A stretch of DNA of 64,000 bases from positions 4,798 to 68,797 of the forward strand of contig JAUWCU010000002.1 in NCBI GenBank assembly GCA_030609135.1. Reading direction: 5' to 3'. The translations under genes and the position numbers were made by a program. Below are positions 1-64,000 of this stretch, piece by piece; within the stretch, counting starts at the first letter, position 1, and the number at the start of each line of letters is the position of its first letter. The notes under the pieces were generated by a model. That model saw nothing but the letters and a program-made list of their open reading frames with translations. It searched no databases and was not told the DNA's origin. Source of the DNA: Candidatus Stahliibacteriota bacterium. GTDB lineage: Bacteria; Hydrothermota; Tepidihabitantia; SM23-42.

Positions 1-294
1 TCCTTCTGCATCAGTAAAAGAAGGTCTTCTTCCATGCGCTGTATCAGCCAATAAAGTAAATTGAGAAACTACAAGTGCGTTACCGTTTACATCCTTAATA
101 GAAAGATTAAATTTTCCATTACTATCTTCAAATATACGCAAATTAGCACACTTTTCAGCCAACTCTTTTGCATGGTTTTCTTTATCACCCTTTTTAATTC
201 CAATCAGAATCATTAATCCATTTCCAATTTCTGAAACTAATTTATCTTTCACAGTAACATGTGCTTTTGAAACCCTTTGAATCACTGCTTTCAT
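1..294 (-). CDS. dtd: D-aminoacyl-tRNA deacylase (Dtd), 3' end truncated by window edge
   Basis: Reverse-complement translation from the ATG at 292-294 gives [15 protein letters not shown]...[20 protein letters not shown], the Dtd family signature (SQFTL.AD). Not in the ORF track because the stop lies outside the window. Confidence 0.85.
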
Positions 295-343
295 ATTTTT
301 AACGCGAGATAAGTCTTCGCTACTCCTTTTATTTTTATAAAAT

Positions 344-420
344 TGTAGTTGCCCAATTTATTGGGCTGTTTATTATAGTCTTTAGACTCCTATTTTATGC
401 CTGATGAATCAGGCAACTAC
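344..420. mobile_element. MITE-like hairpin repeat, copy 1 (divergent variant)
   Basis: TGTAGTTGCCCAATTTATTGGGC ... GCCTGATGAATCAGGCAACTAC: terminal inverted repeats of the same family as 9249-9341, 9663-9710, 21394-21442 and 35743-35832. Confidence 0.45.
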
Positions 421-493
421 TTTGCTTTATTACCATATGCTATAAGCCATTAGCCATATGCCGCCCAGCGCTTTTTTCAAAAGTGTTGGGCAA

Positions 494-565
494 AGCGGGA
501 GACGGGATTTGAACCCGCAACCAACGGCTTGGAAAGCCGTGACTCTACCATTGAGTTACCCCCGC
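494..565 (-). tRNA. tRNA-Gly (anticodon UCC)
   Basis: Reverse complement folds as a cloverleaf: acceptor GCGGGGG/CTCCCGC, D-arm ACTC-AATGGTA-GAGT, anticodon stem ACGGC/GCCGT with loop TTTCCAA (anticodon TCC), T-arm GCGGG-TTCAAAT-CCCGT, discriminator T. No encoded CCA. Confidence 0.85.
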
Positions 566-573
566 ACATGAGT

Positions 574-601
574 ATTATATTAAACTATTTAAAAAAGTCA
601 A
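574..601 (-). promoter_or_regulatory. sigma70-type promoter for tRNA-Gly (TTGACT-16-TATAAT, about 8 nt before the mature 5' end)
   Basis: Minus-strand reading TTGACTtttttaaatagtttaaTATAATactcatgt followed by the tRNA 5' G. Confidence 0.45.
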
Positions 602-966
602 TAACACAAAGAGTGTATGAGAAGGCAGAAGGAGGTAAAAAGATGGCTAAGAAATAAGATTAATGACAAAATTTAAAATTTGATATTCGGCATTTGGAAT
701 TCTCTTTTAATAACCTCTCTGAGTCCTCTCATGCCTTGCTCGATAAATCGAGCGACTACAATATGTGGAGTTAGACCACTGGTGTGGGTTTGTAGTCGTT
801 TGACTTCCCACACCAAAATCTTTGGTGAGGGGACTTATCAAACAACACCCGATAAACCCCGCTCCTCTGTGAGGAACGTGGGTAAATCGCACCACTACAT
901 TTTTCGAAATTCATCCTTCAGGGGCAAACCTTTTATAGCAGTGGAGAGGACTCAGCAAACATCGTC

Positions 967-1430
967 TTGACTTCGATTTTTTTAGAATATAATCTTTTTA
1001 TGATTAAATATAAAAGAATTGAACATGATATTTATCCACTTCTTTCGAAATTAAAGGAGTCCTTATCAATAGATAATAATATAGTTTTCGCCTATATCTT
1101 CGGGTCTTATGGAATGGGCAAACCCACTCCACTCAGTGACGTTGATATTGCTGTCTATCTCTCATCCAAAGAAAACATCTGGGGCAAAAAGATGGAATTG
1201 ATTGAAAAAATTCTGATGAATTAGATATTGTGGTTCTAAATGAGGCTCCTTTGTCTCTTCAATTTCAGGTACTAAAGACTGGACGGCTACTTTTTTCTAA
1301 AAATGATAAATTGCGAATAAATTTTATCACCAGGGTATATGATATATATTGCGATGTTGAACCTCTAAGAAAGATTGCTCATGAAAATCTAATTAGGCGA
1401 ATCCACGAGGGCAAAATTGGAATTAGCTGA
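967..1430 (+). pseudogene. MNT-type minimal nucleotidyltransferase (Pol-beta superfamily), split by a frameshift in an A6 run at 1205-1210
   Basis: The first ORF carries the GS...DVDIAV nucleotidyltransferase motif (FGSYGMGKPTPLSDVDIAVYL). After stop 1222-1224 the other frame continues SDELDIVVLNEAPLSLQFQVLKTGRLLF..., the conserved C-terminal half of MNT proteins. The two halves join if one A is added or removed in the GAAAAAATT run. Confidence 0.55.
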
Positions 1431-1576
1431 AGATTGGAGATATAGAAAAGCATGGCGACCTGGATGGAAATATATTTTTGAAGACGCCAATAGTTTTGCC
1501 CTTTGATTCTTTAATCTGTAATCATTTTTATTGACATTCAAAATAAATTGGGTAAACTGTCCTGAGGAGGTAAATT

Positions 1577-2239
1577 ATGCCATTACTACTTATTTTATCA
1601 CTTATTGCTCAAACCGGGACAGGAATATATACTGCTGTGCCTAATATTACAATTGATAAACCTGCCCTGTCAGTTACTGGACAGGGAAATGCCACGCTTG
1701 GTGTTCAGGCAACAGAATACAAAATAATACTATACGCAGATACACATGCCGAAGAAGAAAAAGAAGCACTAAGAGCTTCAGAAGAAATGAGAGAAGAAAT
1801 AGTAAATGTCACGAAGAAAATCGGTGGCAAGAAAAAGGATGTTGTTCTAACAAGTCGTAATACACTTGAACCTATTGAGGGTGATCCTTATTTCCGTGTT
1901 GAACAGGATATCCAGATTTGGTTAAAGAACGTAAAAGACATAAATAAGGTCAAAGAAACATATTTACTTATTGATGGTGTACAGATCGGTTCGGCTACGC
2001 CTGTGATCGACGAAAGTGCAGATTATAGTCCAGCAATCAAAAAGGCAAGAGTAGATGCACTAAAGAACGCAAAACGGGAAGCAAAAGAATTGGCTGCTGA
2101 GATGGAAGTTCTGCTCGGTGATCCGATATTCATTTCGGAAAATATTGTTTACCCGGCATACACTGGGTATGAAACAAGCGAACAAGCAGAGATAGTTGTT
2201 TCAATCACAATTTACTATGGAATAGTATACAAGAAATAG
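1577..2239 (+). CDS. SIMPL/DUF541-like periplasmic protein
   Basis: 220-aa ORF with an AGGAGG Shine-Dalgarno 7 nt upstream; hydrophobic N-terminal segment; composition and length resemble the YggE/SIMPL family. Confidence 0.5.
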   Translation: MPLLLILSLIAQTGTGIYTAVPNITIDKPALSVTGQGNATLGVQATEYKIILYADTHAEEEKEALRASEEMREEIVNVTKKIGGKKKDVVLTSRNTLEPIEGDPYFRVEQDIQIWLKNVKDINKVKETYLLIDGVQIGSATPVIDESADYSPAIKKARVDALKNAKREAKELAAEMEVLLGDPIFISENIVYPAYTGYETSEQAEIVVSITIYYGIVYKK

Positions 2240-2369
2240 CCGATCGAGCTTTTCATAAAGATAGATATCGATATAGAAACGAGGAGGACCTACGCTGGAA
2301 AAAATATTTAAATTACAAGGGCATGGGACCAATGTAAAAACAGAGGTCATAGCTGGACTTACAACCTTT

Positions 2370-3593
2370 ATGACAATGGCATATATAATAGTTGTAAATC
2401 CTGCAATACTTGAGGCTGCTGGCATACCAAAGGGTCCATCCATGGTCGCTACAATTCTCTCAGCTTTTTTTGGAACCCTTCTTATGGGAGTTTATGCAAA
2501 ACGACCATTTGCTATTGCTCCATATATGGGTGAAAATGCATTTGTTGCATATACTGTTGTCAAAATTCTTGGTTATTCCTGGCAAACAGCACTCGGTGCA
2601 ATATTTATTGGTGGGGTGCTCTTCACTATTATAACTATTTTAAAGCTCAGGTCGTGGCTTGCCAATGCAATTCCTAAAAGCCTGAAATACTCATTTGCCG
2701 TTGGAATCGGGTTTTTTCTTGCATTTATAGGATTGAATGATGGAGGCATAGTGCAAGTAGGAGTACCTGGTGCTCCAGTGAGGATTGGAGATATCAGAAG
2801 TCAAGCAGTGCTTCTAGCCATCGCGGGAATTCTGATAATAGGCATTCTTATGGTGAAAAAGGTAAAAGGTTCAATCCTAATAGGGATTCTTGGAACTACC
2901 TTTTTAGCCTTTATTTTTGGTATTGCCAAGCCTCCGAGCCAATTGGTAAGTCTTCCTCCTTCTCTCTCCCCCATTTTTTTGAAATTGGATATTGTAGGAG
3001 CATTGTCATGGGGGTTTTTTGCAGTAATACTTACAGTTTTTATAATGGATTTCGTGGACACGATGGGCACTCTTATTGGTGTATCTGCTCGGGCAGGCTT
3101 TCTTGATGAAAACGGGAATCTACCTGAAATCAAGAAGCCAATGCTTGCGGATGCTCTTGCTACTGTATTTGGAGCATTGGTCGGAACCACTACAGCAGGA
3201 ACATATATTGAATCTGCCGCTGGTGTTGAAGAAGGAGGTAGAACAGGTCTTACTGCTGTGGTAACTGCGTTCCTATTTCTGATATGCCTATTTTTTGCTC
3301 CTCTTTTTACATCAATTCCCCCACAGGCTTATGGGGCTGCACTTGTTGTTGTAGGCATGATGATGATTTCTGTAGTTACAAAAATTGATTTTAAGGATTT
3401 CACAGAGTTAATCCCTAGTTTCTTTGTAATAATACTAATGAGCTTCACTTTTAATTTAGGTATTGGGATAACGGCAGGATTTGTGCTTTATCCTATATTT
3501 AAAGTCGTTACAGGAAGGTGCAAAGAGATACATCCCGGGTTATGGGTTCTTTTTGTTCTTTCGGCTCTTTTTTACATATTCTACCCATACTAA
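2370..3593 (+). CDS. NCS2-family purine permease (AzgA/PbuG-like guanine/hypoxanthine permease). True start may be a CTG at 2295.
   Basis: Multi-TM protein with the GLTTFMTMAYIIVVNP and AzgA-type permease motifs. The in-frame upstream sequence LEKIFKLQGHGTNVKTEVIAGLTTF matches the AzgA N-terminus and follows a perfect GAGGAGG Shine-Dalgarno 7 nt before the CTG at 2295. Confidence 0.8.
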   Translation: MTMAYIIVVNPAILEAAGIPKGPSMVATILSAFFGTLLMGVYAKRPFAIAPYMGENAFVAYTVVKILGYSWQTALGAIFIGGVLFTIITILKLRSWLANAIPKSLKYSFAVGIGFFLAFIGLNDGGIVQVGVPGAPVRIGDIRSQAVLLAIAGILIIGILMVKKVKGSILIGILGTTFLAFIFGIAKPPSQLVSLPPSLSPIFLKLDIVGALSWGFFAVILTVFIMDFVDTMGTLIGVSARAGFLDENGNLPEIKKPMLADALATVFGALVGTTTAGTYIESAAGVEEGGRTGLTAVVTAFLFLICLFFAPLFTSIPPQAYGAALVVVGMMMISVVTKIDFKDFTELIPSFFVIILMSFTFNLGIGITAGFVLYPIFKVVTGRCKEIHPGLWVLFVLSALFYIFYPY

Positions 3594-3828
3594 TTTAATA
3601 TTAAGGATATATTAATCACCGACAATCGCAATGTCTTTATTAGTGCGCTCCTTGATACGTCAAGTAAGATTGCCAAATTCTTAAAAAAACATTGAGCAGA
3701 TAGATAAGCAAAAATGATCTGTATTTGTGTTTATTTGGCGATAATCTTAAAGGAATTTATGTACTTTACAAATTTCCAAAAGCAAGTAAGAATGCCTGGT
3801 TATTCTTTAAGATAAAAAAGTCAATCTC

Positions 3829-3856
3829 TTGACTATTCTAAATATATCAGTATAAT
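3829..3856 (+). promoter_or_regulatory. sigma70-type promoter TTGACT-16-TATAAT, followed by a Shine-Dalgarno AAGGAGAAGGAGA, for the 3875 gene
   Basis: TTGACTattctaaatatatcagTATAAT at 3829-3856, then a purine-rich Shine-Dalgarno and the ATG at 3875. Confidence 0.55.
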
Positions 3857-3874
3857 AACCAAAGGAGAAGGAGA

Positions 3875-4162
3875 ATGCAAGATAATAAGAAGCACATAGA
3901 TATCGAACTGAGTGCTGAGCAATCTGAAGGGATATATGCCAATGGTGTTGGTATTAGCCATACGCCATCTGAATTTATCCTTGATTTTATGCGTTTTTTG
4001 CCGGGTGCTCAGAAAGCCAAGGTCTTTGCAAGGGTTATTATGACACCACAAAATGCCCATATCCTGAAACAAGCCTTAGAGCAACATTTGCAGAAATATG
4101 AGGACAAATTTGGCAAAATTAAAATCTTTGGTAAACCAGCAACAGAAATCGGTTTTAAGTAA
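3875..4162 (+). CDS. DUF3467-family small protein
   Basis: 95-aa ORF with a strong promoter and Shine-Dalgarno; the segment GIYANGVGISHTPSEFILDFMRFLPG matches DUF3467. Confidence 0.65.
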   Translation: MQDNKKHIDIELSAEQSEGIYANGVGISHTPSEFILDFMRFLPGAQKAKVFARVIMTPQNAHILKQALEQHLQKYEDKFGKIKIFGKPATEIGFK

Positions 4163-5261
4163 AACAATCGATTTCTTTGTTCAATCGATACATCATGCGT
4201 ATCTTGTAGGCGGATATGTACGAGATACAACGCTCGGCATAGAACCTCGTGATATCGACTTGGTGGTTGAAGGTGACGCGATAAAGGCAGCCAAGCAGCT
4301 AAATGCAAAGTTGAAAGGCAGCCTTGTTATACACAAAGAATTCGGTACTGCTTCTATTACCAAAGGACAGACAAGGATTGACCTGGCAAGCGCTCGGTTC
4401 GAGAAATATGCCTCACCTGCAAAACTACCCCATGTTTATCCATCAACTGTTAATGAGGACCTTAATCGCCGAGATTTCACGATCAATGCTATAGCTATGT
4501 CTATCTCAAATGAAAATTTTGGGGAAATTTTCGATCCCTTTAACGGTTTGGAGGATATCAAGAAAGGTGTAATTCGAGTTCTTCACAAAGAAAGTTTCAA
4601 TGATGATCCGACACGGATTTTCCGTGCCCTTAGATATAAAAATCGTTTTCGTTTCAAAATAGGCAAAAAAACAAAATCATTAATGACTGAGGCAATAAAT
4701 AAACGAATGATCCAATGTTTGAGCGGTCAGAGGACTATCAACGAAATAAGGTTAATCTTCAAGGAAAAGAACTATATAGACATTATTAAAGATCTTTCAA
4801 ATATGACATCACTGAAAATAAAGAAAAAAGACCTGGAACTATTGCCGGTTTTGGGACAAAACCGCATGTATTTTTATTTATCCACGGTCAAATCCTCCAA
4901 GTTTCCAATTACAAAAACAGAGAAACTCTTAGTCAAGGATTTTTATAACTTTAGCAAAACAATCGCACGTTTGGACAAAGCAACCAAGCACAGTACAATC
5001 TTTGCAATTCTCTTGCCTATTTCAATTGATGTCATCGATATTATACCTGTTGTGCTGCCTAAACTAAAACAAAAGGTCAGGACATTTAGACAGCTCAAGA
5101 AGAGAAAACTTCTGGTAACAGGCAGTGATTTGAAAAGACTTGGTTACAAACCCGGGAGGAGATTCAAAACTCTCCTGAATAAGATGCGCGATTGGCAATT
5201 CGACAAAAAAATAAAAAACAGAAAAGAAGCCCTTGAGTATTTGAAAAACATAAAACACTAA
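4098..5261 (+). CDS. cca: tRNA nucleotidyltransferase (CCA-adding enzyme) / poly(A) polymerase family
   Basis: GGYVRDTTLGIEPRDIDLVV ... RRDFTINAIA ... DPTRIFRALRY are head-domain motifs of class II CCA/PcnB enzymes. The start overlaps the upstream ORF by 65 nt; alternative TTG starts exist at 4110 and 4128. Confidence 0.8.
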   Translation: MRTNLAKLKSLVNQQQKSVLSKTIDFFVQSIHHAYLVGGYVRDTTLGIEPRDIDLVVEGDAIKAAKQLNAKLKGSLVIHKEFGTASITKGQTRIDLASARFEKYASPAKLPHVYPSTVNEDLNRRDFTINAIAMSISNENFGEIFDPFNGLEDIKKGVIRVLHKESFNDDPTRIFRALRYKNRFRFKIGKKTKSLMTEAINKRMIQCLSGQRTINEIRLIFKEKNYIDIIKDLSNMTSLKIKKKDLELLPVLGQNRMYFYLSTVKSSKFPITKTEKLLVKDFYNFSKTIARLDKATKHSTIFAILLPISIDVIDIIPVVLPKLKQKVRTFRQLKKRKLLVTGSDLKRLGYKPGRRFKTLLNKMRDWQFDKKIKNRKEALEYLKNIKH

Positions 5262-5893
5262 TGGGAAGTATTGTTTCCTTTTTGCTCTCTCTGCCGCCGA
5301 TTTTGTTCGCCTTAACCATCCACGAATACTCTCATGGGTATATGGCACTCCGTATGGGTGACCCGACCGCGAAGTTTGCTGGTCGGCTTACCCTTAACCC
5401 AATAAAACATATTGACATTATGGGTTTGTTCGCATTTATCATCTTCAGGTTTGGTTGGGCAAAACCCGTACCGATCAACCCTGGTAATTTCAGAGATTTA
5501 AAAAAGGGCATTCTCTACACTTCCTTAGCGGGTCCTCTCTCCAATTTCCTCATCGCAATCCCTTTTGGTCTAATAGCCAGGGGCATTCCGGTCCAGGTGG
5601 ATTTTCTTTTGCCCTTACGGATACTGCTTGAATTATTTGTGTTCTACAACCTCATATTCTGTGCTTTCAATCTTATTCCAATTCCACCCCTTGATGGCTC
5701 ACACGTTCTCTTTGCTTTGCTCCCACCCCAATATCGGCACATTGAACTATGGTTAACACGCTACGGTTTTTTTGTCCTAATCGGACTCATCATGTTTGAT
5801 AGGATCACTGGCATACCAGTTCTTTGGGGTTGGATTGGACCATTCGTGACTTTTTTCAGTACCCTCTTTGCTGGCAACTTAATAATCTTATGA
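5261..5893 (+). CDS. Peptidase M50 (site-2 protease family) membrane metalloprotease
   Basis: HEYSHG (HExxH) within a transmembrane segment and a downstream LDGSH motif; TAATG overlap with cca. Confidence 0.8.
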   Translation: MGSIVSFLLSLPPILFALTIHEYSHGYMALRMGDPTAKFAGRLTLNPIKHIDIMGLFAFIIFRFGWAKPVPINPGNFRDLKKGILYTSLAGPLSNFLIAIPFGLIARGIPVQVDFLLPLRILLELFVFYNLIFCAFNLIPIPPLDGSHVLFALLPPQYRHIELWLTRYGFFVLIGLIMFDRITGIPVLWGWIGPFVTFFSTLFAGNLIIL

Positions 5894-5899
5894 GGAGTA

Positions 5900-8176
5900 A
5901 TGAACAGATTCCTTAAAATCTTACTTGTAATCATAGGTGCAATCATCGTCATCCTGATTGTTGGCTATTTTCTGATAAAGAGTTACCTGACACCCAAAAC
6001 AGTACAAAATATTGCTGAAAAGGTTGCAACTGAGGCTATCCAATATCCAGTTGAGATCGGTCAAGTTGGTTTGCGTTTTGGATTCAAGGTGGGTATTACA
6101 ATAGACGATGTCAAAATACCCAATGCCAAAGGTTTTAGCCGTGAATCTATGGTCGAAATTGACCGAACCACCCTAAATTTAAAACTTCTGCCTTTATTGG
6201 GACGCCGGATAGTCATAAGTGGTCTGGATTTCTCAGGGATAAAGGTCAAAGTTGAAAGAAATAAACAGAACAAACTGAACTTCGCAGCTATCATACCCAA
6301 AGAAGCACAGGGCTCGAGTTGGTCACTATCTCTGTCTTCAGTCACTATTTCCCAAGGTAATGTATCCTATATTGATGCGTTGACCAAAACTGAAATAGAG
6401 GTTAAGGATATCGATCAAGAAATTAAGTTTCAAGGCAGCACGATATCTGCAACTGGTAAGAGCACGGTATACATCCTGAAAAACAAAACACTGCCAGAAA
6501 TAATAGTGAAAGTTGGCAATAACGTTGTGTACGATACCTTGGAAAAGGATTTCCAAATTAAGAAGCTTACAGCGTTGTACGACCCAGTACATCTTTTGAT
6601 TGATGGGACAATAAGCAACTTAGAGAAACTCGATATCGATGCCAAACTTAAAGTTGACGATATGTCAAAACTTACTACATTAATCCCTGCTAATTCACGT
6701 CCAGAAAAGCTTAGCGGCGTGCTTATCACAACATGTTCAGTAACCGGTAAAACTAAAAAGATTGTTGTTGCCGGGAACAGTAAACTCAAAAACGTATCTT
6801 TTACGCCAAAAGGATTGAACCGGGGATTTACAAAAATCCACGGTTCTTTATCATTTACGAGTAAAGCGATTAGAGATATATCACTACATGCGATGTTCGG
6901 AGATACGAAGCTGGAACTCAACGGAGCAGTAAGCAACCTTAACAACCCGATGTTGAACCTCAAAACCAAAGCAGTAGGAGATCTCCAAGATTTAGAGATG
7001 CTCACAACCGACATGAAAGATGTACAATTGAAAGGTCCACTTACCCTCAATATAACGATTAAAGGTAGCGCTGAAAAACCGTCATACCAAGGAAATTATA
7101 ATATAAGCAGCGGATTTATAAATGGCATCGGTTTAGCGAAACCGATAAGCAATTTTATTCTCAAAGGTACAATAGAAAATAGTGTTGCCAAAATAAATAG
7201 ATGTGGTGGCAGCATTGGGCGTTCTGATTTTTCATTGACCGGTAAGGTAACCAACTTTAAAAAACCAGTAATTGAAATCAACAATACCTCACATCTTATT
7301 GATCTTGACGAAATTCTACCAAAGCCAGAAAATCGCAAGCAACAACAAGGAAAGACAGCACCTATCACACTCCGTGGTAAGACCAAAATAAACAAGTTTA
7401 TCGGCGCAAACATGGAGTTCAGAAACATAAACACAAGTTTCTCCTATGAAAATGAAGTAATAGATTTGAGAAAATGTACGGCAGATGCTTTTGATGGCAA
7501 AGTGCAGTTTGATCTTTATTATAATGCAAATAGCCCTGAACCCTATCGTATCAACACGAAAATGACTTCGGTGTCGACCAAAAAAATTCTAAAACGCTTC
7601 TTGAATTTTGAGAATCTGGAAGGCAAACTAACTGGCGTCAGTAACTTCCAAGGCCGCGGTTTCAGTAAAAATGATGTTATCGCCAATCTCAGTGCCTCGG
7701 GTAATATCAAGTTAATTAACGGTGTATTCAGAAATTTCGATTTCATTACGAAACTCCTTGCTTGGCTCGGTATAAAAGACTACAAGATACTGAATTTCAA
7801 CAATTTGGTGGCCAATTTCAATATCGATAAGGGTAATACAAAAGTGAAAGACTGGGCCCTATCATCAAAAGTCGGTACTTTTCTTACAAATGGTTTCATA
7901 GGATTAAATGGAAACGTGAATTTGAACGTAACCACTACGCTCAAGAAGGAATACTCAGATATTGTGAAAAAGTACCACGGCGATTGGATATTCCCGATTG
8001 ATAATAAAGGACAGGCAACAATCGATATTAAGATCACCGGAAAACTCAACTCACCTAAATTCAGTCTTGATAAGGATAAAATTAAGCAACGCATCAAAGG
8101 TAAGTTGAAGAATGAATTCAATAAGAAAAAGAAAGAATGGGAAAAGAAACTGAAAGAATTACTGAAAGGGAAATGA
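5900..8176 (+). CDS. AsmA-family outer-membrane biogenesis protein
   Basis: 758 aa with an N-terminal TM anchor, a long beta-rich repetitive body and a lysine-rich C-terminus; AsmA/DUF748-like architecture. Confidence 0.65.
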   Translation: MNRFLKILLVIIGAIIVILIVGYFLIKSYLTPKTVQNIAEKVATEAIQYPVEIGQVGLRFGFKVGITIDDVKIPNAKGFSRESMVEIDRTTLNLKLLPLLGRRIVISGLDFSGIKVKVERNKQNKLNFAAIIPKEAQGSSWSLSLSSVTISQGNVSYIDALTKTEIEVKDIDQEIKFQGSTISATGKSTVYILKNKTLPEIIVKVGNNVVYDTLEKDFQIKKLTALYDPVHLLIDGTISNLEKLDIDAKLKVDDMSKLTTLIPANSRPEKLSGVLITTCSVTGKTKKIVVAGNSKLKNVSFTPKGLNRGFTKIHGSLSFTSKAIRDISLHAMFGDTKLELNGAVSNLNNPMLNLKTKAVGDLQDLEMLTTDMKDVQLKGPLTLNITIKGSAEKPSYQGNYNISSGFINGIGLAKPISNFILKGTIENSVAKINRCGGSIGRSDFSLTGKVTNFKKPVIEINNTSHLIDLDEILPKPENRKQQQGKTAPITLRGKTKINKFIGANMEFRNINTSFSYENEVIDLRKCTADAFDGKVQFDLYYNANSPEPYRINTKMTSVSTKKILKRFLNFENLEGKLTGVSNFQGRGFSKNDVIANLSASGNIKLINGVFRNFDFITKLLAWLGIKDYKILNFNNLVANFNIDKGNTKVKDWALSSKVGTFLTNGFIGLNGNVNLNVTTTLKKEYSDIVKKYHGDWIFPIDNKGQATIDIKITGKLNSPKFSLDKDKIKQRIKGKLKNEFNKKKKEWEKKLKELLKGK

Positions 8177-8185
8177 TAAGAAAAG

Positions 8186-8375
8186 GCAGGATCACTTCGT
8201 TCGCAGGATCATCCGCCTTTAGGCGGGATTCGCAGAAAACGCCATTTTTTAGCAAGCAGAGTGATATTGCAAGTTCCGCCATGTAAGGATGGCGAAACGA
8301 TACTGCAAGCCAAGACCATGGTCTTGGTGATACTGCGAGTTCCGCCCCTTTGAAAAAGGGCGGGACGATACTGCG
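8186..8375. repeat. Palindromic repeat array (GATACTGCRAGTTCCGCC-hairpin-GGCGGRACGATACTGC units plus CAGGATCAYYCG units)
   Basis: Two units, gatattgcaagttccgccatgtaaggatggcgaaacgatactgcaag and gatactgcgagttccgcccctttgaaaaagggcgggacgatactgcg, separated by the palindrome ccaagaccatggtcttgg. The same unit family occurs inverted at 32283-32476. It ends 7 nt before the mutM ATG. Confidence 0.55.
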
Positions 8376-8382
8376 TTTTATT

Positions 8383-9207
8383 ATGCCTGAACTCCCTGAA
8401 GTAGAGACTATCAAAAGAGAGTTGAAGCCCAAGATCATTAATAAAAAAATCCTGGCATGTATCGTTTTGCATAGTGATGTAATTGCATACCCAAAACCAA
8501 AGACATTTTGTAGAGCAATCATTAACGAAAGAGTGACTAATATAACGCGCAAAGCCAAATACCTACTTCTTGAGCTCACCAATGAAAAGAAAATTGTCTT
8601 CCATTTTAGGTTGTCTGGTACTATCTCATTGAGAAAACTGCACGTTAAACCTGAAGGTTTTACTAGGGTAATAATAAAGATCAACGGCTACCAGCTTTTC
8701 TTCAATGAACCAAGGGTGTTGGGTAGAATCTACCTTTTGAAAGGCAAAAAGAGATTGCCGTTTTTAAAAGGACTGTACAACCTCGGACTTGAACCGATTG
8801 CTGATGCATTCGACTTAGTCTATCTTCGCAACAAAATAAAAGGAAGAAAGGCAAAAATAAAAGCCTTGCTTCTTGACCAGAGTATCTGTGCCGGAGTCGG
8901 TAATATATATTCTGATGAAGCACTTTTCCATGCCGGAATAAGACCCTTGCGCCGTGCTAAGCGTATAACGACCAGAGAAACCGCAAAACTTGTAAGAACC
9001 CTAAAATACGTAATACAAAAAGGGATAGAGAATTACGGAACATCGGTTTCTGATTATCACCGAACCGATGGCAAAGATGGGAATTTTCAAAAACTTCTGT
9101 ATGTCTACGGCAAAGAGGATGAACCTTGTAAAGTCTGCGGGACAAAAATTGTCTTGGCGAAACTCGGCAACCGGTCCACTAGATACTGTCCTAAATGCCA
9201 GAAGTAA
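8383..9207 (+). CDS. mutM: Formamidopyrimidine-DNA glycosylase
   Basis: Starts MPELPEVE (catalytic Pro2/Glu3) and ends with the C-terminal zinc finger CKVCGTKI...RYCPKCQK. The ORF-track start at 8350 is an upstream extension running into the repeat array. Confidence 0.88.
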   Translation: MPELPEVETIKRELKPKIINKKILACIVLHSDVIAYPKPKTFCRAIINERVTNITRKAKYLLLELTNEKKIVFHFRLSGTISLRKLHVKPEGFTRVIIKINGYQLFFNEPRVLGRIYLLKGKKRLPFLKGLYNLGLEPIADAFDLVYLRNKIKGRKAKIKALLLDQSICAGVGNIYSDEALFHAGIRPLRRAKRITTRETAKLVRTLKYVIQKGIENYGTSVSDYHRTDGKDGNFQKLLYVYGKEDEPCKVCGTKIVLAKLGNRSTRYCPKCQK

Positions 9208-9210
9208 ATA

Positions 9211-9248
9211 CAAATTCCTAAATACCTAAAATCCAAAATGCCTAAAAT
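9211..9248. repeat. Mosaic repeat module (AAATACCTAAAATCCAAAATGCCTAAA)
   Basis: Reverse complement of the module present at 35895-35925 and 55215-55245. Confidence 0.45.
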
Positions 9249-9341
9249 TGTAGTCGCCCGATTTATCGGGCAATGTCTGATAAATCCCGCAATCCTATTT
9301 GTAGAATTATAATACGAAGCGGGATAAATCAGACAACTACA
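9249..9341. mobile_element. MITE-like hairpin repeat, copy 2 (full length)
   Basis: TGTAGTCGCCCGATTTATCGGGC at the left end and GTCTGATAAATCAGACAACTACA at the right end (about 23-bp imperfect terminal inverted repeats). Internal long inverted repeat GTCTGATAAATCCCGC...GCGGGATAAATCAGAC with a TATAAT-containing loop. Confidence 0.6.
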
Positions 9342-9381
9342 GTGCTATACTCTCTATTAAGTAACGGTGTATTGGAGTATG
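9342..9381. repeat. 40-nt direct repeat (copy a) flanking the MITE copies
   Basis: gtgctatactctctattaagtaacggtgtattggagtatg is repeated exactly at 9711-9750. Confidence 0.6.
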
Positions 9382-9584
9382 GGAGTAATCGTGTAAAACA
9401 GTTATTGAGTTATAAAAAACGTATCGTTCGTTTAATTCGTTATTATCGTTTAGATCGTTTCGTCCATTGTCTTCTGTTAAGATGGTTTTTTTACGAATAC
9501 GATATTCTTTGTTTCTTCGTTGATCTGGTTTTCTTGTTTCTTACTTCTCACTTCTCACTTCTTGCCTCTTATCTCGGTAGCTAC

Positions 9585-9632
9585 GGAGTGCAGTAGCTTG
9601 CTACTGCATGCAACGGCAAGCCGTTGCACTCC
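9585..9632. repeat. Nested palindrome / potential structured element
   Basis: Outer stem GGAGTGCA/TGCACTCC encloses two hairpins, CAGTAGC-TTG-GCTACTG and GCAACGGC-AA-GCCGTTGC, joined by CATGC. Confidence 0.4.
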
Positions 9633-9662
9633 ATCTACTCTCTACGCCCTACGTTCTTTATC

Positions 9663-9710
9663 GTAGTCGCCCGATTTATCGGGCAATGTCTGATAAATCA
9701 GACAACTACA
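9663..9710. mobile_element. MITE-like repeat, copy 3 (internally deleted short form)
   Basis: GTAGTCGCCCGATTTATCGGGCAATGTCTGATAAATCAGACAACTACA: same terminal inverted repeats as copy 2 with the central hairpin reduced to GTCTGATAAATCAGAC. Confidence 0.55.
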
Positions 9711-9920
9711 GTGCTATACTCTCTATTAAGTAACGGTGTATTGGAGTATGCGAGTATCAGAGGATATCGTATTCGTAAATCGTCCCGCAAAGCGGGATCC
9801 TCGATTTACCGATCATTATATGCATCAATATGAAAAATCGGGATGCATCGTACTTGTAATTTTGGATTAAAACGAATACGATTTACGAAATACGAGTACG
9901 ATTATCATCTCTGCTGTTTA

Positions 9921-9948
9921 TTGACAGCAAAAGAAAATTGACTATAGT
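9921..9948 (+). promoter_or_regulatory. sigma70-type promoter TTGACA-16-TATAGT, 7 nt upstream of the valS ATG (leaderless)
   Basis: TTGACAgcaaaagaaaattgacTATAGTtatgctaATGgatgag. Confidence 0.5.
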
Positions 9949-9955
9949 TATGCTA

Positions 9956-12589
9956 ATGGATGAGTTTCCAAACAAATATGACTCTCAGGGCATTGAAGAT
10001 CAATGGTATGAGTTCTGGCTGAACGCGAATCTTTTCACGCCTGATCCACATTCCAAAAAACCACCCTATACAATTATGATACCACTACCCAATATTACGG
10101 GTCGACTCACTCTGGGGCATACCCTGAATAACTCTATCCAGGATATCCTCATCAGATATAATAAACTGACCGGGCATGAAACCTTATGGATGGTCGGCAT
10201 GGACCATGCCGGGATCGCCACCCAAGTGGTTGTTGAGGAAAAACTACTGAAACAAGGCATTAAGAAGGAAGACTTGGGTCGGGAAAAATTCCTCCAAATT
10301 GTTTGGAAATGGAAAGAAGAATACGCCACAACAATTCGAAAACAACTGAAAAAAATGGGTTTTGCCCTTGACTGGTCGCGTGAGCAATTCACGTTATCTG
10401 AAGACTATTCAAAGAAAGTAATTAAAATATTCGTTGATTTGTACAAGAAAGGACTTATCTACCAGGGTGAATACATCATTAACTGGTGTCCGCGTTGTCT
10501 ATCTGCTTTATCCGATGAACAAGTCGAGACTGAAGAAGAACCTGGTAAGCTATTTTATATCAGGTATCCGATAATCGGTACCGAGAATTTCATCACTGTA
10601 GCAACAACCAGACCTGAAACTATGCTCGGCGATACCGGAATCTGCGTTAATCCAAAGGACCGCCGTTACAAGAAACTCATTGGGGGTACTGCCTTATTAC
10701 CGATCATGAAGCGTGCCATCCCCATTATCTGTGATGATTATGTTGATCCGGATTTCGGCACGGGTGCGTTAAAGATCACACCAGCGCATGATCCTTTTGA
10801 CTTTGATTTGGCTAAAAAACACAACCTTGAGTTTATCAATATCATGAACCCTGATGCGACACTCAATGAAAATGCCAAAGAATACAATACATTAGACCGT
10901 TATGAAGCACGCGCCAAAATCATCGTTGCTTTGGAAAAAGAGAATCTGCTTGAAAAAGTCGAAAAATATAAGGTACCCCTTGCTAAATGTCAACGCTGTC
11001 ATACCGCGATTGAACCAAGAATTAGCAAACAATGGTTCGTTCGCATGAAACCCTTGGCTAAACCCGCCTTAGAGGTAGTAAAGAATGAGACTGTGAAGCT
11101 GTATCCAAAAAGGTGGGTAAACCTCTATAATCACTGGATGGAGAACGTTCGAGATTGGTGTATTTCCAGGCAACTCTGGTGGGGACACAGGATACCGGTG
11201 TACTACTGTTCAAAATGCCATGACGCAGAAAGCACAGAAGTCAACAAAACACGACTGAATGTAGAGATAAAGAATCCAAAAGGTATGTTTGTCTCAACGA
11301 AAATGCCTAAGAAGTGTCCAGACTGCGGTTCTTGTGATATTTATCAGGACGAGGATGTTCTCGATACCTGGTTCAGTTCCTGGATCTGGCCCTTTGCAAC
11401 GCTTGGTTGGCCAAGTAAAACAAAAGATTTCAAGCGTTTCTATCCAACTCAAACTCTGGTAACAGCTTGGGATATTATTTACCTTTGGGTTGCCCGCATG
11501 ATCATGGCGGGTTTAGAATTCACTGGGCAAATACCTTTTTCCAGTGTTGTATTCCACCCCATGGTCAGGGATAAAAAGCGTAGAAAGATGTCGAAAAGTC
11601 TGGGTAATTCTCCAGATCCAATGGATTTGATCGCCAAATATGGAGCTGACGCATTGCGTTACGGGTTACAACTTATTACACCGAAGGAACAGGATGTTCT
11701 GTACTCTGAGAAAACAATCGATGTAGGTCGGAAGTTCTGTAATAAGTTGTGGAATGCAGCCCGATTAGTCTGGATGAATCACAAGAACGACAATGAAACA
11801 GCACCATCAAAACCCTCAATATATGATGCTTGGATCATTTCAGAATTCAATCAATTCATTAAGAATACTAACAACCATTTTTCAAACTTTGAACTAAATG
11901 CCATTGCTCGGGACATATACGATTTTGTCTGGCATACGTTCTGCGATTGGTATCTTGAGATTATTAAAATCTGCCCGTCAAAAGATACCCCGAAATACCT
12001 GTTAAAACAAATCATAATTATGCTCCATCCCTACATACCTTTTATCACTGAAGAAATATATCACAAATTCAATTTCGCAAAAAAGAGCATACTTCTCGAG
12101 GATTGGCCAAAGACAACAATTGTGAAAACTGATATCGTAAATGTCCAAATCACGAAACGTTTGATTGAGGAAATCCGAAATATCCGTGGTCTCTTCAATA
12201 TTAATCCAAAAGAGAAACTTCAAGCAATAATAAACACGAGAAAAGATTTCAAGGATTTTATCGAAAGAAACATCGCGGTCTTGCAGGGGCTTACCGCTCT
12301 TGAAATAATAGAATATGACAAAACCCCGGGTCAATCCGTGGCAAGTATTATTATGCCAGATGTCGAATGCTATGTCGTACTTGCCGGTATTGATATAGCA
12401 AAAGAGAAAAAACGTCTGACAAAAGAAATAACCGCACTCTCAAAGAGAATCGATGAAATTAAATATCGTTTGAATAACCCAAACTACATACGTAAAGCAA
12501 CTGTTGATGTCAAGCAACGCGAGCGAGAACGCCTCGAATGTTTTTTGAAGAAAAAAGAAGGAATTGTTAGAGCAATAGAAAAACTATGA
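9956..12589 (+). CDS. valS: Valine--tRNA ligase
   Basis: Class I aaRS motifs (PNITGRLTLGHTLN HIGH-like region; KMSKSLGN), a ValS-type editing/CP1 region and a C-terminal coiled coil. MDEFPNKYDSQGIEDQWYEFW matches the canonical ValS N-terminus. The ORF-track start (TTG 9938) lies inside the -10 box, so the ATG at 9956 is preferred; the same stop applies either way. Confidence 0.9.
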   Translation: MDEFPNKYDSQGIEDQWYEFWLNANLFTPDPHSKKPPYTIMIPLPNITGRLTLGHTLNNSIQDILIRYNKLTGHETLWMVGMDHAGIATQVVVEEKLLKQGIKKEDLGREKFLQIVWKWKEEYATTIRKQLKKMGFALDWSREQFTLSEDYSKKVIKIFVDLYKKGLIYQGEYIINWCPRCLSALSDEQVETEEEPGKLFYIRYPIIGTENFITVATTRPETMLGDTGICVNPKDRRYKKLIGGTALLPIMKRAIPIICDDYVDPDFGTGALKITPAHDPFDFDLAKKHNLEFINIMNPDATLNENAKEYNTLDRYEARAKIIVALEKENLLEKVEKYKVPLAKCQRCHTAIEPRISKQWFVRMKPLAKPALEVVKNETVKLYPKRWVNLYNHWMENVRDWCISRQLWWGHRIPVYYCSKCHDAESTEVNKTRLNVEIKNPKGMFVSTKMPKKCPDCGSCDIYQDEDVLDTWFSSWIWPFATLGWPSKTKDFKRFYPTQTLVTAWDIIYLWVARMIMAGLEFTGQIPFSSVVFHPMVRDKKRRKMSKSLGNSPDPMDLIAKYGADALRYGLQLITPKEQDVLYSEKTIDVGRKFCNKLWNAARLVWMNHKNDNETAPSKPSIYDAWIISEFNQFIKNTNNHFSNFELNAIARDIYDFVWHTFCDWYLEIIKICPSKDTPKYLLKQIIIMLHPYIPFITEEIYHKFNFAKKSILLEDWPKTTIVKTDIVNVQITKRLIEEIRNIRGLFNINPKEKLQAIINTRKDFKDFIERNIAVLQGLTALEIIEYDKTPGQSVASIIMPDVECYVVLAGIDIAKEKKRLTKEITALSKRIDEIKYRLNNPNYIRKATVDVKQRERERLECFLKKKEGIVRAIEKL

Positions 12590-12996
12590 AATATATTGGA
12601 TGGATCGTAAGCCTTATTCTATTAGCTGGAGTGTTTGCCGCATATAAAACTCAATACGTGCCAATAAAAAGGGATATTGATAAGCTTGAAAAAGAAATCG
12701 CAATGTGGGAAGATGTCCTCAAGAACGAAAAAGGGTTGATCGGCGACCGTAACCGCTTTCCCCTGGATCGATTTTTCAAGAACAACAAGCTCACCCCTTA
12801 TGGTGAAGTCGAGATCCTTCGTAAATTCAGTATGGAGTATAAGAACCTCGAATTATACGTATCAGCACCACGAGCTTTGGATCGAGCTGCCGATATAATG
12901 CGTTTCCTTGACGAGCAACGAATTGAATACAGGATTCTGCGCTGTATCGTGGTAATCGATTCGGTCGAGCGCTTTGAATACAAGTTTTCCAAATAA
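12586..12996 (+). CDS. Hypothetical membrane-anchored coiled-coil protein (FtsB/DivIC-like architecture)
   Basis: 136 aa with an N-terminal TM helix and a predicted coiled coil; ATGA overlap with the valS stop suggests translational coupling. Confidence 0.5.
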   Translation: MKYIGWIVSLILLAGVFAAYKTQYVPIKRDIDKLEKEIAMWEDVLKNEKGLIGDRNRFPLDRFFKNNKLTPYGEVEILRKFSMEYKNLELYVSAPRALDRAADIMRFLDEQRIEYRILRCIVVIDSVERFEYKFSK

Positions 12997-13372
12997 CGTG
13001 AAATCCGCACCGTTTAAAATTTGGAGATTGGTCATATTCTTACTAATCGGCAGTATTGCTTTGGCTAATGGTTTCAAGAAAAAGGATGCCAGTTTGGCGA
13101 TGCTGCTCTGTGTCTTCCCGGGTGGTGGACAGTACTACACCGAAAGATATGTGCCCGGTATTGTTATCAGCGCAAGTGAATTGGCGATCGGCTATTATGC
13201 TTACAAATACCATAAAGAAGAGGAGTATGAGAAAAGGAATTCCATGCTTTGGTGGGGTCTTTTTATCTTTGGATACTCGCTCGCTGATGCCTATGTGGGC
13301 GCGAAAATGTACGGTTTTGATATTGAGGCGGACATAGATAAGGTATCACTAAGTTACACATTCAAATGGTAA
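12974..13372 (+). CDS. Hypothetical membrane protein
   Basis: 132-aa ORF with two hydrophobic segments; TTG start at 12974. An in-frame GTG at 12998, immediately after the upstream stop, is an equally plausible start. Confidence 0.45.
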   Translation: MNTSFPNNVKSAPFKIWRLVIFLLIGSIALANGFKKKDASLAMLLCVFPGGGQYYTERYVPGIVISASELAIGYYAYKYHKEEEYEKRNSMLWWGLFIFGYSLADAYVGAKMYGFDIEADIDKVSLSYTFKW

Positions 13373-13654
13373 TTGCCAACGGCAATAATCAAGGAATGAT
13401 AACCGCGATTCCAAAATCTTAGACTATTATTCTGTAACATAAATTCTTGAAAACACCATATTGTCATTGCCCGATCCCCTGATCCCTTCGACATATAACT
13501 CAGGACTACAGCAAGTCAGAGGACAAGCTTGATCCTCCGGTCAAGCCGGAGGACGCAATCCATAGTAAGCAACTTTCTGGATTCCCGCTAGAGTTTACCC
13601 CGTACTTGATACGGGGCGGGAATGACAGCTATCGGAAATTAATGTTACACTGCA

Positions 13655-13927
13655 CTAGTGATTTGGGCTATTCTTGACCTGTTTTATGGCTTTAAGTAGC
13701 TCAACCATGACTTGTGTATGGAGCTGGTTTTTGGTGAGATGGTACATGGTCATTATGTGTCCTACGTCGCTCGATACATACATCGGTGGCAGATTGTTTA
13801 AGGTTAAAGTCATGATGTCACGGTAGCAGACATCACATTTACATAAATCCTTATCATCCTCATACCTTCTGTTCAATTCTTTTCGGACTATTTTTTCAAT
13901 ATAGTTTTCATAGCTCGATTGCTTCAT
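13655..13927 (-). CDS. ComFB-like late competence development family protein
   Basis: 90-aa protein MKQSSYENYIEKIVRKEL...DLCKCDVCYRDIMTLTLNNLPPMYV matches the ComFB family (the four-Cys CxC/CxxxxC region and LN.LPP.Y). Confidence 0.55.
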   Translation of the reverse strand: MKQSSYENYIEKIVRKELNRRYEDDKDLCKCDVCYRDIMTLTLNNLPPMYVSSDVGHIMTMYHLTKNQLHTQVMVELLKAIKQVKNSPNH

Positions 13928-13929
13928 AT

Positions 13930-15939
13930 TTATCTACCTTTTCCTATCAAATCAAGGAATTTCTGCTCAGACAAAATCTTAACACCAAAACTCTTTGCCC
14001 GATCAAATTTAGAACCGGGTTTTGTACCGCAAACAAGATAGTCGGTTTTTTTAGAGATAGTCGATCCTGGATGACCGCCATATTTACGAACCATTGCTTG
14101 AGCCTTTCTTCTTGCTATTGATCTAAGTTTTCCAGTGAAAACAAATGTCTTGCCTCGTAAAAACAGGATCTCCTTTTGTTTTTGATCTAATGCAAAATGC
14201 AAACCTATTTTCTTAAGCGCCTCTATTAATTTGAGGTTATGTTTATTCCTAAAGTAATTTATTATACTTTGCGCAATAACATTCCCAATTCCATCTATTT
14301 TTTCATATTCTTCAATTTTTGCATTAATAATTGTATCAATGCAGCCAAATTCATTGGCTAAAATGTTAGCACAGTTGACGCCAATATTCGGGATGCCCAG
14401 ACCGTATAATACTTTCATGAAATTCCGGTCCTTACTCTGTTCAATGGAACGCACAAGATTCTTTGCCGACTTTTCAGCCATTCTCTCCAGATTTACAAGA
14501 ACACCTTTTTTAAGGCGATATATTTCGTCGAAACTCCGAACTAAACCCCTGTCAACAAGCTGGCCTGTCAGGGTTATCCCGAGTCCTTTAATGTCCATTG
14601 CCGGACGGGAAGCAAAGTGCAAAATAGCACCTTTGATTTGTGCTGGACATGATCTATTAACACAACGCCAGTCTGCCTCATCTGGTAGCCTGACTATTTT
14701 CTCCTTGCAAACCGGACAGATTCCAGGGAATCTAAAAACCTTTTCTCTTCTCCGGCGTCGATCGATTACAACGGACACTACTTTTGGAATAACCTCTCCC
14801 CCTTTTTCAATTACCACAAAATCCTTGATCCTAATATCCTTTCTCTTAATTTCGTCTTCATTATGCAGGGTGGCGCGGGAAATAGTTGAACCTGATAACA
14901 AGACTGGTTCCAAGAGACCAACTGGAGTTATCCGACCAGTCCTGCCTACTTGGAGCGTTATATCATTGAGTTTAGTTATTACCTGACGTGCAGGATATTT
15001 GTACGCAATTGCCCAGCGTGGACTTTTTATAGTAGTACCCAATACCTCGCGCTGCTTATAATTATCGACTTTTATCACCAACCCATCCACTTCGTAGCCC
15101 AAGGTTTCTCTTTTATTCTGCCATTCGCTAATACAATCAAGGACTTGCTCAATGGACGTACATAATCTCATATGAGGGATAATTTTGAAACCGCTATTAC
15201 CAAATGCTTTGAGGGTTTTGTAGTGAGAGCTATACAGTCTGCCAGGCGAACGCGGTACAGTATGAATAAAAATATCAAGGCCACGTTTGGCGACCTTTTG
15301 CGCAGCAAGCAGTTTCAGTGTTCCGGCAGCTGCATTGCGCGGATTTGCAAATGATGGTACATCTGATTTCTCCCGTTCTTTGTTGAGTTTTGTAAATGAT
15401 GATATCGGCAAAAATACCTCACCCCTCACTTCGATATTCTTCAAAGCAGAATCTTCAGTCATAATACGTAATGGTACTGACCTAATCGTCCTCAGGTTTA
15501 ACGTGATATCATCACCGTAAACACCATCGCCCCGGGTCGAGCCAAGTACCAATTTACCATTTTCATAAATGAGCGCAACAGCAACCCCATCCACTTTGAG
15601 CGTAACCTCATAGTTAACACCACTTTCAAGTACCTTTTTGACTCGTCGGTCAAATTCCTTGACTTCATCTTCTGAATAAGTGTTGTCTAGACTCAACATT
15701 CTTGTTTCATGTTCGACAGTTTTGAACTCTTTAAGTGGCTCGCCACCTATTCGCTGGGTCGGTGAATCTGGTGTGATGAGTTGAGGAAAACATTCTTCCA
15801 CTGACTGGAGCCTTTTGTACAACTTATCATATTCATAATCAGTTATCAGGGGACGGTTCAGTACATAATAGTGATAGTTGTGTGTATCGATTTGTTTTGT
15901 TAGCCGTGCAATCTCTTTTTTCGCCTGCGCTACGGTCAT
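13930..15939 (-). CDS. ligA: NAD-dependent DNA ligase
   Basis: KVDG adenylation motif (KVDGVAVALIY), OB fold, zinc finger (CPVCKEKIVRLPDEADWRCVNRSCPAQ), HhH and BRCT regions. The start is placed at the second ATG (MTVAQAKKEI...): the ORF-track ATG at 15963 lies inside the spacer of the promoter (-35 at 15968-15973, -10 at 15946-15951), and the shorter N-terminus matches LigA homologues. Confidence 0.9.
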   Translation of the reverse strand: MTVAQAKKEIARLTKQIDTHNYHYYVLNRPLITDYEYDKLYKRLQSVEECFPQLITPDSPTQRIGGEPLKEFKTVEHETRMLSLDNTYSEDEVKEFDRRVKKVLESGVNYEVTLKVDGVAVALIYENGKLVLGSTRGDGVYGDDITLNLRTIRSVPLRIMTEDSALKNIEVRGEVFLPISSFTKLNKEREKSDVPSFANPRNAAAGTLKLLAAQKVAKRGLDIFIHTVPRSPGRLYSSHYKTLKAFGNSGFKIIPHMRLCTSIEQVLDCISEWQNKRETLGYEVDGLVIKVDNYKQREVLGTTIKSPRWAIAYKYPARQVITKLNDITLQVGRTGRITPVGLLEPVLLSGSTISRATLHNEDEIKRKDIRIKDFVVIEKGGEVIPKVVSVVIDRRRRREKVFRFPGICPVCKEKIVRLPDEADWRCVNRSCPAQIKGAILHFASRPAMDIKGLGITLTGQLVDRGLVRSFDEIYRLKKGVLVNLERMAEKSAKNLVRSIEQSKDRNFMKVLYGLGIPNIGVNCANILANEFGCIDTIINAKIEEYEKIDGIGNVIAQSIINYFRNKHNLKLIEALKKIGLHFALDQKQKEILFLRGKTFVFTGKLRSIARRKAQAMVRKYGGHPGSTISKKTDYLVCGTKPGSKFDRAKSFGVKILSEQKFLDLIGKGR

Positions 15940-15945
15940 CAGCAA

Positions 15946-15973
15946 ATTATATATATATAACATCTTGAGTCAA
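15946..15973 (-). promoter_or_regulatory. sigma70-type promoter TTGACT-16-TATAAT, 6 nt before the ligA ATG at 15939 (leaderless)
   Basis: Minus-strand reading TTGACTcaagatgttatatataTATAATttgctgATGacc. Confidence 0.5.
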
Positions 15974-15997
15974 TAAGAACCCCTAACCTGTTGAATA

Positions 15998-16025
15998 TTG
16001 ACATTTACGTAGTTTTATATAGAAT
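15998..16025 (+). promoter_or_regulatory. sigma70-type promoter TTGACA-16-TAGAAT, 5 nt before the nadB ATG (leaderless); divergent from the ligA promoter
   Basis: TTGACAtttacgtagttttataTAGAATttagtATGctg. Confidence 0.5.
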
Positions 16026-16030
16026 TTAGT

Positions 16031-17566
16031 ATGCTGAAAAAGGTGGATTTCCTTATTGTAGGATCAGGGATAGCCGGCTTGACATTTGCCATCAACTCTG
16101 CACAATATGGTCAAATACTCATTCTGACTAAAAAGAACAGAGCTGATTCGAATACCAACTATGCACAAGGGGGTATCGCATCAGTTTTTAGCGATGCGGA
16201 TTCATTTGATTGCCATATCAATGATACAATCAAAGCTGGTGAAGGGTTGAGCCACCAAGATGCTGTGAAAATAATGGTCGAGAATGGTCCAAAGCTAGTA
16301 AGGAAACTGTATGATAAGGGTTGTCGTTTTACGCTCGATGACCAGGACAATTTCGCCCTCGGTAAAGAAGGTGGTCATTCCCAACGCCGTATTGTACATG
16401 CCAAGGACTATACTGGTTATGAGATCGAACATATCCTCTTGGAGGAAGTCAAGAGAAAAAACGTTATAATAAGTGAAAATGAAATTGCACTTGATTTAAT
16501 AATAATCGACGGCGAATGTTTGGGACTCTACTTTTTTGACGCTAACAAACAAAAAATTGACTACATCTTAGCCAATGCTACAGTACTCGCGACCGGCGGC
16601 ACAGGACAAATATATCTTCACACCACAAATCCACCGATTGCCACAGGCGATGGTATTGCCATGGCTTTTCATGCTGGTGCGAGAGTGGCAAATATGGAGT
16701 TTGTACAATTCCACCCTACATCAGTCTACAACATACAAATCGATGGTCGGGCTTTTCTGATATCAGAGGCGTTACGCGGCGAGGGCGGCATATTGAAAAC
16801 AAAGAATGGTAAACCATTCATGGATAAATACGACCCGGCTGGGAACCTTGCTCCCCGGGATATCGTAGCACGAGCTTGTGTTTCTGAAATGTATGCAACG
16901 AAGTCAAAATATGTACTGCTTGATATTTCGCATGTCAATGCTGGCTATCTGAAGAATAGATTTCCGACGATCTATGAAACATGCATGAAATGGGGTATTG
17001 ATATGACTCGTGAACCAATACCAGTAGTACCAGCTGCCCATTATACATGTGGCGGGATTTTGGTTAACACCTGGGGTGAATCGTCCATCAACCGGTTATT
17101 CGCCCTGGGCGAATGCAGTTGTACTGGGGTACACGGCGCAAATAGGCTCGCGTCCAATTCCTTACTTGAAGCCCTGGTTTTTTCAACTAGAGCATCGGAA
17201 AGAGCGAAAAAGATAAAATCTATTAGAACAAAAACAAGGATACCCGTGAAACAAGCCGCGCAGACCGGACCAGATTATAGATTGCAGATTAAAGAAATCA
17301 TGGATCAATACGTTGGTGTCATACGAACTGTAAAGGGATTGGAAAAGGCACACGAATCCATCAGTGACTTCTGCAGCAAGTATGATGATGGCATACACCT
17401 AAAAAACGCCGAAGCTCGAAATGTCGCCGATATTGCAATGCTCATAGTCAAATCCGCCATCATGCGTACTGAATCCCGTGGTCTCCACTATATCAGGGAA
17501 TACCCTAAGAAAAAGAAAAAATTCATGAAGGATACGGTTATTGAGAAGAAGGATATCGGAAGATGA
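16031..17566 (+). CDS. nadB: L-aspartate oxidase
   Basis: FAD-binding dinucleotide motif DFLIVGSGIAGL, an NadB/fumarate-reductase flavoprotein-family core (HYTCGG, RLASNSL) and an NadB-length C-terminal domain. Confidence 0.9.
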   Translation: MLKKVDFLIVGSGIAGLTFAINSAQYGQILILTKKNRADSNTNYAQGGIASVFSDADSFDCHINDTIKAGEGLSHQDAVKIMVENGPKLVRKLYDKGCRFTLDDQDNFALGKEGGHSQRRIVHAKDYTGYEIEHILLEEVKRKNVIISENEIALDLIIIDGECLGLYFFDANKQKIDYILANATVLATGGTGQIYLHTTNPPIATGDGIAMAFHAGARVANMEFVQFHPTSVYNIQIDGRAFLISEALRGEGGILKTKNGKPFMDKYDPAGNLAPRDIVARACVSEMYATKSKYVLLDISHVNAGYLKNRFPTIYETCMKWGIDMTREPIPVVPAAHYTCGGILVNTWGESSINRLFALGECSCTGVHGANRLASNSLLEALVFSTRASERAKKIKSIRTKTRIPVKQAAQTGPDYRLQIKEIMDQYVGVIRTVKGLEKAHESISDFCSKYDDGIHLKNAEARNVADIAMLIVKSAIMRTESRGLHYIREYPKKKKKFMKDTVIEKKDIGR

Positions 17567-17778
17567 ATTTCAAATGACAAATTACAAATAAATCCAAATG
17601 TCAAATGACCAACATAAAAAGAAAGAATTCTTGAAGAATACGGTTATTAGTAGGTCGATGTTTTGGGTAAGGATACAGGAAATCATTAATAGATTAATAA
17701 GCGTATTGCGAATGTCTGGACATTTTCACTTAATTCGCTGTCATTCGCATTTATTCGTTTTTTAAAAAGGGAAGGAGA

Positions 17779-18078
17779 ATGGAACAAGGCGAGATTGAGG
17801 TTTTACTAGAATTAGGGCAATCATATCTCTTAAACAAAGAATATGAACATGCAATTAAGAAATTCAACGAAGCCCTAAGTATAAACCCGTATGACCCCGA
17901 ATTGTATTATAATTTAGGGCTTGCTTATGAAGGAGCCAATAGGCTTTTAGAAGCAATATCAATGTATGAAAAAACATTATACCTGGATAAAACGTTCAGT
18001 AATGCTGAGATACGTCTCAATAAACTCAAGGGGAAAAAGACAGAAGCAAAGGAGAAATCAACCGAAGAAACAAAATGA
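17779..18078 (+). CDS. Small TPR-repeat protein (paralogue of 33036-33293)
   Basis: 99 aa with two TPR-like helical repeats; shares PELYYNLGLAYEG with the minus-strand ORF at 33036-33293; Shine-Dalgarno AAGGGAAGGAGA upstream. Confidence 0.6.
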   Translation: MEQGEIEVLLELGQSYLLNKEYEHAIKKFNEALSINPYDPELYYNLGLAYEGANRLLEAISMYEKTLYLDKTFSNAEIRLNKLKGKKTEAKEKSTEETK

Positions 18079-18223
18079 AATGCCCACGTTGCGGTAGAGA
18101 CATGAAAGAAACTAAAGGAACACACCACAAGAAAAAAAATGGAAATGCCTGCATTGCGGCAAGGTCCGTTTCAGCAACTTAAGGGAAAAACATAAAAAAG
18201 TCTTGACAAACAACAATATTTAA
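18075..18223 (+). pseudogene. Small zinc-ribbon protein interrupted at an A8 homopolymer (frameshift or -1 slippery site)
   Basis: The ATG at 18075 (overlapping the TPR gene stop) gives MKCPRCGRDMKETKGTHHKKK, then an A8 run. The -1 frame continues WKCLHCGKVRFSNLREKHKKVLTNNNI*, completing a CxxC...CxxC zinc ribbon. In frame 0 the product ends after 34 aa without the second CxxC. Confidence 0.4.
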
Positions 18224-18232
18224 TTATATTAT
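18204..18232 (+). promoter_or_regulatory. sigma70-type promoter TTGACA-17-TATTAT, 9 nt before the ATG at 18242
   Basis: TTGACAaacaacaatatttaattaTATTATtcacatagtATG. Confidence 0.4.
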
Positions 18233-18241
18233 TCACATAGT

Positions 18242-18883
18242 ATGGAAACATTTTACTCAATCTTAGGAGTCACGCTTTATTCGACGGCTGAGGAAATCAA
18301 AAAATCCTATCTTAGATTAGCACAAAAATATCATCCAGATCGTCATTTTAACCCCGAGGATAAAATCAAAGCCAATGAAAAATTCGCCAAGATCACTGAA
18401 GGCTACCGTGTTCTGTCAGATGAGAAACTCAAAACAGAATATGATAAATCGCTAGAAAAGGGGGTTAAACCAAAGGATGAAGCTAAGAAAACACAAGCGG
18501 GGAATGCCTTCAAAAGGGCTATTGCATTCCTTAAACAAAATGATCCATGGCGAGCAGTTAACCTTTTGCGCATTGCCTGTCGCTACCACGAACAACCCAT
18601 GTACCTATCATATTTAGGACTTGCTCTGGTTTATACCAAGCAGTATCAAAAAGAAGGCTTTGAAAAAATCGAAAGTGCAATCAAACAAGTAATGTTCAAC
18701 CCGATATTCTATGTTAACCGTGGATTGGCACACGAACACATCGGCGATAAGTCAAGAGCACTTGAATCATATTATGAGGCACTCAACTGGGACGCGAACA
18801 ACCGGACAGCGAAAAAAGGTATTGAAAGACTGCAACGTAAGAAAAAGGGGTTATTAAGGAAATTGTTTGGCGGGGACAAATGA
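18242..18883 (+). CDS. J-domain (DnaJ-like) protein with a TPR-like C-terminal region
   Basis: The N-terminus FYSILGVTLYSTAEEIKKSYLRLAQKYHPDR contains the HPD motif of the J domain. Confidence 0.75.
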   Translation: METFYSILGVTLYSTAEEIKKSYLRLAQKYHPDRHFNPEDKIKANEKFAKITEGYRVLSDEKLKTEYDKSLEKGVKPKDEAKKTQAGNAFKRAIAFLKQNDPWRAVNLLRIACRYHEQPMYLSYLGLALVYTKQYQKEGFEKIESAIKQVMFNPIFYVNRGLAHEHIGDKSRALESYYEALNWDANNRTAKKGIERLQRKKKGLLRKLFGGDK

Positions 18884-19149
18884 AAAAAACCAATATTCTC
18901 ACCGGCTTTGAAAAACTCTGCCGCGATTTAGAGATAGTGGTAAAATACGATAGGTTTTTTGGTCGCGGTGGCTTTTGCAGACTCAGGGATCAATCCTATT
19001 TTATAATCAATGAAAGGCTTTCCAATGAAGCTAAAGAACAGATATTTGTCGATGAACTAAAGGCATTCGACTTAACTTCTACACAGATCCCCCTACAATT
19101 AAAAGACCTACTCAGCAAACCCGGTAGGGAAAAAGATAAGAGATTCTAA
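18880..19149 (+). CDS. Hypothetical protein
   Basis: 89-aa ORF with an ATGA overlap with the upstream stop (translational coupling); no recognisable domain. Confidence 0.4.
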   Translation: MKKTNILTGFEKLCRDLEIVVKYDRFFGRGGFCRLRDQSYFIINERLSNEAKEQIFVDELKAFDLTSTQIPLQLKDLLSKPGREKDKRF

Positions 19150-19163
19150 ACATCCTACGGGGT

Positions 19164-20090
19164 TTACTGTTCATCCCTAATTTCTCCAATCAATTCCTCA
19201 AGCAAATCCTCTAAGGTCACAAGCCCAATCGCCATACCCTGGCTACTAAGAACAATTGCCATGTGCTCACCTTTTTGTTTCATCGCGGTGAAAATCGGCA
19301 TACAACGCTCTTTTGCATCAATAAAGAGTGGTTTTCTCAAAACAACTCTATTTTTGTAGAAGTAGTCTTTTATATTAAAAATGCCAACGATATTGCTTTT
19401 TTTACCTTGGTAAACAGGAATCCTTGTATATATCCTTTTGTGTTTTTCAGTAAGCGATTTCAATTCAGCCCCTTTGCGACACGTGAAGGCGGTATCCAAA
19501 GGTATTACTATTTCGCCGATTGTACGCTTGGAGAAATTAAAAAGCCTGGTAGCAAACTTCCTTGCCTCCTCTTCATACTCGCTCATCGCGTGGATAATAT
19601 CAGATCTTCGTATTGAATCAGTTCTTGCTTCAGTCCTGAAGAGGTAAGCCAGTCTTTTGGAGATAAAAGCATAAAAACTAACAATGGGATAAGTGACGAC
19701 TTCATTGTAATAAATCAAATTACTAAGGTGGCTCATAACCTTACTTGGATAAGAAAGGGCTATTGACTTAGGAATGAATAAACCAACCGTTAATGAAAAC
19801 AACGAGAGTACGATAGTTGAAAAAACTACTCCATTGTCGCCGAAAAGGTCAATGAAGAACTTGGCGAAGAGAGTCGATGCCACCACAATAATGAAGTTAT
19901 CGCTCACTGAAATTGTCGAGAAAAAACGCTCGGGTCGAGCCATAAAATTGCTAACCCGTAGTGCCCAGAGTTTTTTTTCACGCTTTGCTCTAAGCACATG
20001 CATTTTTTCAAGACTAATTAAACCGGTCTCACTCGCCGCGAAGAAACCTTGTAGCACAACAAGCAATAGTGGTAGTATAAAGTATATCAT
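19164..20090 (-). CDS. CNNM/DUF21 membrane domain plus CBS-pair protein (HlyC/CorC family, lacking the CorC_HlyC C-terminal domain)
   Basis: N-terminal DUF21 TM region with the SETGLISL motif and a tandem CBS region; paralogue of the adjacent gene; 4-nt overlap with it. Confidence 0.75.
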   Translation of the reverse strand: MIYFILPLLLVVLQGFFAASETGLISLEKMHVLRAKREKKLWALRVSNFMARPERFFSTISVSDNFIIVVASTLFAKFFIDLFGDNGVVFSTIVLSLFSLTVGLFIPKSIALSYPSKVMSHLSNLIYYNEVVTYPIVSFYAFISKRLAYLFRTEARTDSIRRSDIIHAMSEYEEEARKFATRLFNFSKRTIGEIVIPLDTAFTCRKGAELKSLTEKHKRIYTRIPVYQGKKSNIVGIFNIKDYFYKNRVVLRKPLFIDAKERCMPIFTAMKQKGEHMAIVLSSQGMAIGLVTLEDLLEELIGEIRDEQ

Positions 20091-21346
20091 TGCCCCACCT
20101 TCTCAATAAGAACCCTTTCTATTATTCGATCTCGCGTCTCTTCGATTTTAATCTTAAGACCCGGCAGTTTTATGCTCTCCTTTTCATTGGGGATTTTCCC
20201 AAAGTGATTTAGGATGAAACCAGATAACCTTTCTCCTTCATCAGCAAACGGTTCTACTTCGAGCACGCGGGCAAGCTCGCCAATGCTGATATCACCATCA
20301 AAAATATATCGATTGACACCAACCTTTTTATAGGGAAGATCAGTGACCTCATCATATTCATCGACTATCTCACCAAAGAGAGATTCAAGAATATCCTCAA
20401 GCGTTACGATCCCGCTGAAACTACCAAATTCATCAACAATAATACTAATGTGAATGCCATTTCGCCTGAATTCACTGAGCAGGTTGTCAATTAACTTTGT
20501 CTCGGGGACTATATAAGGATCACGCATAAGTTCCTTCACAGTGATTTCTTTGTTGGCTTTGCTGTTCATATGACTGATAAAAACGTTCTTTGCATACAGG
20601 ATACCAACGACATCATGGTTTTTGTTGAAAACACAAATTCTCGAGTGCTTCTCTGAAACCATTGTTTCCCGAACGTCTTGCAAACTGGCATCAACCGCGA
20701 CCCCCACAACTTTGTATCGCGGGGTCATAATATCGCTTACTCGCATCTTACCAAACTGGAGGATTTGATAACCGAATTTTTCTTCGCCTTCATCTAACAC
20801 GCTGTTCTTTTTTGCCTCACTCAACATGATTCTAATTTCTTCATCTGAAATTGCAGTATGGTCCTCAGGAGGCTGTTTGCTTATAATCGCCTTGGTAAAC
20901 ACCATCATCAAAGATGAAATCGGCCGAAAAACGTAGGAAATAATGCTAATTATCTTGCTGAATTTGAGTGACAAATATTCCGCATTTGAAAACGCGATTG
21001 TCTTAGGAGTGATTTCTCCAAAGATCAAGAGCAAAGATGTCATGATTATAAAGTAAACAATGAAAGAGAGTGTGGTATTTATTCGGCTGCTTGCAATTAT
21101 TTGGATCAGGATGATGGCACCGACTGAGGAAGCAGCGATGTTCACGAGAATATTTGCCAACAAGATAGCGGCAAGTGTTTTCCCCGATTCCTTTTTCAAG
21201 CGATCGAGTGTTTGAGCCCCTTTTCTTTCTTCGTAGATGAGGGTCTTAATACGGAAACGCGACAAGGAGAAAATTGCTGCTTCGATACCTGAAAAAAAGG
21301 CACTCAAAACCAGAAATATCACTATTAGGGCAAAGTATAATAACAT
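20087..21346 (-). CDS. corC: HlyC/CorC-family protein (DUF21 + CBS pair + CorC_HlyC transporter-associated domain)
   Basis: FFSGIEAAIFSL DUF21 motif, CBS pair and a C-terminal CorC_HlyC-like domain (GDISIGELARVLEVE...); ybeX-equivalent position after ybeY. Confidence 0.8.
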   Translation of the reverse strand: MLLYFALIVIFLVLSAFFSGIEAAIFSLSRFRIKTLIYEERKGAQTLDRLKKESGKTLAAILLANILVNIAASSVGAIILIQIIASSRINTTLSFIVYFIIMTSLLLIFGEITPKTIAFSNAEYLSLKFSKIISIISYVFRPISSLMMVFTKAIISKQPPEDHTAISDEEIRIMLSEAKKNSVLDEGEEKFGYQILQFGKMRVSDIMTPRYKVVGVAVDASLQDVRETMVSEKHSRICVFNKNHDVVGILYAKNVFISHMNSKANKEITVKELMRDPYIVPETKLIDNLLSEFRRNGIHISIIVDEFGSFSGIVTLEDILESLFGEIVDEYDEVTDLPYKKVGVNRYIFDGDISIGELARVLEVEPFADEGERLSGFILNHFGKIPNEKESIKLPGLKIKIEETRDRIIERVLIEKVGQ

Positions 21347-21393
21347 GTTACTGAGGAAAAAATGAAATGGTTCTCATATCATCCACGATATGA

Positions 21394-21442
21394 TGTAGTC
21401 GCCTGATTTATCAGGCTTTGTCCAATAAATTGGACAACTACA
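21394..21442. mobile_element. MITE-like repeat, copy 4 (short form) between ybeY and corC
   Basis: TGTAGTCGCCTGATTTATCAGGC ttt GTCCAATAAATTGGACAACTACA. Confidence 0.5.
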
Positions 21443-21557
21443 ATTATTAATGCCCGATTCCCACAGTTCCTATATCCATTACCCAAAATGAGAACTATTT
21501 CATGTTCTCCGTAATAAATTGAGATTAGGAATCCAGGTGATGTAACCATGTGCTCTG

Positions 21558-21956
21558 CTACACACTTGACTGCGCTGTCTTCACCAACTTAAGATATTGA
21601 AGACATTTGCTTTCCATCGTTTTGGTTTCCGCTTTTGTCTTATGGTCATAACCTACGATATGCAGTAAACCGTGTATAATGTAATAGTACAATTCGTCAA
21701 TGTTGCTGATCCGGTCATATGATATATAGATTTCCGAAACCTCTTCCATACGAAATGAAATCACATTTGTTGGTTTGTCTTTTTTAAGGAACTTTCTGTT
21801 TAATTCCTTGAGATAATTGTCATTGGTTAGGATTATGTTGAGATTTTTGAGCTCAGTTTTTTCGTCTACTAACGTCTTTTCAACAAGAGCAATGATATCT
21901 TTTCTAACGTTCGACGATAGACAACAGGCGGCCTGGTTGAAAATATTAACTTGCAA
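21558..21956 (-). CDS. ybeY: Endoribonuclease YbeY (rRNA maturation factor)
   Basis: The HGLLHIVGYDH zinc-binding motif (H..LH..G.DH) is characteristic of YbeY; size 132 aa. Confidence 0.85.
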   Translation of the reverse strand: MQVNIFNQAACCLSSNVRKDIIALVEKTLVDEKTELKNLNIILTNDNYLKELNRKFLKKDKPTNVISFRMEEVSEIYISYDRISNIDELYYYIIHGLLHIVGYDHKTKAETKTMESKCLQYLKLVKTAQSSV

Positions 21957-24053
21957 TCAAAGTTTTCTGTTTTTTCCGTCTACCTTTTCGCCGGTCTTTT
22001 CTCCACTCAGATCATATTCTAAACGGGGATGGAAAACACCAGTAAGGATTGACAGAAATGCGGTACTCACTTGGACCAGGTCCTGTCGCGTAATAGGACA
22101 TTCGTCGAGTTGACCGTCGGCAAATTTCTTTTCAATATTATCTTTAAGCATTTTTTGCAACTTCGTGACCGTGATGTTTTTCTCACTCCTCGCTGCAGCC
22201 TCAATAGAATCGGCAAGCATGACCACTGCAGATTCCTTGGTTTTTGGTTTAGGACCTGGATACCGAAAAGTATCTTCGTCGATATCCGGAGAAGTATCCA
22301 GTGCTTTCTTATAAAACAATTCAATGGCTGTTGTACCATGGTGTTGCTCGATAATATTAATGAGCTCCTTTGGCAATTTCATTTTCTTCGCCATTTCCAC
22401 ACCGTCTTTGACATGGGATATGATGACCAGAGTACTCATTTGGGGCTTGAGCGTATCATGCGGATTTTCAACGCCGAGTTGATTCTCAATATAATACTCA
22501 GGTTTCTTCAGCTTGCCGATATCATGATAGTACGCGCCGACCCTCGCCAGAATCGGATCCGCCCCAATCACCCGGGCGGCGGCTTCAGCCAGGCTACCGA
22601 CAACAATTGAATGATGATAAGTACCTGGCGCCTCAATAGCCATCTCTTTGAATAATGGCAGATTAAGGTTGCCTTGTTCGAGTAGCGTTAGATCTGTGCA
22701 GAAATCAAAAAGTTTCTCAAACAACGGTAATAGAAGAACGAAAAGAACGCTCCCCAAAATGCTGTTTAGGATACCTTCACCAAGATGCAATAAGATGAGT
22801 TTGCCTTTCAATAAATACATATCGGCAAAGAGTATCGCCGTCATGTTGGCGATTGCAATATATATCATCGGTCTGTAAAGAGATAATCTGGAACTGATCG
22901 CTCGTGATGAAAAAGCAGCTACTACCCCGCTGACTAACAAAAAAATGAATATCGACAGGGAATTCAGGGTAACACCAAACAAGGAAGCAAAGACCAAAGT
23001 TATGATAATCGCTATGTAGAAATCAAAATACAGTGCAAACAACAGAATGAAAAAAGAAATTGGTAAAAGATATATTGTATCAATTGCATATGCAGTTTTA
23101 CCAACCACTAAATAGATGGCTGAAAGTACAGCAACAAAATAAATATTTTTTCCCTCGAAGAGTTTCACTTTCACAACTAAACTTATATTTAGTAAAAGAA
23201 ATATTGCGGCAGAGTAAAGTAAATTCCGAAAGAGCATAGTTTTCAGTATTTCCCAGGTGCCAACGGATATATAAGTAGTTTCCAATGCCGCGATTATTTC
23301 TCTTGCTTCCTTGGTGACCCGCTTATGTTTCTCTACAATGATCTCGCCTTTCAGTATCTTCCCTTTTGTCTTGGGTACGTTGGCAAAAACCCCATCTATT
23401 CTCTCTTCTGTTTTCTCTACGTTGTAGATAACATTCGGGATAAGCAGAAAACTAACCAACATTTGCTGTTCAGGCTTTTTTCGATAACTGAGTATACTCT
23501 CTGCCTCAGCAATTGAGTATAGCCTTTCTAAGGATTCAACTATTTCTTTATCGCCACTTGCGATCGTGATTATTCTAAACTGAAGGGGTTTTGCATCAAC
23601 GACGCCAGCTGCATATATGTTACCAAGTTCATCAATGAGGTCTTCGTAAGTGTTCCTAAATCGAGTTCTGGTCAGGTATCTTATTACAATACCATCAAGA
23701 GCATATTCTTTCTGGGTTAAGAAAACCAGGGAATCTTCGGTGAGCGACGAAAGATCACGAAGTGAATCAATGAGGTTTACAAGACCATCCAGTTTTTTAA
23801 TAACCATTTTGTATACAGAATTATTCAAATCAAAGACAGGTGGAATCCTTGCTGCAATTTCCGCCTTCTCTGCATATAGTTCCTGTTCGGTTTTAGGGAT
23901 GAAAAAATCATAAGGAGCGATTATATTTGAAGTCGCTATTTTACCTTCATTGATGGTATATTTCGTGGGTACTCTCGGCGGTGGGAATATTACATTTAGT
24001 AAGAAGAAAATACCAATGAGTATGAGGTATTTAGGTTGTATCTTTGGCTTCAT
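21957..24053 (-). CDS. 7TM-receptor-linked HD-family phosphohydrolase (PgpH/YqfF-like)
   Basis: N-terminal extracellular segment, a 7TM block, and a C-terminal HD domain ([21 protein letters not shown]...GAYYHDIGK); conserved phoH-pgpH-ybeY neighbourhood. Confidence 0.8.
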
Positions 24054-24936
24054 AAGCTTTGATTATTTTCTGAACCAGATTATGCCTGGCTACATCTTTT
24101 TCATTCAAATACACAAATCGTATCGGCTGAATGTCTTTCAGAATATGTTGAATTTCAATCAAACCAGAATATATGTTAGATGGTAAATCGACCTGAGTGA
24201 TGTCACCGGTAATAACTACCTTTGACCTCCAGCCCATCCTTGTTAAGAACATCTTCATCTGTATGCTGGTCGTATTCTGTGCTTCATCAAGTATGATAAA
24301 TGAATCGTTGAGTGTTCTACCCCGCATGAAAGCAAGGGGTGCGACTTCTATAGTCTTCATTGTGAGGTATTTCTTGACACGATCATAGGGAAGAAAATCG
24401 TGGAGCGCGTCATAGAGCGGTCTCAGATAAGGGTCAACCTTTTCCTCAAGCGCACCGGGTAAAAAACCCAAGGACTCACCAGCTTCAACTGCTGGTCTCG
24501 TTAGGATTATTCGTTCAACCCTTTTAGACATCAAATACGATACAGCCTTTGCCACACCGAGATACGTTTTACCCGTACCAGCCGGTCCTATACTAATTAC
24601 AATATCATAGTCATCGATAGCTTTCAGATACCCTGCCTGTCCAGTGCTTTTTGCCTTAACCAACCGCTTTGGCGTGGTTACGCATGACGGGTTTTTTTCT
24701 TCCGCTTTACTAATCCTCTGGTGCTCGTCCTTTCTTGCCTTGTCCAAATCCCTCAACACTTTTATCACCGCCTTGGCTGCCTTTTTGATATTTGCTTCCT
24801 CGCCCTTTAAGTGAATACACTGATCGCGCATAGATGCAATGATGCTGAATTTAGCCTGGATGTTTTTGAGAAGTTCATCTTGGAAACCAAGAACTTCAGT
24901 GGGGGCGTAGTCAGATATGGAGATTGTTACTTTCAC
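24031..24936 (-). CDS. phoH: PhoH-family ATPase (YbeZ)
   Basis: Walker [13 protein letters not shown], PhoH-like C-terminal region; GTG start. Confidence 0.85.
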
Positions 24937-24975
24937 ATTTAAGGGAGGGGCAGTTAACTGCCCCTCCCATAATTT

Positions 24976-25572
24976 TTAGTCGTGTGGTATTACAAATTCC
25001 TGTCTTGGGTATATCCAATCAGGATCTTTGATTTTGTCTTTGTTTGCCTCATATATTTCAGGCCATCTTCTTGAATTAGAGTAGATTGAATAATATGAAG
25101 CAATTAACGTAAGACAATCGCCAGGTATTACGCTATAGTCCTCTAAATAGGGAATCATTAATACCCAACCCGGATATATAAGGTTTGGATTATTGATTTT
25201 ATCCTTGTTTGCTTCGAATATCATAGGCCATTTTGCGCCTGCATGATACACTTCCCTCATGCCGGCAATCTTGGACAACCAATCTCCCTCCACAACCTTA
25301 TAACGTCCATACTGGCATATTCCCCAGGTTTCTTTTAATTCATCGAGTTTTGCCGCAAGTCCATCACGAGTTGTTTCTAGACCAGCAACCTCTGATCGCA
25401 GTGCTTCAACATCGGAAACGAGCTCCGATATTTTGGCTTCAGCTTCTGCAATCTGCTGTTGTAGGGCTAATAGCTCGACTTGAGCTTGTTCCTCGGTTAG
25501 TTTATCCTCGGCAAACATGAAGGCAGGAACCAATAAGAAAAGAACCAGACAAGTAGAAACGATCTTTTTCAT
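24976..25572 (-). CDS. Secreted coiled-coil protein with two C-terminal LysM-like domains
   Basis: Signal peptide MKKIVSTCLVLFLLVPAFMFA, a coiled coil, and two repeats of ...GDWLSKIAG...W..I...N and ...GDCLTLIAS...RWPEIYEAN. Start chosen at the ATG at 25572 with a GGAGG Shine-Dalgarno; the longer ORF-track extension lacks a ribosome-binding site and buries the signal peptide. Confidence 0.65.
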   Translation of the reverse strand: MKKIVSTCLVLFLLVPAFMFAEDKLTEEQAQVELLALQQQIAEAEAKISELVSDVEALRSEVAGLETTRDGLAAKLDELKETWGICQYGRYKVVEGDWLSKIAGMREVYHAGAKWPMIFEANKDKINNPNLIYPGWVLMIPYLEDYSVIPGDCLTLIASYYSIYSNSRRWPEIYEANKDKIKDPDWIYPRQEFVIPHD

Positions 25573-25582
25573 TTTATCCTCC

Positions 25583-25840
25583 TTATTTCTTGCAGCGTGT
25601 GTCGATCTTGTTCTGCAACTCTTCGATTTGACTATTGAGGTTAGCAATCTCGCTTTCGAGCGCCATTTTCATCGAGGTCAGTTCATCGAATTCAGCTTCA
25701 AGCTCAGCTATTTTTGATTGTGCGGCTTCCAGGGCGGCTCTAGTTTCCGCAAGTGCATCTAAAGTCTCCTGATTTGCCATTTTTGGACCACAACCAATAA
25801 CGACAATAGTGAGGAGAAGAACCGCAAGTATTTTTTTCAT
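25583..25840 (-). CDS. Small coiled-coil lipoprotein
   Basis: Signal peptide with lipobox VVIGC and a heptad-rich coiled coil; strong Shine-Dalgarno GGAGGTGG. Confidence 0.6.
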   Translation of the reverse strand: MKKILAVLLLTIVVIGCGPKMANQETLDALAETRAALEAAQSKIAELEAEFDELTSMKMALESEIANLNSQIEELQNKIDTRCKK

Positions 25841-26054
25841 AATGCCACCTCCTTATGGGCTTATTTATACTAAATCATATTCATAATTCCTCAAATGTCA
25901 ATAGGGAAATAGAAAGAAGCACGAAATGCAAATCTTCAAAACCACTACCACCTCCATAAAATACCATAATTGTGTGACTTTCAGAAAATGAGCGTTTGTT
26001 GTTTCAATATTTGAATTTTGAAATTGTTTCGAATTTAGGGCTTAGGTTTTAGAT

Positions 26055-26099
26055 ATTGTCAAGAGGTTCTCTTGACAATCTGTTGAATCTGACTATTAT
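26055..26099 (+). promoter_or_regulatory. ispD promoter (TTGACA 26072-26077, TATTAT 26094-26099; ATG 5 nt downstream) with a perfect 11-bp inverted repeat over the -35
   Basis: ATTGTCAAGAGgttCTCTTGACAATctgttgaatctgacTATTATttccaATG. Confidence 0.5.
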
Positions 26100-26104
26100 T
26101 TCCA

Positions 26105-26767
26105 ATGCGTAATTACGCTATTGTCGTAGCTGCTGGAAAGGGTAAGAGATTCGGGACTGCTAAGCAATTCCACCTGATCTACGGTATCCCGATGTTTATC
26201 TACAGCGTCCAGTCTTTTCATCAAAATAGACATATCCACACCATAATTCTTGTTGTACCAAAGCGGAAAATAGAAACTACCACGCAGCTCATTAAAAGAT
26301 TCAAACTGGAAAAGGTCAAGAAAATAGTCGCTGGAGGGAAGCGCCGTCAAGATTCAGTATTAAAAGGCTTGAACCAACTGAAGCGACAATCAGGTATTGT
26401 ACTAATCCATGACGGTGTCCGACCCCTGGTTGCTCAATCCTTGATAGATAAGGGTATAAAACTATGCAAAAGGCACAAGGCTGTTATTTTCGGTACGGCG
26501 ATTGGCGATACTGTAAAAGAAGCCGCAAACCGCCGCGTTGTGCGTACCGTACCGCGGCGCAACCTCTTCCTCGTTCAGACCCCTCAGTTCTTTGATATAA
26601 AACTCCTAAAAAAAGCCTTCCGTCAGACTATAAAATTTGATGAGTACACGGATGAGGCAGCAATACTTGAGGCACAAAGCATCCCCGTACATATCTTCCA
26701 AGGTCAACGCGACAATATCAAAGTAACGAGAAAAGAAGATCTCAGATTAATCGAAAAGCTATTGTGA
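26105..26767 (+). CDS. ispD: 2-C-methyl-D-erythritol 4-phosphate cytidylyltransferase
   Basis: AIVVAAGKGKRFG nucleotide-binding motif and IspD-family length. Confidence 0.85.
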   Translation: MRNYAIVVAAGKGKRFGTAKQFHLIYGIPMFIYSVQSFHQNRHIHTIILVVPKRKIETTTQLIKRFKLEKVKKIVAGGKRRQDSVLKGLNQLKRQSGIVLIHDGVRPLVAQSLIDKGIKLCKRHKAVIFGTAIGDTVKEAANRRVVRTVPRRNLFLVQTPQFFDIKLLKKAFRQTIKFDEYTDEAAILEAQSIPVHIFQGQRDNIKVTRKEDLRLIEKLL

Positions 26768-27891
26768 AAAAGGTCATCCTGCTTGGCTCAACTGGTTCCA
26801 TAGGACGTAACGCAATAAAAGTTATTAAAGACCTTCATGATTTCAAAATCGTCGGGTTAGCCGCCTACACTAATTATCAAATGCTTTCTGAACAAGCCAA
26901 GTATATAAAACCGCGTAGTGTTACCTTGGTTGATAAGAAACACTATGCAGTACTCAAGGGTGAAATAAGTAGAGCCAAGGTTTTCTGCGGTGAATCTGGT
27001 ATCACCGAGATGATCGATGCTACACAGGCAGATATTTTGATTGCCGCGTTTGCCAGCGCAGTCGGCATCCTCGGTATAAAAAGGGCAATCGAGAAACGTC
27101 TGCGTCTCTGTCTTGCGACCAAAGAAATACTGGTTAGTTTCGGCGATGTCATCATGCATGAAGTTCACCGGCATAACATAGATCTCATACCTATTGACAG
27201 CGAACATTCGGCAATATATCAATGCCTTGAAGGTAGAAATAGTGATGAAGTCAAGGCAATAATATTAACTGCCTCAGGTGGACCATTCCTTAAAAAATCG
27301 ATGAAGAATGTAACAAAAGCTGACGTGCTGAATCATCCAGTTTGGAAAATGGGTGCTAAAATTACCGTAGATTCAGCAACGATGATGAACAAAGGGCTTG
27401 AAGTTATTGAAGCACACCATCTTTTCAATATACCAGCTGAGCGCATCAAGGTTGTGATACACCCTGAAGCAATATGTCACTCGCTCGTGCAGTTTATCGA
27501 TGGCACAATGCTCGCTCAAATGTCCACACCAGATATGCAATTACCTATCCAACATTCACTCACATATCCTAAGCGTCGTCCATCAATGGTGCAACACTTG
27601 GATATAAGCCAGGTGAAACATTTGAGGTTTATGCCTCCTAACCATAGGAAATTTCCATGTCTTACATTTGCCTATGATGCTCTTATCACAGGTAAAAGCA
27701 TGCCTGCCGTGCTCAACGCCGCAAATGAAGAAACAGTCAAGTTATTTCTCGAAGATAAGATTGAATTTCACCAAATTCCGCGTATAATTAAGAAAGTCAT
27801 GAGTGAACATAAACCCCAAAAGGGTTCTATTGAAAACTACATAGAACAGGCATCATGGGCTAAGCAAACAGTTAGGAGGATAACTTGTTAG
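26764..27891 (+). CDS. dxr: 1-deoxy-D-xylulose 5-phosphate reductoisomerase
   Basis: N-terminal NADPH motif LGSTGSIGRNA, Dxr core (DSEHSAI, NKGLEVIEAH); overlaps the ispD stop. Confidence 0.9.
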   Translation: MKKVILLGSTGSIGRNAIKVIKDLHDFKIVGLAAYTNYQMLSEQAKYIKPRSVTLVDKKHYAVLKGEISRAKVFCGESGITEMIDATQADILIAAFASAVGILGIKRAIEKRLRLCLATKEILVSFGDVIMHEVHRHNIDLIPIDSEHSAIYQCLEGRNSDEVKAIILTASGGPFLKKSMKNVTKADVLNHPVWKMGAKITVDSATMMNKGLEVIEAHHLFNIPAERIKVVIHPEAICHSLVQFIDGTMLAQMSTPDMQLPIQHSLTYPKRRPSMVQHLDISQVKHLRFMPPNHRKFPCLTFAYDALITGKSMPAVLNAANEETVKLFLEDKIEFHQIPRIIKKVMSEHKPQKGSIENYIEQASWAKQTVRRITC

Positions 27892-29246
27892 AACTAGCAA
27901 CTTCAGGCTTTTGGTCTCCAATAGCTGATTTCGTAATATATCTAATATTACCATTTATGCTGCTGCTTGCCTTTTGTATAACAATTCATGAGTTTGGCCA
28001 TTTTTTGTTTGCCAAAATATTTGGCATACCGGTGGAGAAATTCTCAATAGGCTATGGTCCACCTCTTATAAGAGTGAAGATCGGTGAGACTGATTTTCGA
28101 ATTGCTTATTTCCCGTTGGGTGGTTACATAAAGATGGCTGGCGAAGATGAAGGTAAAATTCTAAAACATGAGAATGAACCGTTGCCAGAGCCCAAAACCA
28201 AACTACCTCGAGAAGAAAAGGCTGGTTTCTATGATGCGCCCATATATAAACGTATTATCGTGGTGTCAGCCGGACCAATGTTCAACATAATATCCGCAAT
28301 TATTGTCATGGCATTCACCTTTAGCATACTAGGCATTGCGGTTGATTATTCAACAACGATAGAAGTTGAGGAAAACGGCTATGCTGCACAGGTGGGATTT
28401 ATGAGCGGTGACTCAGTTATATCGGCAAATGACATACCAATTAATAACTGGGACGAATTCATTGAAATCTTGGCAAAAAACATCGATGGTGAAATCATAG
28501 TTAGCATAATAAGAGATGGCGAGGAAATTACACGTGCACTGAGAGTTGTCCCTGACTCGCTCGGTTTTACGAATTTCGTTGAACCACGCGCAGGTGCTGT
28601 AAAAAAAGGTGGTCCCGCTCACAAGGCAGGTATAACAGCAGGTGATAGGATACTGACAATAGATGGGTGCGATGTGCAGTCATGGACCGAGATGGTTAAT
28701 ATTGTAAGAAATTCTAAAAAGCCAGAGCTTCTATTTGAATGGGAACATAATGGTGAAACTAAAACTGCGTACATCGCGCCAGAGTCGGACTATGATTTTC
28801 TGTTAAATGATACGATTCGGAAAGTTGATATTCTTAAACCTCATAGACGTCAGTTCATTTCGATCCTTAGAGCACTAAGACTTTCATTTACTCGTACTCA
28901 TAACTTGATTGTGCTCACGTTGGATATGTTATATCAAATGATTACAGGTAAAATATCAAGAAAGGCACTCGGCGGTCCGATTGCGATTGCGAAATTAAGC
29001 AGGGAATCTGCTAAGTGGGGATTTGAGTTCCTGCTCGGTCTTCTGGCAGTTATTTCCGTAAATCTTGGGATTGTAAACCTCTTTCCTATCCCAGCACTTG
29101 ATGGTGGTCACATTCTTATCGGTACAATAGAAGCGGTAAGACGTAAGCGCTTCAGCAAAAAAACAATACTTATTATGCAACAGATTGGCTATGCGTTCAT
29201 TCTCCTCCTCATTTTGTTCGTTACATTCAACGATATCACGAGATGA
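27885..29246 (+). CDS. rseP: RIP metalloprotease RseP (M50 zinc protease with PDZ domain)
   Basis: HEFGHFLFAK HExxH in TM1, an internal PDZ domain, and a C-terminal LDGGH motif. Confidence 0.85.
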   Translation: MLELATSGFWSPIADFVIYLILPFMLLLAFCITIHEFGHFLFAKIFGIPVEKFSIGYGPPLIRVKIGETDFRIAYFPLGGYIKMAGEDEGKILKHENEPLPEPKTKLPREEKAGFYDAPIYKRIIVVSAGPMFNIISAIIVMAFTFSILGIAVDYSTTIEVEENGYAAQVGFMSGDSVISANDIPINNWDEFIEILAKNIDGEIIVSIIRDGEEITRALRVVPDSLGFTNFVEPRAGAVKKGGPAHKAGITAGDRILTIDGCDVQSWTEMVNIVRNSKKPELLFEWEHNGETKTAYIAPESDYDFLLNDTIRKVDILKPHRRQFISILRALRLSFTRTHNLIVLTLDMLYQMITGKISRKALGGPIAIAKLSRESAKWGFEFLLGLLAVISVNLGIVNLFPIPALDGGHILIGTIEAVRRKRFSKKTILIMQQIGYAFILLLILFVTFNDITR

Positions 29247-29351
29247 TTGACATCATCTCAGAATTTAGACAGATTATTGCGGATTCAAACGGATATTGTC
29301 ATCTGTATACATCTGCTGTAATCCGTCTGAATCAAATAGTTCTTTAGAACT

Positions 29352-30656
29352 ATGAGAATTTTATTCTACAACCCGGCAACAACCCAGAAAAGATATGAGT
29401 CCTACGAGGCAATAAAGGGAAGCGCCTTTTTCCGCAGACCCAATTATGACGCAATGCGTCTTTCTTTCCTATCAAAAACACATGACTTCAGATATTATGA
29501 TGAACGTATTGAAAAAAAGCCCGAGTTCACACCCGATCTGGTCGTTGTCAACGTACCTCTTAACCTTTCGCGCTACGTTTCATCGACAATAAGAAAAAAC
29601 TGGCCGCGGGATACCAAGGTGATCTCATATGGATTCTTCCCAACGCTCTTTCCTGAACGCAACAAGAAATTCGCCGATAGTACAATAATCGGTGACGTAG
29701 CTAATATCTGGAAAAGAATTCTTGCACACGCAGAAAGCGGCAAGCTTTTAAAAGCCTACAACTCAAATCGGAAAGACCAGTTCAGCATTGACCGCACAAT
29801 TGAAATTAAGTATGGCTTAACCCCGGCGCTGTCACAACTGAAAACATCCTTTGGCTGCACGTGTCTCAAACGCAACAAGGATTTCTGCTATGAGAACATC
29901 ATGTACAAAAGACTGGTCCAGTGGGATCTCGACGAGGCAATCCATGCAGTCGCGCATATAAAGCGGAAAATTGTTTTCTTGCGTGATGATGACTTCTTCC
30001 ATGATATTGACTATGCAATTAACTTTCTAGAAAAGTGCTGGCGCTTCAAGAAAATGTGGATATGTCAAAGTACAGGACGATTGTTCGAGCACCCTAAATT
30101 GTTCCCTGTACTACGCGACAATGGCGTCCGCATCATACACCTAAAAGAAGACTGGTTAGGCAATGACCTGGTGTACAAAATTGATGACCCGGATTTCCTT
30201 AAGGATAAGAAGCGTCAAATCGAACTACTCCATAGTAACAGAATAGCATGTGGTCTTTTGTTGAGACTTGGTTTTGAAGGTGAAGATTTTACTTTCTATC
30301 GAAAATTGCTGAAGCTTCTTCTGAATGTTAAAGTCGATATGGTCAAGGTTACTGTTCAGACACCAATGCCGAATACTGAGACCTTTCGCCGATATCAAAA
30401 GGATGGTTTCATCGCACAAGATCTGACCCTCTACGATCAATGGATGCCGGTCGTTCAAATCCCGGGCATGAGCCCACAAGCCCTTTATTCATGGATGGAG
30501 TGGTTGCGTGATAGGTTCTATTCCTGGGATTCTATTCTCTACAGAAACATCTCGGTTTCACCAAGACTCGGTCTTTACAATACTATGCTGTTCAACCTTT
30601 TACCTAATCTTTCATATCGTAACAATTTCCTTGAGAAAGTGGGCTATCCGCCCTAA
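29352..30656 (+). CDS. B12-binding-domain/radical-SAM-like protein with a non-canonical cysteine motif
   Basis: The N-terminal Rossmann-like region (RILFYNP...) resembles the cobalamin-binding domain of class B radical SAM enzymes; TIM-barrel-like core and DUF4070-like C-terminus. In place of CxxxCxxC the sequence is GCTCLKRNKDFC (CxC-x8-C). Confidence 0.55.
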   Translation: MRILFYNPATTQKRYESYEAIKGSAFFRRPNYDAMRLSFLSKTHDFRYYDERIEKKPEFTPDLVVVNVPLNLSRYVSSTIRKNWPRDTKVISYGFFPTLFPERNKKFADSTIIGDVANIWKRILAHAESGKLLKAYNSNRKDQFSIDRTIEIKYGLTPALSQLKTSFGCTCLKRNKDFCYENIMYKRLVQWDLDEAIHAVAHIKRKIVFLRDDDFFHDIDYAINFLEKCWRFKKMWICQSTGRLFEHPKLFPVLRDNGVRIIHLKEDWLGNDLVYKIDDPDFLKDKKRQIELLHSNRIACGLLLRLGFEGEDFTFYRKLLKLLLNVKVDMVKVTVQTPMPNTETFRRYQKDGFIAQDLTLYDQWMPVVQIPGMSPQALYSWMEWLRDRFYSWDSILYRNISVSPRLGLYNTMLFNLLPNLSYRNNFLEKVGYPP

Positions 30657-31540
30657 TTACCGAGTATTTTTAACCGCGCTTCAGTTCTAACCAAATAATT
30701 TTTTGCACCTTCGTGAGTGGGTTGATACTTGAGGACAGTTTTGAGTAGAGATAAGGCGCCGTTGTAATCTTCGTCAAGAAATTTACTGACCGCGGTGCTA
30801 TACATCCTCTCTATCTCTTCAGCAGAAATCTTCGCAGTTTTGCTTTTTTGTTTACTTACGTCTTTCTTTTTTTGAAATAACCGTGAATCGGCTTCTTCCA
30901 TTTGTGCAAGTGCTGTCTCGTTGAGCGAATCGATAGCAACCACTTTGTTATAGTAATAATAGGCATCGGCAAGTTTGCCAGAATCTTCGAGCGCGCGGGC
31001 GTAGTCAAGTAGACTACCTATGCAGACTATCTTTTTCGCCTCGTATAGTTCATTAATACTGTCCCTGGTGGCAACAGGATAATCATATTTTTCAAGCGCG
31101 GCAATATATCGCTCGGCTAATGTGATTTCACCATTCTCAATGGCATTGTGAAATGCTTCCAGATAGATATTTAGAGAATCGGTTTGTTTTTCCAAGGCAA
31201 GGCGATCAAAAGTCTTTACCATGTCAAAAACAAATCGTTTACCTTCAGTACTTATTGCTATGGATTTTTTTAACATCTCGTAGTCTTCGGCTTCAAGAAT
31301 AAAAGCGTACGTATCTGGCTTAAGTGCAACGCAAAAACTGCTTCGTGTCGTCTTGAAAGACTGACCGAGTTCTTCAACCGTCACCTTGACTAATGGTATG
31401 GAATCATGAGTAAGCGAATCACGAATCACTGCAGAAACATTGATTGTTTCCGCCTGGAGAAATGCACTACTATATAGATCGCCGTTATTGAAAGATACAA
31501 TCAGTTGTGCGATCATAGCTAAAATTATCGATCTTAACAC
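30653..31540 (-). CDS. Secreted hypothetical protein with a TPR-like helical region
   Basis: 295 aa with an N-terminal signal/TM segment and an alpha-helical repeat C-terminus. Confidence 0.5.
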   Translation of the reverse strand: MLRSIILAMIAQLIVSFNNGDLYSSAFLQAETINVSAVIRDSLTHDSIPLVKVTVEELGQSFKTTRSSFCVALKPDTYAFILEAEDYEMLKKSIAISTEGKRFVFDMVKTFDRLALEKQTDSLNIYLEAFHNAIENGEITLAERYIAALEKYDYPVATRDSINELYEAKKIVCIGSLLDYARALEDSGKLADAYYYYNKVVAIDSLNETALAQMEEADSRLFQKKKDVSKQKSKTAKISAEEIERMYSTAVSKFLDEDYNGALSLLKTVLKYQPTHEGAKNYLVRTEARLKILGN

Positions 31541-31592
31541 TCACACCCCCTTCTACGATATTATAGTAAATAATAGTAAAAAATCAATAGAC

Positions 31593-32276
31593 CTATGCCA
31601 TGCCAAGATACTTGTGGACCTGAGGTATTATCCTCACATCATTTAGCCGCTCAAGTGCAGTTTTCTGAATATCGAGGATATTTGGTATAACACATTCAAA
31701 GACCGGCTGAATAATGAGTGGTATGTTCTTATCTACACCGACGATGATTTCACACACTTTGTCCAATTCCTGAGGCAATAGATTTTCATTAATCACCATC
31801 TTCACGAACACGTTTTTACAGGCGGCTATCTTAAGACATTTCTTATGTTCATTCCAGAGTTTGGGACGTCCAGTTGCCGTGGGGATCTTGAAATCCAGTG
31901 ATACCGTATTCATGTACTTAATGAGCTTCTTGAGTTTATCAGGCAAAGCACCGTTGGTGTCGAGGTAGATATCCTTTTTCATCTGACGAATACTCCTGCA
32001 CAACTCACCAAGAAAATCCATTTGCAGCAAAGGTTCACCACCAGTAATCGCGATTTCATCAGCATCCAGTTTATCAAGGAGGAAATCTACTTCAACCGGG
32101 TTAGGCGATAGTTCTCCAGCATAGACAAAAGGACCTTCCGTTTTTTGAGTGTTTGGTGTATCGCAATAATTGCAGGAAAGGTTGCATCCTAAAAATCTTA
32201 TAAAGGTCTGTCGCTTCCCCACCTTAATGCCTTCACCCTGGATAGATGTAAATATTTCTCTAATATAACCCTTCAT
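31593..32276 (-). CDS. queE: 7-carboxy-7-deazaguanine synthase
   Basis: MKGYIREIFTSIQGEG...GCNLSCNYCDTP is the QueE N-terminus with its CxxxCxxC cluster motif. Start set at the ATG at 32276; the 28-codon upstream extension in the ORF track runs through the repeat array. Confidence 0.8.
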   Translation of the reverse strand: MKGYIREIFTSIQGEGIKVGKRQTFIRFLGCNLSCNYCDTPNTQKTEGPFVYAGELSPNPVEVDFLLDKLDADEIAITGGEPLLQMDFLGELCRSIRQMKKDIYLDTNGALPDKLKKLIKYMNTVSLDFKIPTATGRPKLWNEHKKCLKIAACKNVFVKMVINENLLPQELDKVCEIIVGVDKNIPLIIQPVFECVIPNILDIQKTALERLNDVRIIPQVHKYLGMA

Positions 32277-32282
32277 GCAGAA

Positions 32283-32476
32283 AAACGCAGCATCATCCCT
32301 TTGGGATTCGCAGTACCACCCCGACAAAGTCGAGGTTTGCAGTATCGCCCCGCCATGCAAGAATGGCGGAACTTGCAGTATCGCCTTCGGCTCGCAATGT
32401 AAAATAAAAGAAAGCGTTTTCTGCGAACGTAGTGATCCTGCGAACGTGGTGATCCTGCGAGCGTAGCGATCCTACG
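32283..32476. repeat. Palindromic repeat array (inverted copy of the 8186-8375 family) including 17-nt tandem repeats
   Basis: gcagtatcgccccgccatgcaagaatggcggaacttgcagtatcgcc is the reverse complement of the GATACTGCAAGTTCCGCCAT...unit. The 17-mer TGCGAACGTRGTGATCC is repeated about 3.3 times at 32422-32476; the array sits between the queE ATG and the upstream gene stop. Confidence 0.55.
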
Positions 32477-32481
32477 TTTAA

Positions 32482-33039
32482 TTATTCCACCCATTTCACT
32501 TTACAACGCGCCTTATCAATGTTTGCGTACTCTTCTTTGTATTTAGTCATGACTTGTTCGGCAAACCTATGCGGATCAATATCAAAGTCTTTCAAACCCC
32601 TTGTCTTCACCGGCGTATTATCGGACACAATATTAATGCCAAAGTGTATGAGTGAAGATAACGGTGTTACTGTTGCAATGGAAATCGACAGCTTGGCATC
32701 GCCATCATATAAATCACTACCTCGCCTTGTAATGTTAATGTCACGGCACATCTCATTCAAGACTTCGCCAATAATGGTGGTCAAGACAAGTTGCCTTAGT
32801 ACTGCTTTTTCAAGATCAGTATCATAGTGTTCTATAATGAAATGCAACATCGACGCAGAGTATATTTTTGCATCGGCTTTGACATCCTCAATATCAGCCA
32901 TCTGCTCAGTCGGAATATCGCACTTGCCACAAAAAGCAATGATTGAATCGCCAAGCATGTCAAATTCAGTAAATGCATAATTGCTGTGTAATTGTCCACC
33001 AGTATAGGCTATCTCTTGCTTAATATATTTCGTTTTCAT
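32482..33039 (-). CDS. Conserved hypothetical protein (possibly DUF366-like)
   Basis: 185 aa, no TM; weak recollection of DUF366-type proteins. Function unknown. Confidence 0.5.
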   Translation of the reverse strand: MKTKYIKQEIAYTGGQLHSNYAFTEFDMLGDSIIAFCGKCDIPTEQMADIEDVKADAKIYSASMLHFIIEHYDTDLEKAVLRQLVLTTIIGEVLNEMCRDINITRRGSDLYDGDAKLSISIATVTPLSSLIHFGINIVSDNTPVKTRGLKDFDIDPHRFAEQVMTKYKEEYANIDKARCKVKWVE

Positions 33040-33293
33040 TCTTCAACTAACTTAATAAGGTGTTCCTGGGCTGATTTGTAATCCGGGTTCAATTTTAAGA
33101 CGAGTCTGAACGAATCACGTGCCTTATCTTTTTCGTTCAAACCTTCGTAAGCCATACCCAAATTGTAATACAGCTCAGGATTCATCTTGTTTATCTTTTC
33201 AGCTCTTTTCATAACCTTGATAGCCTCTTCAAACTTTTGGCTCAGAATATAGAAATTGCCCAGCTCAAGGAGGTCATCGAATATTTGATTCAT
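33036..33293 (-). CDS. Small TPR-repeat protein (paralogue of 17779-18078)
   Basis: 85 aa; shares NPELYYNLGMAYEG with the other small TPR ORF. Confidence 0.6.
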   Translation of the reverse strand: MNQIFDDLLELGNFYILSQKFEEAIKVMKRAEKINKMNPELYYNLGMAYEGLNEKDKARDSFRLVLKLNPDYKSAQEHLIKLVEE

Positions 33294-33976
33294 AGTTTCT
33301 CGATCTTTTCGAGGTCCTCATTTTTACCGAGCATTATCAATACGTCACCTGATATTACTTCATCGTCACCACCCGGGCCTACAACGATCTCCTCCTTAAA
33401 ATCTGTTGAGCCATCGGGCAGGGTAAACGGCAACTTCCTCTTAATGGCAATCACACTTACTTTGAATTTCTCACGCATTTTCAATTCACTGAGAGTTTTA
33501 TTAACAAGTTTCTTAGGGATAACCATTTCGATTATGCCGTAGGTTTTTGAGAGCTCGATAAAATCAAAGATCTTCGGACTGGCTAGGCTTTCCGCGAGTC
33601 TTTCAGCCATCTCTCTTTCCGGGAAGATAATTCGATCTGCCCCAACTTTTCTTAAGATCTTCGAGTGAAGTTCACTTTTTGCCTTTACGATCACCTTCCT
33701 CAAACCCAGTTCTTTCAAGGATAAGGTGATCATAATACTATCTTCAATGGTCTCGCCCATACTCACTATTGCCGTGTCAAAATCAGTAATACCAAGTTCT
33801 TTCAAACCCTTTTCATCGGTTGCGTCCATGACCACAGCTTGGGAAACAATGCCTTCCATTTCTTTAACGCGTTCTTCATCTTCGTCGATAGCCAGAACAT
33901 CAAAACCCTTTGCGCTAAGTGCCTGGGCAATACTTGATCCAAAGCGGCCTAATCCTATGACGACAAATTGCTTCAT
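33290..33976 (-). CDS. trkA: TrkA/KtrA-type K+ transport regulatory protein (RCK N- and C-domains)
   Basis: N-terminal GLGRFG Rossmann motif (TrkA_N) and a C-terminal TrkA_C region. Confidence 0.8.
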   Translation of the reverse strand: MKQFVVIGLGRFGSSIAQALSAKGFDVLAIDEDEERVKEMEGIVSQAVVMDATDEKGLKELGITDFDTAIVSMGETIEDSIMITLSLKELGLRKVIVKAKSELHSKILRKVGADRIIFPEREMAERLAESLASPKIFDFIELSKTYGIIEMVIPKKLVNKTLSELKMREKFKVSVIAIKRKLPFTLPDGSTDFKEEIVVGPGGDDEVISGDVLIMLGKNEDLEKIEKL

Positions 33977-33985
33977 TAATTCCTC

Positions 33986-34492
33986 CTAATTACCTAAGAT
34001 ACCGAGTTTCTTCTTCAAATATGGTATCAAACCATTGTTCGTAACTATCTTTAAAATAAAATCCGGCAGTTTCTTTGCTTTAATGATTTCATTAGTGCGC
34101 ATGTTTTTAATTATACCGATTAGTAGATCAATTTCAATATCATCGTTGTGCTCAACCTGCTGCGTAATCCCCGGCGCGATAATCACTGGCAGACCCAAAT
34201 TGATTGCATTCCTGTAGAAAATCCGGGCAAAGGTTTCCGCAACAACCGCTCTGACACCAAAATACTTAAGGCAAGTGGCGGCTTGCTCACGGGATGAACC
34301 GCAGCCGAAGTTCTTGCCGCCGACTATGATATCACCGGGATTTGCATTTTTCAGGAATTCAGGATGGACCGCTTCAAAACAATGCTTTGCCATTTCCTCG
34401 CGATCTGCAGTAATAGATAGATACTTACCCGGATAGATCACGTCAGTATTTATATTGTTGCCGAATTTGTATACATGTCCCTTAATCAACAT
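33986..34492 (-). CDS. leuD: Aconitase-family small subunit (3-isopropylmalate dehydratase LeuD-type)
   Basis: NTDVIYPGKYL...GKNFGCGSSREQA signature of LeuD/HacB small subunits. Confidence 0.85.
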   Translation of the reverse strand: MLIKGHVYKFGNNINTDVIYPGKYLSITADREEMAKHCFEAVHPEFLKNANPGDIIVGGKNFGCGSSREQAATCLKYFGVRAVVAETFARIFYRNAINLGLPVIIAPGITQQVEHNDDIEIDLLIGIIKNMRTNEIIKAKKLPDFILKIVTNNGLIPYLKKKLGILGN

Positions 34493-35742
34493 GGTTCAGT
34501 TATCTCCCCTTTCAGCGCTGAAGCCGCCACGGTCCCCGGTGAAGCCAGATAAACAAAAGCTTCCGGACTGCCCATCCGCCCCTTAAAATTGCGATTTGTC
34601 GTTGCCAGACAAATTTCTTCAGGAGCAAGTAAACCCTGATGTGCACCGAGGCAAGGTCCGCAACCTGGATTCAATACAAGTCCACCGGCTCGGACAAAAA
34701 TCTCAATATAGCCTTTATGTAGAGCCTCAAGATAGACTCTGCGTGAAGCCGGGATCACTAATAACCGGGTGTCTGGATGTACTGTTTTACCCTCTAAAAT
34801 CTCGGCTGCGGCAGCCAAATCTTCTAATCTCCCATTAGTACACGACCCGATTAATGCCTGGTCAATCTTTAGGCCGGTTATTTCACTGACCGGTTTGACA
34901 TTGTCAACTGAATGTGGACAGGCAACTTGACTCGTTAAGCTACTGACATTGATATTCAATTCACCACTATATTCAACATCTTGATCAGGTAAGATAACCT
35001 GGAAATGTTTATCGGTCCTCTTTTTTAGATACGCTATGGTTTGTTCATCCGGGGGCACAAACGCGACTTTTGCCCCCATTTCCATAGGCAGATTGGAAAG
35101 AACCATACGTGATGCGATAGTCATATGAGATATTGTTTCACCATGGAATTCTACTGCCTGGTAATTGGCACCATCCGCACCCAATATCCCGATAATATGC
35201 AAGATAAGATCCTTTGCCGTTACACAAGGTTTGAATTTCCCATCCACATTAATCTTTATTGATTCCGGTACGCGCAACCATAGTTCTCCGGTTGCCCAAA
35301 CGCCAGCCATTTCCGTAGCCCCAATTCCGGTTGCAAAAGTGCCAAAAGCACCATGTGTAGTTGTATGAGAATCAGTGCCTACTAAGACCTCGCCAGGTAA
35401 ATCATGCCCCAATTCCGCTAAAACCTGGTGACAAATCCCTTGTCTCAAATCATAGAAGTACTTGATCTGCTGTTCTTTTGCAAATGTCCGTAAACGACGA
35501 TGAGTAGCTGCGGTCCTTTCACTATCTGCAGGTATACGGTGATCGAATAGTATGACAATTCTCTCCTTATCCCAAACTTTTTTAACACCGATTTCTTTAA
35601 ACGATCTTAACACAACATCGGCATTTTCATGGGACATAGCCACATCAACTCTTGCCATAACAATTTCGTTAGGCGATACTACTTTTTTACCTGACGCTCT
35701 GGCTAAGATTTTTTCAGCAATCGTTTTATTCATAGAAATCAT
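34486..35742 (-). CDS. leuC: Aconitase-family large subunit (3-isopropylmalate dehydratase LeuC-type, short archaeal-type form)
   Basis: Fe-S cluster ligands and motifs VGTDSHTTTHGA, GSCTNGRLEDL, NPGCGPCLG. Alternative start at Met4 (MNKTIAEKIL). Confidence 0.85.
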   Translation of the reverse strand: MISMNKTIAEKILARASGKKVVSPNEIVMARVDVAMSHENADVVLRSFKEIGVKKVWDKERIVILFDHRIPADSERTAATHRRLRTFAKEQQIKYFYDLRQGICHQVLAELGHDLPGEVLVGTDSHTTTHGAFGTFATGIGATEMAGVWATGELWLRVPESIKINVDGKFKPCVTAKDLILHIIGILGADGANYQAVEFHGETISHMTIASRMVLSNLPMEMGAKVAFVPPDEQTIAYLKKRTDKHFQVILPDQDVEYSGELNINVSSLTSQVACPHSVDNVKPVSEITGLKIDQALIGSCTNGRLEDLAAAAEILEGKTVHPDTRLLVIPASRRVYLEALHKGYIEIFVRAGGLVLNPGCGPCLGAHQGLLAPEEICLATTNRNFKGRMGSPEAFVYLASPGTVAASALKGEITEPC

Positions 35743-35832
35743 TGTAGTCGCTCAATTCATTGAGCAGCCTGATAAATCCCGCAATCCTGTTTGTAGAATT
35801 ATAATACGAAGCGGGATAAATCAGGCAACTAC
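35743..35832. mobile_element. MITE-like repeat, copy 5 (full length), immediately abutting the leuC start codon
   Basis: TGTAGTCGCTCAATTCATTGAGC ... GCCTGATAAATCCCGC...GCGGGATAAATCAGGCAACTAC. The left terminal inverted repeat begins 1 nt after the leuC ATG (35740-35742). Confidence 0.6.
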
Positions 35833-35865
35833 GTTTTTGAAAATCAGATTCATCAAAAGCGTTTA

Positions 35866-36063
35866 ATCCGTCCCTTCGGTGATCTGGTTCATTTAGGTAT
35901 TTAGGCATTTTGGATTTTAGGTATTTGCTTTTTCTCCGGTACACCGTTACTCCCTTACGCCGTTTCCCCCAGTCTCCTTGTCCCCTTATCTTCAAAGATC
36001 CCCTGATCTCCTGACCCCACGTGTCTCCATGTCTCCGTTTCTCCATTTCTCTGTTTCTCCGTT
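35866..36063. repeat. Mosaic repeat modules plus five tandem octamers (GTKTCTCC / reverse-complement GGAGAMAC) ending at the ccl stop codon
   Basis: 35876-35985 share about 100 nt with 55195-55300 (gatctggttcatttagg...acaccgt.actccc.tacgccgtttccccc.gtctcc). 36020-36059 = gtgtctcc atgtctcc gtttctcc atttctct gtttctcc. Confidence 0.5.
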
Positions 36064-36828
36064 TCATTTCGTAATGTCCCGCTCCCATGGTCCATCATAG
36101 GTAACTTCTTGTTCACACATACGACGCATAGGCTTCTGCGTCGTCATTTCCTCGTACACATGTGCGATAAGACCAGCACATCGACCAATTAAAAAGAAAG
36201 CTTTACCGAGTTTCCAATCAAACCCCATATCTGATATGATCGCAGCGATTGCTCCATCGACATTTATGGGTAATGCTTTGCCCTCAGCGAATTCTTCTTT
36301 CAGCGCAAGGCTCAGCTTTATATGCTCTTTAGTGATTTTTAAATCATCAGCCATTTCATAGAGCCGTTTGGTTCGGGGGTCGTTTTTATGGAGGCGATGA
36401 CCAAACCCGGGCATGCGTCTACCCTGCTTTTTAAGAGTCTTTAGTAGTGTCTGAGCAGTTCTTTCATAATCCCACTTTTCCTCTTGCCTTTTCTTTACCC
36501 AATTCTGTAAAATGCGTGCACCATCTTCAATTGCTCCACCGTGGACATCACCAACTGCCAAAATCCCTGCAGCAACTGCACTAGGCAAAGGTACACCAGC
36601 TGAGGCAACGATGCGCGCAGCGTGTGTTGAGGGTGGAGTAACACTGTGGTCAATTGAGGAAGTAATGATTGCATCGATCATTTTCGCTTCTTTTTTATCC
36701 GGCATTCTTCCTCTTATCAGAAGAAAAAATACTGAACTAAATGGTATATTACCGATAAGGTCTTCCTGACGATAGCCGCGTGTTACAATATTATCTGGTT
36801 CAACCTTTGAAATCTTTGTTTGCCACAT
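36064..36828 (-). CDS. Citrate-synthase-like short protein, candidate citryl-CoA lyase (Ccl-like; equivalent to the AclA C-terminal domain)
   Basis: 254 aa containing the citrate synthase signature GFGHRLHKNDPR and catalytic His/Asp region but lacking the N-terminal half of a true citrate synthase. Lies directly downstream of SucC/SucD-like genes. Confidence 0.6.
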   Translation of the reverse strand: MWQTKISKVEPDNIVTRGYRQEDLIGNIPFSSVFFLLIRGRMPDKKEAKMIDAIITSSIDHSVTPPSTHAARIVASAGVPLPSAVAAGILAVGDVHGGAIEDGARILQNWVKKRQEEKWDYERTAQTLLKTLKKQGRRMPGFGHRLHKNDPRTKRLYEMADDLKITKEHIKLSLALKEEFAEGKALPINVDGAIAAIISDMGFDWKLGKAFFLIGRCAGLIAHVYEEMTTQKPMRRMCEQEVTYDGPWERDITK

Positions 36829-36944
36829 AATTGTTCCTCCAAATACCTAAAGTTGTGGGAGAGCCTTTCCAGGCTCGATTTTCGCGGGCAGCCCGCCCCC
36901 AAATATTTTTCCATAGCTTCTTGCCATTAATCGCCTTCTTTGCC

Positions 36945-37841
36945 TTATCCTGGCTTCTCCTGCCTTTTTCTGTCTTCTAAAGCCCTTTTCACAAGTATCG
37001 GTATCTCGCTCAGTGTTTGCGCAAGTATTGCGCCGTGCTTTTGTAAAGCTTCAATTTTGCCATGAGCAGTACCCATATTACCCTCAATGATCGCACCAGC
37101 ATGACCGAGCCGCTTACCTTGAGGTGCTGCTTTACCTGTTATATAAGCAATAACTGGTTTTAACATATGTTCAATAAAAGGAGCTGCTAATTCTTCATAA
37201 ACCCCACCGATTTCACCGGCCATCACAACCGCATCGGTCTCAGGGTCATTTTCAAACAATCGTAATATGTCCTCGTAGTTTGCTCCCAGGATTGGATCCC
37301 CACCCAGACCAACTGAAGTCGATTCACCAAAGCCAGCAAGGTTTAGAGAATTTGCCAAATAATATGTCACGGCGCCGCTGCGTGCAATCGTACCTATGCG
37401 TCCGGGTTTAAAGGTAATTTTTGGGAGCATACCAACGAGTGCCTTACCTGGTGAAATTACACCTGGCGTATTGCCTCCTATAACGACGACACCCTTTTCT
37501 TTGGCTTTCTGGCGTGCGTATAGCATATCGTGAATTGGGATGCATTCAGTTATTACAATGACCGTTTTAATACCGGCATCAATTGCCTCAAGTATTGCAT
37601 CCTTTGCAAAACGTGGCGGTACCCAAATGCTTGACACAGCAGCATCCGGATGTTTTTCCAAACACTGGTGTACAGTATCATACACTCTTACACCTTCAAC
37701 TTCCTGACCACCTTTGCCCGGCGTCACACCACCAGCGATCTTTGTCCCGTATTCGAGCATGAACTTTGTATGGAGTGATGCATTTTTTCCAGTAATCCCC
37801 TGGACTATCGTTTTCGTTTCATTATCAATAACAATACTCAT
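36945..37841 (-). CDS. Succinyl-CoA synthetase alpha-subunit-like protein (candidate citryl-CoA synthetase small subunit / split AclA N-domain)
   Basis: CoA-binding Rossmann N-domain and the phosphohistidine loop GHAGAII. Confidence 0.7.
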   Translation of the reverse strand: MSIVIDNETKTIVQGITGKNASLHTKFMLEYGTKIAGGVTPGKGGQEVEGVRVYDTVHQCLEKHPDAAVSSIWVPPRFAKDAILEAIDAGIKTVIVITECIPIHDMLYARQKAKEKGVVVIGGNTPGVISPGKALVGMLPKITFKPGRIGTIARSGAVTYYLANSLNLAGFGESTSVGLGGDPILGANYEDILRLFENDPETDAVVMAGEIGGVYEELAAPFIEHMLKPVIAYITGKAAPQGKRLGHAGAIIEGNMGTAHGKIEALQKHGAILAQTLSEIPILVKRALEDRKRQEKPG

Positions 37842-37846
37842 TGTTA

Positions 37847-39079
37847 TTATTCCTTATCTGCGCAATCTGTGTCCGCCTCTGGCGGATTTTCTGTGTCAAT
37901 CTGTGTCTTGGCCACCCGGATCGTTTCCTTAATCACTTGCTCAATAGGTGTATCAACCGCATATATCTTGATTTTTTTGAATAGCTCTGGAAAATTTCTT
38001 TTTGCTTGTTCCAGTATTTTTCTGCCCTGCTCTTCCATATTACCGGCCATCCTCATGATCATCGGTTTTTCAGGTTTGTTTTCCTTTACATATTGCACTA
38101 TTGCCCTTGCCCAATCATCACACCGAGAAATGCCTCCAAAACGGGCACCGAATATAGCTTTCACTTTAGGGTTATCAACAAGCAATCCAAGCATAGCCCG
38201 GAGCTTTTCTTGAGTCGGAGCACCACCTGAATCCATAAAGTTAGCCGGTTTTCCTTGATAAAGTGTTATCAAATCTATCGCCGCAATGCCAAAACCAGCA
38301 CCTCCGGGGAATACACCGATATCACCATCAAGATCCACATAAGGGATACCTTTCGCCTTAGCTATTTGTTCGCGTTGGGTCAACTCCCCGAGCTCGTGCC
38401 TTGCCACAATACCCATTTCTTTGAGTTCTCGGTGCTTAAACATAGCATCTTCGTCAAGGTCAATTTTGGCATCGAGCGCATAAATGTTTCCGTCTTTTGA
38501 TAAAACCAGCGGGTTAATTTCAACTAACTTACAATCAAAGCCTAAGAAAAGTTTGTACACCTTCAAGATAATACCCGCAACTATCCCTAACCCATCACTC
38601 GAGAATCCCAAATCACCTGATATAGTTCTTGCCTTAAAACCATGCATTATTTCACCTGGATTAAAGTAATACTTTAATAATGCACCAGGATCGTCTTTAG
38701 TAATTGCTTCTATGTCCACGCCGCCTTTTTTGCTCGCCATAAATAAGAGCTTATGCTCGAGCCGATCGATCAATGCAGCAATATATACTTCTCTTTCAAT
38801 ATTTATTTTCTTCTCCAGGAGAACTTTCTCAATGACAAATGGACCATGCTTCTTACCTAAAATTGAGCATATCATGGCCTCAGCCTCTTCTCTACACTCG
38901 GCAAATTGAACAAGCCCAGCTTTGCCCCGGCCGCCTAAAAACGCCTGTCCTTTAATAACCACCGGATAGACGACCTTATCCAGCTCATTGAAGCTATCCC
39001 TACTGATGACAACTGACTCGGGTACTGGTATCATGTACTTTCTGAATAGTTTTTTTGCTTCGAATTCGTATAATCTCAT
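37847..39079 (-). CDS. Succinyl-CoA synthetase beta-subunit-like ATP-grasp protein (candidate citryl-CoA synthetase large subunit / AclB-like)
   Basis: The ATP-grasp N-terminus MRLYEFEAKKLF..GGRGKAG parallels SucC; the C-terminal CoA-ligase domain differs from the canonical SucC glycine-rich loop. Confidence 0.7.
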   Translation of the reverse strand: MRLYEFEAKKLFRKYMIPVPESVVISRDSFNELDKVVYPVVIKGQAFLGGRGKAGLVQFAECREEAEAMICSILGKKHGPFVIEKVLLEKKINIEREVYIAALIDRLEHKLLFMASKKGGVDIEAITKDDPGALLKYYFNPGEIMHGFKARTISGDLGFSSDGLGIVAGIILKVYKLFLGFDCKLVEINPLVLSKDGNIYALDAKIDLDEDAMFKHRELKEMGIVARHELGELTQREQIAKAKGIPYVDLDGDIGVFPGGAGFGIAAIDLITLYQGKPANFMDSGGAPTQEKLRAMLGLLVDNPKVKAIFGARFGGISRCDDWARAIVQYVKENKPEKPMIMRMAGNMEEQGRKILEQAKRNFPELFKKIKIYAVDTPIEQVIKETIRVAKTQIDTENPPEADTDCADKE

Positions 39080-39150
39080 CGGCTATAATTATATAAAAAT
39101 AAAAATATATTGCAATAGGCAGTGACCACAGTGTGGTATTGCAGGTATCG

Positions 39151-39660
39151 CTATTTTGATCTTTCTATATCAAAATCTATAAAATCGCAGTGATGTATAA
39201 TTACAGCTTCATTAGAACGCTTCACCTTCTCGCCTTCAACTGAATGGGCTGCCACGATGTGGGCAACTTCAATGGGCAAACCAGCATCAAGGGTTAAACC
39301 ATATCCTGCTACTGGATGCCGAATAAGTTTACCAAAACTGGACTTAGTGTATTTTTTACCAAGCTTTTTGTATTCAAGTAATTTCCCGACGTCATGGACC
39401 AACCCGCCGGCAATAATGTGGTCTATTTTAACATCCTGGCGTTTACCTGCTACTGCTATTGCCATACGCGTAACTGCCCTGGTATGTTCAACGAGTGTCT
39501 TTTTTGTCTTGATGAGCAGAGTAAACGGTATTTTGTCAATTCTCTGCCACTTGCCTTTTTTCATAGCTAATAGCCATACTGCGATAACGCCTTCGCGAAG
39601 TGATTTACTTGTTATCTTTTCAATCTCAGGAAATAGCTTTATTATGTATTTTTTATCCAT
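39151..39660 (-). CDS. HD-domain phosphohydrolase
   Basis: HTRAV...GGLVHDVGK HD motif; 169 aa. Confidence 0.7.
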   Translation of the reverse strand: MDKKYIIKLFPEIEKITSKSLREGVIAVWLLAMKKGKWQRIDKIPFTLLIKTKKTLVEHTRAVTRMAIAVAGKRQDVKIDHIIAGGLVHDVGKLLEYKKLGKKYTKSSFGKLIRHPVAGYGLTLDAGLPIEVAHIVAAHSVEGEKVKRSNEAVIIHHCDFIDFDIERSK

Positions 39661-39712
39661 AATTCCCCTTTCTGATAAACTGCTAAGTCAATGATCTCCC
39701 CGCCCCAGAAAG

Positions 39713-39741
39713 CAGGGTATCTTATTTTCTATTTCACCCTC
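39713..39741. repeat. Conserved 29-nt intergenic motif CAGGGTATCTTAYTTTCTATTTCACCCTC (copy 1)
   Basis: Near-identical to 45529-45557; contains AGGGT...ACCCT inverted ends. Confidence 0.5.
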
Positions 39742-39798
39742 TCCGCCGCTTGCCGCGGCACGATGTTTTAAATATTTGAACTTCACACACATCAGATT

Positions 39799-42700
39799 CT
39801 ACTGCCCGGACAGAGGCTGTACCAAAACGTCGTCGTAATCAGTCACCATACCCTCTTGTTCCAAGACCCCAATACCAATACCTCCATTGATAAATGGATT
39901 ATCATTGTCCGTATAGCTAATTCGAAGGCTGTCATTCAAGTAGCCTTTAATCTGATGAGGTTGGGATTGAATTTCAACCTTGAGGTTGTACCAGACATTT
40001 TGCTCGGGCTTGAAAGGATAGCTTGCGAGGAATATCCAAATTCCGTTGACTCGTTTGTAAAGGTCAATGCAACCTGCATCACCATGAATGCCGAAGCGGT
40101 AGTAATTCAAATCATCCTGTACCCGGAAAAAGACGTATGATTTCAACCAAGACACACTAGCACTACCTATTATTCTGGTCCTAACCTGATATTGGTAATT
40201 CGTCCAGTCGCAAGCCTCAGCCACGGTGGCAAAATGCGTGCTGCCGCTACCCCGGGCAAAACTAGGTTCTTCGGGCGGAACGAACCATGTTCCTTGGCGT
40301 TTGTTCCATAGGGTATCCATCACACCACTATCAAAGTTGTCAGCGAACAATGTATCTGGTGGTTCGAGCGGACGCACGACAATGTCATCGTAATAGTTGG
40401 TCATATTGCCTTCAGTAATACCGATGCCGATACCACCATACTGATATTTTGTGTCATTGGCAGTAATTACTTGCTTACCATTGAAGAAACAACGAATCCA
40501 ATTGCCCTGAACCTTAACCGCAAGATTGTACCAGCTGTCCTTCTGGGGTTGAAAATCATAAGTACCAAGCCTTGTCCATCCATGTAAGCTATCGCGTCGA
40601 TAGAGCACGAGCCTTGGTTCATCTCCCTTTATTCCGTATCTGTAGTACTGAGTGTCATTTTGGACACGGAAGAAAACATAAGATTTGAGATACGGTATAT
40701 CCGGATGAGTACTTCCCGCCATTTTAGTATTGACCTGAAAACGGTAATTGGTCCATCCTTCATCACCCGCACCGACTGTGGCAAGGTAAGAAGAATAATT
40801 CCCACTGCCTTTTGCACTGCTGTCCTCAACCGACCACGCATTTGGATCATCCCATTTATACCATTGACTACTCATTGAACCAGAATTAAAATCGTCATAG
40901 AAAATATCTCCGGGTAATGGTCTCATTGCCCGGTTAACCTGCTCTGTAATACTACCAACCGTATCACTGTTACTAATAGCGGTTATGTAGAGGGTACCGA
41001 CAGTATCTTTTAATTCTAAAAATACTTCAACTTCTTTGGTTCCATGTCCGGGGAGTGTAACCGGATTGTTCCCAATGAATGCTATCTCTCCATGTCCTTG
41101 TGTAAATGCTCCAGTCAAGGTAACAGACATCGTATCAGTTGTGTTGTTTATCAAAGTCAATGGAAAGCTATCACCAGTCGGAAACTTTATGAATAAATCT
41201 TCGGGTAGCTCAAGGCTCACCGGGTCATAAACCCATACTGTAAACAATGTTGAATCATCTGGCGTCGGGCTAGTATTAATCACCCAGAAAGTATCTTCAC
41301 CAAGGGGATGGGTATCTGGGATTGTAAAATCATATTGAATCTCCCGAACTTCACACTGACGCAGCCAAAAAGTACGAAAAGAGCAATTCCCAAATGGTGT
41401 GGTGATTAGCAACGCGTATTGTTTAGAGCCGAACTCAAGATTCTGAACCCGGAGTTTGAATTTTCCAGCCTTACCTTGGCAGAGCACTGGTGAAGACATC
41501 GATGAATATTCGTACCTCGGTTCCTGACTGAGCCGAACAAGTGCGGAAACCATGTGTTCGGGCACATTAAGCATATCCATGGCAGTAGGATCGTAATAGA
41601 CCCATCTTGGTCCAAAATAATCTCCTGACAAAACATAACAATGATCATACGTGCCTAATCCGGGGAACATTATTTTAACACCCAGATTGTATCTAAATGG
41701 ATCCATGCTGACTTGTGACCTATCCATGTTCACCATTGGAATAAGCAAGTCATTATCTGGGATTTTAAAAATATTGCCTTTAATATCTGCAGGCAGTCGT
41801 AGAGCATGGGCATTAAGTACCCATGTCTTACCCTTATACAAATTAAAAAGAGGTTGATACTTAAGGTCTATTAAGCGACTTAAGGGTTCATCTACATTAG
41901 CCTCAAGGCTTGGATAAAGTCCACCATACAAAGCAGTCTTGTCCTTGGTTTCGGTCTCACTAGCTAATGTGTCAATGACAAAAAGTATTAAAGGGCGGGA
42001 TAGACCAAGATACTGCAGACAACTTACTACTTCAGGATGTCTTTCAACCATGATTCCATCGATGTTTTTACATACCTCCACGCTTGTGGGCCCATTGGCT
42101 AAAATGCCTTTGTTACGATTATGCACCTCTCTACAGATTTTTTCATTTATTTCTTCCAGCGCAAATCCAAGCATATAGACAGGAGTAGTATTAATCATGG
42201 TCACGCTATCGTTGTGAGCGTAATCATAATAGTGGTAATCATCCCGGTCATAGAAGATACCTGCCGCTGGAAAACTATCTAAAACAGCCGTTATCTGAGT
42301 GTCGATGTATGCCGCCCAGGAACGTTCACCCGGGGGATAAAAGGACAAAAGATTCGTGTCCGGATTCATAAGTCGGCATGCTTGAAAAGCTTTAAGGGGA
42401 TTTCCATCCTGATCTTTCGCAAGAGATGAATCAAAAGGAAAAGGTATTGTGTCATTATATACCCAACTTTTCCATGCCTCCATAGACTGAGTATATGGAT
42501 ATGAACCAATCTGATGATCATTAAATAAATTCATAATGTACGTAATGGTATCGTAGGTATAATAATCATTGCCGGCGTGTCGAAGCCAATATTTATAAGT
42601 CGTAGTGCTATCTCCATCTCTTATGCCCAGCCATTTGAAACGGTCCTGGGGTACATAGAGGCCAAAAAATGCCTTGTTGTGATAGTATTCTTCCCATTTT

Positions 42701-43905
42701 ACTCCGAATATTTGACAGGTATCTATTTTTTCCAGCTCACCAAATGTCCAGGAACCTGCTATGAAGAATCGTCCTTCATAGTCTTGTATTTGGGAACTGT
42801 CATGAGGTGTAAAATATTCTGGATACCGTGTTTGCATATAGGCAAGCCCTGGTCGCCAGTCGCCTTCATGAGGGACAAGATACAATGAAGTCTGGGCAGC
42901 CTGGCTCTGCGGTACGTACATTTGCATATAATTGTATGAGACCCTAAAAGTATCGGAAGCAGGGGTTTTTCTTAATTTAAATTGCAGTCGCGGTTTTTTC
43001 ACTTCAAATGGGCAGATAAAAGATACACCATAATCCAAAGTGGTATCATATAGAGTTACAGACGGCAAAATGCAGAAATTCTCACGATAGATGATTGTTT
43101 TATTGAAGTAGTCTTCGATGAAATACGGTGCATTGGCATCAGCCCAGAACGCATATTGCATTGTATCAAGAAGCGGTAAAGAAAAATCCAGACGCAATGA
43201 GCGTCTTGTCGGATTCTCAATATTGAGCCAGACATGATTATCCCAACGTAATCCGAGTGTATCCATTGTATAACTAACCAGTGCCTGATGATTCGGAAAA
43301 TTAATTTGAAAGCTGATCATCCCCTGTGTGGGAGTATTAACCGTGTCAATATAAACTAAGGAATCAACATCCTCATCTTGCAGATATTCCTGACTTATCA
43401 GCGTGTCCCGGAATACTATTTGTCCTGGCTCATTAGCTGAGAGCAACCCACTATGACCTTTTACTGTCAGACCGCGTATCACGCCTGTTTGCCTCCAGAA
43501 TATCACCTCCATGTGGATGTTGCGTAATATGATTAAGGTATCATTACTCTCGAATTCCACTTTCACCAGCTCAACTTCACCCATATTCACCGGTCCGATT
43601 TCAGGGTCATAAGTAATAACCTTGTTTCTAAAATATGAACCATATTCAAAATGAACATCATACTTACCTGCAGGAAGTGCACCGAACCGAGAAGCATGAA
43701 AATAACCATCTCCATACATCGGATGATGATAACTTACTGTATCAAGCACAATGCTCGTGTCGTTTTGATACACCGCCTTGATGTGGACTCCATTGGTTCT
43801 TACACCCTCTACCTTGGTAAAACCGTAGCAAAGTGTTTCTGCATAAGCAGTTTGCACAGCGCCCAGGCAAAACAATGCTACTATGAGTGACAAAATGTTC
43901 TTCAC
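39799..43905 (-). CDS. Large secreted protein (1368 aa) with two tandem C-terminal DUF1080/LamG-like jelly-roll domains
   Basis: Signal peptide MKNILSLIVALFCLGAVQTAYA. The last ~340 aa are two ~170-aa repeats (...W.NY.....K.YVFFRVQ.D..YYR.GI.GD...L.R...G.W..L..Y.F.P...WYNL.V..Q.....Y...D..........GGIGIG...). No recognisable catalytic motif in the N-terminal 1000 aa. Confidence 0.7.
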   Translation of the reverse strand: MKNILSLIVALFCLGAVQTAYAETLCYGFTKVEGVRTNGVHIKAVYQNDTSIVLDTVSYHHPMYGDGYFHASRFGALPAGKYDVHFEYGSYFRNKVITYDPEIGPVNMGEVELVKVEFESNDTLIILRNIHMEVIFWRQTGVIRGLTVKGHSGLLSANEPGQIVFRDTLISQEYLQDEDVDSLVYIDTVNTPTQGMISFQINFPNHQALVSYTMDTLGLRWDNHVWLNIENPTRRSLRLDFSLPLLDTMQYAFWADANAPYFIEDYFNKTIIYRENFCILPSVTLYDTTLDYGVSFICPFEVKKPRLQFKLRKTPASDTFRVSYNYMQMYVPQSQAAQTSLYLVPHEGDWRPGLAYMQTRYPEYFTPHDSSQIQDYEGRFFIAGSWTFGELEKIDTCQIFGVKWEEYYHNKAFFGLYVPQDRFKWLGIRDGDSTTTYKYWLRHAGNDYYTYDTITYIMNLFNDHQIGSYPYTQSMEAWKSWVYNDTIPFPFDSSLAKDQDGNPLKAFQACRLMNPDTNLLSFYPPGERSWAAYIDTQITAVLDSFPAAGIFYDRDDYHYYDYAHNDSVTMINTTPVYMLGFALEEINEKICREVHNRNKGILANGPTSVEVCKNIDGIMVERHPEVVSCLQYLGLSRPLILFVIDTLASETETKDKTALYGGLYPSLEANVDEPLSRLIDLKYQPLFNLYKGKTWVLNAHALRLPADIKGNIFKIPDNDLLIPMVNMDRSQVSMDPFRYNLGVKIMFPGLGTYDHCYVLSGDYFGPRWVYYDPTAMDMLNVPEHMVSALVRLSQEPRYEYSSMSSPVLCQGKAGKFKLRVQNLEFGSKQYALLITTPFGNCSFRTFWLRQCEVREIQYDFTIPDTHPLGEDTFWVINTSPTPDDSTLFTVWVYDPVSLELPEDLFIKFPTGDSFPLTLINNTTDTMSVTLTGAFTQGHGEIAFIGNNPVTLPGHGTKEVEVFLELKDTVGTLYITAISNSDTVGSITEQVNRAMRPLPGDIFYDDFNSGSMSSQWYKWDDPNAWSVEDSSAKGSGNYSSYLATVGAGDEGWTNYRFQVNTKMAGSTHPDIPYLKSYVFFRVQNDTQYYRYGIKGDEPRLVLYRRDSLHGWTRLGTYDFQPQKDSWYNLAVKVQGNWIRCFFNGKQVITANDTKYQYGGIGIGITEGNMTNYYDDIVVRPLEPPDTLFADNFDSGVMDTLWNKRQGTWFVPPEEPSFARGSGSTHFATVAEACDWTNYQYQVRTRIIGSASVSWLKSYVFFRVQDDLNYYRFGIHGDAGCIDLYKRVNGIWIFLASYPFKPEQNVWYNLKVEIQSQPHQIKGYLNDSLRISYTDNDNPFINGGIGIGVLEQEGMVTDYDDVLVQPLSGQ

Positions 43906-44003
43906 GCTATCCTCCTTTCCCCTTACTTTAATCGTTCGACTGAGATCACGTCGAAGTCCTCTCCCCTATGGGGAGAGGGAAGGGTGAGGGGAGTCAAGAT
44001 TCC

Positions 44004-45401
44004 CTATTTCATCTTCACAACCCGCACAGGCTTGAAACTCTTGTCTTCAGGGATGAAAAAATAAACCCCGGCAGAAAGACCAAAACCGATTTTATCCCCA
44101 GAATAACTACCAACCTGTCTCCCCATGATATCATAGAGAATAAAGTGTTCCCTTTCACAACCGAGAGCGGATGCAAAAGAAACAAATGGATTAGGAACAA
44201 CTTGTAAATTTGACGTGTAAGGTCGATGCCAAGCACTATTATTATCCTCGATCCCTGTATTTCCATCCGCATCGGTTTTGACAAGATAAACCTGACGCTG
44301 ATTTCCGAATGAATACGTAAACCCGGCGATGATATACCCACCATCTGTGGTCTGCTGGACAGAGTAGCTGCCATCGTTGGAGTTCCCGCCGTAGCATCTT
44401 ATCCATTGATCATTACCAAGAGAATCGATCTTTGCTACGTAGGCACTACCAAGCCCGAGAGCATCGGTATATCCTGCAACGATATACCCTCCATCAGTAG
44501 TCTGCTGAATACAAAATCCCTGTTCATAACCCTGACCTGATATCACCCCATACCCTCTGGTCCACAAAGTATCCCCGAGAGAATCAGTCTTTATGAGATA
44601 GACATCTTCATTGTTACTCGATATATACCAGTAGTATCCCGCGATGATATATCCACCATCTGTGGTCTGCTGGACAGAGTAGCCTTCTTGTACATTCGCA
44701 ACTCCTCTTTGGTATCTCCCTGTCCAGAGTGTATCACCAAGAGAGTCGGTCTTCACCAGGTAGACATCGTTTCCTATCATCCCCGCTGCAATATAACCCC
44801 CATTCTGCGTCTGCTGAACTGAATAGCCATTGTCATCGAAATTTCTAGTCCATAGAGTATCTCCGAGAGAGTCGGTTTTGATAAGGATAAAGTTACCTTG
44901 ACGGTCACAATAATCCCACCAATAAGGACCGCCAACAATAATATACCCTCCATCAGTAGTCTGCCGAACACAATTCCCACATGAGGCACCTCCATATGTT
45001 TTAGTCCATAAAGTGTCTCCAAGAGAATCGATTTTAACAAGATAAATATGTTCATTATTTCCAAAAGAAGTAGTGTAACCGGTGATGATATAGCCTTCAT
45101 CAACGGTTTGCTGGACAGAGTAGCCCCAATCTCTCCCTGTCCCTCCATAGATCTTAGCCCAGAGCGTATCTCCGAGAGAATCGGTCTTCACCAGGTAGAT
45201 CTGGTCGCTATCTCCATAAGAACTAGTATATCCTACCACTATATAGCCACCATCTGTGGTTTGGTCTACAGAACGACCTTCCTCATAGCCCGCCCCTCCA
45301 TAGTTCCTCTCCCACATCAGTTGAGAAAAACCTGTGCCTGCAAAGACCATGACAAGCAGCACCCAGAGCACAAGCCGAAGTGGATTAAAATCTTTTTCCA
45401 T
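44004..45401 (-). CDS. SBBP beta-propeller-repeat surface protein with a T9SS-type C-terminal sorting domain
   Basis: Signal peptide, then about 9 repeats of ...GG.G.D.GYSVQQTTDGGYIIAGYT.S.G....YLVKTDSLGDTLW...; the C-terminus ...GVYFFIPEDKSFKPVRVVKMK resembles Por-secretion CTDs. Confidence 0.7.
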   Translation of the reverse strand: MEKDFNPLRLVLWVLLVMVFAGTGFSQLMWERNYGGAGYEEGRSVDQTTDGGYIVVGYTSSYGDSDQIYLVKTDSLGDTLWAKIYGGTGRDWGYSVQQTVDEGYIITGYTTSFGNNEHIYLVKIDSLGDTLWTKTYGGASCGNCVRQTTDGGYIIVGGPYWWDYCDRQGNFILIKTDSLGDTLWTRNFDDNGYSVQQTQNGGYIAAGMIGNDVYLVKTDSLGDTLWTGRYQRGVANVQEGYSVQQTTDGGYIIAGYYWYISSNNEDVYLIKTDSLGDTLWTRGYGVISGQGYEQGFCIQQTTDGGYIVAGYTDALGLGSAYVAKIDSLGNDQWIRCYGGNSNDGSYSVQQTTDGGYIIAGFTYSFGNQRQVYLVKTDADGNTGIEDNNSAWHRPYTSNLQVVPNPFVSFASALGCEREHFILYDIMGRQVGSYSGDKIGFGLSAGVYFFIPEDKSFKPVRVVKMK

Positions 45402-45416
45402 TTATCCTCCTAAATA

Positions 45417-45444
45417 ATAATAATCTTTTTGAATAATATGTCAA
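45417..45444 (-). promoter_or_regulatory. sigma70-type promoter TTGACA-16-TATTAT with a downstream Shine-Dalgarno AGGAGG for the SBBP gene
   Basis: Minus-strand reading TTGACAtattattcaaaaagatTATTATtatttAGGAGGataaATG. Confidence 0.45.
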
Positions 45445-45528
45445 GCCTTATTGGTAACTGTTCAGATAAATCGAAAGTAGGATTAGAAAAAGGGGAATGT
45501 TCAAAATAGACAGGTTATAATACTTTGG

Positions 45529-45557
45529 CAGGGTATCTTACTTTCTATTTCACCCTC
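45529..45557. repeat. Conserved 29-nt intergenic motif (copy 2)
   Basis: cagggtatcttactttctatttcaccctc; see 39713-39741. Confidence 0.5.
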
Positions 45558-45794
45558 ACCCCTGAAACAAGTTCAGGGCAGGCTCTACCCCATGAAATAC
45601 AACGTTTTTTGACCCGTTAGATACTGAGCTTCAAATATGCTTATGCTCTTCAATCGTATAACAGGGTGTTATCTAACGGGGTTGACGGTAATAAGACTGA
45701 AAGTTTGGTAGCGAACATAGTAATGGATTTATCAAGTTTCAATCAGTATTATTTCACAGGGTGAACTCTCTCCCGTCAGCGTAGTTCATACTCT

Positions 45795-46307
45795 TTATTC
45801 ATTATGGTTTTTCTTCTTCAGATAATCAAGTAAGCCGCCCGCCTTCATGATTTTCATTTCAAGCGGTGTAATAGCGATGCCTTGATAAACCTTATTCTGT
45901 GATAAATTAGTGATTTTACCATTTTCAATGTTAACCTCAAGCCGGTCTTTCTGTTCAATCTCCCCGGTTCTATCAAATAGCACAATCGGTAAACCAGTAT
46001 TAACCGCATTTCTATGGAATATCCTGGCAAAAGACCTGGCGATCACAAGAGAAACACCAATACCATGGATACCTACAGTCGCATGCTCACGTGAAGAACC
46101 GCAGCCGAAATTCTTGCCGGCTACAATAATATCACCCGGTTCCACGTTTTCTATGAATTCTTCCCCGCCAGGCGCGCCTTCCATAGCATGGAGCGCCATT
46201 TCCTGCTTGTCAGTAATGGGCAGATACTTACCCGGATATATCTGGTCAGTATCAATATCATCTCCAAAGCACCATACCTTTCCTTTAATTATCACATTAC
46301 ACCTCAC
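45795..46307 (-). CDS. Aconitase-family small subunit, second copy (LeuD-type)
   Basis: DTDQIYPGKYL...GKNFGCGSSREHA. Confidence 0.85.
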   Translation of the reverse strand: MRCNVIIKGKVWCFGDDIDTDQIYPGKYLPITDKQEMALHAMEGAPGGEEFIENVEPGDIIVAGKNFGCGSSREHATVGIHGIGVSLVIARSFARIFHRNAVNTGLPIVLFDRTGEIEQKDRLEVNIENGKITNLSQNKVYQGIAITPLEMKIMKAGGLLDYLKKKNHNE

Positions 46308-47592
46308 GTGGATCAGTAATGACTCCTGTCAAAGCAGTCGCGGCAGCGGTTGCTGGCGATGCAAGAAAAACTTTAGCACCTTGACCGAGCTTGCCTATGA
46401 AATTACGATTTGAAGTAGAAACCATTACTTCACCAGGTGCAAGAATACCAGGGTGTCCAGTCGTACACAGTGCACAACCCGGGTTGGTCACCACGGCGCC
46501 AGCATTTATAAAAATGTCGTACAAGCCTTGTTTCAGTGATTTTTTTGCTACTTCCATGGTTGCTGGCACAATAATTAAACGCATACCAGGTTTAATTTTA
46601 TTCCCTTTTAATATTTGTGCAGCGATATTCAAATCCTCAAATCTACCATTAGTACAAGAACCTATGAAAACCTGATCAACCTCAGTCTTGGCAATATTTT
46701 TAACATCCTTTACATTATCCGGTGAATGGGGACAGGCGATCTGGGGTTGCAGATCATCGATATTGAATTCATGTATTTCTTCGTATACAGCATCTGAGTC
46801 AGGTTCAATTGTTTCAACCTTTTCTTTAGTCCTCGTTTTGATATAATCCAAAATCTCATGGTTAGGCTGTATAAAACCGATATCTCCAGACATCTCGGTT
46901 ACCATACTTGCCATTGTTATACGTTCAGCAAGATTCAAATGGTCGATTGTCTGACCAGAGAATTCGACTGCCCGGTTGAGCGCACCGTCAGTCTTCAATG
47001 TCTTGAGTAGAAAAAGTATTATATCTTTTGCCGTAACGAACTTCTTTAGTTTACCAGTAACTTCAATCTTGATCGTTGGTGGTATACGAAAATATAACTC
47101 ACCCTTGTACATTGCGCCGGCAATATCGGTTGTGCCCATACCAAACCCTGCAGCACCGACCCCACCAAGCAGATTCATATGACTATCAGTACCAACAATA
47201 ATATCCCATGGTTTTGCCAAACCGTTTTCAAAAAGAATATGCTGACCAATACCTGTATCGATGTCAAAGAGTTTTACACCTTGACGAGCAGCAAATTCCC
47301 TCAAGAATTTTTGATTTACCGCGACTTTCTCGTCACGAGCAGGGATATGAAGGTCAAAAGTTATCACTACTTTTCTATTATCAAATACCGACTGTTCACC
47401 AAACTTGTTCTGATATTCCTGGATAACATTTGGTCCGCCAAAATCGCGCATCGCTACAAGATTCAATTTCGCCCAGATATATTCACCTGGTTTAACATCT
47501 TTACCTGCCGCGCGTGCAAAAATCTTCTCAATGATTGTCATGGCTTTGCCAAGCTTACAAAATCCAAGTTCCAAGAACCAAGAGTTAAGCAC
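46297..47592 (-). CDS. Aconitase-family large subunit, second copy (LeuC-type)
   Basis: VGTDSHMNLLGG, GSCTNGRFEDL, NPGCALCTTGH Fe-S cluster motifs. Confidence 0.85.
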   Translation of the reverse strand: MLNSWFLELGFCKLGKAMTIIEKIFARAAGKDVKPGEYIWAKLNLVAMRDFGGPNVIQEYQNKFGEQSVFDNRKVVITFDLHIPARDEKVAVNQKFLREFAARQGVKLFDIDTGIGQHILFENGLAKPWDIIVGTDSHMNLLGGVGAAGFGMGTTDIAGAMYKGELYFRIPPTIKIEVTGKLKKFVTAKDIILFLLKTLKTDGALNRAVEFSGQTIDHLNLAERITMASMVTEMSGDIGFIQPNHEILDYIKTRTKEKVETIEPDSDAVYEEIHEFNIDDLQPQIACPHSPDNVKDVKNIAKTEVDQVFIGSCTNGRFEDLNIAAQILKGNKIKPGMRLIIVPATMEVAKKSLKQGLYDIFINAGAVVTNPGCALCTTGHPGILAPGEVMVSTSNRNFIGKLGQGAKVFLASPATAAATALTGVITDPREV

Positions 47593-47595
47593 ATA

Positions 47596-48021
47596 CTAAT
47601 CTTTGACTTTGTTATAGATTGATCCGAAAATATTTCTGAGTTCATATGATTCCTGGACCAATATTACTACTGTTTCTTGATTACCAATCTGCGTTCTTCG
47701 CATAATGCGTAGCCAATAATTCGATTCTCTTGTCTCTTTAAGAACAATGCTAATCTTATGCCTAAAGTCTGCTTTTGAACTGGTCGCCTGAGCTTCCTCA
47801 TAATTAGCGCCGACTGAAGTACCTGATTTTGCCAGTTGATACCTAATAACATCATTTTCTTTTTCGTAGGGAACTGTTTTCAGGAGATCAATAATGGCAA
47901 CTGCAAATTCAAATGTTCTCTCTTTTAAATCAATGATATATTCTGCTCCTGGTTCCTTGACCTCAAATCTTAATGGTGCTTTTTGAATGATCTCATATAC
48001 TTTTTCTTGTTGACACTTCAT
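47596..48021 (-). CDS. Four-helix-bundle protein of the 23S rRNA intervening-sequence protein family
   Basis: ERTFEFAVAIIDLLKTVP...IRYQLAKSGTSVGANYEEAQ...SKADFRHKISIVLKETRESNYWLRI is the TIGR02436-type signature. Start placed at MKCQQ (48021); the ORF-track extension overlaps the upstream gene by 17 nt. Confidence 0.7.
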   Translation of the reverse strand: MKCQQEKVYEIIQKAPLRFEVKEPGAEYIIDLKERTFEFAVAIIDLLKTVPYEKENDVIRYQLAKSGTSVGANYEEAQATSSKADFRHKISIVLKETRESNYWLRIMRRTQIGNQETVVILVQESYELRNIFGSIYNKVKD

Positions 48022-48073
48022 TATTCCTATCACTCTCTTGGTTCTTGGAACTTGGTTCTTGGAACTTGAGAAA

Positions 48074-49165
48074 TTACAATTTCTCTGCAATGGCTTCTGC
48101 CATTTCTAAGCTCGTCGCCTCACCGCCCATATCATACGTTTTGGTTTTTCCTTCCTCGATAACCTGGGCAACCGCTTTCTCGAACCGGTCCGCAGCAGCG
48201 TGTTCGCCAAGCCATTCAAGCATCATTTTAGCAGCAAGGATTGTTGCGATCGGGTTTACCTTATACATACCAGCATATTTTGGCGCTGAGCCGTGGGTCG
48301 GTTCAAAAACTGCATAGCTGTCACCAATATTACCGCTCGAGCCAAAACCGAGACCCCCGGTCATCTGCGCACATAAATCAGAAATAATATCACCATATAG
48401 GTTGGGTGCAACCAGAATGTCGTAGTTAAATGGTTTCTTAAGCAACCACTGACAAAGAGAATCAACATTCGCATTATCAGCTTCAATACCAGGGTAGTCT
48501 GCAGCAACCTGATCAAATTTTTCAAGGAATAAACCATCTGTTGCTCTCACGACATTTGCCTTATGGACACACGTAACCTTTTTCCTTTTGTGCTTTTGTG
48601 CAAAATCAAAAGCTGCTCGGACAATCCTCTCGCACCCTTTGGGCGTATTGACCTTCACAGAAATAGCTGCATCCCTGGCTACATTTTCCATTCCCTTGAT
48701 CGACAACATTTCTACAGGAACTTGATTATACTCAATGCCCGAGTACAGATCTTCAGTATTCTCCCGAAAAATGACAAAATCAATACCCTCTTTAAAGTTC
48801 AGTGGGTTACCTTTATACGCCTTACACGGACGTTTGCATATGTATAAATCAAACTTCTGACGCATTCGCACAATCGGACTTCGGTAAACCAAACCTTTGT
48901 TTCTTAAGCTTGGTACGAGTTCAGTATCGGCAATACTCTTTGGTTTTGAAGTTATTGCACCGAACATCGCACAATCAGTACTCCTCATTAGTTCAACAGT
49001 TCGCTTAGGCAGAGGCTCGCCTTCTTTGCACCAGAATTCCCAACCTACATCACCATGTATGTATTGAGCATCAAGACCAATTCTATCAAGGACGATTCTT
49101 GTTGCGTCGAGAACATCCTTTCCTATACCATCACCAGGTAACCAGGCAATCTTATATTTTGCCAT
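48074..49165 (-). CDS. Beta-decarboxylating dehydrogenase of the isocitrate/homoisocitrate/3-isopropylmalate dehydrogenase family (HICDH-like subgroup)
   Basis: FGAITSKP (compare GAATSP of Thermus homoisocitrate dehydrogenase), DLYICKRP, FVIFRENTEDLYSGIE, NLYGDIISD, HGSAPKYAGMYKVNP (Icd-like APKYAG rather than the LeuB APDIAG). Confidence 0.8.
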   Translation of the reverse strand: MAKYKIAWLPGDGIGKDVLDATRIVLDRIGLDAQYIHGDVGWEFWCKEGEPLPKRTVELMRSTDCAMFGAITSKPKSIADTELVPSLRNKGLVYRSPIVRMRQKFDLYICKRPCKAYKGNPLNFKEGIDFVIFRENTEDLYSGIEYNQVPVEMLSIKGMENVARDAAISVKVNTPKGCERIVRAAFDFAQKHKRKKVTCVHKANVVRATDGLFLEKFDQVAADYPGIEADNANVDSLCQWLLKKPFNYDILVAPNLYGDIISDLCAQMTGGLGFGSSGNIGDSYAVFEPTHGSAPKYAGMYKVNPIATILAAKMMLEWLGEHAAADRFEKAVAQVIEEGKTKTYDMGGEATSLEMAEAIAEKL

Positions 49166-49277
49166 CTTTACTCCTTAACGAATGGACACTGGATTAGGGT
49201 TCGGATACTATATTCTTATTCCAGTTTCCAAACCCAAACCTATCATCTGTTTTGTTCAGCATCCTAACCCATAGACC

Positions 49278-50393
49278 TTATACTATCCCCTCATATATGC
49301 GGTATTTTTTGTAGAGCTTACCACCCATTTTTGTAACAGCATTGTTGGTCGGGTGGTTATCCTCAAGTACCCATGATAGCTCACCTGCATTGTAGCCGAG
49401 CTGCTGAGCGGCTCGAAAAGACTCAAGGAAAAGTAATGACTCTAAACCCATTTTTCTGTACTGCTTGCGTACACCCATGATTATCATACGCGCGTCTTTT
49501 ATTTTCTTTTTGTAATACAGGAATTTCAGCATCTCAATAGGCCCCAATCGTCCGTTCAGTTTTTTTAGAACCGTATTGTAATTCGGTACAGCAAGCGAGA
49601 CTGCTACTGGAACACCGTCTATTTCTATGATCGGCACCAACTCCGGGATAATCAATGATTTCATATTCTCGGCAAAGGCACTTATTTCCTCATCAGTCAT
49701 CGGTACAAAGCCCCAATTACGGCTCCACGCATCATTATAGATCTCTTGTATTTTCTTTACTTCATTTTCAAAGTCAGCAACATTAATCGGTCTGACCTTC
49801 ATATCATGTACTCGTCTCCGTACAATAGAACAAATTCTTTCCAGATATTCAAAGGGTGCATCTTTCATATCACAGTAATACGCAAAGAGATCTTTGGTTT
49901 TCTTAAGCCCGCACTTTTTTATCAAATCATCGTAATACTCATAATTGTAAGGCATCATTATAAAAGGCGTTGTATAAAAACCCTCAATCAGAACTCCACA
50001 TTCATTATTAGTCGATGGATTCAAAGGACCGATGTATTTGGTGATATTTTTGTCACTAAGATATTCCTTTACATGTTCAAAAAGGGCTTTTCCTGCATCT
50101 TCATCATCATCACACTCAAAGAACCCAAAATATGCTGTCTTTTCATCCCAGAATTCCATGAAGTTATAGTCAATAATCGCGCATATCCTCCCGGACAACT
50201 GTTTATCCCGGTAGACAAGAAACAATTCCTTTTCAGCATGGCTCCAGAACGAATTCTTTGTTTTATCAAAGAGATTACGTACCTCACGTTTAAGCGGAGG
50301 CACCCAATAGCGATTTTTTTTATACAATTTAAAAGGAAGGTTTATAAAATCCTTCAGTTCTTTTTCGGTTTTTACAGGAACTACAGTAATCAT
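49278..50393 (-). CDS. GNAT-fold N-acyltransferase-family protein (about 370 aa)
   Basis: N-terminal MITVVPVKTEKELKDFINLPFKLYKKNRYWVPPL... family commonly annotated as GNAT N-acetyltransferase; C-terminal acyl-CoA N-acyltransferase-like core; co-transcribed with the alpha-oxoamine synthase (stop/start overlap at 50393). Confidence 0.5.
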   Translation of the reverse strand: MITVVPVKTEKELKDFINLPFKLYKKNRYWVPPLKREVRNLFDKTKNSFWSHAEKELFLVYRDKQLSGRICAIIDYNFMEFWDEKTAYFGFFECDDDEDAGKALFEHVKEYLSDKNITKYIGPLNPSTNNECGVLIEGFYTTPFIMMPYNYEYYDDLIKKCGLKKTKDLFAYYCDMKDAPFEYLERICSIVRRRVHDMKVRPINVADFENEVKKIQEIYNDAWSRNWGFVPMTDEEISAFAENMKSLIIPELVPIIEIDGVPVAVSLAVPNYNTVLKKLNGRLGPIEMLKFLYYKKKIKDARMIIMGVRKQYRKMGLESLLFLESFRAAQQLGYNAGELSWVLEDNHPTNNAVTKMGGKLYKKYRIYEGIV

Positions 50394-51580
50394 TATTTCT
50401 TTAACCCAAATTCTTCAGCACAGTGTGCAAAAGCCTCTAAGATAATTTCAATGTCTTCATCCGTATGTGTAGACATATAGCTGGTCCGAATCAAAGCGCG
50501 GCCGGGCGGCGTCGCCGGAGAAATAACCGGGTTTGCAAAAATACCGCTCGCAATCAGTTTTTTCCAAAAGGCAAAGCATTGTTCATCTTCACCAATGATA
50601 ATCGGGATGACCGGCGTCTCACTATCACCAGTATCAAGCCCGATATCTCTAAAACCCTTTAACATACGTCGGGCTACCGCCCACAATCTTTTGCGGCGTT
50701 CAGGTTCGGTTCTGATAATATTCAAAGCCATCTGGGCACTCGCAACTGAAGCAGGAATCATGGACGCCGAAAATATTAATGCCCGGGCACGATGCTTAAT
50801 ATGGGTGATAACGTCTTTATCACCGACAACAAAACCGCCCAGTGATGCAAATGCTTTACTAAACGTCCCCATTAGTAAGTCAACTCTATCGAGCACACCA
50901 AAGTGCTCACATGTACCTTGACCTTTTTCGCCGTGTACACCGACTCCGTGTGCATCGTCAACGAGTAAGCGGCACTTATATTTTTCTTTCAAACGGACGA
51001 TTTCAGGGAGGTTAGCCAAATCACCTTCCATGCTGAATACGCCATCAACAATTATCAATTTACCGCGGTCTTCAGGTAACGTCTTTAATATCCGCTCTAA
51101 ATCTTCCATATCATTGTGCCGATACTTCTTAACATCGGCAAATGATAAACGGCAGCCATCAATGATAGAAGCATGGTCCTGACGATCAATGATCAAGAGA
51201 TCGTCTTTGCCGCCGAGTGCTGAAATAATACCCAAATTCGTTTGAAAACCAGTGGAAAAAATAATCGCCCCGTCTTTTTCATAGAACTCAGCCAGGTCTT
51301 TTTCAAGTTTGACGTGAATATCGAGTGTCCCATTGAGAAACCTTGAACCAGAACATGTCGAGCCATACTTTTCCACGGCTTTGATCGCTGCTTCCTTCAT
51401 GCGCGGATCAGCAGCCAGACCAAGGTATCCATTAGATCCGATCATTATAAATTCTTTACCATCTATTTTGACGCGGTGACCCTGGGCAGATTCTATCGGT
51501 GTGAAATATGGATAAATCCCCAATTCCTGTGTTTTTTTCACTCGTTCAACGGTGAAAGCACACTTTTTAAATAAATCCAT
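50393..51580 (-). CDS. Alpha-oxoamine synthase (PLP-dependent; KBL/BioF/serine-palmitoyltransferase family)
   Basis: GSNGYLGL, DGVFSMEGD, the PLP lysine region TFSKAFASLGG, and an ELGIYPYF N-terminal motif typical of Spt/CFAT-like members. Confidence 0.8.
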   Translation of the reverse strand: MDLFKKCAFTVERVKKTQELGIYPYFTPIESAQGHRVKIDGKEFIMIGSNGYLGLAADPRMKEAAIKAVEKYGSTCSGSRFLNGTLDIHVKLEKDLAEFYEKDGAIIFSTGFQTNLGIISALGGKDDLLIIDRQDHASIIDGCRLSFADVKKYRHNDMEDLERILKTLPEDRGKLIIVDGVFSMEGDLANLPEIVRLKEKYKCRLLVDDAHGVGVHGEKGQGTCEHFGVLDRVDLLMGTFSKAFASLGGFVVGDKDVITHIKHRARALIFSASMIPASVASAQMALNIIRTEPERRKRLWAVARRMLKGFRDIGLDTGDSETPVIPIIIGEDEQCFAFWKKLIASGIFANPVISPATPPGRALIRTSYMSTHTDEDIEIILEAFAHCAEEFGLKK

Positions 51581-51609
51581 TGGATAGTATAGTTACTTTT
51601 TGTCTGAAG

Positions 51610-52878
51610 TCAACCTATGTTCCTCAGGAACCATTTCAGGTCAAAAATCTTTGCGATCTCTTTTTCATTAAGGTATTGACACACTTTTTTGTCCTTAAGA
51701 ACTGTCTTTTTCAGATCTTCTTTTGCCGCAATAGTCTTGAAAGACAAACGCTGTACAGTGTTATAAGCCTCTCCCCTGCTCATACCATGTTGTACGAGTT
51801 TGTTCATTAAATTCTGGGAGGCGTAAACACCGTAGCTTGCCTCAATATTCTCCATCATGCGTTTTGGATACACATTCAGGTTCTCAAGCACCCAGCGTGT
51901 TTTTAGAGTAAGGTAATGTGCCAAGTGAAATGCATCCGGGAAAATAACCCGTTCGACTGAAGAATTAGTAATATCCCGTTCATGCCAGAGCGTGATATTC
52001 TCGTAAGCCGGGATTAGATAGCTACGCAGAACCCGCACCAAACCGCTTATGCGTTCACAGGTAATCGGATTTTTCTTATGCGGCATGGCAGAAGAACCCT
52101 TTTGCCCACGAGTAAACGGTTCAAGCACCTCACCTATTTCAGTACGGGAAAGGTTCCGGATTTCAGTAGCAATCCTTTCCAAGGCGCATGCATACAGTGC
52201 AATAATAGCAAGCAGCAAAGCGAAACGATCCCTTGGTAGAACTTGAGTTGACACGGGTTCTGGTTTCAAACCTAACTTCCTCATAACTCTTTTCTCAAGC
52301 GCTGGTGATAGCATTGTATAGGTACCAACTGCACCAGACAGCTTACCAAAGGACATTTCTTTCCTAGCAAGGATAAGACGCTGATACGCCCGCTTGACTT
52401 CTTCATACCAGGAAGCGACTTTGTAACCGAATGTAATAGGTTGAGCAAAAACACCATGTGTTCTGCCCATCTGGGGCGTTTTTTTGTATTTCAAGGAAAG
52501 CCTTTTCAACACGGTCAGGAGTTTCTTCACATCACCCAGCAAAACATCAATAGCTTCAAGGAGCATCAACACAAAGGCGGTATCAACAAGATCGTACGAG
52601 GTCAGTCCAAAGTGCAACCATTTACCAGCTCGCTTGTCGAGTTTTTCCCGGGCAGCTTCTAAAAAAGCAATAACGTCATGGTTGGTGACTTTTTCTATGG
52701 TTCGAACTCGTTCTGGTTTCACCTTTATCTTGGCTAGTTTGCTACTGAGTCCACGCGGAATCACCCCGGATTTTTCCTCAATCCCAGCAACAATTCGTTC
52801 GACAAAAAGCCATTTCTTTAATTTGTATTCATCATTGAATATTCTTGCCATCTCTTTTGTCTGATAACGTGTTATCAT
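51610..52878 (-). CDS. purB: Adenylosuccinate lyase
   Basis: The MITRYQTKEMARIF N-terminus and the fumarate-lyase signature GSSAMPHKKNP. Confidence 0.9.
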   Translation of the reverse strand: MITRYQTKEMARIFNDEYKLKKWLFVERIVAGIEEKSGVIPRGLSSKLAKIKVKPERVRTIEKVTNHDVIAFLEAAREKLDKRAGKWLHFGLTSYDLVDTAFVLMLLEAIDVLLGDVKKLLTVLKRLSLKYKKTPQMGRTHGVFAQPITFGYKVASWYEEVKRAYQRLILARKEMSFGKLSGAVGTYTMLSPALEKRVMRKLGLKPEPVSTQVLPRDRFALLLAIIALYACALERIATEIRNLSRTEIGEVLEPFTRGQKGSSAMPHKKNPITCERISGLVRVLRSYLIPAYENITLWHERDITNSSVERVIFPDAFHLAHYLTLKTRWVLENLNVYPKRMMENIEASYGVYASQNLMNKLVQHGMSRGEAYNTVQRLSFKTIAAKEDLKKTVLKDKKVCQYLNEKEIAKIFDLKWFLRNIG

Positions 52879-52894
52879 ATTATTGCTCCTTGCA

Positions 52895-54340
52895 TTATGA
52901 ACCCAGATACAACTGGATTATTAAACCACCTCGGTCCAAAATAAAATAAAGGAAACGGTCACTTTTCATTGCTTCATTAAAATCATTCTTATTCCGTATG
53001 CGTTTGTTATCGATTCTTAGAATAACATCACCCGCTCTAATGCCCAATCGTTCTCCAGTGCTGCCTTTTTCAACCTCTAAGACAACAACACCATCTTTGT
53101 ACCCTGATTTATATCTCTTGGCTAGTTGCGTACTTATATCTTCAACGTACAATCCAAACCTGCTTATCATCTTCGAGTATTTGAATTCCTCAACTATGAG
53201 TTTGACTTTGATGGTGTTCTCATCCCTTAAACCAGTGATTTGGAGTTCCTCATCCACAAAAACATTGGCGATAAAATTATCCCAGTCTGACACCCGTTTT
53301 ATTAAGATGCCATTGACTTCAACGATTCTATCGCCGATCTTTATGCCGGCTTTTTTTGAAGGACTTAGCGAATCAACGTTAGTTACTATCACACCAAAGA
53401 CAGGAATCCTAAAGTTTTCAACAATATCCGGGGGGATATCCTGTAACCATAAACCAACCCAAGCCTGACGGATCTTGCTGTGCTCTTTAGCCTCAGCGAT
53501 GAACTTCCTTGCAAAATTGATGGGTCGGGCAAACCCAATACCTTCAGACCCACCGCTCGATGTAAAAATGAAATTATTTATGCCGATTACCTGACCAAGA
53601 ACATTGACTAAAGGACCGCCTGAATTACCCGGATTTATTGCCGCATCAGTCTGGATCATGTTTTTATAGACTCTTTCATCATGGCTTGATTTTATTGATC
53701 TATTCAGTGCCGAGACAACGCCAACTGTAACTGTAGGGCTTGTATCTTCAAGCAAAAATCCAAATGGGTTGCCAAAAGCGATCACCCATTCCCCGATCAT
53801 CAAATCGTCAGAATTCCCAAATTCAACATACGGTAAGTCATTTGTATCGATCTTCATCAGTGCCAGGTCCATAGTACGGTCAGCGACCACAACCATACCC
53901 TCTATTTGCCGACCATCGGGCAAGGTTATCTTAATTTTGGTTGCATTGGATATCACGTGTTCATTCGTTAAAATATAGCCATCCTGGGAAATAATAACGC
54001 CTGTACCAAGACTCTTAACTTGTTGTTTATGATATCGTTCGGGGAAAAAATCACGGAAAAAATCACGGAACATATTATCTGCATAAGGTGAGAAAAAAGG
54101 AGAAGTTGCCACAACTTTTGTTTGAATCACCGATATGGAAACTACTGCATCCGTGACTTTATTGGCGGCTAGAACAATGGCATTTGTCCTTTGTATCGAA
54201 ACATTTTTGTTCCGACTTAGCCTTTCGTCTTGCCGGTTACGAAAAAACTGCGGTCCTACTGTACTGTATAGGGTTATTGCAAAAATTGTGACCACAATGC
54301 CGAAAAATCCGTAAAAAATGTTCTTCTTTGTTATTATCAT
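52895..54340 (-). CDS. htrA: HtrA/DegP-family serine protease with two PDZ domains
   Basis: N-terminal TM anchor, catalytic triad region with GNSGGPLVN, then two PDZ domains. Confidence 0.85.
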   Translation of the reverse strand: MIITKKNIFYGFFGIVVTIFAITLYSTVGPQFFRNRQDERLSRNKNVSIQRTNAIVLAANKVTDAVVSISVIQTKVVATSPFFSPYADNMFRDFFRDFFPERYHKQQVKSLGTGVIISQDGYILTNEHVISNATKIKITLPDGRQIEGMVVVADRTMDLALMKIDTNDLPYVEFGNSDDLMIGEWVIAFGNPFGFLLEDTSPTVTVGVVSALNRSIKSSHDERVYKNMIQTDAAINPGNSGGPLVNVLGQVIGINNFIFTSSGGSEGIGFARPINFARKFIAEAKEHSKIRQAWVGLWLQDIPPDIVENFRIPVFGVIVTNVDSLSPSKKAGIKIGDRIVEVNGILIKRVSDWDNFIANVFVDEELQITGLRDENTIKVKLIVEEFKYSKMISRFGLYVEDISTQLAKRYKSGYKDGVVVLEVEKGSTGERLGIRAGDVILRIDNKRIRNKNDFNEAMKSDRFLYFILDRGGLIIQLYLGS

Positions 54341-54380
54341 GTTCAGTCCTTTCTTGCTATCATAGACACGGCAGGCGTAA

Positions 54381-55109
54381 TCAGTACTTCACTTCCACAA
54401 GAAATAACCCCTGTGGAGGTGCGAAAAAGAGATCTCTTATCTTACCGTCTAAAACATCTTGTGTCTGCGCTGGCTTATAATGACCACGACCCACATCATG
54501 CAGAAAACCGACTATGCCGCGCACCATCTTTCTGAAGAAGCGATCACCCTTAATTTGTATTATAATACGTGAATTCTGTTCTGTCAAGCTAATGCTGTAG
54601 AGAATGCAGAATGTATTATCCTTGTCATTTTCAGCAGAGAAGTATTTGAAATTGCGTTGGCCAATCAAACAATCCTTTGCCTTTTCCATTTTGGATAAAT
54701 CGAGCGGGTACCTCACATACCAATTGTATCGCAGCTTGAATGGCGATGGTTGAAGAACTATATTATACTCATAAACCTTATATTGTGCAGAATATCTGCT
54801 ATGAAAATCGTCGTTCACCTTAAAAATCTGCTTAATATATATATCGTTACCTGTCAACGAATTGAGTGCCTTGCGGATCTTGGCTAATTCAAGAGAAGAG
54901 GATGTGTGGAAATTTGCAACCTGACCAAATGCATGGACTCCTTGGTCAGTTCTCCCAGCTCCGATTATCCTGATGTTCTCGCTGGTTAGTTGCTTTAAAG
55001 CATGCTCGACCTCACCCTGGACAGTCCGTTCATTGGGCTGGTACTGCCACCCGCAGAAATCAGTCCCGTCGTATTCAATAACGACCTTAATGTTTTTCAT
55101 CTTAATCAT
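54381..55109 (-). CDS. truA: tRNA pseudouridine(38-40) synthase
   Basis: IEYDGTDFCGWQYQ...RTDQGVHAFGQVANF with the catalytic Asp in RTD.GVHA. Confidence 0.85.
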   Translation of the reverse strand: MIKMKNIKVVIEYDGTDFCGWQYQPNERTVQGEVEHALKQLTSENIRIIGAGRTDQGVHAFGQVANFHTSSSLELAKIRKALNSLTGNDIYIKQIFKVNDDFHSRYSAQYKVYEYNIVLQPSPFKLRYNWYVRYPLDLSKMEKAKDCLIGQRNFKYFSAENDKDNTFCILYSISLTEQNSRIIIQIKGDRFFRKMVRGIVGFLHDVGRGHYKPAQTQDVLDGKIRDLFFAPPQGLFLVEVKY

Positions 55110-55165
55110 TCAATAAGTTATTCAGTTATCAGGTCATTATGTCACTGAGTCATTAAGTCATTTTT
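55110..55165. repeat. Tandem octamer array (RATGACYN x about 7) immediately upstream of the truA start
   Basis: Minus-sense reading aatgactt aatgactc agtgacat aatgacct gataactg aataactt attgaATG. Confidence 0.45.
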
Positions 55166-55312
55166 TACGAATACGATATTCTCCGTTTCTTCGTTGATCT
55201 GGTTCATTTAGGCATTTTGGATTTTAAGTATTTACTTTTTCTCCAATACACCGTCACTCCCCTACGCCGTTTCCCCCGGTCTCCGTGTCTCCAGCAAAGC
55301 GTGTTCATTCCG
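55166..55312. repeat. Mosaic repeat modules (TTTACGAATACGATATTCT... and CATTTAGGCATTTTGGATTTTAAGTATTT...CCGTTTCCCCCGGTCTCC)
   Basis: 55161-55205 matches 9487-9535; 55195-55300 matches 35876-35985; a reverse-complement partial copy lies at 9211-9248. Confidence 0.5.
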
Positions 55313-56776
55313 TTACGCCAGCGGTAGTATTACCTTAAAAGTGGTCCCTCTACGCATTTCACTATGCACCTCGATACTTCCGTCATGTGCCTCAATTATG
55401 TTCTTGGCTATTGCTAAACCAAGACCTATGCCACCTTTTTTTGTTGTAAAGAAAGGCTCGAAGATCTTTTCCATGGCTCGTTTGGAAATGCCTTTGCCGG
55501 TATCCTGTATTTCAACCATACCTTTCTTTTTGTCTATATATGTCCTTATCTTAACAGTCTTACCTTCAGGGGTAGCTTCGCAGGCATTACTAATAATATT
55601 CACCAGACCGGCTTTCAGTTTATTGAGATCACCAAGGATGAAGAAATCATTGTCTTCTCTTTTTATCACTATCTTGTTGGTTTTGGCACGCGGCAACGCA
55701 TCAATGAATGCCTCGTTTATGACTTCACTGATACGCAAACGATTTTTCTTGAACGGCACAAACTGGGCAAAGTTCAAGAAATCAGTAACAATTTCATTCA
55801 ACCTTATTGATTCGTCTAATGCCATATTTGTAAAATGGAGGATATCAGCATCCTTCTGTGAATCCCGGATTACTTCAAGGGATCCTCTTATTGACGATAA
55901 GGGATTCCGGATCTCATGTGCCAAAGAACCACCTAATTCCGCAAGGAGTTGTGTCTGTTTGGAGACGCGTGATTTTTCTTCCAGTTTTCTAATAGCTGTA
56001 ATATCCTGAAGTATACCAAGACCGATTTTTGAACTGTAAATTCTGGCGCACGACAATACAAAATACCGTTTACCAATCTTCAGTTCAATCGACCTTTTTG
56101 CGTGACGTGCCTTAAGAAATTTTGCAATATAGAGGTGAACTCTTGACTGTATTGGACCTTCTGGGATATTGGTATGTATTATCGTGCCGCGCCGGTCGAT
56201 GGTTATGATCCCTGAAGGAAGATTCTTTAATATTTCTTCGGTTGTGAGCCTTAATCTCGCGGCTTCTTCAGTACGGTTTTGGTAGCGCTTTGACCATGCG
56301 CCACTCAGTATCCCGGTAAAGAGAAAGAGTAGTCCAAAGACATAGAATCGATACATGACATATTGCATTGTCGCACTTGTCTCGCGCATTTCATAGAATA
56401 GCAAGCCGAGAAAGAAAATCACCGAAATAACACTAACCGTATAGGCACCAGTTTTATAAAGGTATAAGGATACGACAATAATCAACAATATGTAGAGCAA
56501 TGGGAAGATAGATTCAACCCCGCCTGAGTAGTGAATCATAGAACCAATGAGCGGGATATCGACCAAAAAAATGATGTAAAGGGAAGTTTTTTCTGGTAGC
56601 CAGGTCTGCAAGAGTAGAAAAACCGAAGCTAATATGAAAGATGCAAGGATAATAAACCAAAAAGGTGTTGGGATACTGTGAATTATTGGATATGAGGATA
56701 ACAGAATAAAAGTTATCACCAGTGGGTGAAGAATAATCAGACCAGCTTTTCTACTGAAGAACGTCGAATATACCAC
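55313..56776 (-). CDS. Membrane sensor histidine kinase (PilS-like context)
   Basis: 6-TM N-terminal domain, HisKA H-box LAHEIRNPLSSI, HATPase_c N/G boxes (GGIGLGLAIAK); adjacent to pilC/pilT/pilB. Confidence 0.8.
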   Translation of the reverse strand: MVYSTFFSRKAGLIILHPLVITFILLSSYPIIHSIPTPFWFIILASFILASVFLLLQTWLPEKTSLYIIFLVDIPLIGSMIHYSGGVESIFPLLYILLIIVVSLYLYKTGAYTVSVISVIFFLGLLFYEMRETSATMQYVMYRFYVFGLLFLFTGILSGAWSKRYQNRTEEAARLRLTTEEILKNLPSGIITIDRRGTIIHTNIPEGPIQSRVHLYIAKFLKARHAKRSIELKIGKRYFVLSCARIYSSKIGLGILQDITAIRKLEEKSRVSKQTQLLAELGGSLAHEIRNPLSSIRGSLEVIRDSQKDADILHFTNMALDESIRLNEIVTDFLNFAQFVPFKKNRLRISEVINEAFIDALPRAKTNKIVIKREDNDFFILGDLNKLKAGLVNIISNACEATPEGKTVKIRTYIDKKKGMVEIQDTGKGISKRAMEKIFEPFFTTKKGGIGLGLAIAKNIIEAHDGSIEVHSEMRRGTTFKVILPLA

Positions 56777-56876
56777 TATCTATTCCCAACCTGCACCCAA
56801 ACATATGCAATAGCGTTTGCCTACACAGCTATCCGCACTCAGTAACTCTGTCACAACCTATTGTTTGCTTATAAAG

Positions 56877-58082
56877 TTATTCCGTAATTGTGCCGGCTAA
56901 TTGGAATATGGGCAGGTACATGGAAATAACCAAGAATCCAACAATCCCACCCAAAAAGACCATGATAAGAGGTTCGAGAGCAGCGGTCAGGTTCTCGACT
57001 GCTTGATCTACCTCTTCATCGTAGAAATCAGCGACTTTAGCAAGCATCTCGTCCAAACCTCCCGATGCTTCGCCGATCGCAATCATTTGCGTAACCATCG
57101 GTGGAAAGACCGCAGTTTTGGACAACGGATCAGCGATGTTTTCACCGCCTTTAATCGAGATTCGAGCTTTTAAAATGGCATCCTCGACAACCCAGTTCCC
57201 GGCACTGCGTGCGGTTATTTCCAGAGCATCAATTATGGGTACACCACTGGAAAGCAAAGTTGATAGGGTTCTTGCGAAACGAGCAATTGACTGTTTTCTT
57301 ATTAGATCGCCGAAGACCGGGAACTTAAGGAATATTGGATCCATTGCCTTTGCACCAGAGCTAGTTTTATGCCACCGTCTGAGGATCGTAAATAGGGCAA
57401 TGACGATAATCACTAATGGTATTATCGCAACCTTGAGAAAATCAGACATTTTCATGACCAAGCGTGTCATAGCTGGTAATTCAGCTCCTACGCCAGCATA
57501 CATTTTTGCAAAAATAGGTATCACAAAAAGGAGCATTACCGAAATAGCGCCAACTGCAACGAGCGAAATAATGGCCGGATAAATCATCGCACCCTTTATC
57601 TTCCGTCTCAGCGCCGCGCTCTTTTCCAAATATACAGCCAGACGCATGAGGATGACATCCAAAGCACCGCCGGTTTCACCTGACTCGATCATATTCACAT
57701 ACAGGTTATCAAAGGCCTTTGGTTGTCGACGTAACGCATCAGCAAGTGACAAACCACCTTCAACATCGCCTCTCACTTCAGTCAAGATTTTACGCAGCGC
57801 CAGACTTTCCGTCTGTTTACCGAGAATCTCCAGACACGTTAACAACGGAAGACCAGCGTTGAGCATAGTCGAAAATTGTCTAGTAAAAACAGCCAGTGCA
57901 CGTCCTGTAACCCGGCCCGCAAATAGCGTCAACTTTTTCTTCTCTTCTTTAACCTTTATTGAAGTGGGAATAATTTTCTTCTGGCGCAGCGCAGCTACAA
58001 CGTCGGTTTGAGAACCTGCAGCAATTTCACCAGTAGCTGAGGCCCCTGATGCTGTTCTACCTTTCCAGACAAAAGTTGGCAT
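56877..58082 (-). CDS. pilC: Type IV pilus assembly platform protein PilC (GspF family)
   Basis: Two T2SSF repeats and 3 TM segments; Shine-Dalgarno AAGGAGGTGA. Confidence 0.85.
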   Translation of the reverse strand: MPTFVWKGRTASGASATGEIAAGSQTDVVAALRQKKIIPTSIKVKEEKKKLTLFAGRVTGRALAVFTRQFSTMLNAGLPLLTCLEILGKQTESLALRKILTEVRGDVEGGLSLADALRRQPKAFDNLYVNMIESGETGGALDVILMRLAVYLEKSAALRRKIKGAMIYPAIISLVAVGAISVMLLFVIPIFAKMYAGVGAELPAMTRLVMKMSDFLKVAIIPLVIIVIALFTILRRWHKTSSGAKAMDPIFLKFPVFGDLIRKQSIARFARTLSTLLSSGVPIIDALEITARSAGNWVVEDAILKARISIKGGENIADPLSKTAVFPPMVTQMIAIGEASGGLDEMLAKVADFYDEEVDQAVENLTAALEPLIMVFLGGIVGFLVISMYLPIFQLAGTITE

Positions 58083-58260
58083 TTCACCTCCTTATGTTAT
58101 AAAGGTTACGTTTTGCGGTTTGGGTTTTTAAAAAACGATTCGTTTATCGATAATCGATAGTCGTTATATCGAAACCCTTCCACGAAACCGTTTCGCGTTT
58201 CGCTCAACGCAACCAATAAATTGTTATCAGACCGAATTCTATTAAACCCCATAAGCTATC

Positions 58261-59331
58261 TTAAGCCCTCTGTCCTTGCTCAACCATATGTTCAAATTCT
58301 TCTATGTTAGGCGTATAATCAAAGGCTGTTTCTAATGTAATCGTGCGTTTTGCATACAGATTAAACAAAGAATTGTTCATTGTCTGCATACCATATTTCG
58401 AACCGGCTTGGATCGTTGAATAAATTTGATGTTCTTTTTCATCACGGATAAGAGCACGGATAGCTGGAGTTGCGATCATAACCTCGCACGCAAGAACCCG
58501 CCCACCACCGATTTTCGGAAGTAACTGTTGCGTAATCACACCTTCAACCACAAAAGCAAGTTGTGCTCTTACCTGGCCTTGCTGGTGAGGGGGAAAAACG
58601 TCGATGATACGGTGAATTGACTCAGCGCATGAATTAGTATGCAAAGTGGCTAGGGTAAGGTGACCTGTTTCGGCAATAGTAAGCGTCGTACCGATAGTCT
58701 CCGTATCACGCATCTCACCGATCATAACAACATCAGGGTCTTCACGTAAAACATATTTCAATGCATTACCAAAGGATTTCGTATCGCTACCTACCTGACG
58801 TTGGTTAATTATCGCCTTTTTGTGCCTAAACAGATACTCAATAGGATCCTCGACAGTGACTATGTGACATCGACGTTCATTATTCACCTTATCGATCACT
58901 GCCGCCAAGGTGGTTGATTTTCCGCTACCGGTTGGACCAGTACAGAGTATTAAACCCTTTGGTCTACTGGAAAGTTCCTGAACAACGAGTGGGATCCCCA
59001 GTTCTTTAAACCCCCTGATCTCAAACGGGATGGTTCGTAGAGCTGCAGCAACGCTACCCCGTTGTTGGAAACAATTACCTCGAAAACGCGATAAACCAGC
59101 AATACCAAAGGAGAAGTCCAATTCCCACTCCATCTCGAATTTCTTTTTTTGCTGATCATTTAATACGCTGTATATCAGGTTTTGAATCAATTCCGGGGTC
59201 ATAATCTCATAGTTGGTTGGCACCAAATCACCATCGATTCGATACATCGGCGGCGCACCAGTAGTCAAGTGCAAGTCGGTTGAATTCCTCTGCACCATTT
59301 CTTCTAAAAGTTGTTTCATTGTTACAGGCAT
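58261..59331 (-). CDS. pilT: Twitching-motility retraction ATPase PilT
   Basis: Walker A GPTGSGKSTT, Asp box, His box and an AIRALIRD-type PilT C-terminal motif; 356 aa without the N-terminal GspE_N domain. Confidence 0.88.
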   Translation of the reverse strand: MPVTMKQLLEEMVQRNSTDLHLTTGAPPMYRIDGDLVPTNYEIMTPELIQNLIYSVLNDQQKKKFEMEWELDFSFGIAGLSRFRGNCFQQRGSVAAALRTIPFEIRGFKELGIPLVVQELSSRPKGLILCTGPTGSGKSTTLAAVIDKVNNERRCHIVTVEDPIEYLFRHKKAIINQRQVGSDTKSFGNALKYVLREDPDVVMIGEMRDTETIGTTLTIAETGHLTLATLHTNSCAESIHRIIDVFPPHQQGQVRAQLAFVVEGVITQQLLPKIGGGRVLACEVMIATPAIRALIRDEKEHQIYSTIQAGSKYGMQTMNNSLFNLYAKRTITLETAFDYTPNIEEFEHMVEQGQRA

Positions 59332-59365
59332 AGAGCCTCCTTTAAATTAATCATAGAGCATGTAT

Positions 59366-61087
59366 CTAAAATGCCGTAGTTTCCCTCATTAATTCTTCAA
59401 CAGTCGTAACCCCTTGTTTTATCTTATCCATCCCATCCTCACGCAGCGTTACCATACCTTCTTTGGCAGCTTGTCTTGCAAGCTCGTCTGAAGAAGCACC
59501 TTTCAGTATCATCTGTCTTAGTTCCGGAGATATCGGCATTACTTCATAAAGACCAACTCTGCCTTTATACCCGGTCTGGTTGCAGTGACTGCATCCTTTT
59601 CCCTTAAAGACTATGCCATCTGGAAAAGTACCTTCAGGTATGCCAGCGTCTTCAATGAGCTTTTCGCTTACCTTAATCTTCTCTTTACACTTCGGACAAA
59701 TTCTTCTTACCAGACGCTGTGCTTGAATAAGAACCAGAGCACTCGACACTAGATATCGTTTTATACCGATATCAACTAATCGGTTAACTGTTGTCGGTGC
59801 ATCATTGGTATGAATCGTCGAAAAGACCAAGTGCCCGGTTAGCGCAGCTCTTATGGCGATGTCCGCTGTTTCATTATCACGGATTTCACCAACGAGTATT
59901 ATATTCGGCGACTGACGCAAAAAAGCACGCAATGCACTGGCAAAAGTTAAACCAATCTCTTCATGAACTTGTATTTGATTAATGCCACGCAAATTATACT
60001 CGACCGGATCTTCAACCGTCATTATCTGGCGCTTAGGTTTGTTTAACCGTGCAAGTGTAGAATAAAGAGTGGTTGTTTTACCGCTACCAGTTGGGCCGGT
60101 TACAAGAACTATACCGTAAGGGCTTTCAATCGCCCTCAAAAATTTCTTTAAAGCTTTTGGAGCAAAACCAAGTTTCGAGAGGTCGAGCATCAAAGAACTC
60201 CGATCCAATATTCGCATAACGACTTTTTCGCCGTACAAAGTCGGGATTACGGAAACACGTAAGTCAATCATCTTATCGCCGACCTGAATATTTATACGAC
60301 CGTCCTGACATCGCCTATGTTCAGCGATATTCATCTTCGCCATAAGCTTCAACCTGGTAATAATACCAGCTTTTAGATTTAGGGGCGGCGACTGTTGTTC
60401 TTGAAGCACGCCATCGATTCTAAAACGAACCCTGACCACCTTTTCAAAAGGTTCAATATGAATATCTGAAGCAAGTCTATTTACGGCATCGGCAATATAG
60501 AAATTAACCAACCTTATAACTGGGCCGCCTTCGGCATCAGCTCTCAGTTTATTTTCCTCTACTTCTTCTTGGAATTCAGTTTCGAGAAGTTCCATGTCCT
60601 CAATACCCAGTTCCTTGGCACCACCAGTGGTGGTCTCCGCGGTCACTTCAGCAATACCTTTTTCCATTGTGTAGTAGCGATCCAGTGCTTCCCTGATGCT
60701 CGATTCAGCAGCCAAAACAGGGTTTATTTCCATGGACGTAATGAAACGCAAATCTTCAATCGCACTTATGTCAGTCGGGTCAACCATTGCCACGGTCAGG
60801 TATCTTCCTTTTCGGTCAATAGGCAGCACTTCATAATGGTACACTTTTTCCGCCGGGATCATTTTGAGAACTTCTTTTTCAGGAATAATATAATCGAGGT
60901 CAACAACCTCCATTTTATAAAGGTTGCTCAATTGCGCAAGCAACTTACTTTCCGGGATCATCTCAAGACGGTTCAAAACATTGACCAAACGCTGTCCAGT
61001 TTCGCGCCGCTCCTGCATAGCCTCGCGTAATTGTTCCTCAGTTATTAGACCACTATCTATTAAATATGAAGCAAGTCTTTCTTCCAT
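59366..61087 (-). CDS. pilB: Type IV pilus assembly ATPase PilB / GspE-family (copy 1)
   Basis: N-terminal T2SSE_N domain, Walker A GPTGSGKTTT, and a tetracysteine motif CPKCK...CSHCNQTGY. Confidence 0.85.
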   Translation of the reverse strand: MEERLASYLIDSGLITEEQLREAMQERRETGQRLVNVLNRLEMIPESKLLAQLSNLYKMEVVDLDYIIPEKEVLKMIPAEKVYHYEVLPIDRKGRYLTVAMVDPTDISAIEDLRFITSMEINPVLAAESSIREALDRYYTMEKGIAEVTAETTTGGAKELGIEDMELLETEFQEEVEENKLRADAEGGPVIRLVNFYIADAVNRLASDIHIEPFEKVVRVRFRIDGVLQEQQSPPLNLKAGIITRLKLMAKMNIAEHRRCQDGRINIQVGDKMIDLRVSVIPTLYGEKVVMRILDRSSLMLDLSKLGFAPKALKKFLRAIESPYGIVLVTGPTGSGKTTTLYSTLARLNKPKRQIMTVEDPVEYNLRGINQIQVHEEIGLTFASALRAFLRQSPNIILVGEIRDNETADIAIRAALTGHLVFSTIHTNDAPTTVNRLVDIGIKRYLVSSALVLIQAQRLVRRICPKCKEKIKVSEKLIEDAGIPEGTFPDGIVFKGKGCSHCNQTGYKGRVGLYEVMPISPELRQMILKGASSDELARQAAKEGMVTLREDGMDKIKQGVTTVEELMRETTAF

Positions 61088-62796
61088 TAAACCACCTTTG
61101 TTTCACGGATCACTTCCTCAACCGATGTTAGTCCCTGTTCGAGCTTGCGTATTGCTGAATCATGAAGGGTCTCCATACCTTGTTCGACCGCGGTTTTTTC
61201 AAGTTCTTCACTCGTTGCACCCTTTAGGATCAAATCACGTATCTCGGCAGTAATCATCATGTTTTCAAAAATTCCAATCCTTCCTTTATAGCCGGTGCCC
61301 CGACATTGCTCACAGCCTTCACCACGAACCAATGAATAATCTATCTTTCCAGGTTCAAGTCCAGCATCCATGAGTACTTCGTCTGGATATTTAACTTCTT
61401 GTCGGCATTTGCTACAGACTTTTCTCAACAATCTCTGTGACTCGATTGCCAACACCGTAGATGCAATCAAAAAGGGTTCAACATTCATATTAATCAATCT
61501 GGTTACCGTTGCCCCAGCTGAATTTGTATGGACCGTTGATAAAACAAGGTGTCCAGTCAATGATGCACGGATTGATATTTGAGTAGTTTCCAAATCACGA
61601 ATTTCACCGACCATTATGATGTTCGGGTCCTGTCGAAGATATGAACGCAATGCACGAGCAAAGGTTAAACCAATCTTTTCGTGAACTTGCAGCTGATTAA
61701 TCCCATGCAGCGAGTATTCAATTGGATCTTCAGCCGTAATTATGTTGAGACCAGGATCATTCAGTTCAGTCAATGCAGAATACAAGGTCGTCGTCTTACC
61801 AGAACCAGTTGGACCAGTAACAAGAACGATACCATAAGGTGTTTGAATCGCACTGCGGAAGGTCTTTAGGGTTTTCTCCTCAAAACCTAAAAGATCAAGG
61901 TTCAGCTGTACCGTTGAACGGTCAAGGATACGTAAGGCAATCTTTTCACCAAAAAGCGTCGGTACCGTCGAAACACGAATGTCAATGATCTTGTTGTGAA
62001 TTCTTGCTTTAATTCGACCGTCTTGCGGTAATCTCTTCTCTTCGACTTTCAGTTTTCCCATCACTTTTATAACCGTCGCCAAAGCACGGTTCATCCGCTT
62101 TGGCGGTTTCAACATCTCGTGGAGTATGCCATCAATACGATAGCGTATCCTCATATCATCTTCGTACGGCTCAATATGTACATCCGATACATTCAGGTCA
62201 ACTGCGTCAGTAATGATCTTGCTGACAAGCTTGAGGGCTGGTCCACTATCACGGTCATCCTGAACAGATGATAAATCTTCCTCAGCCGCCTTGACTTCTG
62301 TGCCATCAATAACTTTGACATCTGCATCGCCAGCATCGGCCATTTCTATCTCGTACATAACATCAGATAACATTTTCTGAACATTATAGTGGTCTTGCAC
62401 TACCTTTAGTAAAGCATCTTCGCCAGCAACAACTGCATCTACCTCAAAGCCTGTCGCAAATTGGATATCCTCAATCGCCGCCACATCGCCAGGGTTAATC
62501 ATCGCGACGGTGAGGGTACGTCCGAAGCGTGAAACCGGCACGATAAGATATTTCCCGGCGAGATCACTGGGGACTAACTTTAACAATGATTCATCAATTT
62601 CTATGTTTCTAAGATCAACTGATTTAACACCATAATGTTTTGAAAGTGCTACCAACATCTCTTCTTCTTTTACATAGCCGAGATTTATCAGCGTAGTTCC
62701 AAGTCTAGTCCCGTCTTTCTTCTGGGCTTCTAAAGCTTGAGCAAGCATATCCTCAGAAATTGTACCCTGTTTAACTAATAACTCGCCTAATTTCAT
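61087..62796 (-). CDS. GspE/PilB-family secretion ATPase (copy 2, tandem paralogue)
   Basis: Same architecture (T2SSE_N, GPTGSGKTTT, CSKCRQ...CEQCRGTGY); 1-nt overlap with copy 1. Confidence 0.85.
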   Translation of the reverse strand: MKLGELLVKQGTISEDMLAQALEAQKKDGTRLGTTLINLGYVKEEEMLVALSKHYGVKSVDLRNIEIDESLLKLVPSDLAGKYLIVPVSRFGRTLTVAMINPGDVAAIEDIQFATGFEVDAVVAGEDALLKVVQDHYNVQKMLSDVMYEIEMADAGDADVKVIDGTEVKAAEEDLSSVQDDRDSGPALKLVSKIITDAVDLNVSDVHIEPYEDDMRIRYRIDGILHEMLKPPKRMNRALATVIKVMGKLKVEEKRLPQDGRIKARIHNKIIDIRVSTVPTLFGEKIALRILDRSTVQLNLDLLGFEEKTLKTFRSAIQTPYGIVLVTGPTGSGKTTTLYSALTELNDPGLNIITAEDPIEYSLHGINQLQVHEKIGLTFARALRSYLRQDPNIIMVGEIRDLETTQISIRASLTGHLVLSTVHTNSAGATVTRLINMNVEPFLIASTVLAIESQRLLRKVCSKCRQEVKYPDEVLMDAGLEPGKIDYSLVRGEGCEQCRGTGYKGRIGIFENMMITAEIRDLILKGATSEELEKTAVEQGMETLHDSAIRKLEQGLTSVEEVIRETKVV

Positions 62797-62804
62797 AGTT
62801 TATT

Positions 62805-62905
62805 ATAATATATTGAAATATTTTAACTTGTCAAGGCTTTATTTGCACTATTATTGTTTGAAACACTACTTGCTGGCTTGACACTTTTTCATATATCATT
62901 ATAAT
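62805..62905. promoter_or_regulatory. Divergent leaderless promoter pair (minus: TTGACA 62829-62834 / TATTAT 62805-62810; plus: TTGACA 62878-62883 / TATAAT 62900-62905)
   Basis: Plus strand TTGACActttttcatatatcatTATAATtccccggtATG; minus strand TTGACAagttaaaatatttcaataTATTATaataaactATG. Confidence 0.45.
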
Positions 62906-62913
62906 TCCCCGGT

Positions 62914-63306
62914 ATGAATAAATGTATTGCACTTGTTTTAGTCTCAATTTTTTTACTGATTGCTCAAAAAATTACCCCTCTATCTGGGAAAACACGTCCA
63001 ACTGGATACAATCTAGCACCGGAAATACTTGCGGTATTGCAACATAATCCTGATCCGTGGTTTTCTGAAGACAAGTTCTACCACCTCACAGCATGTGCAG
63101 TAATTCCGTGCTTGACCTTTCATTTATATACCAACTTTGGAAACGGCGATGTAACCAAGGCAAAGGTGTATTCAGTATCAGCGACCGCTCTTGTCGGTAT
63201 TGGCAAAGAAATATGTGATAAAAAGAAAAAGAACCATTTCTCATGGAAAGATTTATTCTGGGATAGCGTTGGTCTGGCAATAGGTTATTTTTTATTTATC
63301 GATTGA
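62914..63306 (+). CDS. Hypothetical membrane/secreted protein
   Basis: 130-aa ORF with an N-terminal hydrophobic segment and the leaderless-type promoter directly upstream. Confidence 0.45.
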   Translation: MNKCIALVLVSIFLLIAQKITPLSGKTRPTGYNLAPEILAVLQHNPDPWFSEDKFYHLTACAVIPCLTFHLYTNFGNGDVTKAKVYSVSATALVGIGKEICDKKKKNHFSWKDLFWDSVGLAIGYFLFID

Positions 63307-63310
63307 TTTC

Positions 63311-64000
63311 TTAAGCCATGGTTTTTGCAGTAATTTCGACAAGCTGCTGCCTTACTTCTGGCATAAAATCAGCACGCACTACCGGGTGCACCGCATTAGT
63401 AAGAAATACAACAATGCTATCCTTAATCGGATCAACAAGACACATAGTACCGGTAAAACCAGAGTGGTAGAAAGACCTGCTTGAAACGAAATTAGGGAAC
63501 GGGTTTATTATCCAACCGAGTCCTCGTTTTTCCTTACCATTCGTTTGAACCCGTGTCATCATCTTCACCGTTTTTTTACTGACTATACCACCTGCTGTAT
63601 ACACACGCACGAGTTTTGCCAATTCCTGAGCAGTCGAGAAAAGTCCCGCATTACCTGATACACCATTGAAACCGTAGAATGAATTCCCGTCATGAACTTC
63701 ACCCTTGAGCACGTAGTTGCGCCATTTTATTGCTTTGGTCCTACCATACTGCGCCGCGGTCTGCTCCTCATATTTATTGCCGAATTCAGTTGCCGCAACA
63801 TTTTTCTTCTTGACCGGACCAAACATTGTTTTGCTCAATCCCAAAGGTTTAAAGATGTATTCTTTACAGAATCTATCAAGGCGCAGATTTGCTACTTTTT
63901 CTACAATCATGCCTAAGAGTATGTACCCAAGGCAAGAATAAAGAACCCCTTTGTTCTTGCTTGCTACACTTGCTAAATACTGCAGTCGCTCTTGTTGAGG
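63311..64000 (-). CDS. Serine hydrolase of the beta-lactamase/PBP4*-like family, N-terminus beyond the window edge
   Basis: The C-terminal two thirds of a class-C-like beta-lactamase fold (YGRTKAIKW.., GLGW, HSGFTGT). The reading frame is open through position 64000 with no stop, and the SxxK motif is still upstream. Confidence 0.7.
   Translation of the reverse strand, partial: PQQERLQYLASVASKNKGVLYSCLGYILLGMIVEKVANLRLDRFCKEYIFKPLGLSKTMFGPVKKKNVAATEFGNKYEEQTAAQYGRTKAIKWRNYVLKGEVHDGNSFYGFNGVSGNAGLFSTAQELAKLVRVYTAGGIVSKKTVKMMTRVQTNGKEKRGLGWIINPFPNFVSSRSFYHSGFTGTMCLVDPIKDSIVVFLTNAVHPVVRADFMPEVRQQLVEITAKTMA

Follow-up and report, generated by a model that had tools for sequence, protein, structure and literature searches.

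Gene X, the open reading frame at 29352..30656 (+), encodes a class-B-like radical-SAM-fold protein of 434 aa with an ATG start and a C-x-C-x7-C cluster loop, and is a real, so far uncharacterised variant enzyme. All coordinates are positions within the window, i.e., the whole 64-kb stretch of DNA that was analysed. That the gene is real and not the product of an error follows from the invariance of the loop change across the WOR-3 clade, together with the position of the gene, which always comes after ispD-dxr-rseP. With moderate confidence, the comparisons described below favor a diverged, WOR-3-specific radical SAM enzyme of the B12-domain type (class B-like), featuring a remodelled [4Fe-4S] loop and performing SAM radical chemistry. 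A working Fe-S enzyme is most likely and its dependence on SAM is probable, and the protein probably plays a role in envelope or isoprenoid-linked metabolism.

Radical SAM enzymes are identified by their CX3CX2C loop, the CX2C part of which positions the SAM-binding iron. In gene X, alignment, conservation and structural model place the cluster loop at residues 168-179 (29853..29888, +), G168-C169-T-C171-LKRNKD-F178-C179. The original prediction had described a C-x-C-x8-C spacing, but the residues (G-C-T-C-L-K-R-N-K-D-F-C) actually read C169-x-C171-x7-C179. It was right that the loop exceeds CxxxCxxC by three residues (11 versus 8 from the first to the last cysteine) and that the middle cysteine is displaced, namely from +4 to +2, while the outer two align with the canonical motif. 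C169 and F178-C179 coincide with G-C1 and Phi-C3 of CX3CXPhiC, and in the model the insert folds into a short helix (residues 173-178). Following strand 1, gene X shows neither CX3CX2C nor one of the variants listed by RadicalSAM.org that retain CX2C; the CX2C is lost. To our knowledge, there is no radical SAM cluster with a C-x-C arrangement, and a full-text literature search for CXCX7C and radical SAM returned nothing relevant, just an unrelated mitoribosome paper. A likeness to CDGSH/mitoNEET proteins, which feature C-x-C-x8-C-x3-H, was dropped, as gene X possesses no conserved histidine and has a different fold.

The three cysteines C169, C171, and C179 are the sole invariant ones in an alignment of 108 homologues (46-97% identity). 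GCxC-x7-C occurs in 110 of the 111 homologues, the exception (P0107) being an N-terminally truncated fragment. More generally, C-x-C-x(4-7)-C is kept without exception, in 110 close homologues of full length, in 19 representatives of distant clusters and in 14 additional genomes, and the loop cysteines are still invariant at 22-32% identity; the pattern lies far beyond chance. Likewise, a polar residue (E/Q/N) two positions past the last cysteine is specific to the clade, whereas canonical relatives feature V/I/T there. The comparison with homologues envisaged in the original prediction therefore reveals an odd spacing that is kept clade-wide, with CxxxCxxC in farther relatives at the equivalent place. 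Since the spacing is conserved in the clade while distant relatives are canonical at the same position, a sequencing or assembly error is ruled out.

The variant-loop clade is monophyletic (100 of 100 neighbor-joining bootstraps) with the canonical P0116 as its sister, and every named source of clade members belongs to the candidate phylum WOR-3. Gene X descends from canonical CX3CX2C ancestors, with a single ancestral event that shifted the middle cysteine from +4 to +2 and extended the loop by three residues, an arrangement invariant ever since. The dN/dS of 0.083 against an 88%-identical orthologue documents strong purifying selection on the protein. In comparison with one more distant relative, gene X is 79% identical versus 76% for Dxr, 67% for IspD and 57% for RseP. 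The inactive pseudo-enzyme formerly considered is thus unlikely, because of the dN/dS of 0.08 and a conservation above that of Dxr among close relatives. Literature on WOR-3, radical SAM, rseP/dxr and MEP genes yielded no description of the gene X family.

The predicted protein is soluble, with a pI of 9.4 and no transmembrane segment, and the length of its homologues is constant (432-436 aa). Its order of a Rossmann-type domain, a radical SAM core and a helical C-terminal domain is that of class B enzymes. Residues 1-140 (29352..29771, +) form the N-terminal Rossmann-like ("B12-binding-like") domain according to AlphaFold secondary structure and the alignment with canonical relatives, modelled as a five-stranded alpha/beta domain. 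Its beta1-alpha1 loop carries a conserved insert, EAIKGSAFFRRPNYDAM (29406..29456, +), with invariant G23 and F27, of which residues 19-27 were modelled with low confidence only (pLDDT <50). The core is a partial (beta/alpha)6 TIM barrel, as required for the radical SAM superfamily, and the invariant residues are concentrated at the C-terminal ends of the barrel strands, the site of radical SAM active centres. Helices at the C-terminus (residues 375-424 in the AlphaFold model) are followed by a highly conserved tail, NLSYRNNFLEKVGYPP (30606..30653, +), with residues 426-434 modelled as disordered; its G-Y-P-P end is common to the nearest canonical relatives.

Profile and structure searches were needed to reveal this relationship. 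The HMM search proposed originally failed altogether, as the gene X protein matched no Pfam family at E<=10, including PF04055 (Radical_SAM). PF02310 (B12-binding) and PF13282 (DUF4070) were likewise without match in gene X and four distant clade members. Canonical sister proteins do match Pfam B12-binding, Radical_SAM and DUF4070, and a precomputed PF04055 match exists for just 3 of the 111 homologues. Sequence searches of the PDB with the single protein and with the family profile found nothing relevant, the profile yielding chance matches to PTPN23 (E 0.28). Nevertheless, the family profile collects 6930 proteins at E<=1e-3, and among the best 150 of these, all beyond about 1e-40 are canonical, with CxxxCxxC at the same alignment position. 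A mixed profile reached MgmA (1e-20) and AprD4 (3e-18) in the PDB, and also CysS and TsrM. Searches with the structural model matched TsrM, MgmA, CysS, TokK, OxsB, isolated cobalamin-binding domains and, as the best hit, AprD4. The model of a clade member with 23% identity to gene X shows the same fold and the same short helix between the second and third cysteine. Among NCBIfam models, only weak matches were obtained to HpnJ (29.9 bits, cut-off 578), BchE (25.2, cut-off 481) and HpnR (16.0, cut-off 650), while the AprD4 family NF033070 (cut-off 500 bits) was not matched at E<=10 and TIGR03904 (YgiQ/UPF0313) was not matched either. Some homologues are named YgiQ/UPF0313 by JGI, which is a generic COG-level name.

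The positions contacting SAM in canonical enzymes have recognisable counterparts in the subfamily of the window gene. Barrel strand 2 ends in D212-D-D-F215 (29985..29996, +), the counterpart of the DDN ("GGE-motif" position) of canonical relatives, with DDN changed to DDD. At the end of strand 4, K265-E-D-W268 (30144..30155, +) stands in place of the canonical ribose motif G-Phi-E-S. The strand 5 stretch G301-LLLRL-G307-FEG-E311 (30252..30284, +) is the counterpart of the GxIxGxxE-type stretch, where canonical relatives feature ..FGFDxDD (GFDxDD changed to GFEGE), and after strand 6, Q-T337-P338-M-P340-N-T342 (30357..30377, +) corresponds to the canonical LTPxPGT, altered to QTPxPxT. The aromatic residue before the last cysteine (Y/F178) is retained. 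Members of the deeper half of the clade no longer have the motifs of strands 5 and 6; if one function is common to the whole clade, canonical SAM binding may be dispensable for it.

The N-terminal domain has changed as well, with GGxH(P/A)T replaced by Y-G-F-F-P-T, GE(A)E by G-D-V and IS..T by VPLNL. The residue beneath the cobalt differs among OxsB, TsrM, and TokK (PMC13331322), and therefore no sequence motif settles cobalamin binding. AprD4 and ArsL possess such a domain or fold without cobalamin (PMC12931638). As AprD4, the best structural match, has the domain yet binds none, cobalamin binding by gene X is not to be inferred from the fold; a domain that binds no cobalamin is somewhat more likely than one that does.

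Gene X is the last gene of a conserved block. This starts with ispD (26105..26767, +; Pfam IspD 2.7e-53 and synteny), which is followed with a 4-bp overlap by dxr (26764..27891, +; synteny) and then by rseP (27885..29246, +; synteny), encoding a site-2 metalloprotease with Peptidase_M50 and PDZ domains. The order ispD-dxr-rseP-X recurs wherever a locus extends far enough upstream to show it, namely in the window and at 23 further loci, and rseP lies directly upstream of gene X in every locus examined. This operon, the strongest contextual signal, was absent from the original prediction, which regarded the gene as standing alone. That description holds insofar as a gap of 105 bp follows rseP (spacer 29247..29351) and the downstream gene is convergent; it fails insofar as gene X is the fourth member of the block. 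Among relatives, the start of gene X usually overlaps the rseP stop, as in the 13 deep-branch genome loci including the gene start, all with GTGA or ATGA start/stop overlaps, whereas the window has the gap instead. Neither a promoter-like nor a terminator-like site on the + strand nor an Rfam match was found in this spacer, and the Rfam scan of 25600-31700 revealed neither a SAM nor a cobalamin riboswitch. The region's best candidate promoter, TTGACA-16-TATTAT (26072..26099, +; 11 of 12 consensus positions), is located just upstream of ispD. Synteny within one phylum could partly reflect an inherited ancient dxr-rseP block instead of a functional link. In Thermotoga and clostridia, the slot after dxr-rseP is presumably occupied by ispG. 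Common neighbors of rseP are dxr, uppS, cdsA, and bamA (PMC6411480).

Under the favored reading as a SAM radical enzyme, C169, C171, and C179 would ligate a site-differentiated [4Fe-4S] cluster at the usual place atop the barrel, with the two cysteines of the C-x-C facing the same way from an extended segment and the short helix of the x7 stretch returning C179 to the cluster. SAM would be bound by the free iron of the cluster and held by the aromatic residue before C179 together with DDD (strand 2), KEDW (strand 4), GxxxxxGFEGE (strand 5) and TPxPxT (strand 6). Reduction could then generate the 5'-deoxyadenosyl radical for the modification of a substrate, most likely a molecule linked to the envelope or to isoprenoids. 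Such a substrate is suggested by the apparent co-transcription of gene X with rseP and the first committed genes of the MEP pathway, accompanied in most relatives by translational coupling.

The most serious alternative, possible though unlikely, is that the cysteines bind an Fe-S cluster but the 5'-deoxyadenosyl radical is no longer made. The remodelled loop might then hold a substrate-binding or redox cluster, comparable to IspG/IspH-type chemistry acting on a phosphorylated intermediate of the MEP pathway, or SAM might be re-oriented for 3-amino-3-carboxypropyl transfer (as by Dph2/ArsL) or polar methyl transfer (as by TsrM). The broken CX2C, the rewritten ribose motif and the disappearance of both the strand-5 and the strand-6 motif from the clade's deeper half, with cysteines and operon position remaining invariant, are consistent with this, as are the clade-specific E/Q/N two residues after the last cysteine and the invariant linkage to ispD-dxr. 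Precedents for non-radical or non-cobalamin members of the fold group are TsrM, AprD4, and ArsL (PMC12931638, PMC13331322). Nevertheless, each SAM-contacting position has a recognisable counterpart in the window subfamily, the aromatic residue before the last cysteine among them, and gene X features no homology to IspG or IspH. A more specific, speculative and rather improbable proposal is a radical-SAM-derived Fe-S enzyme off the SAM/5'-deoxyadenosyl route, with the MEP pathway itself as the direct place or target of its action; for example, it might process a phosphorylated intermediate of this pathway at an open iron, or replace or assist IspG/IspH in WOR-3. Regex signatures of IspG, IspH, IspE, and IspF had no match in the 306 kb of locus DNA searched (the window and 26 loci), a result confined to these loci. 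It is distinctly unlikely that gene X is a catalytically dead scaffold with Zn or a non-reactive cluster as structural metal at the three cysteines, serving as partner or regulator of the site-2 protease RseP. In most lineages, the overlapping start and stop codons of gene X and rseP imply coupled, equimolar synthesis, no profile library identifies gene X as a radical SAM enzyme, and RseP has PDZ domains while the tail of gene X is invariant and apparently flexible. Still, the invariant residues coincide with the site of radical SAM active centres, unlike the pattern of a surface interface, the dN/dS is 0.08 and gene X is more conserved than RseP. The G-Y-P-P tail is not RseP-specific, since canonical relatives that do not adjoin rseP share it; for the same reason, the tail was rejected as a ligand of the RseP PDZ domains.

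An action of gene X together with the nearby queE/DUF366 in 7-deazaguanine (queuosine-type) metabolism is highly improbable. Although both genes are encoded downstream of gene X, on the other strand, in the window and at three further loci (L001, L027, and L028), they are transcribed convergently to gene X, the neighbor in L002 to L004 is GatD/MurT instead, and deep-branch neighbors are NifU/ThiI, EF-G or a thioredoxin-like gene, so that only the upstream ispD-dxr-rseP block is constant. The distance of about 1.6 kb to queE given originally is corrected to 0.94 kb (near end) to 1.7 kb (start codon), and as this neighbor is not conserved, the link is rejected and the proximity is incidental. 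An artefact of sequencing or assembly, or a pseudogene decaying in one genome, would explain the odd motif only with negligible probability and is already refuted by the occurrence of the motif in all the full-length homologues, from many independent samples and sources, and in the distant representatives and further genomes counted above, as well as by the constant length of 432-436 aa and the dN/dS of 0.08.

Gene X represents a WOR-3-wide, strongly constrained clade, and a conserved uncharacterised gene in an envelope/isoprenoid locus of an uncultured phylum. If SAM is still cleaved, the cluster loop is more tolerant than assumed, and such enzymes escape motif-based censuses, just as this one escapes Pfam. 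If SAM is not cleaved, the clade offers a new case of a radical SAM barrel re-used for other Fe-S chemistry. The invariant coupling to rseP and ispD-dxr is a concrete lead to the substrate.

Among known systems, the nearest relatives outside the clade are four uncharacterised canonical proteins with B12-binding, Radical_SAM and DUF4070 domains (P0116, P0125, P0130, and P0135), which align end-to-end with the family profile (E 1e-64 to 1e-41). They have in common with gene X the length, the N-terminal KGxxxFRxP loop, LKKxW, the FYS..SI helix and the G-Y-P-P tail but, unlike it, feature a normal CxxxCxFC, GGxHxT, DDN, GxES, and TPxPGT and are recognised by Pfam. The neighborhood of P0116 comprises three B12-radical SAM genes together with a SPASM radical SAM gene, a methyltransferase and a PEMT-like gene, and is not beside rseP. 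AprD4, a radical SAM 1,2-diol dehydratase (PDB 6FD2), is 14% identical to gene X and shows three cysteines (GCPYPCRFYC) at the motif position of the profile-PDB alignment; its setting is aminoglycoside biosynthesis, whereas that of gene X is the ispD-dxr-rseP operon. The cobalamin-dependent class B enzymes TsrM, MgmA, CysS, TokK, and OxsB are 11-14% identical and have a canonical cysteine motif, and they differ further in the Rossmann-domain motifs, which are altered in gene X. The lipid- and tetrapyrrole-modifying class B equivalogs HpnJ, HpnR, and BchE are the sole curated models touched by gene X, a resemblance that is generic superfamily likeness and not membership. Non-canonical cluster motifs are found in the CX4-11CX2C groups of RadicalSAM.org, HmdB (CX5CX2C), QueE (CX14CX2C), and ThiC (CX2CX4C), the cluster of the latter being placed differently from canonical enzymes (PMC4389238). 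Like gene X, these variants feature three oddly spaced cysteines, and they hold a SAM-binding [4Fe-4S] cluster, presumed or shown. In all motif variants listed by RadicalSAM.org, the first gap varies and the terminal CX2C is kept (PMC9477430), whereas in gene X the outer cysteines are unchanged and the shift of the middle one destroys the CX2C.

The open reading frame of X (29352..30656, + strand) encodes 434 aa from an ATG start and has a GC content ordinary for the window. Its product is soluble, lacks a transmembrane segment and has a predicted pI of 9.4, which would fit an anionic ligand and identifies none. The cluster loop (residues 168-179, G-C-T-C-L-K-R-N-K-D-F-C; 29853-29888, +) reads C169-x-C171-x7-C179. 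The original prediction had given the second gap as x8; once this is corrected to the x7 between C171 and C179, its observation of an odd cysteine loop, three residues longer than CxxxCxxC, is confirmed. A search of 5.8 billion proteins returned 111 homologues (all E<1e-98, identity 46-97%), almost always 432-436 aa in length, and all source names identifying an organism belong to candidate division WOR-3. GCxC-x7-C is present in 110 of the 111, the odd one out being an N-terminally truncated fragment, and a sequencing or assembly artefact is thereby ruled out as the source of the motif. Throughout an alignment of 108 homologues, C169, C171 and C179 are the sole invariant cysteines, the last always preceded by Y/F178.

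The family profile, run with HMMER over 1.84 billion cluster representatives, yielded 6930 proteins at E<=1e-3, of which 146 also pass E<=1e-30. Among the best 150 of the 6930, 19 distant representatives have C-x-C-x7-C at the matching position, with one x6 and one x4 gap as exceptions; those measured are 22-32% identical to X. The remainder show CxxxCx(F/Y)C there, except two short N-terminal fragments. All named genomes with any member of this variant clade are from WOR-3. When variant and canonical proteins are aligned, the first cysteine with its preceding G and the last with its preceding aromatic residue fall in the same columns, and the middle cysteine, displaced as predicted, is shifted from +4 to +2 with three residues added. 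The closest canonical relatives (P0116, P0125, P0130 and P0135) align with X end to end and share its unusual G-Y-P-P C-terminus. Neighbour-joining with 24 variant and 20 canonical sequences groups the variants as one clade in 100/100 bootstraps, with a long stem and canonical P0116 as sister, so the motif had a single origin, from a canonical ancestor. The C-x-C-x(4-7)-C loop in the cluster position is shown to be invariant and of single origin.

Formal domain models fail to recover X at face value, whereas tests of its fold recover the expected architecture. X lacks the canonical motif and has no Pfam match even at E<=10, PDB sequence searches with X and with the family profile returned nothing relevant, and its NCBIfam matches are weak (HpnJ 30 bits, BchE 25, HpnR 16; cut-offs of these models 480-650 bits). 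Four distant clade members likewise have no Pfam match; the four closest canonical relatives give B12-binding, Radical_SAM and DUF4070. An AlphaFold model of X, computed from an input of 78 sequences, has high confidence (pLDDT 87.6, pTM 0.87) and places a five-stranded Rossmann-like domain (residues 1-140) before a six-stranded barrel core and C-terminal helices, the fold order originally proposed. P0124, a clade member 23% identical to X, has the same architecture (pLDDT 88.0) and the same top matches, and both models render the insert between the last two motif cysteines as a short helix. A mixed variant and canonical profile matches the PDB sequences of MgmA (1e-20), AprD4 (3e-18), CysS and TsrM. 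Homology of X to the B12-domain-type radical SAM group is thus shown, as is the shared fold. Residues 19-35 (29406-29456), KGSxFFRRPNYDAMRL, form a conserved insertion within loop 1 of the Rossmann-like domain, with G23 invariant clade-wide and KGxxxFRxP in the nearest canonical relatives; both models place it with low confidence, and it may act as a mobile lid or bind a partner.

The original prediction had also considered an inactive pseudo-enzyme. X is unlikely to be decaying or purely structural, as dN/dS is 0.083 against the 88%-identical orthologue in L027, and identity to the more distant L028 locus is higher for X (79%) than for Dxr (76%), IspD (67%) and RseP (57%) of the same operon. 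In addition, invariant residues map to the C-terminal ends of the barrel strands, the place of radical SAM active sites. Strong constraint on X is thus shown. Active-site motifs were compared in 26 close, 30 deep-branch and 40 canonical sequences. Canonical DDN of strand 2 is DDD in X's subfamily and DDD or DED in the deep branch; the ribose motif of strand 4 changes from G-Phi-E-S to K-E-D-W and N-E-(S/T)-F, respectively; FGFDxDD of strand 5 becomes LGFEGE and is lost in the deep branch; LTPxPGT after strand 6 becomes QTPxPxT and is deleted there. A clade-specific polar residue stands two positions after the last cysteine (E181 in X; E/Q/N across the clade), and in the Rossmann domain GGxHxT is replaced by (Y/F)GxYPT and GE(A)E by GD(I/V). 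X's subfamily thus appears to keep recognisable equivalents at all SAM-contacting positions, which does not hold for the entire clade. Mainly for this reason, SAM-radical chemistry, in which X would still bind and cleave SAM, is given at best a roughly even chance. C169, C171 and C179 would bind a site-differentiated [4Fe-4S] cluster, on the reasoning that in an extended segment side chains two residues apart face one way and should be spaced about like two cluster ligands.

X belongs to a block with ispD (26105-26767, +), dxr (26764-27891, +) and rseP (27885-29246, +). The 105-bp spacer between rseP and X shows neither promoter-like nor terminator-like sites on its + strand and matches no Rfam family; the region's best promoter-like site lies just upstream of ispD. 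The order ispD-dxr-rseP-X is found in all loci with enough upstream DNA, i.e., the window and 23 others, including close (L001, L002, L028), intermediate (L005, L006) and deep-branch loci (L007 to L010, L013 to L025). In 13/13 deep-branch genome loci covering the start of X, its start codon and the stop of rseP share a GTGA or ATGA; in L013-L025 (junction ~3989-4004) the start is GTG, with ATG in L016 only. The window's subfamily has a spacer instead (20-107 bp in L001, L002 and L028), so the junction was remodelled within the phylum. Usual bacterial neighbours of rseP are dxr, uppS, cdsA and bamA (PMC6411480); the dxr-rseP pair is accordingly ancestral and X a WOR-3-specific addition. The substrate of X may lie in envelope or isoprenoid-linked metabolism.

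The genes on either side of the block vary. Downstream of X, they are queE/DUF366 in the window, L001, L027 and L028, GatD/MurT in L002, a thioredoxin-like gene in L005, EF-G in L006 and NifU/ThiI in L007 and L009. The proximity to queE, noted originally, is therefore incidental, and the original interpretation is supported in part, for the fold and the clade-wide odd spacing, not for domain-model matches or queE. Between X and queE, a 295-aa gene (30653-31540, -; hydrophobic N-terminus, weak TPR_19 match) is convergent with X and overlaps its stop by 4 bp; it is absent from L001, L027 and L028, in which queE comes right after X, and therefore looks like a lineage-specific insertion. The window's queE is canonical (GCNLSCNYC, CX3CX2C) and in this WOR-3 lineage always paired with DUF366, a family without assigned function (31593-33039, -; L001 7322-8601; L028 6851-8088), followed by small TPR protein and TrkA genes; the pairing hints at a role of DUF366 in 7-deazaguanine metabolism.

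Further along (33986-39079, -), aconitase small and large subunit genes precede, by synteny with L001 and L028, short citrate-synthase-like and CoA-ligase alpha/ATP-grasp beta genes, an order characteristic of reverse TCA modules of the ATP-citrate-lyase or citryl-CoA type. A second, small Peptidase_M50 protein (210 aa; 5261-5893, +) without PDZ domains is encoded between a poly-A-polymerase/CCA-adding-type (4098-5261) and an AsmA/YhdP-like gene (5900-8176). A 1368-aa protein (39799-43905, -) has a 3-keto-disaccharide-hydrolase domain near its C-terminus as sole Pfam match, and a 371-aa ORF (49278-50393, -) has no Pfam match. P0116, the nearest canonical relative, sits among radical SAM and methyltransferase genes, not beside rseP. 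Its co-directional cluster on JGI metagenome contigs (L011 1613-8048; L012) comprises a methyltransferase, a SPASM radical SAM, three consecutive B12-binding radical SAM genes and a PEMT-like membrane methyltransferase, an uncharacterised multi-radical-SAM pathway that may serve lipid modification.

The superfamily resemblance of X is not new, since automated pipelines already label some family members 'radical SAM protein' or 'YgiQ'. Nevertheless, full-text literature searching turned up CXCX7C in no radical SAM paper and nothing on this family in WOR-3, and the clade-wide broken CX2C with its rseP linkage appears to be undescribed so far. Cobalamin binding is decided by no sequence motif (PMC13331322), and AprD4, the best structural match of X, has such a domain and binds no cobalamin (PMC12931638). 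ThiC differs in motif, CX2CX4C, and in cluster placement (PMC4389238). The motif variants at RadicalSAM.org extend from CX4- to CX11-CX2C and keep the terminal CX2C in all cases (PMC9477430), whereas the clade of X breaks it. X is a clean, testable exception to a defining motif, and its genomic association is sharp.

Follow-up and report, generated by a model that had tools for sequence, protein, structure and literature searches.

Background

MITEs such as Correia (Neisseria) and Nezha (cyanobacteria) are small, non-coding elements with terminal inverted repeats that are dispersed in intergenic DNA. They can bear outward-facing promoter-like sequences that affect neighbouring genes. Definitions of GTAG-tagged REPs and of REPINs have been published (Di Nocera et al. 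2013, PMC3733652; Bertels & Rainey 2011, PMC3116915), and REPs that overlap annotated N-termini have been explained as the result of over-long start calls (PMC3733652). For genes that begin without a leader, a -10 box placed before the start codon served as the criterion of Zheng et al. 2011 (PMC3160421).

We analysed a 64-kb stretch of bacterial DNA (henceforth the window), in which a dispersed repeat abuts the first ATG of acnL, a gene for an aconitase-family large subunit. Homologues place the organism in candidate division WOR-3. We compared the locus with its counterparts in related genomes and with other copies of the repeat.

Results

A GTAG-tagged REP doublet borders acnL

A sequence-only reading of this DNA had described a MITE copy lying flush against the start codon. 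The contact is as described: the 91-nt repeat opens at 35743 with TGTAGTCG... and closes at about 35833 with ...CAACTACG, the first ATG occupies 35742-35740, and the sense strand across the junction reads ...gagcgactacaATGatttctATGaataaaacg. The repeat is also dispersed. Its 16-nt core has 9 matches in the window (with at most 3 mismatches) against 0.34 expected, and the direct-repeat families D4 and D8 tie the element to 342-381, 9247-9340, 9660-9699 and 21392-21431, the identity to the 9247-9340 copy being 97% over 64 nt.

Each unit of the family joins (A/T)TTGTAGTYG to a 7-bp palindrome whose loop measures 2-4 nt, for example ATTGTAGTCGCCCGATTTATCGGGC. The window holds ten 22-nt matches to GTAGTYG plus 7-bp stem plus 2-4 nt loop; the one at 3372 is a chance match and the others are true. 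The family occupies six loci in the window, all intergenic (Table 1). Scanning JGI metagenomes with the degenerate unit gave at least 120 loci, and the window, L082 and the metagenome loci listed contain 216 units in total. At the variable positions of the stem, 214-215 of these 216 units form Watson-Crick pairs; 113-116 would be expected if the two sides varied independently. Among the matches listed, units most often stand as inverted +/- doublets offset by 28 nt. On the REP strand of the 216 units, T stands at position -1 in 79% and at position -2 in 52%, so that the boundary of the element is fuzzy.

At acnL, the inverted pair of units gives a Y-shaped structure closed by GTAGT/ACTAC, for which we predict -38 kcal/mol as RNA (z = -5.2) and about -21 kcal/mol as DNA (z about -6); across the window, doublet folds have z-scores of -5 to -8. 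To define the insert nested in unit B, we compared the long form (9275-9340 and 35767-35832) with the short form (9688-9709), the short doublets at 9663-9709 and 21395-21441 being about 50 nt long. The insert is bordered by an 8-nt direct duplication, GATAAATC (35771-35778 and 35815-35822), is the source of the AT-rich TATTAT/TATAAT of the acnL element, and occurs only in the window (twice) and in L082. At gathering thresholds, tRNA-Gly was the sole Rfam match in the whole window; none fell on the element, which is thus not a described RNA family.

MITE is the less fitting designation. The outer 8 nt of the element are inverted repeats (TGTAGTCG / CAACTACR), and the flanks of five window copies showed neither target-site duplications nor other direct repeats. 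No IS or transposase related to the element was found in the window, and comparison of about 40 of its ORFs with Pfam or NCBIfam gave no Y1_Tnp (RAYT). Given the lack of target-site duplications, the GTAG tag with its palindrome, the inverted pairs and the strong stem covariation, a GTAG-tagged REP doublet (REPIN/BIME-like) is a better fit than a MITE. Metagenome contigs that carry the acnL-element family also contain Y1_Tnp genes flanked by other GTAG REPs (L121 and L210); the REP on the left side of the L121 gene has the CCCGATTCATCGGG palindrome in common. Two further metagenome ORFs with flanking REP units, considered as RAYT candidates, turned out to be unrelated enzymes.

Among the metagenome loci listed, clusters lie between co-directional genes in 59 cases, convergent genes in 14 and divergent genes in 10, and 13 of 141 are inside ORFs. 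Close apposition to start codons is common in the family: the distance between element and gene is below 20 nt for 20 of 100 starts and 22 of 107 stops at these loci. At L096, L196 and L162, as in most start-near copies, a Shine-Dalgarno (SD) sequence is kept between REP and ATG. The metagenome copy at L106 has an arrangement like that at acnL.

Table 1 Features of the acnL locus and further copies of the repeat in the window
Feature	Coordinates	Strand	Remarks
Cognate small subunit acnS (LeuD/HacB family)	33986..34492	-	SD GGGGAG; overlaps end of large subunit
Aconitase-family large subunit acnL (LeuC/HacA subfamily)	34486..35733	-	Likeliest start Met4, ATG 35733-35731
Upstream ATG (Met1), probably unused	35740..35742	-	Straddles fuzzy element edge; out of frame in L082
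TACAAT from REP terminus (family consensus ...ACTACAA-)	35741..35746	-	Ends 7 nt before Met4 ATG
REPIN-like doublet, long form, 91 nt	35743..35833	.	Units A and inverted B
REP unit A	35744-35765		GTAGTCG + palindrome CTCAAT/ATTGAG
REP unit B, inverted	35767-35832		Nested insert in its loop
Nested 36-nt insert (CCGC...GCGG) in loop of unit B	35779..35814	.	From comparison of long with short form
Promoter-like TTGCCT-16-TATTAT inside element	35801..35828	-	9/12 match
Rest of 330-nt ccl-acnL spacer	35834..36063	-	Mosaic
ccl	36064-36828	-	Upstream, co-directional
ccsB-like	36945-37841	-	Upstream, co-directional
ccsA-like	37847-39079	-	Heads ccsA-ccsB-ccl-acnL-acnS
Likely operon promoter TTGCAA-16/17-TATAAT	39088..39115	-	Ends 8 nt before ccsA ATG; leaderless-type
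Doublet with 32-nt spacer	345..420	.	Between tRNA-Gly and minus-strand gene
Single REP unit	738..759	-
Second long-form copy	9250..9340	.	mutM-valS spacer; orientation to transcription opposite to acnL copy
Short-form doublet	9663..9709	.	Empty site for the 36-nt insert
Short-form doublet	21395..21441	.	49 nt upstream of start of CNNM-family gene

The gene product and its start codon

The longest ORF spans 34486..35742 on the minus strand and encodes 418 aa, beginning at the ATG that touches the repeat. Its product scores 499.9 against TIGR02083 (cut-off 610.65) and 517.7 against HacA_Meth (cut-off 550). It passes subfamily models only, below the LeuC and HacA equivalog cut-offs, and can therefore be assigned only to the LeuC/HacA subfamily. 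Neither leuA nor leuB adjoins it; ccsA, ccsB and ccl do. The earlier reading spoke of leuC/leuD and a biosynthetic operon; the cluster is ccsA-ccsB-ccl-acnL-acnS, not a leu operon. A paralogous pair of large and small subunits is located beside a leuB/ICDH-like gene at 45795-49165. Searching genome contigs with the acnL product returned only relatives with at most 60% identity.

Several lines of evidence bear on the start codon. Alignment to the NCBIfam profiles sets in at residue 6-7 of the 418 aa. The best 120 homologues are nearly all 413-416 aa long with the N-terminus MNKTIAEKIL or MTIAEKIL; they begin at Met4 or 2 aa later. The L082 locus (JGI 3300042087; 89% amino acid identity) has the identical site with the same element, reading ...actacaATGatctctaATGaataaa, and there one inserted nucleotide shifts the upstream ATG to another frame, in which it runs into a stop. 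From profile onset, homologue N-termini and the L082 frame, the true start is most likely Met4, 9 nt beyond the hairpin base, as had been offered as one of two readings, and Met1 would be a gene-calling over-extension into the element.

Upstream alleles in related genomes

We compared the region upstream of acnL among relatives, leaving out the MAFFT alignment, in which the R-type hairpin was misaligned to a T-type module. Four configurations were found. The ancestral A allele, kept only at more distant loci (L083, L087 and L091), has cgatttgtccGGAGaataaaATGACG before the start, with an SD (GGAG; AGAGGAcaaaATG in L083, GGAGAAtaaaATG in L087 and GAAGGttaaaATG in L091). In the T allele (L092 and L081), ...ttacttaataactgaATGAAT precedes the start, with neither SD nor REP. 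The R allele (window and L082) carries the REP doublet and other modules, and in the F allele (L090) a four-helix-bundle gene and spacer are fused at the ATG. What precedes the gene in the F allele is homologous to the DNA that precedes the paralogous acnL in the window. The ccl-acnL spacer measures 113-117 nt in L083/L087, 145 nt in L092 (113-145 nt across the element-free relatives), 272 nt in L082 and 330 nt in the window. In the window, the rest of it is pieced together from a small hairpin (35831-35862) and period-8 arrays (35891-35926 and 35997-36065), with partial repeats at 55161-55292. With four upstream configurations among genomes that are 89-95% identical, the spacer is a hotspot of recombination and repeats, in which the ancestral SD and start codon have both been replaced.

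In L092 and L081, which are free of the element, the start region reads ...aataactgaATGAAT, with the SD already absent, and the SD-less ATGAATAAA start (ATGAAT) is common to the R and T alleles. Because the same SD-less start occurs where the element is missing, the loss of the SD cannot be attributed to the element. The sequence-only reading had seen here an insertion that rewires a biosynthetic operon, and had named comparison with insertion-free relatives as the way to check it; that comparison gives rewiring no support, nor does the abundance of SD-less genes reported below. A stronger version, in which a true IS-derived MITE destroyed the ancestral ribosome-binding site and lowered or silenced acnL-acnS expression, would account for the inverted outer 8 nt, for the missing ancestral SD and for growth of the spacer from about 115 to 330 nt. 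We consider it most improbable. Neither a target-site duplication at any window copy nor a related IS in the window accompanies the element, whose architecture is the REPIN-like one of two inverted GTAG + palindrome units; the SD-less start exists in element-free alleles; and the acnL and acnS ORFs, intact, free of frameshifts and 89-94% identical to relatives at the nucleotide level, argue against silencing. Simple insertion into an empty site was dropped as a description, since no allele with R-type flanks lacking the element was present among the compared loci and the target site is undefinable.

Over acnL and acnS, the window and L081 share 94% nucleotide identity, L082 shares 94-95.5% with L090 and L092, and the two groups are about 89% apart. 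Both groups contain an R and a T allele, a pattern that implies recombination or parallel change. Within the element, 1 of 93 positions separates the window from L082; for third codon positions the count is 73 of 424 (Fisher p = 5e-6), and for the neighbouring spacer 11 of 94 (p = 0.005). The sole change, C to U, preserves a G-U pair on the sense-strand RNA. This conservation is compatible with structural selection, homogenisation by other copies or recent exchange. When the DNA was compared with L082 in sliding windows, no clear recombination tract stood out around the element, some coding windows being equally conserved.

Initiation without a Shine-Dalgarno sequence

As the sequence-only reading had stated, no SD precedes the gene: GGAG, GAGG and AGGA are all absent from the 20 nt before either ATG. 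We also considered an SD brought near the AUG by folding of the hairpin and rejected it, because GAUUUUCAAAAA just 5' of the hairpin contains none. The wider sample puts this absence in perspective. Among 94 genes of the window and WOR-3 relatives, 31 have an SD core and 63 do not. With two thirds of genes lacking an SD, the apparent anomaly of a start codon with no room for one dissolves.

Part of the SD-less set carries a leaderless signature. Hexamers resembling a -10 box end 5-8 nt before 15 starts, compared with 2.9 expected (p = 5e-7). All of them belong to SD-less genes and none to SD-bearing genes, and most of these candidates have a near-consensus -35 (TTGACA, TTGCAA or TTGACT) at about 17 nt. 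We defined the leaderless class by TAnnnT with at least 5/6 matches ending 5-8 nt before the start and a TTGACA-like -35 at 16-18 nt upstream.

The terminus of the REP brings such a hexamer to acnL. TACAAT fits the -10 pattern, its distance to the ATG being 7 nt in the window and 8 nt in L082. The ...CTACAAT end could thus supply a -10 (35746-35741) for a leaderless acnL mRNA, which would account for the missing SD. The strength of the lineage signature, the placement of TACAAT at exactly the leaderless distance in the R-type alleles and the L082 1-nt indel that leaves this distance within 5-8 nt all favour such a promoter. We nevertheless regard it as very unlikely. At spacers of 16-18 nt there is no -35 for TACAAT (GGCTGC, or GCTGCT/AGGCTG, matching 0-1/6) and no extended -10 TG, the -35 region is within the stable hairpin, and the T-type L092 and L081 lack the TACAAT box yet have an identical start. 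It is equally doubtful that the REP doublet is more than a passenger in the sense that its insertion, through CTACAAT, gave a gene once SD-led and internal to the operon a leaderless transcript of its own, in a lineage where leaderless mRNAs are frequent. If true, such a conversion would also account for the conservation of the element, which exceeds that of nearby neutral sites 5-10 times between genomes that are about 10% diverged. More likely, acnL belongs to an atypical class that is leadered and has no SD.

Transcription of acnL

The gene order HD, ccsA, ccsB, ccl, acnL, acnS, TrkA, TPR, DUF366, radical SAM is kept, and the cluster is seen in L082-L088. The near-consensus promoter before ccsA is kept in four genomes (window, L082, L084 and L087). 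We found no intrinsic-terminator motif in any minus-strand spacer from ccsA to acnL. The hairpin was evaluated as a sense-strand terminator and rejected: no U-tract is present 3' of it, and the terminator scan had no matches. The conserved co-directional order, the ccsA promoter and the lack of a terminator motif favour read-through into acnL.

The sequence-only reading had pointed to TTGCCT-16-TATTAT inside the element as the only promoter-like sequence and had proposed that expression might be driven from it. The match is there, and it is the sole promoter-like one on the minus strand in 35500-36300. Its quality is at chance level: 3 matches of 9/12 were found against 1.6 expected, and 20 against 16.8 over the whole operon (7.4 kb), whereas likely real promoters of this genome score 10-12/12 and stand at leaderless distance. 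In the only other long-form copy (9250-9340) the match is antisense to the flanking genes and points into the 3' end of mutM. An element-internal promoter would give acnL a leader of about 60 nt and would act as a portable promoter freeing acnL-acnS from ccsA. To its credit, a perfect TATAAT overlaps the -10, the whole element including the loop is conserved at 92 of 93 positions against L082, and its transcript would lack the 5' arm of the hairpin and be unable to adopt the -38 kcal/mol structure. Against this stand the chance-grade match, its antisense orientation in the other copy and the fact that the resulting mRNA would be leadered without an SD. We judge this alternative unlikely, and the proposal that the element drives expression is not borne out.

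Discussion

We are moderately confident in a joint reading in which the element is a non-coding REP doublet, acnL starts at Met4, its transcription reads through from the ccsA promoter and its initiation is SD-independent. Transcription would most likely run from that promoter through ccsA-ccsB-ccl-acnL-acnS. On the read-through transcript, the element would fold as a stable Y-shaped RNA hairpin. Initiation would then proceed without an SD at the A/U-rich AUG region, as is required in the element-free sister alleles; this region is unpaired in the minimum-free-energy fold of the transcript. The role of the hairpin, if any, is probably that of a barrier in mRNA stability or processing between segments of the operon, as for REPs elsewhere.

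Four observations count against this reading. First, a hairpin of -38 kcal/mol ending 9 nt before the AUG could, on the predicted fold, hinder 30S binding. Second, the internal genes ccsB, ccl, acnS and trkA of the cluster are all SD-led, and acnL stands alone in the operon in having no SD, no translational coupling and no canonical leaderless start. Third, the conservation of the element hints at selection or recent exchange, unlike a purely passive passenger. Fourth, the window yielded no RAYT.

The outcome is chiefly a correction. The annotation adds three codons at the start because the ORF continues into a REP; such over-extension is a known trap in gene annotation. The earlier observation was correct and its interpretation over-reaching: there is no evidence that the element rewired the operon. 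Two points extend beyond this locus. The GTAG-REP family is well defined, with textbook stem covariation, in an uncultured phylum, WOR-3, and the leaderless-promoter signature should inform gene calling in WOR-3 genomes.

With respect to translation, the WOR-3 lineage resembles described leaderless and SD-independent systems (PMC3160421; GeneMarkS-2, PMC6028130; Nakagawa et al. 2017, PMC5397173) in having TANNNT/TATAAT about 10 nt upstream of SD-less starts, and in having SD-less genes alongside SD-led ones. acnL differs from the leaderless class in that only the -10-like part is present, without a -35.

With respect to the repeat, the acnL family shares with GTAG-tagged REPs, REPINs and E. 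coli BIMEs a 5' GTAG tag followed by a short imperfect palindrome. As in REPINs and BIMEs, inverted pairs of units fold into a larger hairpin; as with REPs and BIMEs, its numerous extragenic copies sit for the most part between co-directional genes; and the acnL element, like BIMEs, mixes REP units with other short repeat modules. The pair of GTAG + palindrome units, in place of IS-derived terminal inverted repeats, sets it apart from MITEs. The family differs from the surveyed REPs in its host, a WOR-3 candidate phylum outside the 2013 survey (PMC3733652), and from known REPs in its AT-centred palindrome (CCYRAT-TYAT-YRGG) with many compensated stem variants and, in the long form at acnL, in the nested 36-nt insert with its 8-nt duplication.

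Promoters and intergenic arrays

The WOR-3 lineage carries a strong sequence signature of putatively leaderless mRNAs. Shine-Dalgarno sequences are present in only about one third of its genes, and many genes that lack one show near-consensus TTGACA-17-TATAAT promoters ending 5-8 nt upstream of the start codon (15 matches vs 2.9 expected).

Period-8 low-complexity arrays of the types GGAGAAAC, AAATACCT and TGACTTAA make up intergenic spacers. In every case it is the sense strand of the neighbouring co-directional genes that carries them, and their modules reappear as mosaics at several loci (e.g., 90% identity between 35891-35993 and 55206-55292). The GGA/GGAG motifs repeated in these arrays could be protein- or ribosome-binding sites.

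Positions of leaderless-signature sites and period-8 arrays in the window and in the acnL-region loci of relatives (L082, L084, L087, L092)
Feature	Sequence	Positions
Leaderless-signature sites	window	16031, 18242, 26105, 62914; 39079(-), 51580(-), 62796(-)
Leaderless-signature sites	relatives	L082:1564, L084:1988, L087:910
Period-8 arrays	window	9212-9246, 9369-9387, 35891-35926, 35997-36065, 55110-55162
Period-8 arrays	relatives	L082:4729-4870, L092:843-925

The spacer between ccl and acnL, the aconitase-family large-subunit gene, is covered entirely by a 120-aa open reading frame (35726-36088(-)). This frame is almost certainly spurious because its sequence (MGAGHYEMKRRNREMEKRRHGD...) merely translates the octamer arrays and the REP. 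In two close relatives the contig ends upstream of the acnL start, at 46 nt (L081:1) and 21 nt (L091:1), which is consistent with assembly failing in the repeat-rich spacer DNA.

The acnL neighbourhood and its paralogue

The window encodes two paralogous LeuCD/HacAB-like pairs with 73-79% nucleotide identity in places, one of which may serve citrate/isocitrate interconversion and not leucine synthesis. Both pairs belong to a single neighbourhood, conserved across WOR-3 relatives, that also includes ccsA, ccsB, ccl and the genes for an HD protein and a leuB/ICDH-like dehydrogenase; in the window, 1368-aa and 465-aa repeat proteins (39799-45401) are inserted between its two halves (45795-49165(-) and 33986-39660(-)).

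In one relative (L090; GCA_030606995.1, contig JAUWFH010000215.1), the orthologue of acnL (34486..35733) is preceded, exactly from its ATG, by a four-helix-bundle gene and spacer, the same that stand before the paralogous acnL in the window (L090:1-376 compared with window 47541-47660 and 35733). The junction arose either when the paralogues recombined, with loss of about 12 kb that included ccsAB-ccl, or through chimeric assembly.

REP structure and RAYT-like genes

The long-form REP differs from the short form by a 36-nt insert (CCGC...GCGG) and an 8-nt duplication, GATAAATC (35771-35822 and 9279-9330 vs 9688-9709). The insert contains TTGTAG and the AT palindrome AATTATAAT, and looks like a tiny element nested inside the REP loop. 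A different nested hairpin occupies the equivalent loop position in the metagenome contig L121 (9142-9225). In the mutM-valS spacer, a REP end and 47 nt of its right flank are present in duplicate at 98% identity (9323-9387 vs 9692-9756); REP-containing segments have therefore been duplicated locally.

Y1_Tnp (RAYT-like) genes with GTAG-tagged hairpin repeats on both sides occur in L121 (2690-3420) and in a further metagenome contig, L210 (around 5006-5533). The left repeat of the L121 gene includes CCCCCGATTCATCGGGGG, the palindrome core of the acnL-adjacent REP family.

Follow-up and report, generated by a model that had tools for sequence, protein, structure and literature searches.

Do the genes of a short module in an uncultured bacterium catalyze the ATP-dependent cleavage of citrate and, if so, does this reaction belong to CO2 fixation? 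The question was raised by a 64-kb stretch of DNA (the window) from a WOR-3 ("Stahlbacteria") bacterium that is uncultured and probably fermentative, for which the original prediction proposed a split ATP-citrate lyase (ACL) or a CcsAB/Ccl-type system beside an aconitase-family pair, and offered as one reading of the whole a reverse TCA segment linking isocitrate, citrate, and oxaloacetate. To us the cluster looks like a non-standard interconversion of citrate with acetyl-CoA and oxaloacetate, and not like evidence of CO2 fixation.

Organization of the locus

All of the open reading frames described in that prediction were found where it had placed them, on the minus strand, and profile searches gave family matches with E-values of 1e-45 to 1e-177, far beyond chance. 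The module encodes a 410-residue protein with ATP-grasp_2 and Ligase_CoA domains (SucC', positions 37847-39079), a 298-residue protein with CoA_binding and Ligase_CoA domains that contains the loop GKRLGHAGAIIEG (phosphohistidine loop GHAGAII; SucD', 36945-37841), and a 254-residue protein whose Citrate_synt domain covers profile positions 162-355 of 357 and includes GFGHRLHKNDPR (Ccl, 36064-36828). The sucD' start is 5 bp past the sucC' stop codon. Beyond ccl lies a purine-rich spacer (35743-36063), followed on the same strand by genes for the large (LeuC1, 34486-35742) and small (LeuD1, 33986-34492) subunits of an archaeal-type isopropylmalate isomerase (IPMI)/homoaconitase-family Fe-S hydro-lyase, which overlap by 7 bp. 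No minus-strand terminator-like site was found in the ccl-leuC1 spacer, the length of which varies from 36 to 400 bp across relatives. A spurious 120-residue open reading frame in this spacer (35726-36088) was rejected as a gene; it had no family match and was kept in a single close relative (L003).

On the other side of the module, 72 bp upstream of sucC', is a minus-strand gene for a 169-residue HD-domain (HDIG) metal-dependent hydrolase (39151-39660). A second hydro-lyase pair (LeuC2, 46297-47592; LeuD2, 45795-46307) and an IDH/HICDH-type beta-decarboxylating dehydrogenase (48074-49165), all on the minus strand, were confirmed as predicted. In all relatives they are directly upstream of the module, and here only an insertion between the HD gene and leuD2 separates them from it. 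This window-specific insertion of 5.6 kb (39799-45401, minus strand) carries two genes (1368 and 465 residues), for which the sole match was a 3-keto-disaccharide hydrolase domain; it is missing from loci L002-L017 and L045, where the HD gene comes directly after leuD2. The gene between those of the dehydrogenase and LeuC2 (47596-48090, minus strand) encodes a four-helix-bundle protein (TIGR02436) that is not part of the pathway. Further metagenome-assembled genomes (MAGs) carry copies of this gene family elsewhere in the cluster, likewise between genes.

The 254-residue protein belongs to the citryl-CoA lyase family

Ccl scored 308 bits against the NCBIfam citryl-CoA lyase model NF004866 (cut-off 245), and its top PDB match was Hydrogenobacter thermophilus Ccl (6hxp, E 2e-65), to which it is 47% identical. 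Seven of the eight citrate-synthase active-site residues are kept (GltA H229, H264, H305, R314, D362, F383, and R387 correspond to Ccl H61, H96, H144, R152, D191, F212, and R216), as are all of the oxaloacetate- and citrate-binding residues retained in the characterized Ccl. The Hydrogenobacter enzyme has the same catalytic residues and the same internal deletion, equivalent to about residues 101-216 of Escherichia coli GltA; this common deletion, together with thousands of homologues of 250-260 residues, disposes of the concern that the gene is a truncated gltA remnant. The characterized Ccl is not known to hydrolyze citryl-CoA, so a partner that serves as source or sink of this thioester would be required.

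The ligase pair derives from succinyl-CoA synthetase

The H. thermophilus CcsAB and Ccl proteins (PDB 6hxq, 6hxp), reportedly described by Aoshima et al. in 2004, share with the window an arrangement in which the ATP-grasp beta-type subunit, the phosphohistidine alpha-type subunit, and a citrate-synthase-fold lyase of roughly 250 residues are each a polypeptide of their own. Chlorobium AclAB (PDB 6hxj) has the same overall domain inventory and presumably the same overall reaction; unlike AclA, however, the alpha-type subunit of the window is not fused to a lyase domain, and the proteins are far less similar (AclB, 84 bits with SucC'; AclA, 103 bits with SucD' and 70 bits with Ccl). Orthology of the pair to CcsAB or AclAB was not supported for either subunit. 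SucD' exceeded the cut-offs for the alpha subunit of succinyl-CoA synthetase (SCS) in TIGR01019 (367 bits, cut-off 353) and NF004230 (362 bits, cut-off 336), and scored 326 bits with SCS alpha, 173 with CcsB, and 103 with AclA in PDB comparisons; it shares 54% identity with E. coli SucD. Judged by its sequence, it is an ordinary SCS alpha subunit.

SucC' has the subunit architecture of ADP-forming SCS beta and its FGGIxRCD segment (FGGISRCD), but it fell under the cut-offs of TIGR01016 (342 bits, cut-off 375) and NF001913. Its PDB scores were 233 bits with SCS beta, 117 with CcsA, and 84 with AclB, and it shares 32-37% identity with SCS beta and 28% with CcsA. For comparison, the characterized CcsA is 31-36% identical to SCS beta, and the E. 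coli and Thermus aquaticus SCS beta subunits are 47% identical to each other. The motifs PGGAGFGI, SGGAPT, and ARFGGISRCD and a short insertion, GIVARHELGELTxRE, mark a clade confined to WOR-3, TA06, and Zixibacteria-type genomes; in a search of 1.84 billion representative proteins, these motifs occurred in only 3 of the best 150 matches. By sequence, SucC' represents a small, discrete, SCS-derived clade, and its distance from SCS equals that of CcsA. PGAP labels for its members vary among succinate--CoA ligase, ATP-grasp protein, and acetate--CoA ligase family. The alignment revealed no CCS/ACL-type motif GG(T/V)AN(N/F)T in SucC', where the GGTANNT of CcsA is replaced by the SCS-type GGISRCD. 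This segment, also written GG(S/T)xAN(F/N)T, occurs both in the CcsA of H. thermophilus and in the CPR pairs described below, and in the structure of human ACLY it carries the Asn and Thr that bind citrate. Its absence from SucC' counts against the citrate-cleaving explanation preferred below.

Gene neighborhoods of the ligase and the lyase

The array of WOR-3 and TA06 genomes runs IDH-like dehydrogenase, LeuCD2, HD protein, SucC', SucD', Ccl, LeuCD1. The predicted linkage of a CoA ligase pair, Ccl, and an aconitase-family pair was kept, as far as the contigs reach, in 16 of 16 loci: sucC'D' was immediately upstream of ccl in each, with a gap of 55-210 bp, which argues for ligase-lyase coupling, and leuC1 always came after ccl. 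Within-phylum synteny is weaker evidence of coupling, because WOR-3 gene order is kept over about 15 genes that include the unrelated purB, kbl, trkA, and DUF366.

Independent lineages also place Ccl beside enzymes, differing among them, that make carboxylate-CoA thioesters, again arguing for coupling. Two CPR loci (L043 and L044) pair it with CcsAB-like proteins bearing the motif GGVANFT. At two archaeal loci (L016 and L018) the citrate CoA-transferase CitF takes the place of the ligase beside Ccl and an HD protein, with an aconitase-family gene also present in L016; this recalls CitDEF in that a thioester is formed and then cleaved, although the window has no CitF. The classical citrate lyase works on a thioester bound to ACP, and its CitE lyase has a different fold. 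A Zixibacteria-type contig (L128) holds a reordered set of SucC', SucD', asparaginase II, Ccl, HD, LeuC2-like, and LeuD2-like genes that likewise counts for coupling. Against it stand the nearest outgroup ccl genes (L013 and L014; 61-65% identity), which are stand-alone, as is that of Methanobacterium.

The main rival explanation, which we consider possible although doubtful, is that SucC'D' is the plain SCS of WOR-3, TA06, and Zixibacteria, making ATP from OGOR-derived succinyl-CoA or activating succinate; the array would then be a TCA-gene island, and citryl-CoA would be handled by an unlinked enzyme, by CoA transfer, or by intrinsic hydrolysis, with Ccl acting as a short citrate synthase. 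The SCS-alpha scores of SucD' and the FGGIxRCD segment of SucC' fit this explanation. So do the Zixibacteria, where the SucC' motifs are identical in 75 of 76 open reading frames, yet the clade is next to ccl at one of 80 loci (one of 29 among those with at least 5 kb downstream), so that the linkage of SucC' to Ccl is not exclusive; its neighbors there are amino-acid catabolic and other genes (class-III aminotransferase, asparaginase II, HD protein, and beta-eliminating lyase). Zixibacterial and Ignavibacterial ccl genes occur together with OGOR genes, for which an SCS is required, and Table S4 of a 2025 survey (PMC12542636) has sucCD, kor genes, and an NAD-IDH-type gene as common in WOR-3 MAGs. 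The stand-alone ccl genes are a further point in its favor. On the other hand, a plain SCS would still leave a non-hydrolyzing Ccl in need of a partner, and none was seen: the conserved array contains no CcsAB, ACL, or CitF, and SucC'D' is its sole acyl-CoA-forming enzyme. The recurrence of CoA-ester-forming enzymes beside Ccl in unrelated lineages, and a SucC' that falls short of SCS-beta cut-offs and has diverged from SCS as far as CcsA, also argue against it.

Hydro-lyases and dehydrogenase

LeuC1 exceeded the cut-offs of PRK00402 (588 bits) and hacA_fam (576 bits) and missed those of the equivalogs HacA_Meth (518 versus 550) and LEU2 (500 versus 611). LeuD1 scored 201 bits against LEUD_arch. 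Both window pairs are Fe-S hydro-lyases with two subunits and belong to one subfamily with Methanocaldococcus jannaschii IPMI (MJ0499/MJ1277; PDB 3vba) and homoaconitase (MJ1003/MJ1271; PDB 2pkp). Unlike those enzymes, they reach no equivalog cut-off for either function; their specificity loops, YLSIT in LeuD1 (kept in orthologues) and YLPIT in LeuD2, match neither YLVYT (IPMI) nor YLRTT (homoaconitase); and their context is Ccl and an IDH-like gene, not leuA/leuB or aksA/aksF. LeuC1 and LeuC2 are 44% identical. The small subunits are 54-55% identical to that of the M. jannaschii isopropylmalate/citramalate isomerase and 48-50% to that of homoaconitase, and both loops are without the Arg with which homoaconitase binds a gamma-carboxylate and for which aconitase has an equivalent. 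Recognition of a gamma-carboxylate by these pairs was therefore not borne out.

The dehydrogenase never reached an NCBIfam equivalog cut-off (best AksF2, 345 bits versus 540). Its PDB scores were 241 bits with Thermus thermophilus homoisocitrate dehydrogenase, 239 with NAD-IDH, and 178 with isopropylmalate dehydrogenase; it has Ile at the position of IDH Asn115, and its stretch YRSPIVRMRQ is kept in WOR-3 and in the Zixibacteria-type locus L049. According to Table S4 of the same survey (PMC12542636), AcnA and AcnB are missing in 44 of 44 WOR-3 MAGs and citrate synthase in 38 of 44; if the dehydrogenase acts on isocitrate, an unrecognized aconitase and a citrate-forming or -cleaving step are therefore needed. 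The LeuCD-type hydro-lyases are candidates for this otherwise missing aconitase.

LeuCD1 might alternatively be only the isopropylmalate isomerase of leucine biosynthesis, unrelated to Ccl, the aconitase of the module, if any, being LeuCD2; we rate this as rather unlikely, while giving it some weight. The best solved relative of LeuD1 is an authentic isopropylmalate/citramalate isomerase subunit (3vba, 191 bits; 145 bits for homoaconitase 2pkp), LeuCD2 adjoins the dehydrogenase, and it is LeuC2/LeuD2-like, not LeuC1/LeuD1-like, genes that accompany Ccl and HD in the archaeal locus L016 (LeuC2-like gene fused) and in L128 and that occur near HD in the Zixibacteria-type locus L074. Conversely, identity to the IPMI subunit hardly differs between LeuD1 (55%) and LeuD2 (54%), the ccl-leuC1 gap is below 40 bp in L010, L011, L012, and L015, which suggests co-transcription, and no leuB lies close to LeuCD1, as predicted, with leuA also missing nearby.

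It is improbable that the cluster handles a different acyl-CoA, whether by interconverting citramalyl-CoA with pyruvate and acetyl-CoA or by a homocitrate-type condensation, with the LeuCD pairs and dehydrogenase forming a set for 2-oxoacid elongation of the isopropylmalate/citramalate or homoaconitase type. The affinities of both LeuD subunits, their loops with small or hydrophobic residues, and a dehydrogenase as near to homoisocitrate dehydrogenase as to IDH, with Ile for Asn115, are compatible with such a set; two hydro-lyases with one dehydrogenase recall pathways that split dehydration and hydration between enzymes, and methylaspartate ammonia-lyase has an SCS-like pair and Ccl as neighbors in Desulfovirgula (L031). 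Nevertheless, Ccl keeps its full complement of oxaloacetate- and citrate-binding residues, the R-S-x-x-x-R-x-R pattern of the dehydrogenase suits a tricarboxylate and the enzyme is unlike isopropylmalate dehydrogenase, and the cluster has no LeuA, CimA, homocitrate-synthase-type, leuB, or lysine AAA gene.

A proposed citrate-cleaving branch in a heterotroph

The explanation we prefer, at a probability of roughly 40%, is a two-step, ATP-coupled interconversion of citrate with acetyl-CoA and oxaloacetate in a heterotroph, analogous and not homologous to CCS/CCL, that feeds a LeuCD-type "aconitase" and IDH-like branch. SucC'D' would most likely convert citrate, ATP, and CoA to citryl-CoA, ADP, and Pi, reversibly, and Ccl would interconvert citryl-CoA with acetyl-CoA and oxaloacetate. 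The ligase would have been recruited from SCS independently of the Hydrogenobacter CCS and may still use succinate too; the LeuCD-type hydro-lyases would act as aconitase, and the dehydrogenase would link isocitrate to 2-oxoglutarate. The published values for CCS and CCL (-5.9 and -2.1 kJ/mol at 1 mM reactants; PMC13147460 Table 1) put the pair near equilibrium with cleavage favored. On these grounds flux would run mainly from 2-oxoglutarate or glutamate through isocitrate and citrate to acetyl-CoA and oxaloacetate, with ATP-conserving citrate synthesis possible only at high oxaloacetate.

Published accounts call the lineage fermentative or heterotrophic (PMC5569505; PMC12542636); MAGs of this Stahlbacteria/WOR-3 type were reconstructed as fermentative heterotrophs, and the sole isolate is a heterotroph without key reverse TCA enzymes (PMC5569505; PMC12285271). 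Because the organism is probably a heterotrophic fermenter, unlike the autotrophic Hydrogenobacter, the segment would serve central or amino-acid metabolism and not CO2 fixation. We regard an autotrophic reverse TCA cycle, with the cluster as its citrate-cleaving end, as very unlikely. In its favor, the domains are those of CCS/CCL, aconitase-family genes and an IDH-like gene lie next to them, cleavage is favored, and 11 MAGs of one WOR-3 subgroup are reported to have some reverse TCA-type genes (for which the survey itself cautions about false positives). Against it, profile searches of the 64-kb window detected neither OGOR, PFOR, or fumarate reductase nor citrate synthase or AcnA/B, the ligase is orthologous to neither CcsAB nor ACL, and according to earlier work CCL and CCS homologues occur widely in non-autotrophs (bioRxiv 10.1101/2022.10.25.513756). 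A segment connecting citrate, isocitrate, and 2-oxoglutarate is still plausible, whereas its use as evidence of autotrophy fails.

The window also differs from the Hydrogenobacter system in its partners, which are LeuCD-type hydro-lyases, an HICDH-like dehydrogenase, and the HD protein. The latter, which may have a role in the branch, matches Pfam HD (44 bits) and TIGR00277 and is the most constant neighbor of the module across phyla: homologues adjoin sucC' in all WOR-3/TA06 loci, adjoin CitF and Ccl in the two archaeal loci (45-51% identity), and in Zixibacteria are found downstream of SucD' (37-49% identity). Residues H59, H89-D90, H115, H139, H157, and D159 are invariant among them.

A citryl-CoA lyase in the window

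The open reading frame at 36064-36828 (minus strand) encodes a 254-aa protein, here termed Ccl, in which Pfam and NCBIfam searches recognized the C-terminal part of a citrate-synthase domain. It scored above two NCBIfam citryl-CoA lyase cut-offs (NF004866, 308.5 bits versus 245; NF004869, 291.9 versus 212). Its best PDB match was the Ccl of Hydrogenobacter thermophilus (6hxp, 224 bits), compared to ∼70 for ACL C-domains and citrate synthases, and it was 47% identical to the H. thermophilus protein and 27% identical to Escherichia coli GltA. In the alignment, GltA residues ∼101 to 216 were missing from the window protein, and the same deletion was present in 6hxp. Comparison over the active-site residue list used in PMC13147460 revealed that H229, H264, H305, R314, D362, F383, and R387 of GltA are kept as H61, H96, H144, R152, D191, F212, and R216; GltA R407 was conserved in no Ccl that we aligned, including the characterized 6hxp. 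The profile scores, the structural match, and the active-site residues bear out the original prediction that this is a citryl-CoA lyase family member, and citryl-CoA cleavage is its predicted reaction. A truncated gltA remnant was rejected because a length of 250 to 260 aa is found family-wide, the catalytic residues are kept, and the Ccl HMM cut-offs are passed. The characterized Ccl is not known to form or hydrolyze citrate itself, so the window protein would need a source or sink of citryl-CoA. The only candidate in the conserved gene array is the neighboring CoA ligase.

An SCS-derived CoA ligase

This ligase, resembling ADP-forming succinyl-CoA synthetase (SCS), is encoded on the minus strand as a beta subunit, SucC′ (37847-39079; 410 aa; ATP-grasp_2 plus Ligase_CoA), and an alpha subunit, SucD′ (36945-37841; 298 aa; CoA_binding plus Ligase_CoA). 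ORF calls and Pfam and NCBIfam searches confirmed the reading frames, coordinates, and domain content described originally, and the two signatures cited at that time, GHAGAII and GFGHRLHKNDPR, were both found in the window translations. SucD′, in which GHAGAII forms the phosphohistidine loop, exceeded the SCS-alpha equivalog cut-offs (NF004230, 361.8 versus 336; TIGR01019, 367 versus 353.2). It was 54% identical to E. coli SucD, and its PDB scores were 326 bits for the Methanocaldococcus jannaschii SCS alpha subunit, 173 for H. thermophilus CcsB (6hxq_A), and 103 for AclA. SucD′ is predicted to be a conventional SCS alpha subunit. In contrast, SucC′ fell under both curated SCS-beta cut-offs (TIGR01016, 342.2 versus 375.55; NF001913, 325.7 versus 370). 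It scored 233 bits against Thermus aquaticus SCS beta, 117 against CcsA (6hxq_B), and 84 against AclB, with identities of 32 to 37% to SCS beta subunits and 28% to CcsA; as yardsticks, the identity to SCS beta is 31 to 36% for CcsA, and it is 47% between two true SCS beta subunits.

Alignment of SucC′ indicated a distinct clade. Its members strictly keep VFPGGAGFGIAA at the position of xNGAGLAM in SCS and of FGGGGS in CcsA, they strictly keep SGGAPT at the position of GGGA in SCS and of GGNPP in CCS, and they share a strictly conserved short insertion, GIVARHELGELTxRE. The SCS segment FGGISRCD is retained in SucC′, the equivalent being GGTANNT in CcsA and GGVANFT in the ligase pairs of two CPR loci. 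The segments typical of CCS and ACL, GG(S/T)xAN(F/N)T and GGGG(S)/GGGAS, are absent from SucC′, which has FGGISRCD and PGGAGFGI at these places; H. thermophilus CcsA has GGTANNT with FGGGGS, and the CPR pairs have GGVANFT with SGGGAS. From the human ACLY-citrate structure, we take the GG(S/T)xAN(F/N)T segment to carry the citrate-binding Asn and Thr. The Asn-to-Gly change in NGAGLAM was considered as a specificity marker and dropped, as this position also varies in ordinary SCS-beta representatives; literature searches returned nothing on the succinate-site residues of SCS. When 1.84 billion representative proteins were searched for SucC′ homologs, the clade motifs were found among the best 150 matches listed only in P0241 (59% identity), P0242 (45%), and P0243 (50%, partial). 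The remaining full-length matches listed were at most 41% identical and, where the motif was legible, had ordinary SCS-type sequence. PGAP names of the clade members vary among succinate--CoA ligase, ATP-grasp protein, and acetate--CoA ligase family.

The module had been put forward as a candidate split ATP-citrate lyase or CcsAB-Ccl system. That reading holds by analogy and fails by homology, since both subunits are nearer to SCS than to CcsAB or AclAB; orthology to either was rejected on the basis of these scores, the missing CCS/ACL motif, and the 28% identity to CcsA. The known AclA (∼600 aa) is an alpha-type subunit fused to a lyase domain, whereas in the window sucD′ and ccl are separate reading frames with a 116-bp spacer, and the similarity of the window proteins to the chains of prokaryotic ACL (6hxj) is low. 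To judge from sequence, the SucC′D′ pair is a discrete, SCS-derived ligase and not a CcsAB or ACL ortholog.

Gene order in WOR-3 and TA06

Sixteen loci from WOR-3, Stahlbacteria, and TA06, with SucC′ proteins 64 to 93% identical, share one gene order wherever the contig reaches: purB, a kbl-like gene, a gene for an uncharacterized 371-aa protein, an IDH-like gene, in some cases a four-helix-bundle gene, leuC2, leuD2, a gene for an HD-domain protein (HD), sucC′, sucD′, ccl, leuC1, leuD1, trkA, a TPR gene, and DUF366. The gap between sucD′ and ccl is always 55 to 210 bp, and that between ccl and leuC1 is less than 40 bp in several genomes. Because the conserved array includes unrelated genes, we regard this within-phylum synteny as moderate evidence of functional coupling. 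The window departs from the shared order only by a 5.6-kb, two-gene insertion (39799-45401) between HD and leuD2 that is absent from the closest relative, L002. It encodes a 1368-aa protein, in which only a 3-keto-disaccharide-hydrolase-like domain was recognized, and a 465-aa protein with no family match. TIGR02436 four-helix-bundle genes lie at differing junctions between MAGs (idh|leuC2, sucC′|sucD′, and ccl|leuC1; window 47596-48090, L004:4465-4890, L006:8492-8923, L009:3521-3826, and L008:755-1222), as do other inserts, and behave like small mobile insertions.

The spacer between ccl and leuC1 (35743-36063) is purine-rich with repeated GGAGA-type motifs, and its length ranges from 36 to ∼400 bp across relatives. 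A 120-aa reading frame overlapping it (35726-36088) was rejected as a gene, being purine-rich and of low complexity, with no family match and conservation only in L003. A promoter and terminator scan of 32 to 50.5 kb of the window gave the same counts as shuffled sequence and was uninformative. The 371-aa gene (49278-50393), between the kbl/serine-palmitoyltransferase-like and IDH-like genes, keeps the same position in every WOR-3/TA06 locus that extends to it, and its product had no Pfam or NCBIfam match.

LeuCD-type proteins and the dehydrogenase

Two aconitase-family pairs, each a large and a small subunit encoded on the minus strand, accompany the module: LeuC1 (34486-35742) with LeuD1 (33986-34492), and LeuC2 with LeuD2 (45795-47592). 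LeuC1 falls outside the AcnA and AcnB families, scoring at most 108 bits against AcnA cut-offs of 686 to 945 and 155 against an AcnB cut-off of 782. Both pairs exceeded the subfamily cut-offs of the archaeal IPMI/homoaconitase family (LeuC1: PRK00402, 588 versus 385; TIGR01343, 576 versus 386; TIGR02086, 560 versus 410; LeuD1: TIGR02087, 201 bits versus 109), but in the profile search neither reached a function-specific equivalog cut-off. LeuD1 and LeuD2 were 55 and 54% identical to the M. jannaschii IPM/citramalate isomerase small subunit and 48 and 50% identical to that of homoaconitase. Their specificity loops, YLSIT in LeuD1 and YLP(I/L)T in LeuD2 (YLPIT in the window), match neither the IPMI reference (YLVYT) nor the HACN reference (YLRTT). 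Both lack the homoaconitase loop Arg, which we take from work on the M. jannaschii enzyme to recognize the gamma-carboxylate, analogous to aconitase Arg580. The first pair had originally been cast as a two-subunit aconitase, and the missing Arg is evidence against aconitase-type specificity in either pair. We know of no characterized LeuCD-type aconitase for comparison, and literature searches returned nothing on a two-subunit aconitase. Such an enzyme is plausible and, if present, is more likely LeuCD2 than LeuCD1; the LeuCD2 type, not the LeuCD1 type, lies beside Ccl and HD in loci L016 and L128 and near HD in L074, and it also adjoins the dehydrogenase gene. The product of the latter (48074-49165, minus strand) scored almost equally against T. 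thermophilus homoisocitrate dehydrogenase (241 bits) and NAD-IDH (239), and 178 against IPMDH; its substrate stretch, YRSPIVRMRQ, has an Arg-Ser like that of IDH, Ile where IDH has Asn115, and one extra Arg.

Ccl and the ligase in other lineages

Ccl adjoins a maker of a carboxylic-acid CoA thioester in three independent settings, and the HD protein and an aconitase-family gene recur beside it across lineages. A Thermoplasmatales locus (L016, 7976-12544) encodes HD (45% identity), CitF, Ccl, and then a fused LeuCD-like aconitase-family protein; a Methanobacteriota locus (L018, 9980-14871) encodes Ccl, HD (51%), CitF, and then an AMP-forming acetyl-CoA synthetase. The archaeal combination could be an ACP-free, CitE-free citrate lyase made of CitF and a citrate-synthase-fold lyase. 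The two CPR loci (L043 and L044) place an SCS-like pair with the CCS/ACL-type motif directly before Ccl. In a Desulfovirgula locus (L031, 7504-13489), genes for an amidohydrolase and methylaspartate ammonia-lyase follow those for a divergent SCS-like pair and for Ccl; the ligase motifs, GAGGGGS and GSGVASQEQ, are neither SCS- nor citrate-type, and the arrangement may reflect a role of the citramalyl-CoA type in the fermentation of glutamate. Zixibacteria and Ignavibacteriales have a conserved ccl cluster with OGOR alpha, beta, and gamma subunits, NuoE/NuoF-like, 2Fe-2S, and 4Fe-4S (ferredoxin) proteins, and Ccl flanked by 275-aa and 282-aa proteins (L019:3076-11675; also L021-L024, L030, L032, and L046). 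The flanking proteins, which had no Pfam or NCBIfam matches, could be partners of Ccl. Stand-alone ccl genes occur in L013, in L014, and in Methanobacterium, where the Pst/PhoU neighborhoods were uninformative.

A metagenome scan with P0242 yielded 80 loci with proteins named Zixibacteria, and 75 of the 76 SucC′ reading frames in them carried all three clade motifs. Among the 29 Zixibacterial loci with at least 5 kb downstream, asparaginase II was found in 14, HD in 11, a beta-eliminating lyase in nine, and Ccl in one (L128). A class-III aminotransferase gene is often upstream of sucC′, and the full context (e.g., L101:10001-15608 and L051:7619-14663) is aminotransferase, SucC′, SucD′, asparaginase II (PF06089), HD, and beta-eliminating lyase, which looks like an amino-acid catabolic island. 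A D-2-hydroxyacid dehydrogenase or PrcB-like gene sits between sucC′ and sucD′ in some of the Zixibacteria-type loci. L128 has the order aminotransferase, SucC′, SucD′, asparaginase II, Ccl, HD, LeuC2-like, and LeuD2-like; L074 has an aconitase-family gene near HD; and in L049 the stretch recurs as YRSPIVRLR in an IDH-like gene. The Zixibacterial evidence is two-sided: the same gene set re-associates across phyla, yet the SucC′ clade clearly needs no adjacent ccl. Among amino-acid catabolic genes, SucC′ is placed as an ordinary ATP-yielding SCS might be.

Proposed function and direction

On one reading, SucC′D′ would be a third citryl-CoA synthetase of independent origin, or a ligase for both succinate and citrate, like the intermediate postulated between SCS and CCS. 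Its partners would be Ccl, one or two LeuCD hydro-lyases as a two-subunit (possibly split) aconitase, an isocitrate dehydrogenase of HICDH-like type, and an HD hydrolase dedicated to the system. The set would make up a complete, non-canonical branch of citrate, isocitrate, and 2-oxoglutarate metabolism that replaces citrate synthase/ACL, AcnA/B, and Icd throughout WOR-3/TA06 and, with its genes dispersed, in Zixibacteria. This reading is tentative, and we assign it a probability of about one in four.

Published ΔrG′m values are −5.9 kJ/mol for CCS and −2.1 kJ/mol for CCL (PMC13147460). The route favored in a heterotroph would be from isocitrate via citrate to acetyl-CoA plus oxaloacetate, possibly fed by reductive carboxylation of glutamate-derived 2-oxoglutarate. 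Oxaloacetate is micromolar in cells, and at this concentration and with the energies of the two steps, cleavage should be the direction taken by the ATP-coupled pair. Such a glutamate-derived route agrees with the position of SucC′ among amino-acid catabolic genes in Zixibacteria, and the archaeal CitF plus Ccl variant, with or without Acs, is also a cleavage design. Net citrate synthesis with ATP gain would demand unusually high oxaloacetate. An anabolic direction towards 2-oxoglutarate is the alternative. We infer route, direction, and mechanism alike. Autotrophy by the rTCA cycle is not supported: family searches found no OGOR, PFOR, fumarate reductase, citrate synthase, or AcnA/B in the 64-kb window, only a NadB/Frd-flavoprotein-like gene, and Stahlbacteria MAGs were reconstructed as fermentative (PMC5569505). 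The sole WOR-3 isolate is heterotrophic and lacks the key enzymes of the rTCA cycle (PMC12285271). The flavoprotein gene (16031-17566; 511 aa; FAD_binding_2 plus Succ_DH_flav_C) has no identified adjoining Fe-S subunit gene, and the size of its product favors L-aspartate oxidase (NadB) over a fumarate reductase flavoprotein.

The host is bacterial by the gene content of the window (PilB/PilT/PilC, DegP, RseP, and a two-component kinase; G+C ∼41%), and close Ccl and SucC′ homologs carry the names candidate division WOR-3, Candidatus Stahlbacteria, or TA06. According to the part of Table S4 of a 2025 WOR-3 survey that covers 44 MAGs (PMC12542636), AcnA and AcnB are absent from all 44 and citrate synthase from 38, sucCD and K00030-type IDH are frequent, kor genes are common, and K15234 (ccl) is called in a single MAG. 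As far as that part of the table goes, KEGG-based pipelines therefore do not recognize the module, and no aconitase is annotated in WOR-3 genomes, including those with IDH. The WOR-3 papers contain no discussion of citryl-CoA.

CCS/CCL and ACL serve as rTCA marker enzymes in metagenome surveys. Here, a candidate phylum of heterotrophs has a genuine Ccl together with a variously labeled ligase, so marker-based calls can both miss the system and over-interpret it. A preprint has already recorded CCL and CCS homologs in organisms that are not autotrophs (bioRxiv 10.1101/2022.10.25.513756), and we therefore regard the module as a new variant rather than a new kind of system. If the ligase acts on citrate, it would fill in the citrate and aconitase steps that WOR-3/TA06 metabolic reconstructions lack, and it would point to heterotrophic ATP-dependent citrate cleavage, for example with 2-oxoglutarate reductive carboxylation in amino-acid fermentation. 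SCS would then have been recruited independently to form citryl-CoA, which bears on a long-standing evolutionary model that leads from SCS via CCS to ACL. The proposed branch, if real, would also account for the incomplete TCA cycles routinely assigned to these phyla. Further leads are the archaeal CitF plus Ccl combination and the recurrent HD-domain partner.

The HD-domain protein

Sequence searches returned no PDB relative of the HD protein, a profile search gave just a weak match to the YhaM HD domain (E 0.0045), and a single-sequence AlphaFold model was unusable (pLDDT 35). The protein is 170 to 180 aa long with invariant H59, HD89-90, H115, H139, H157, and D159. Across WOR-3, Zixibacteria, and archaea, it is the most constant neighbor of SucC′D′, Ccl, or CitF (window 39151-39660; L051, L100, L101, L128, and others).
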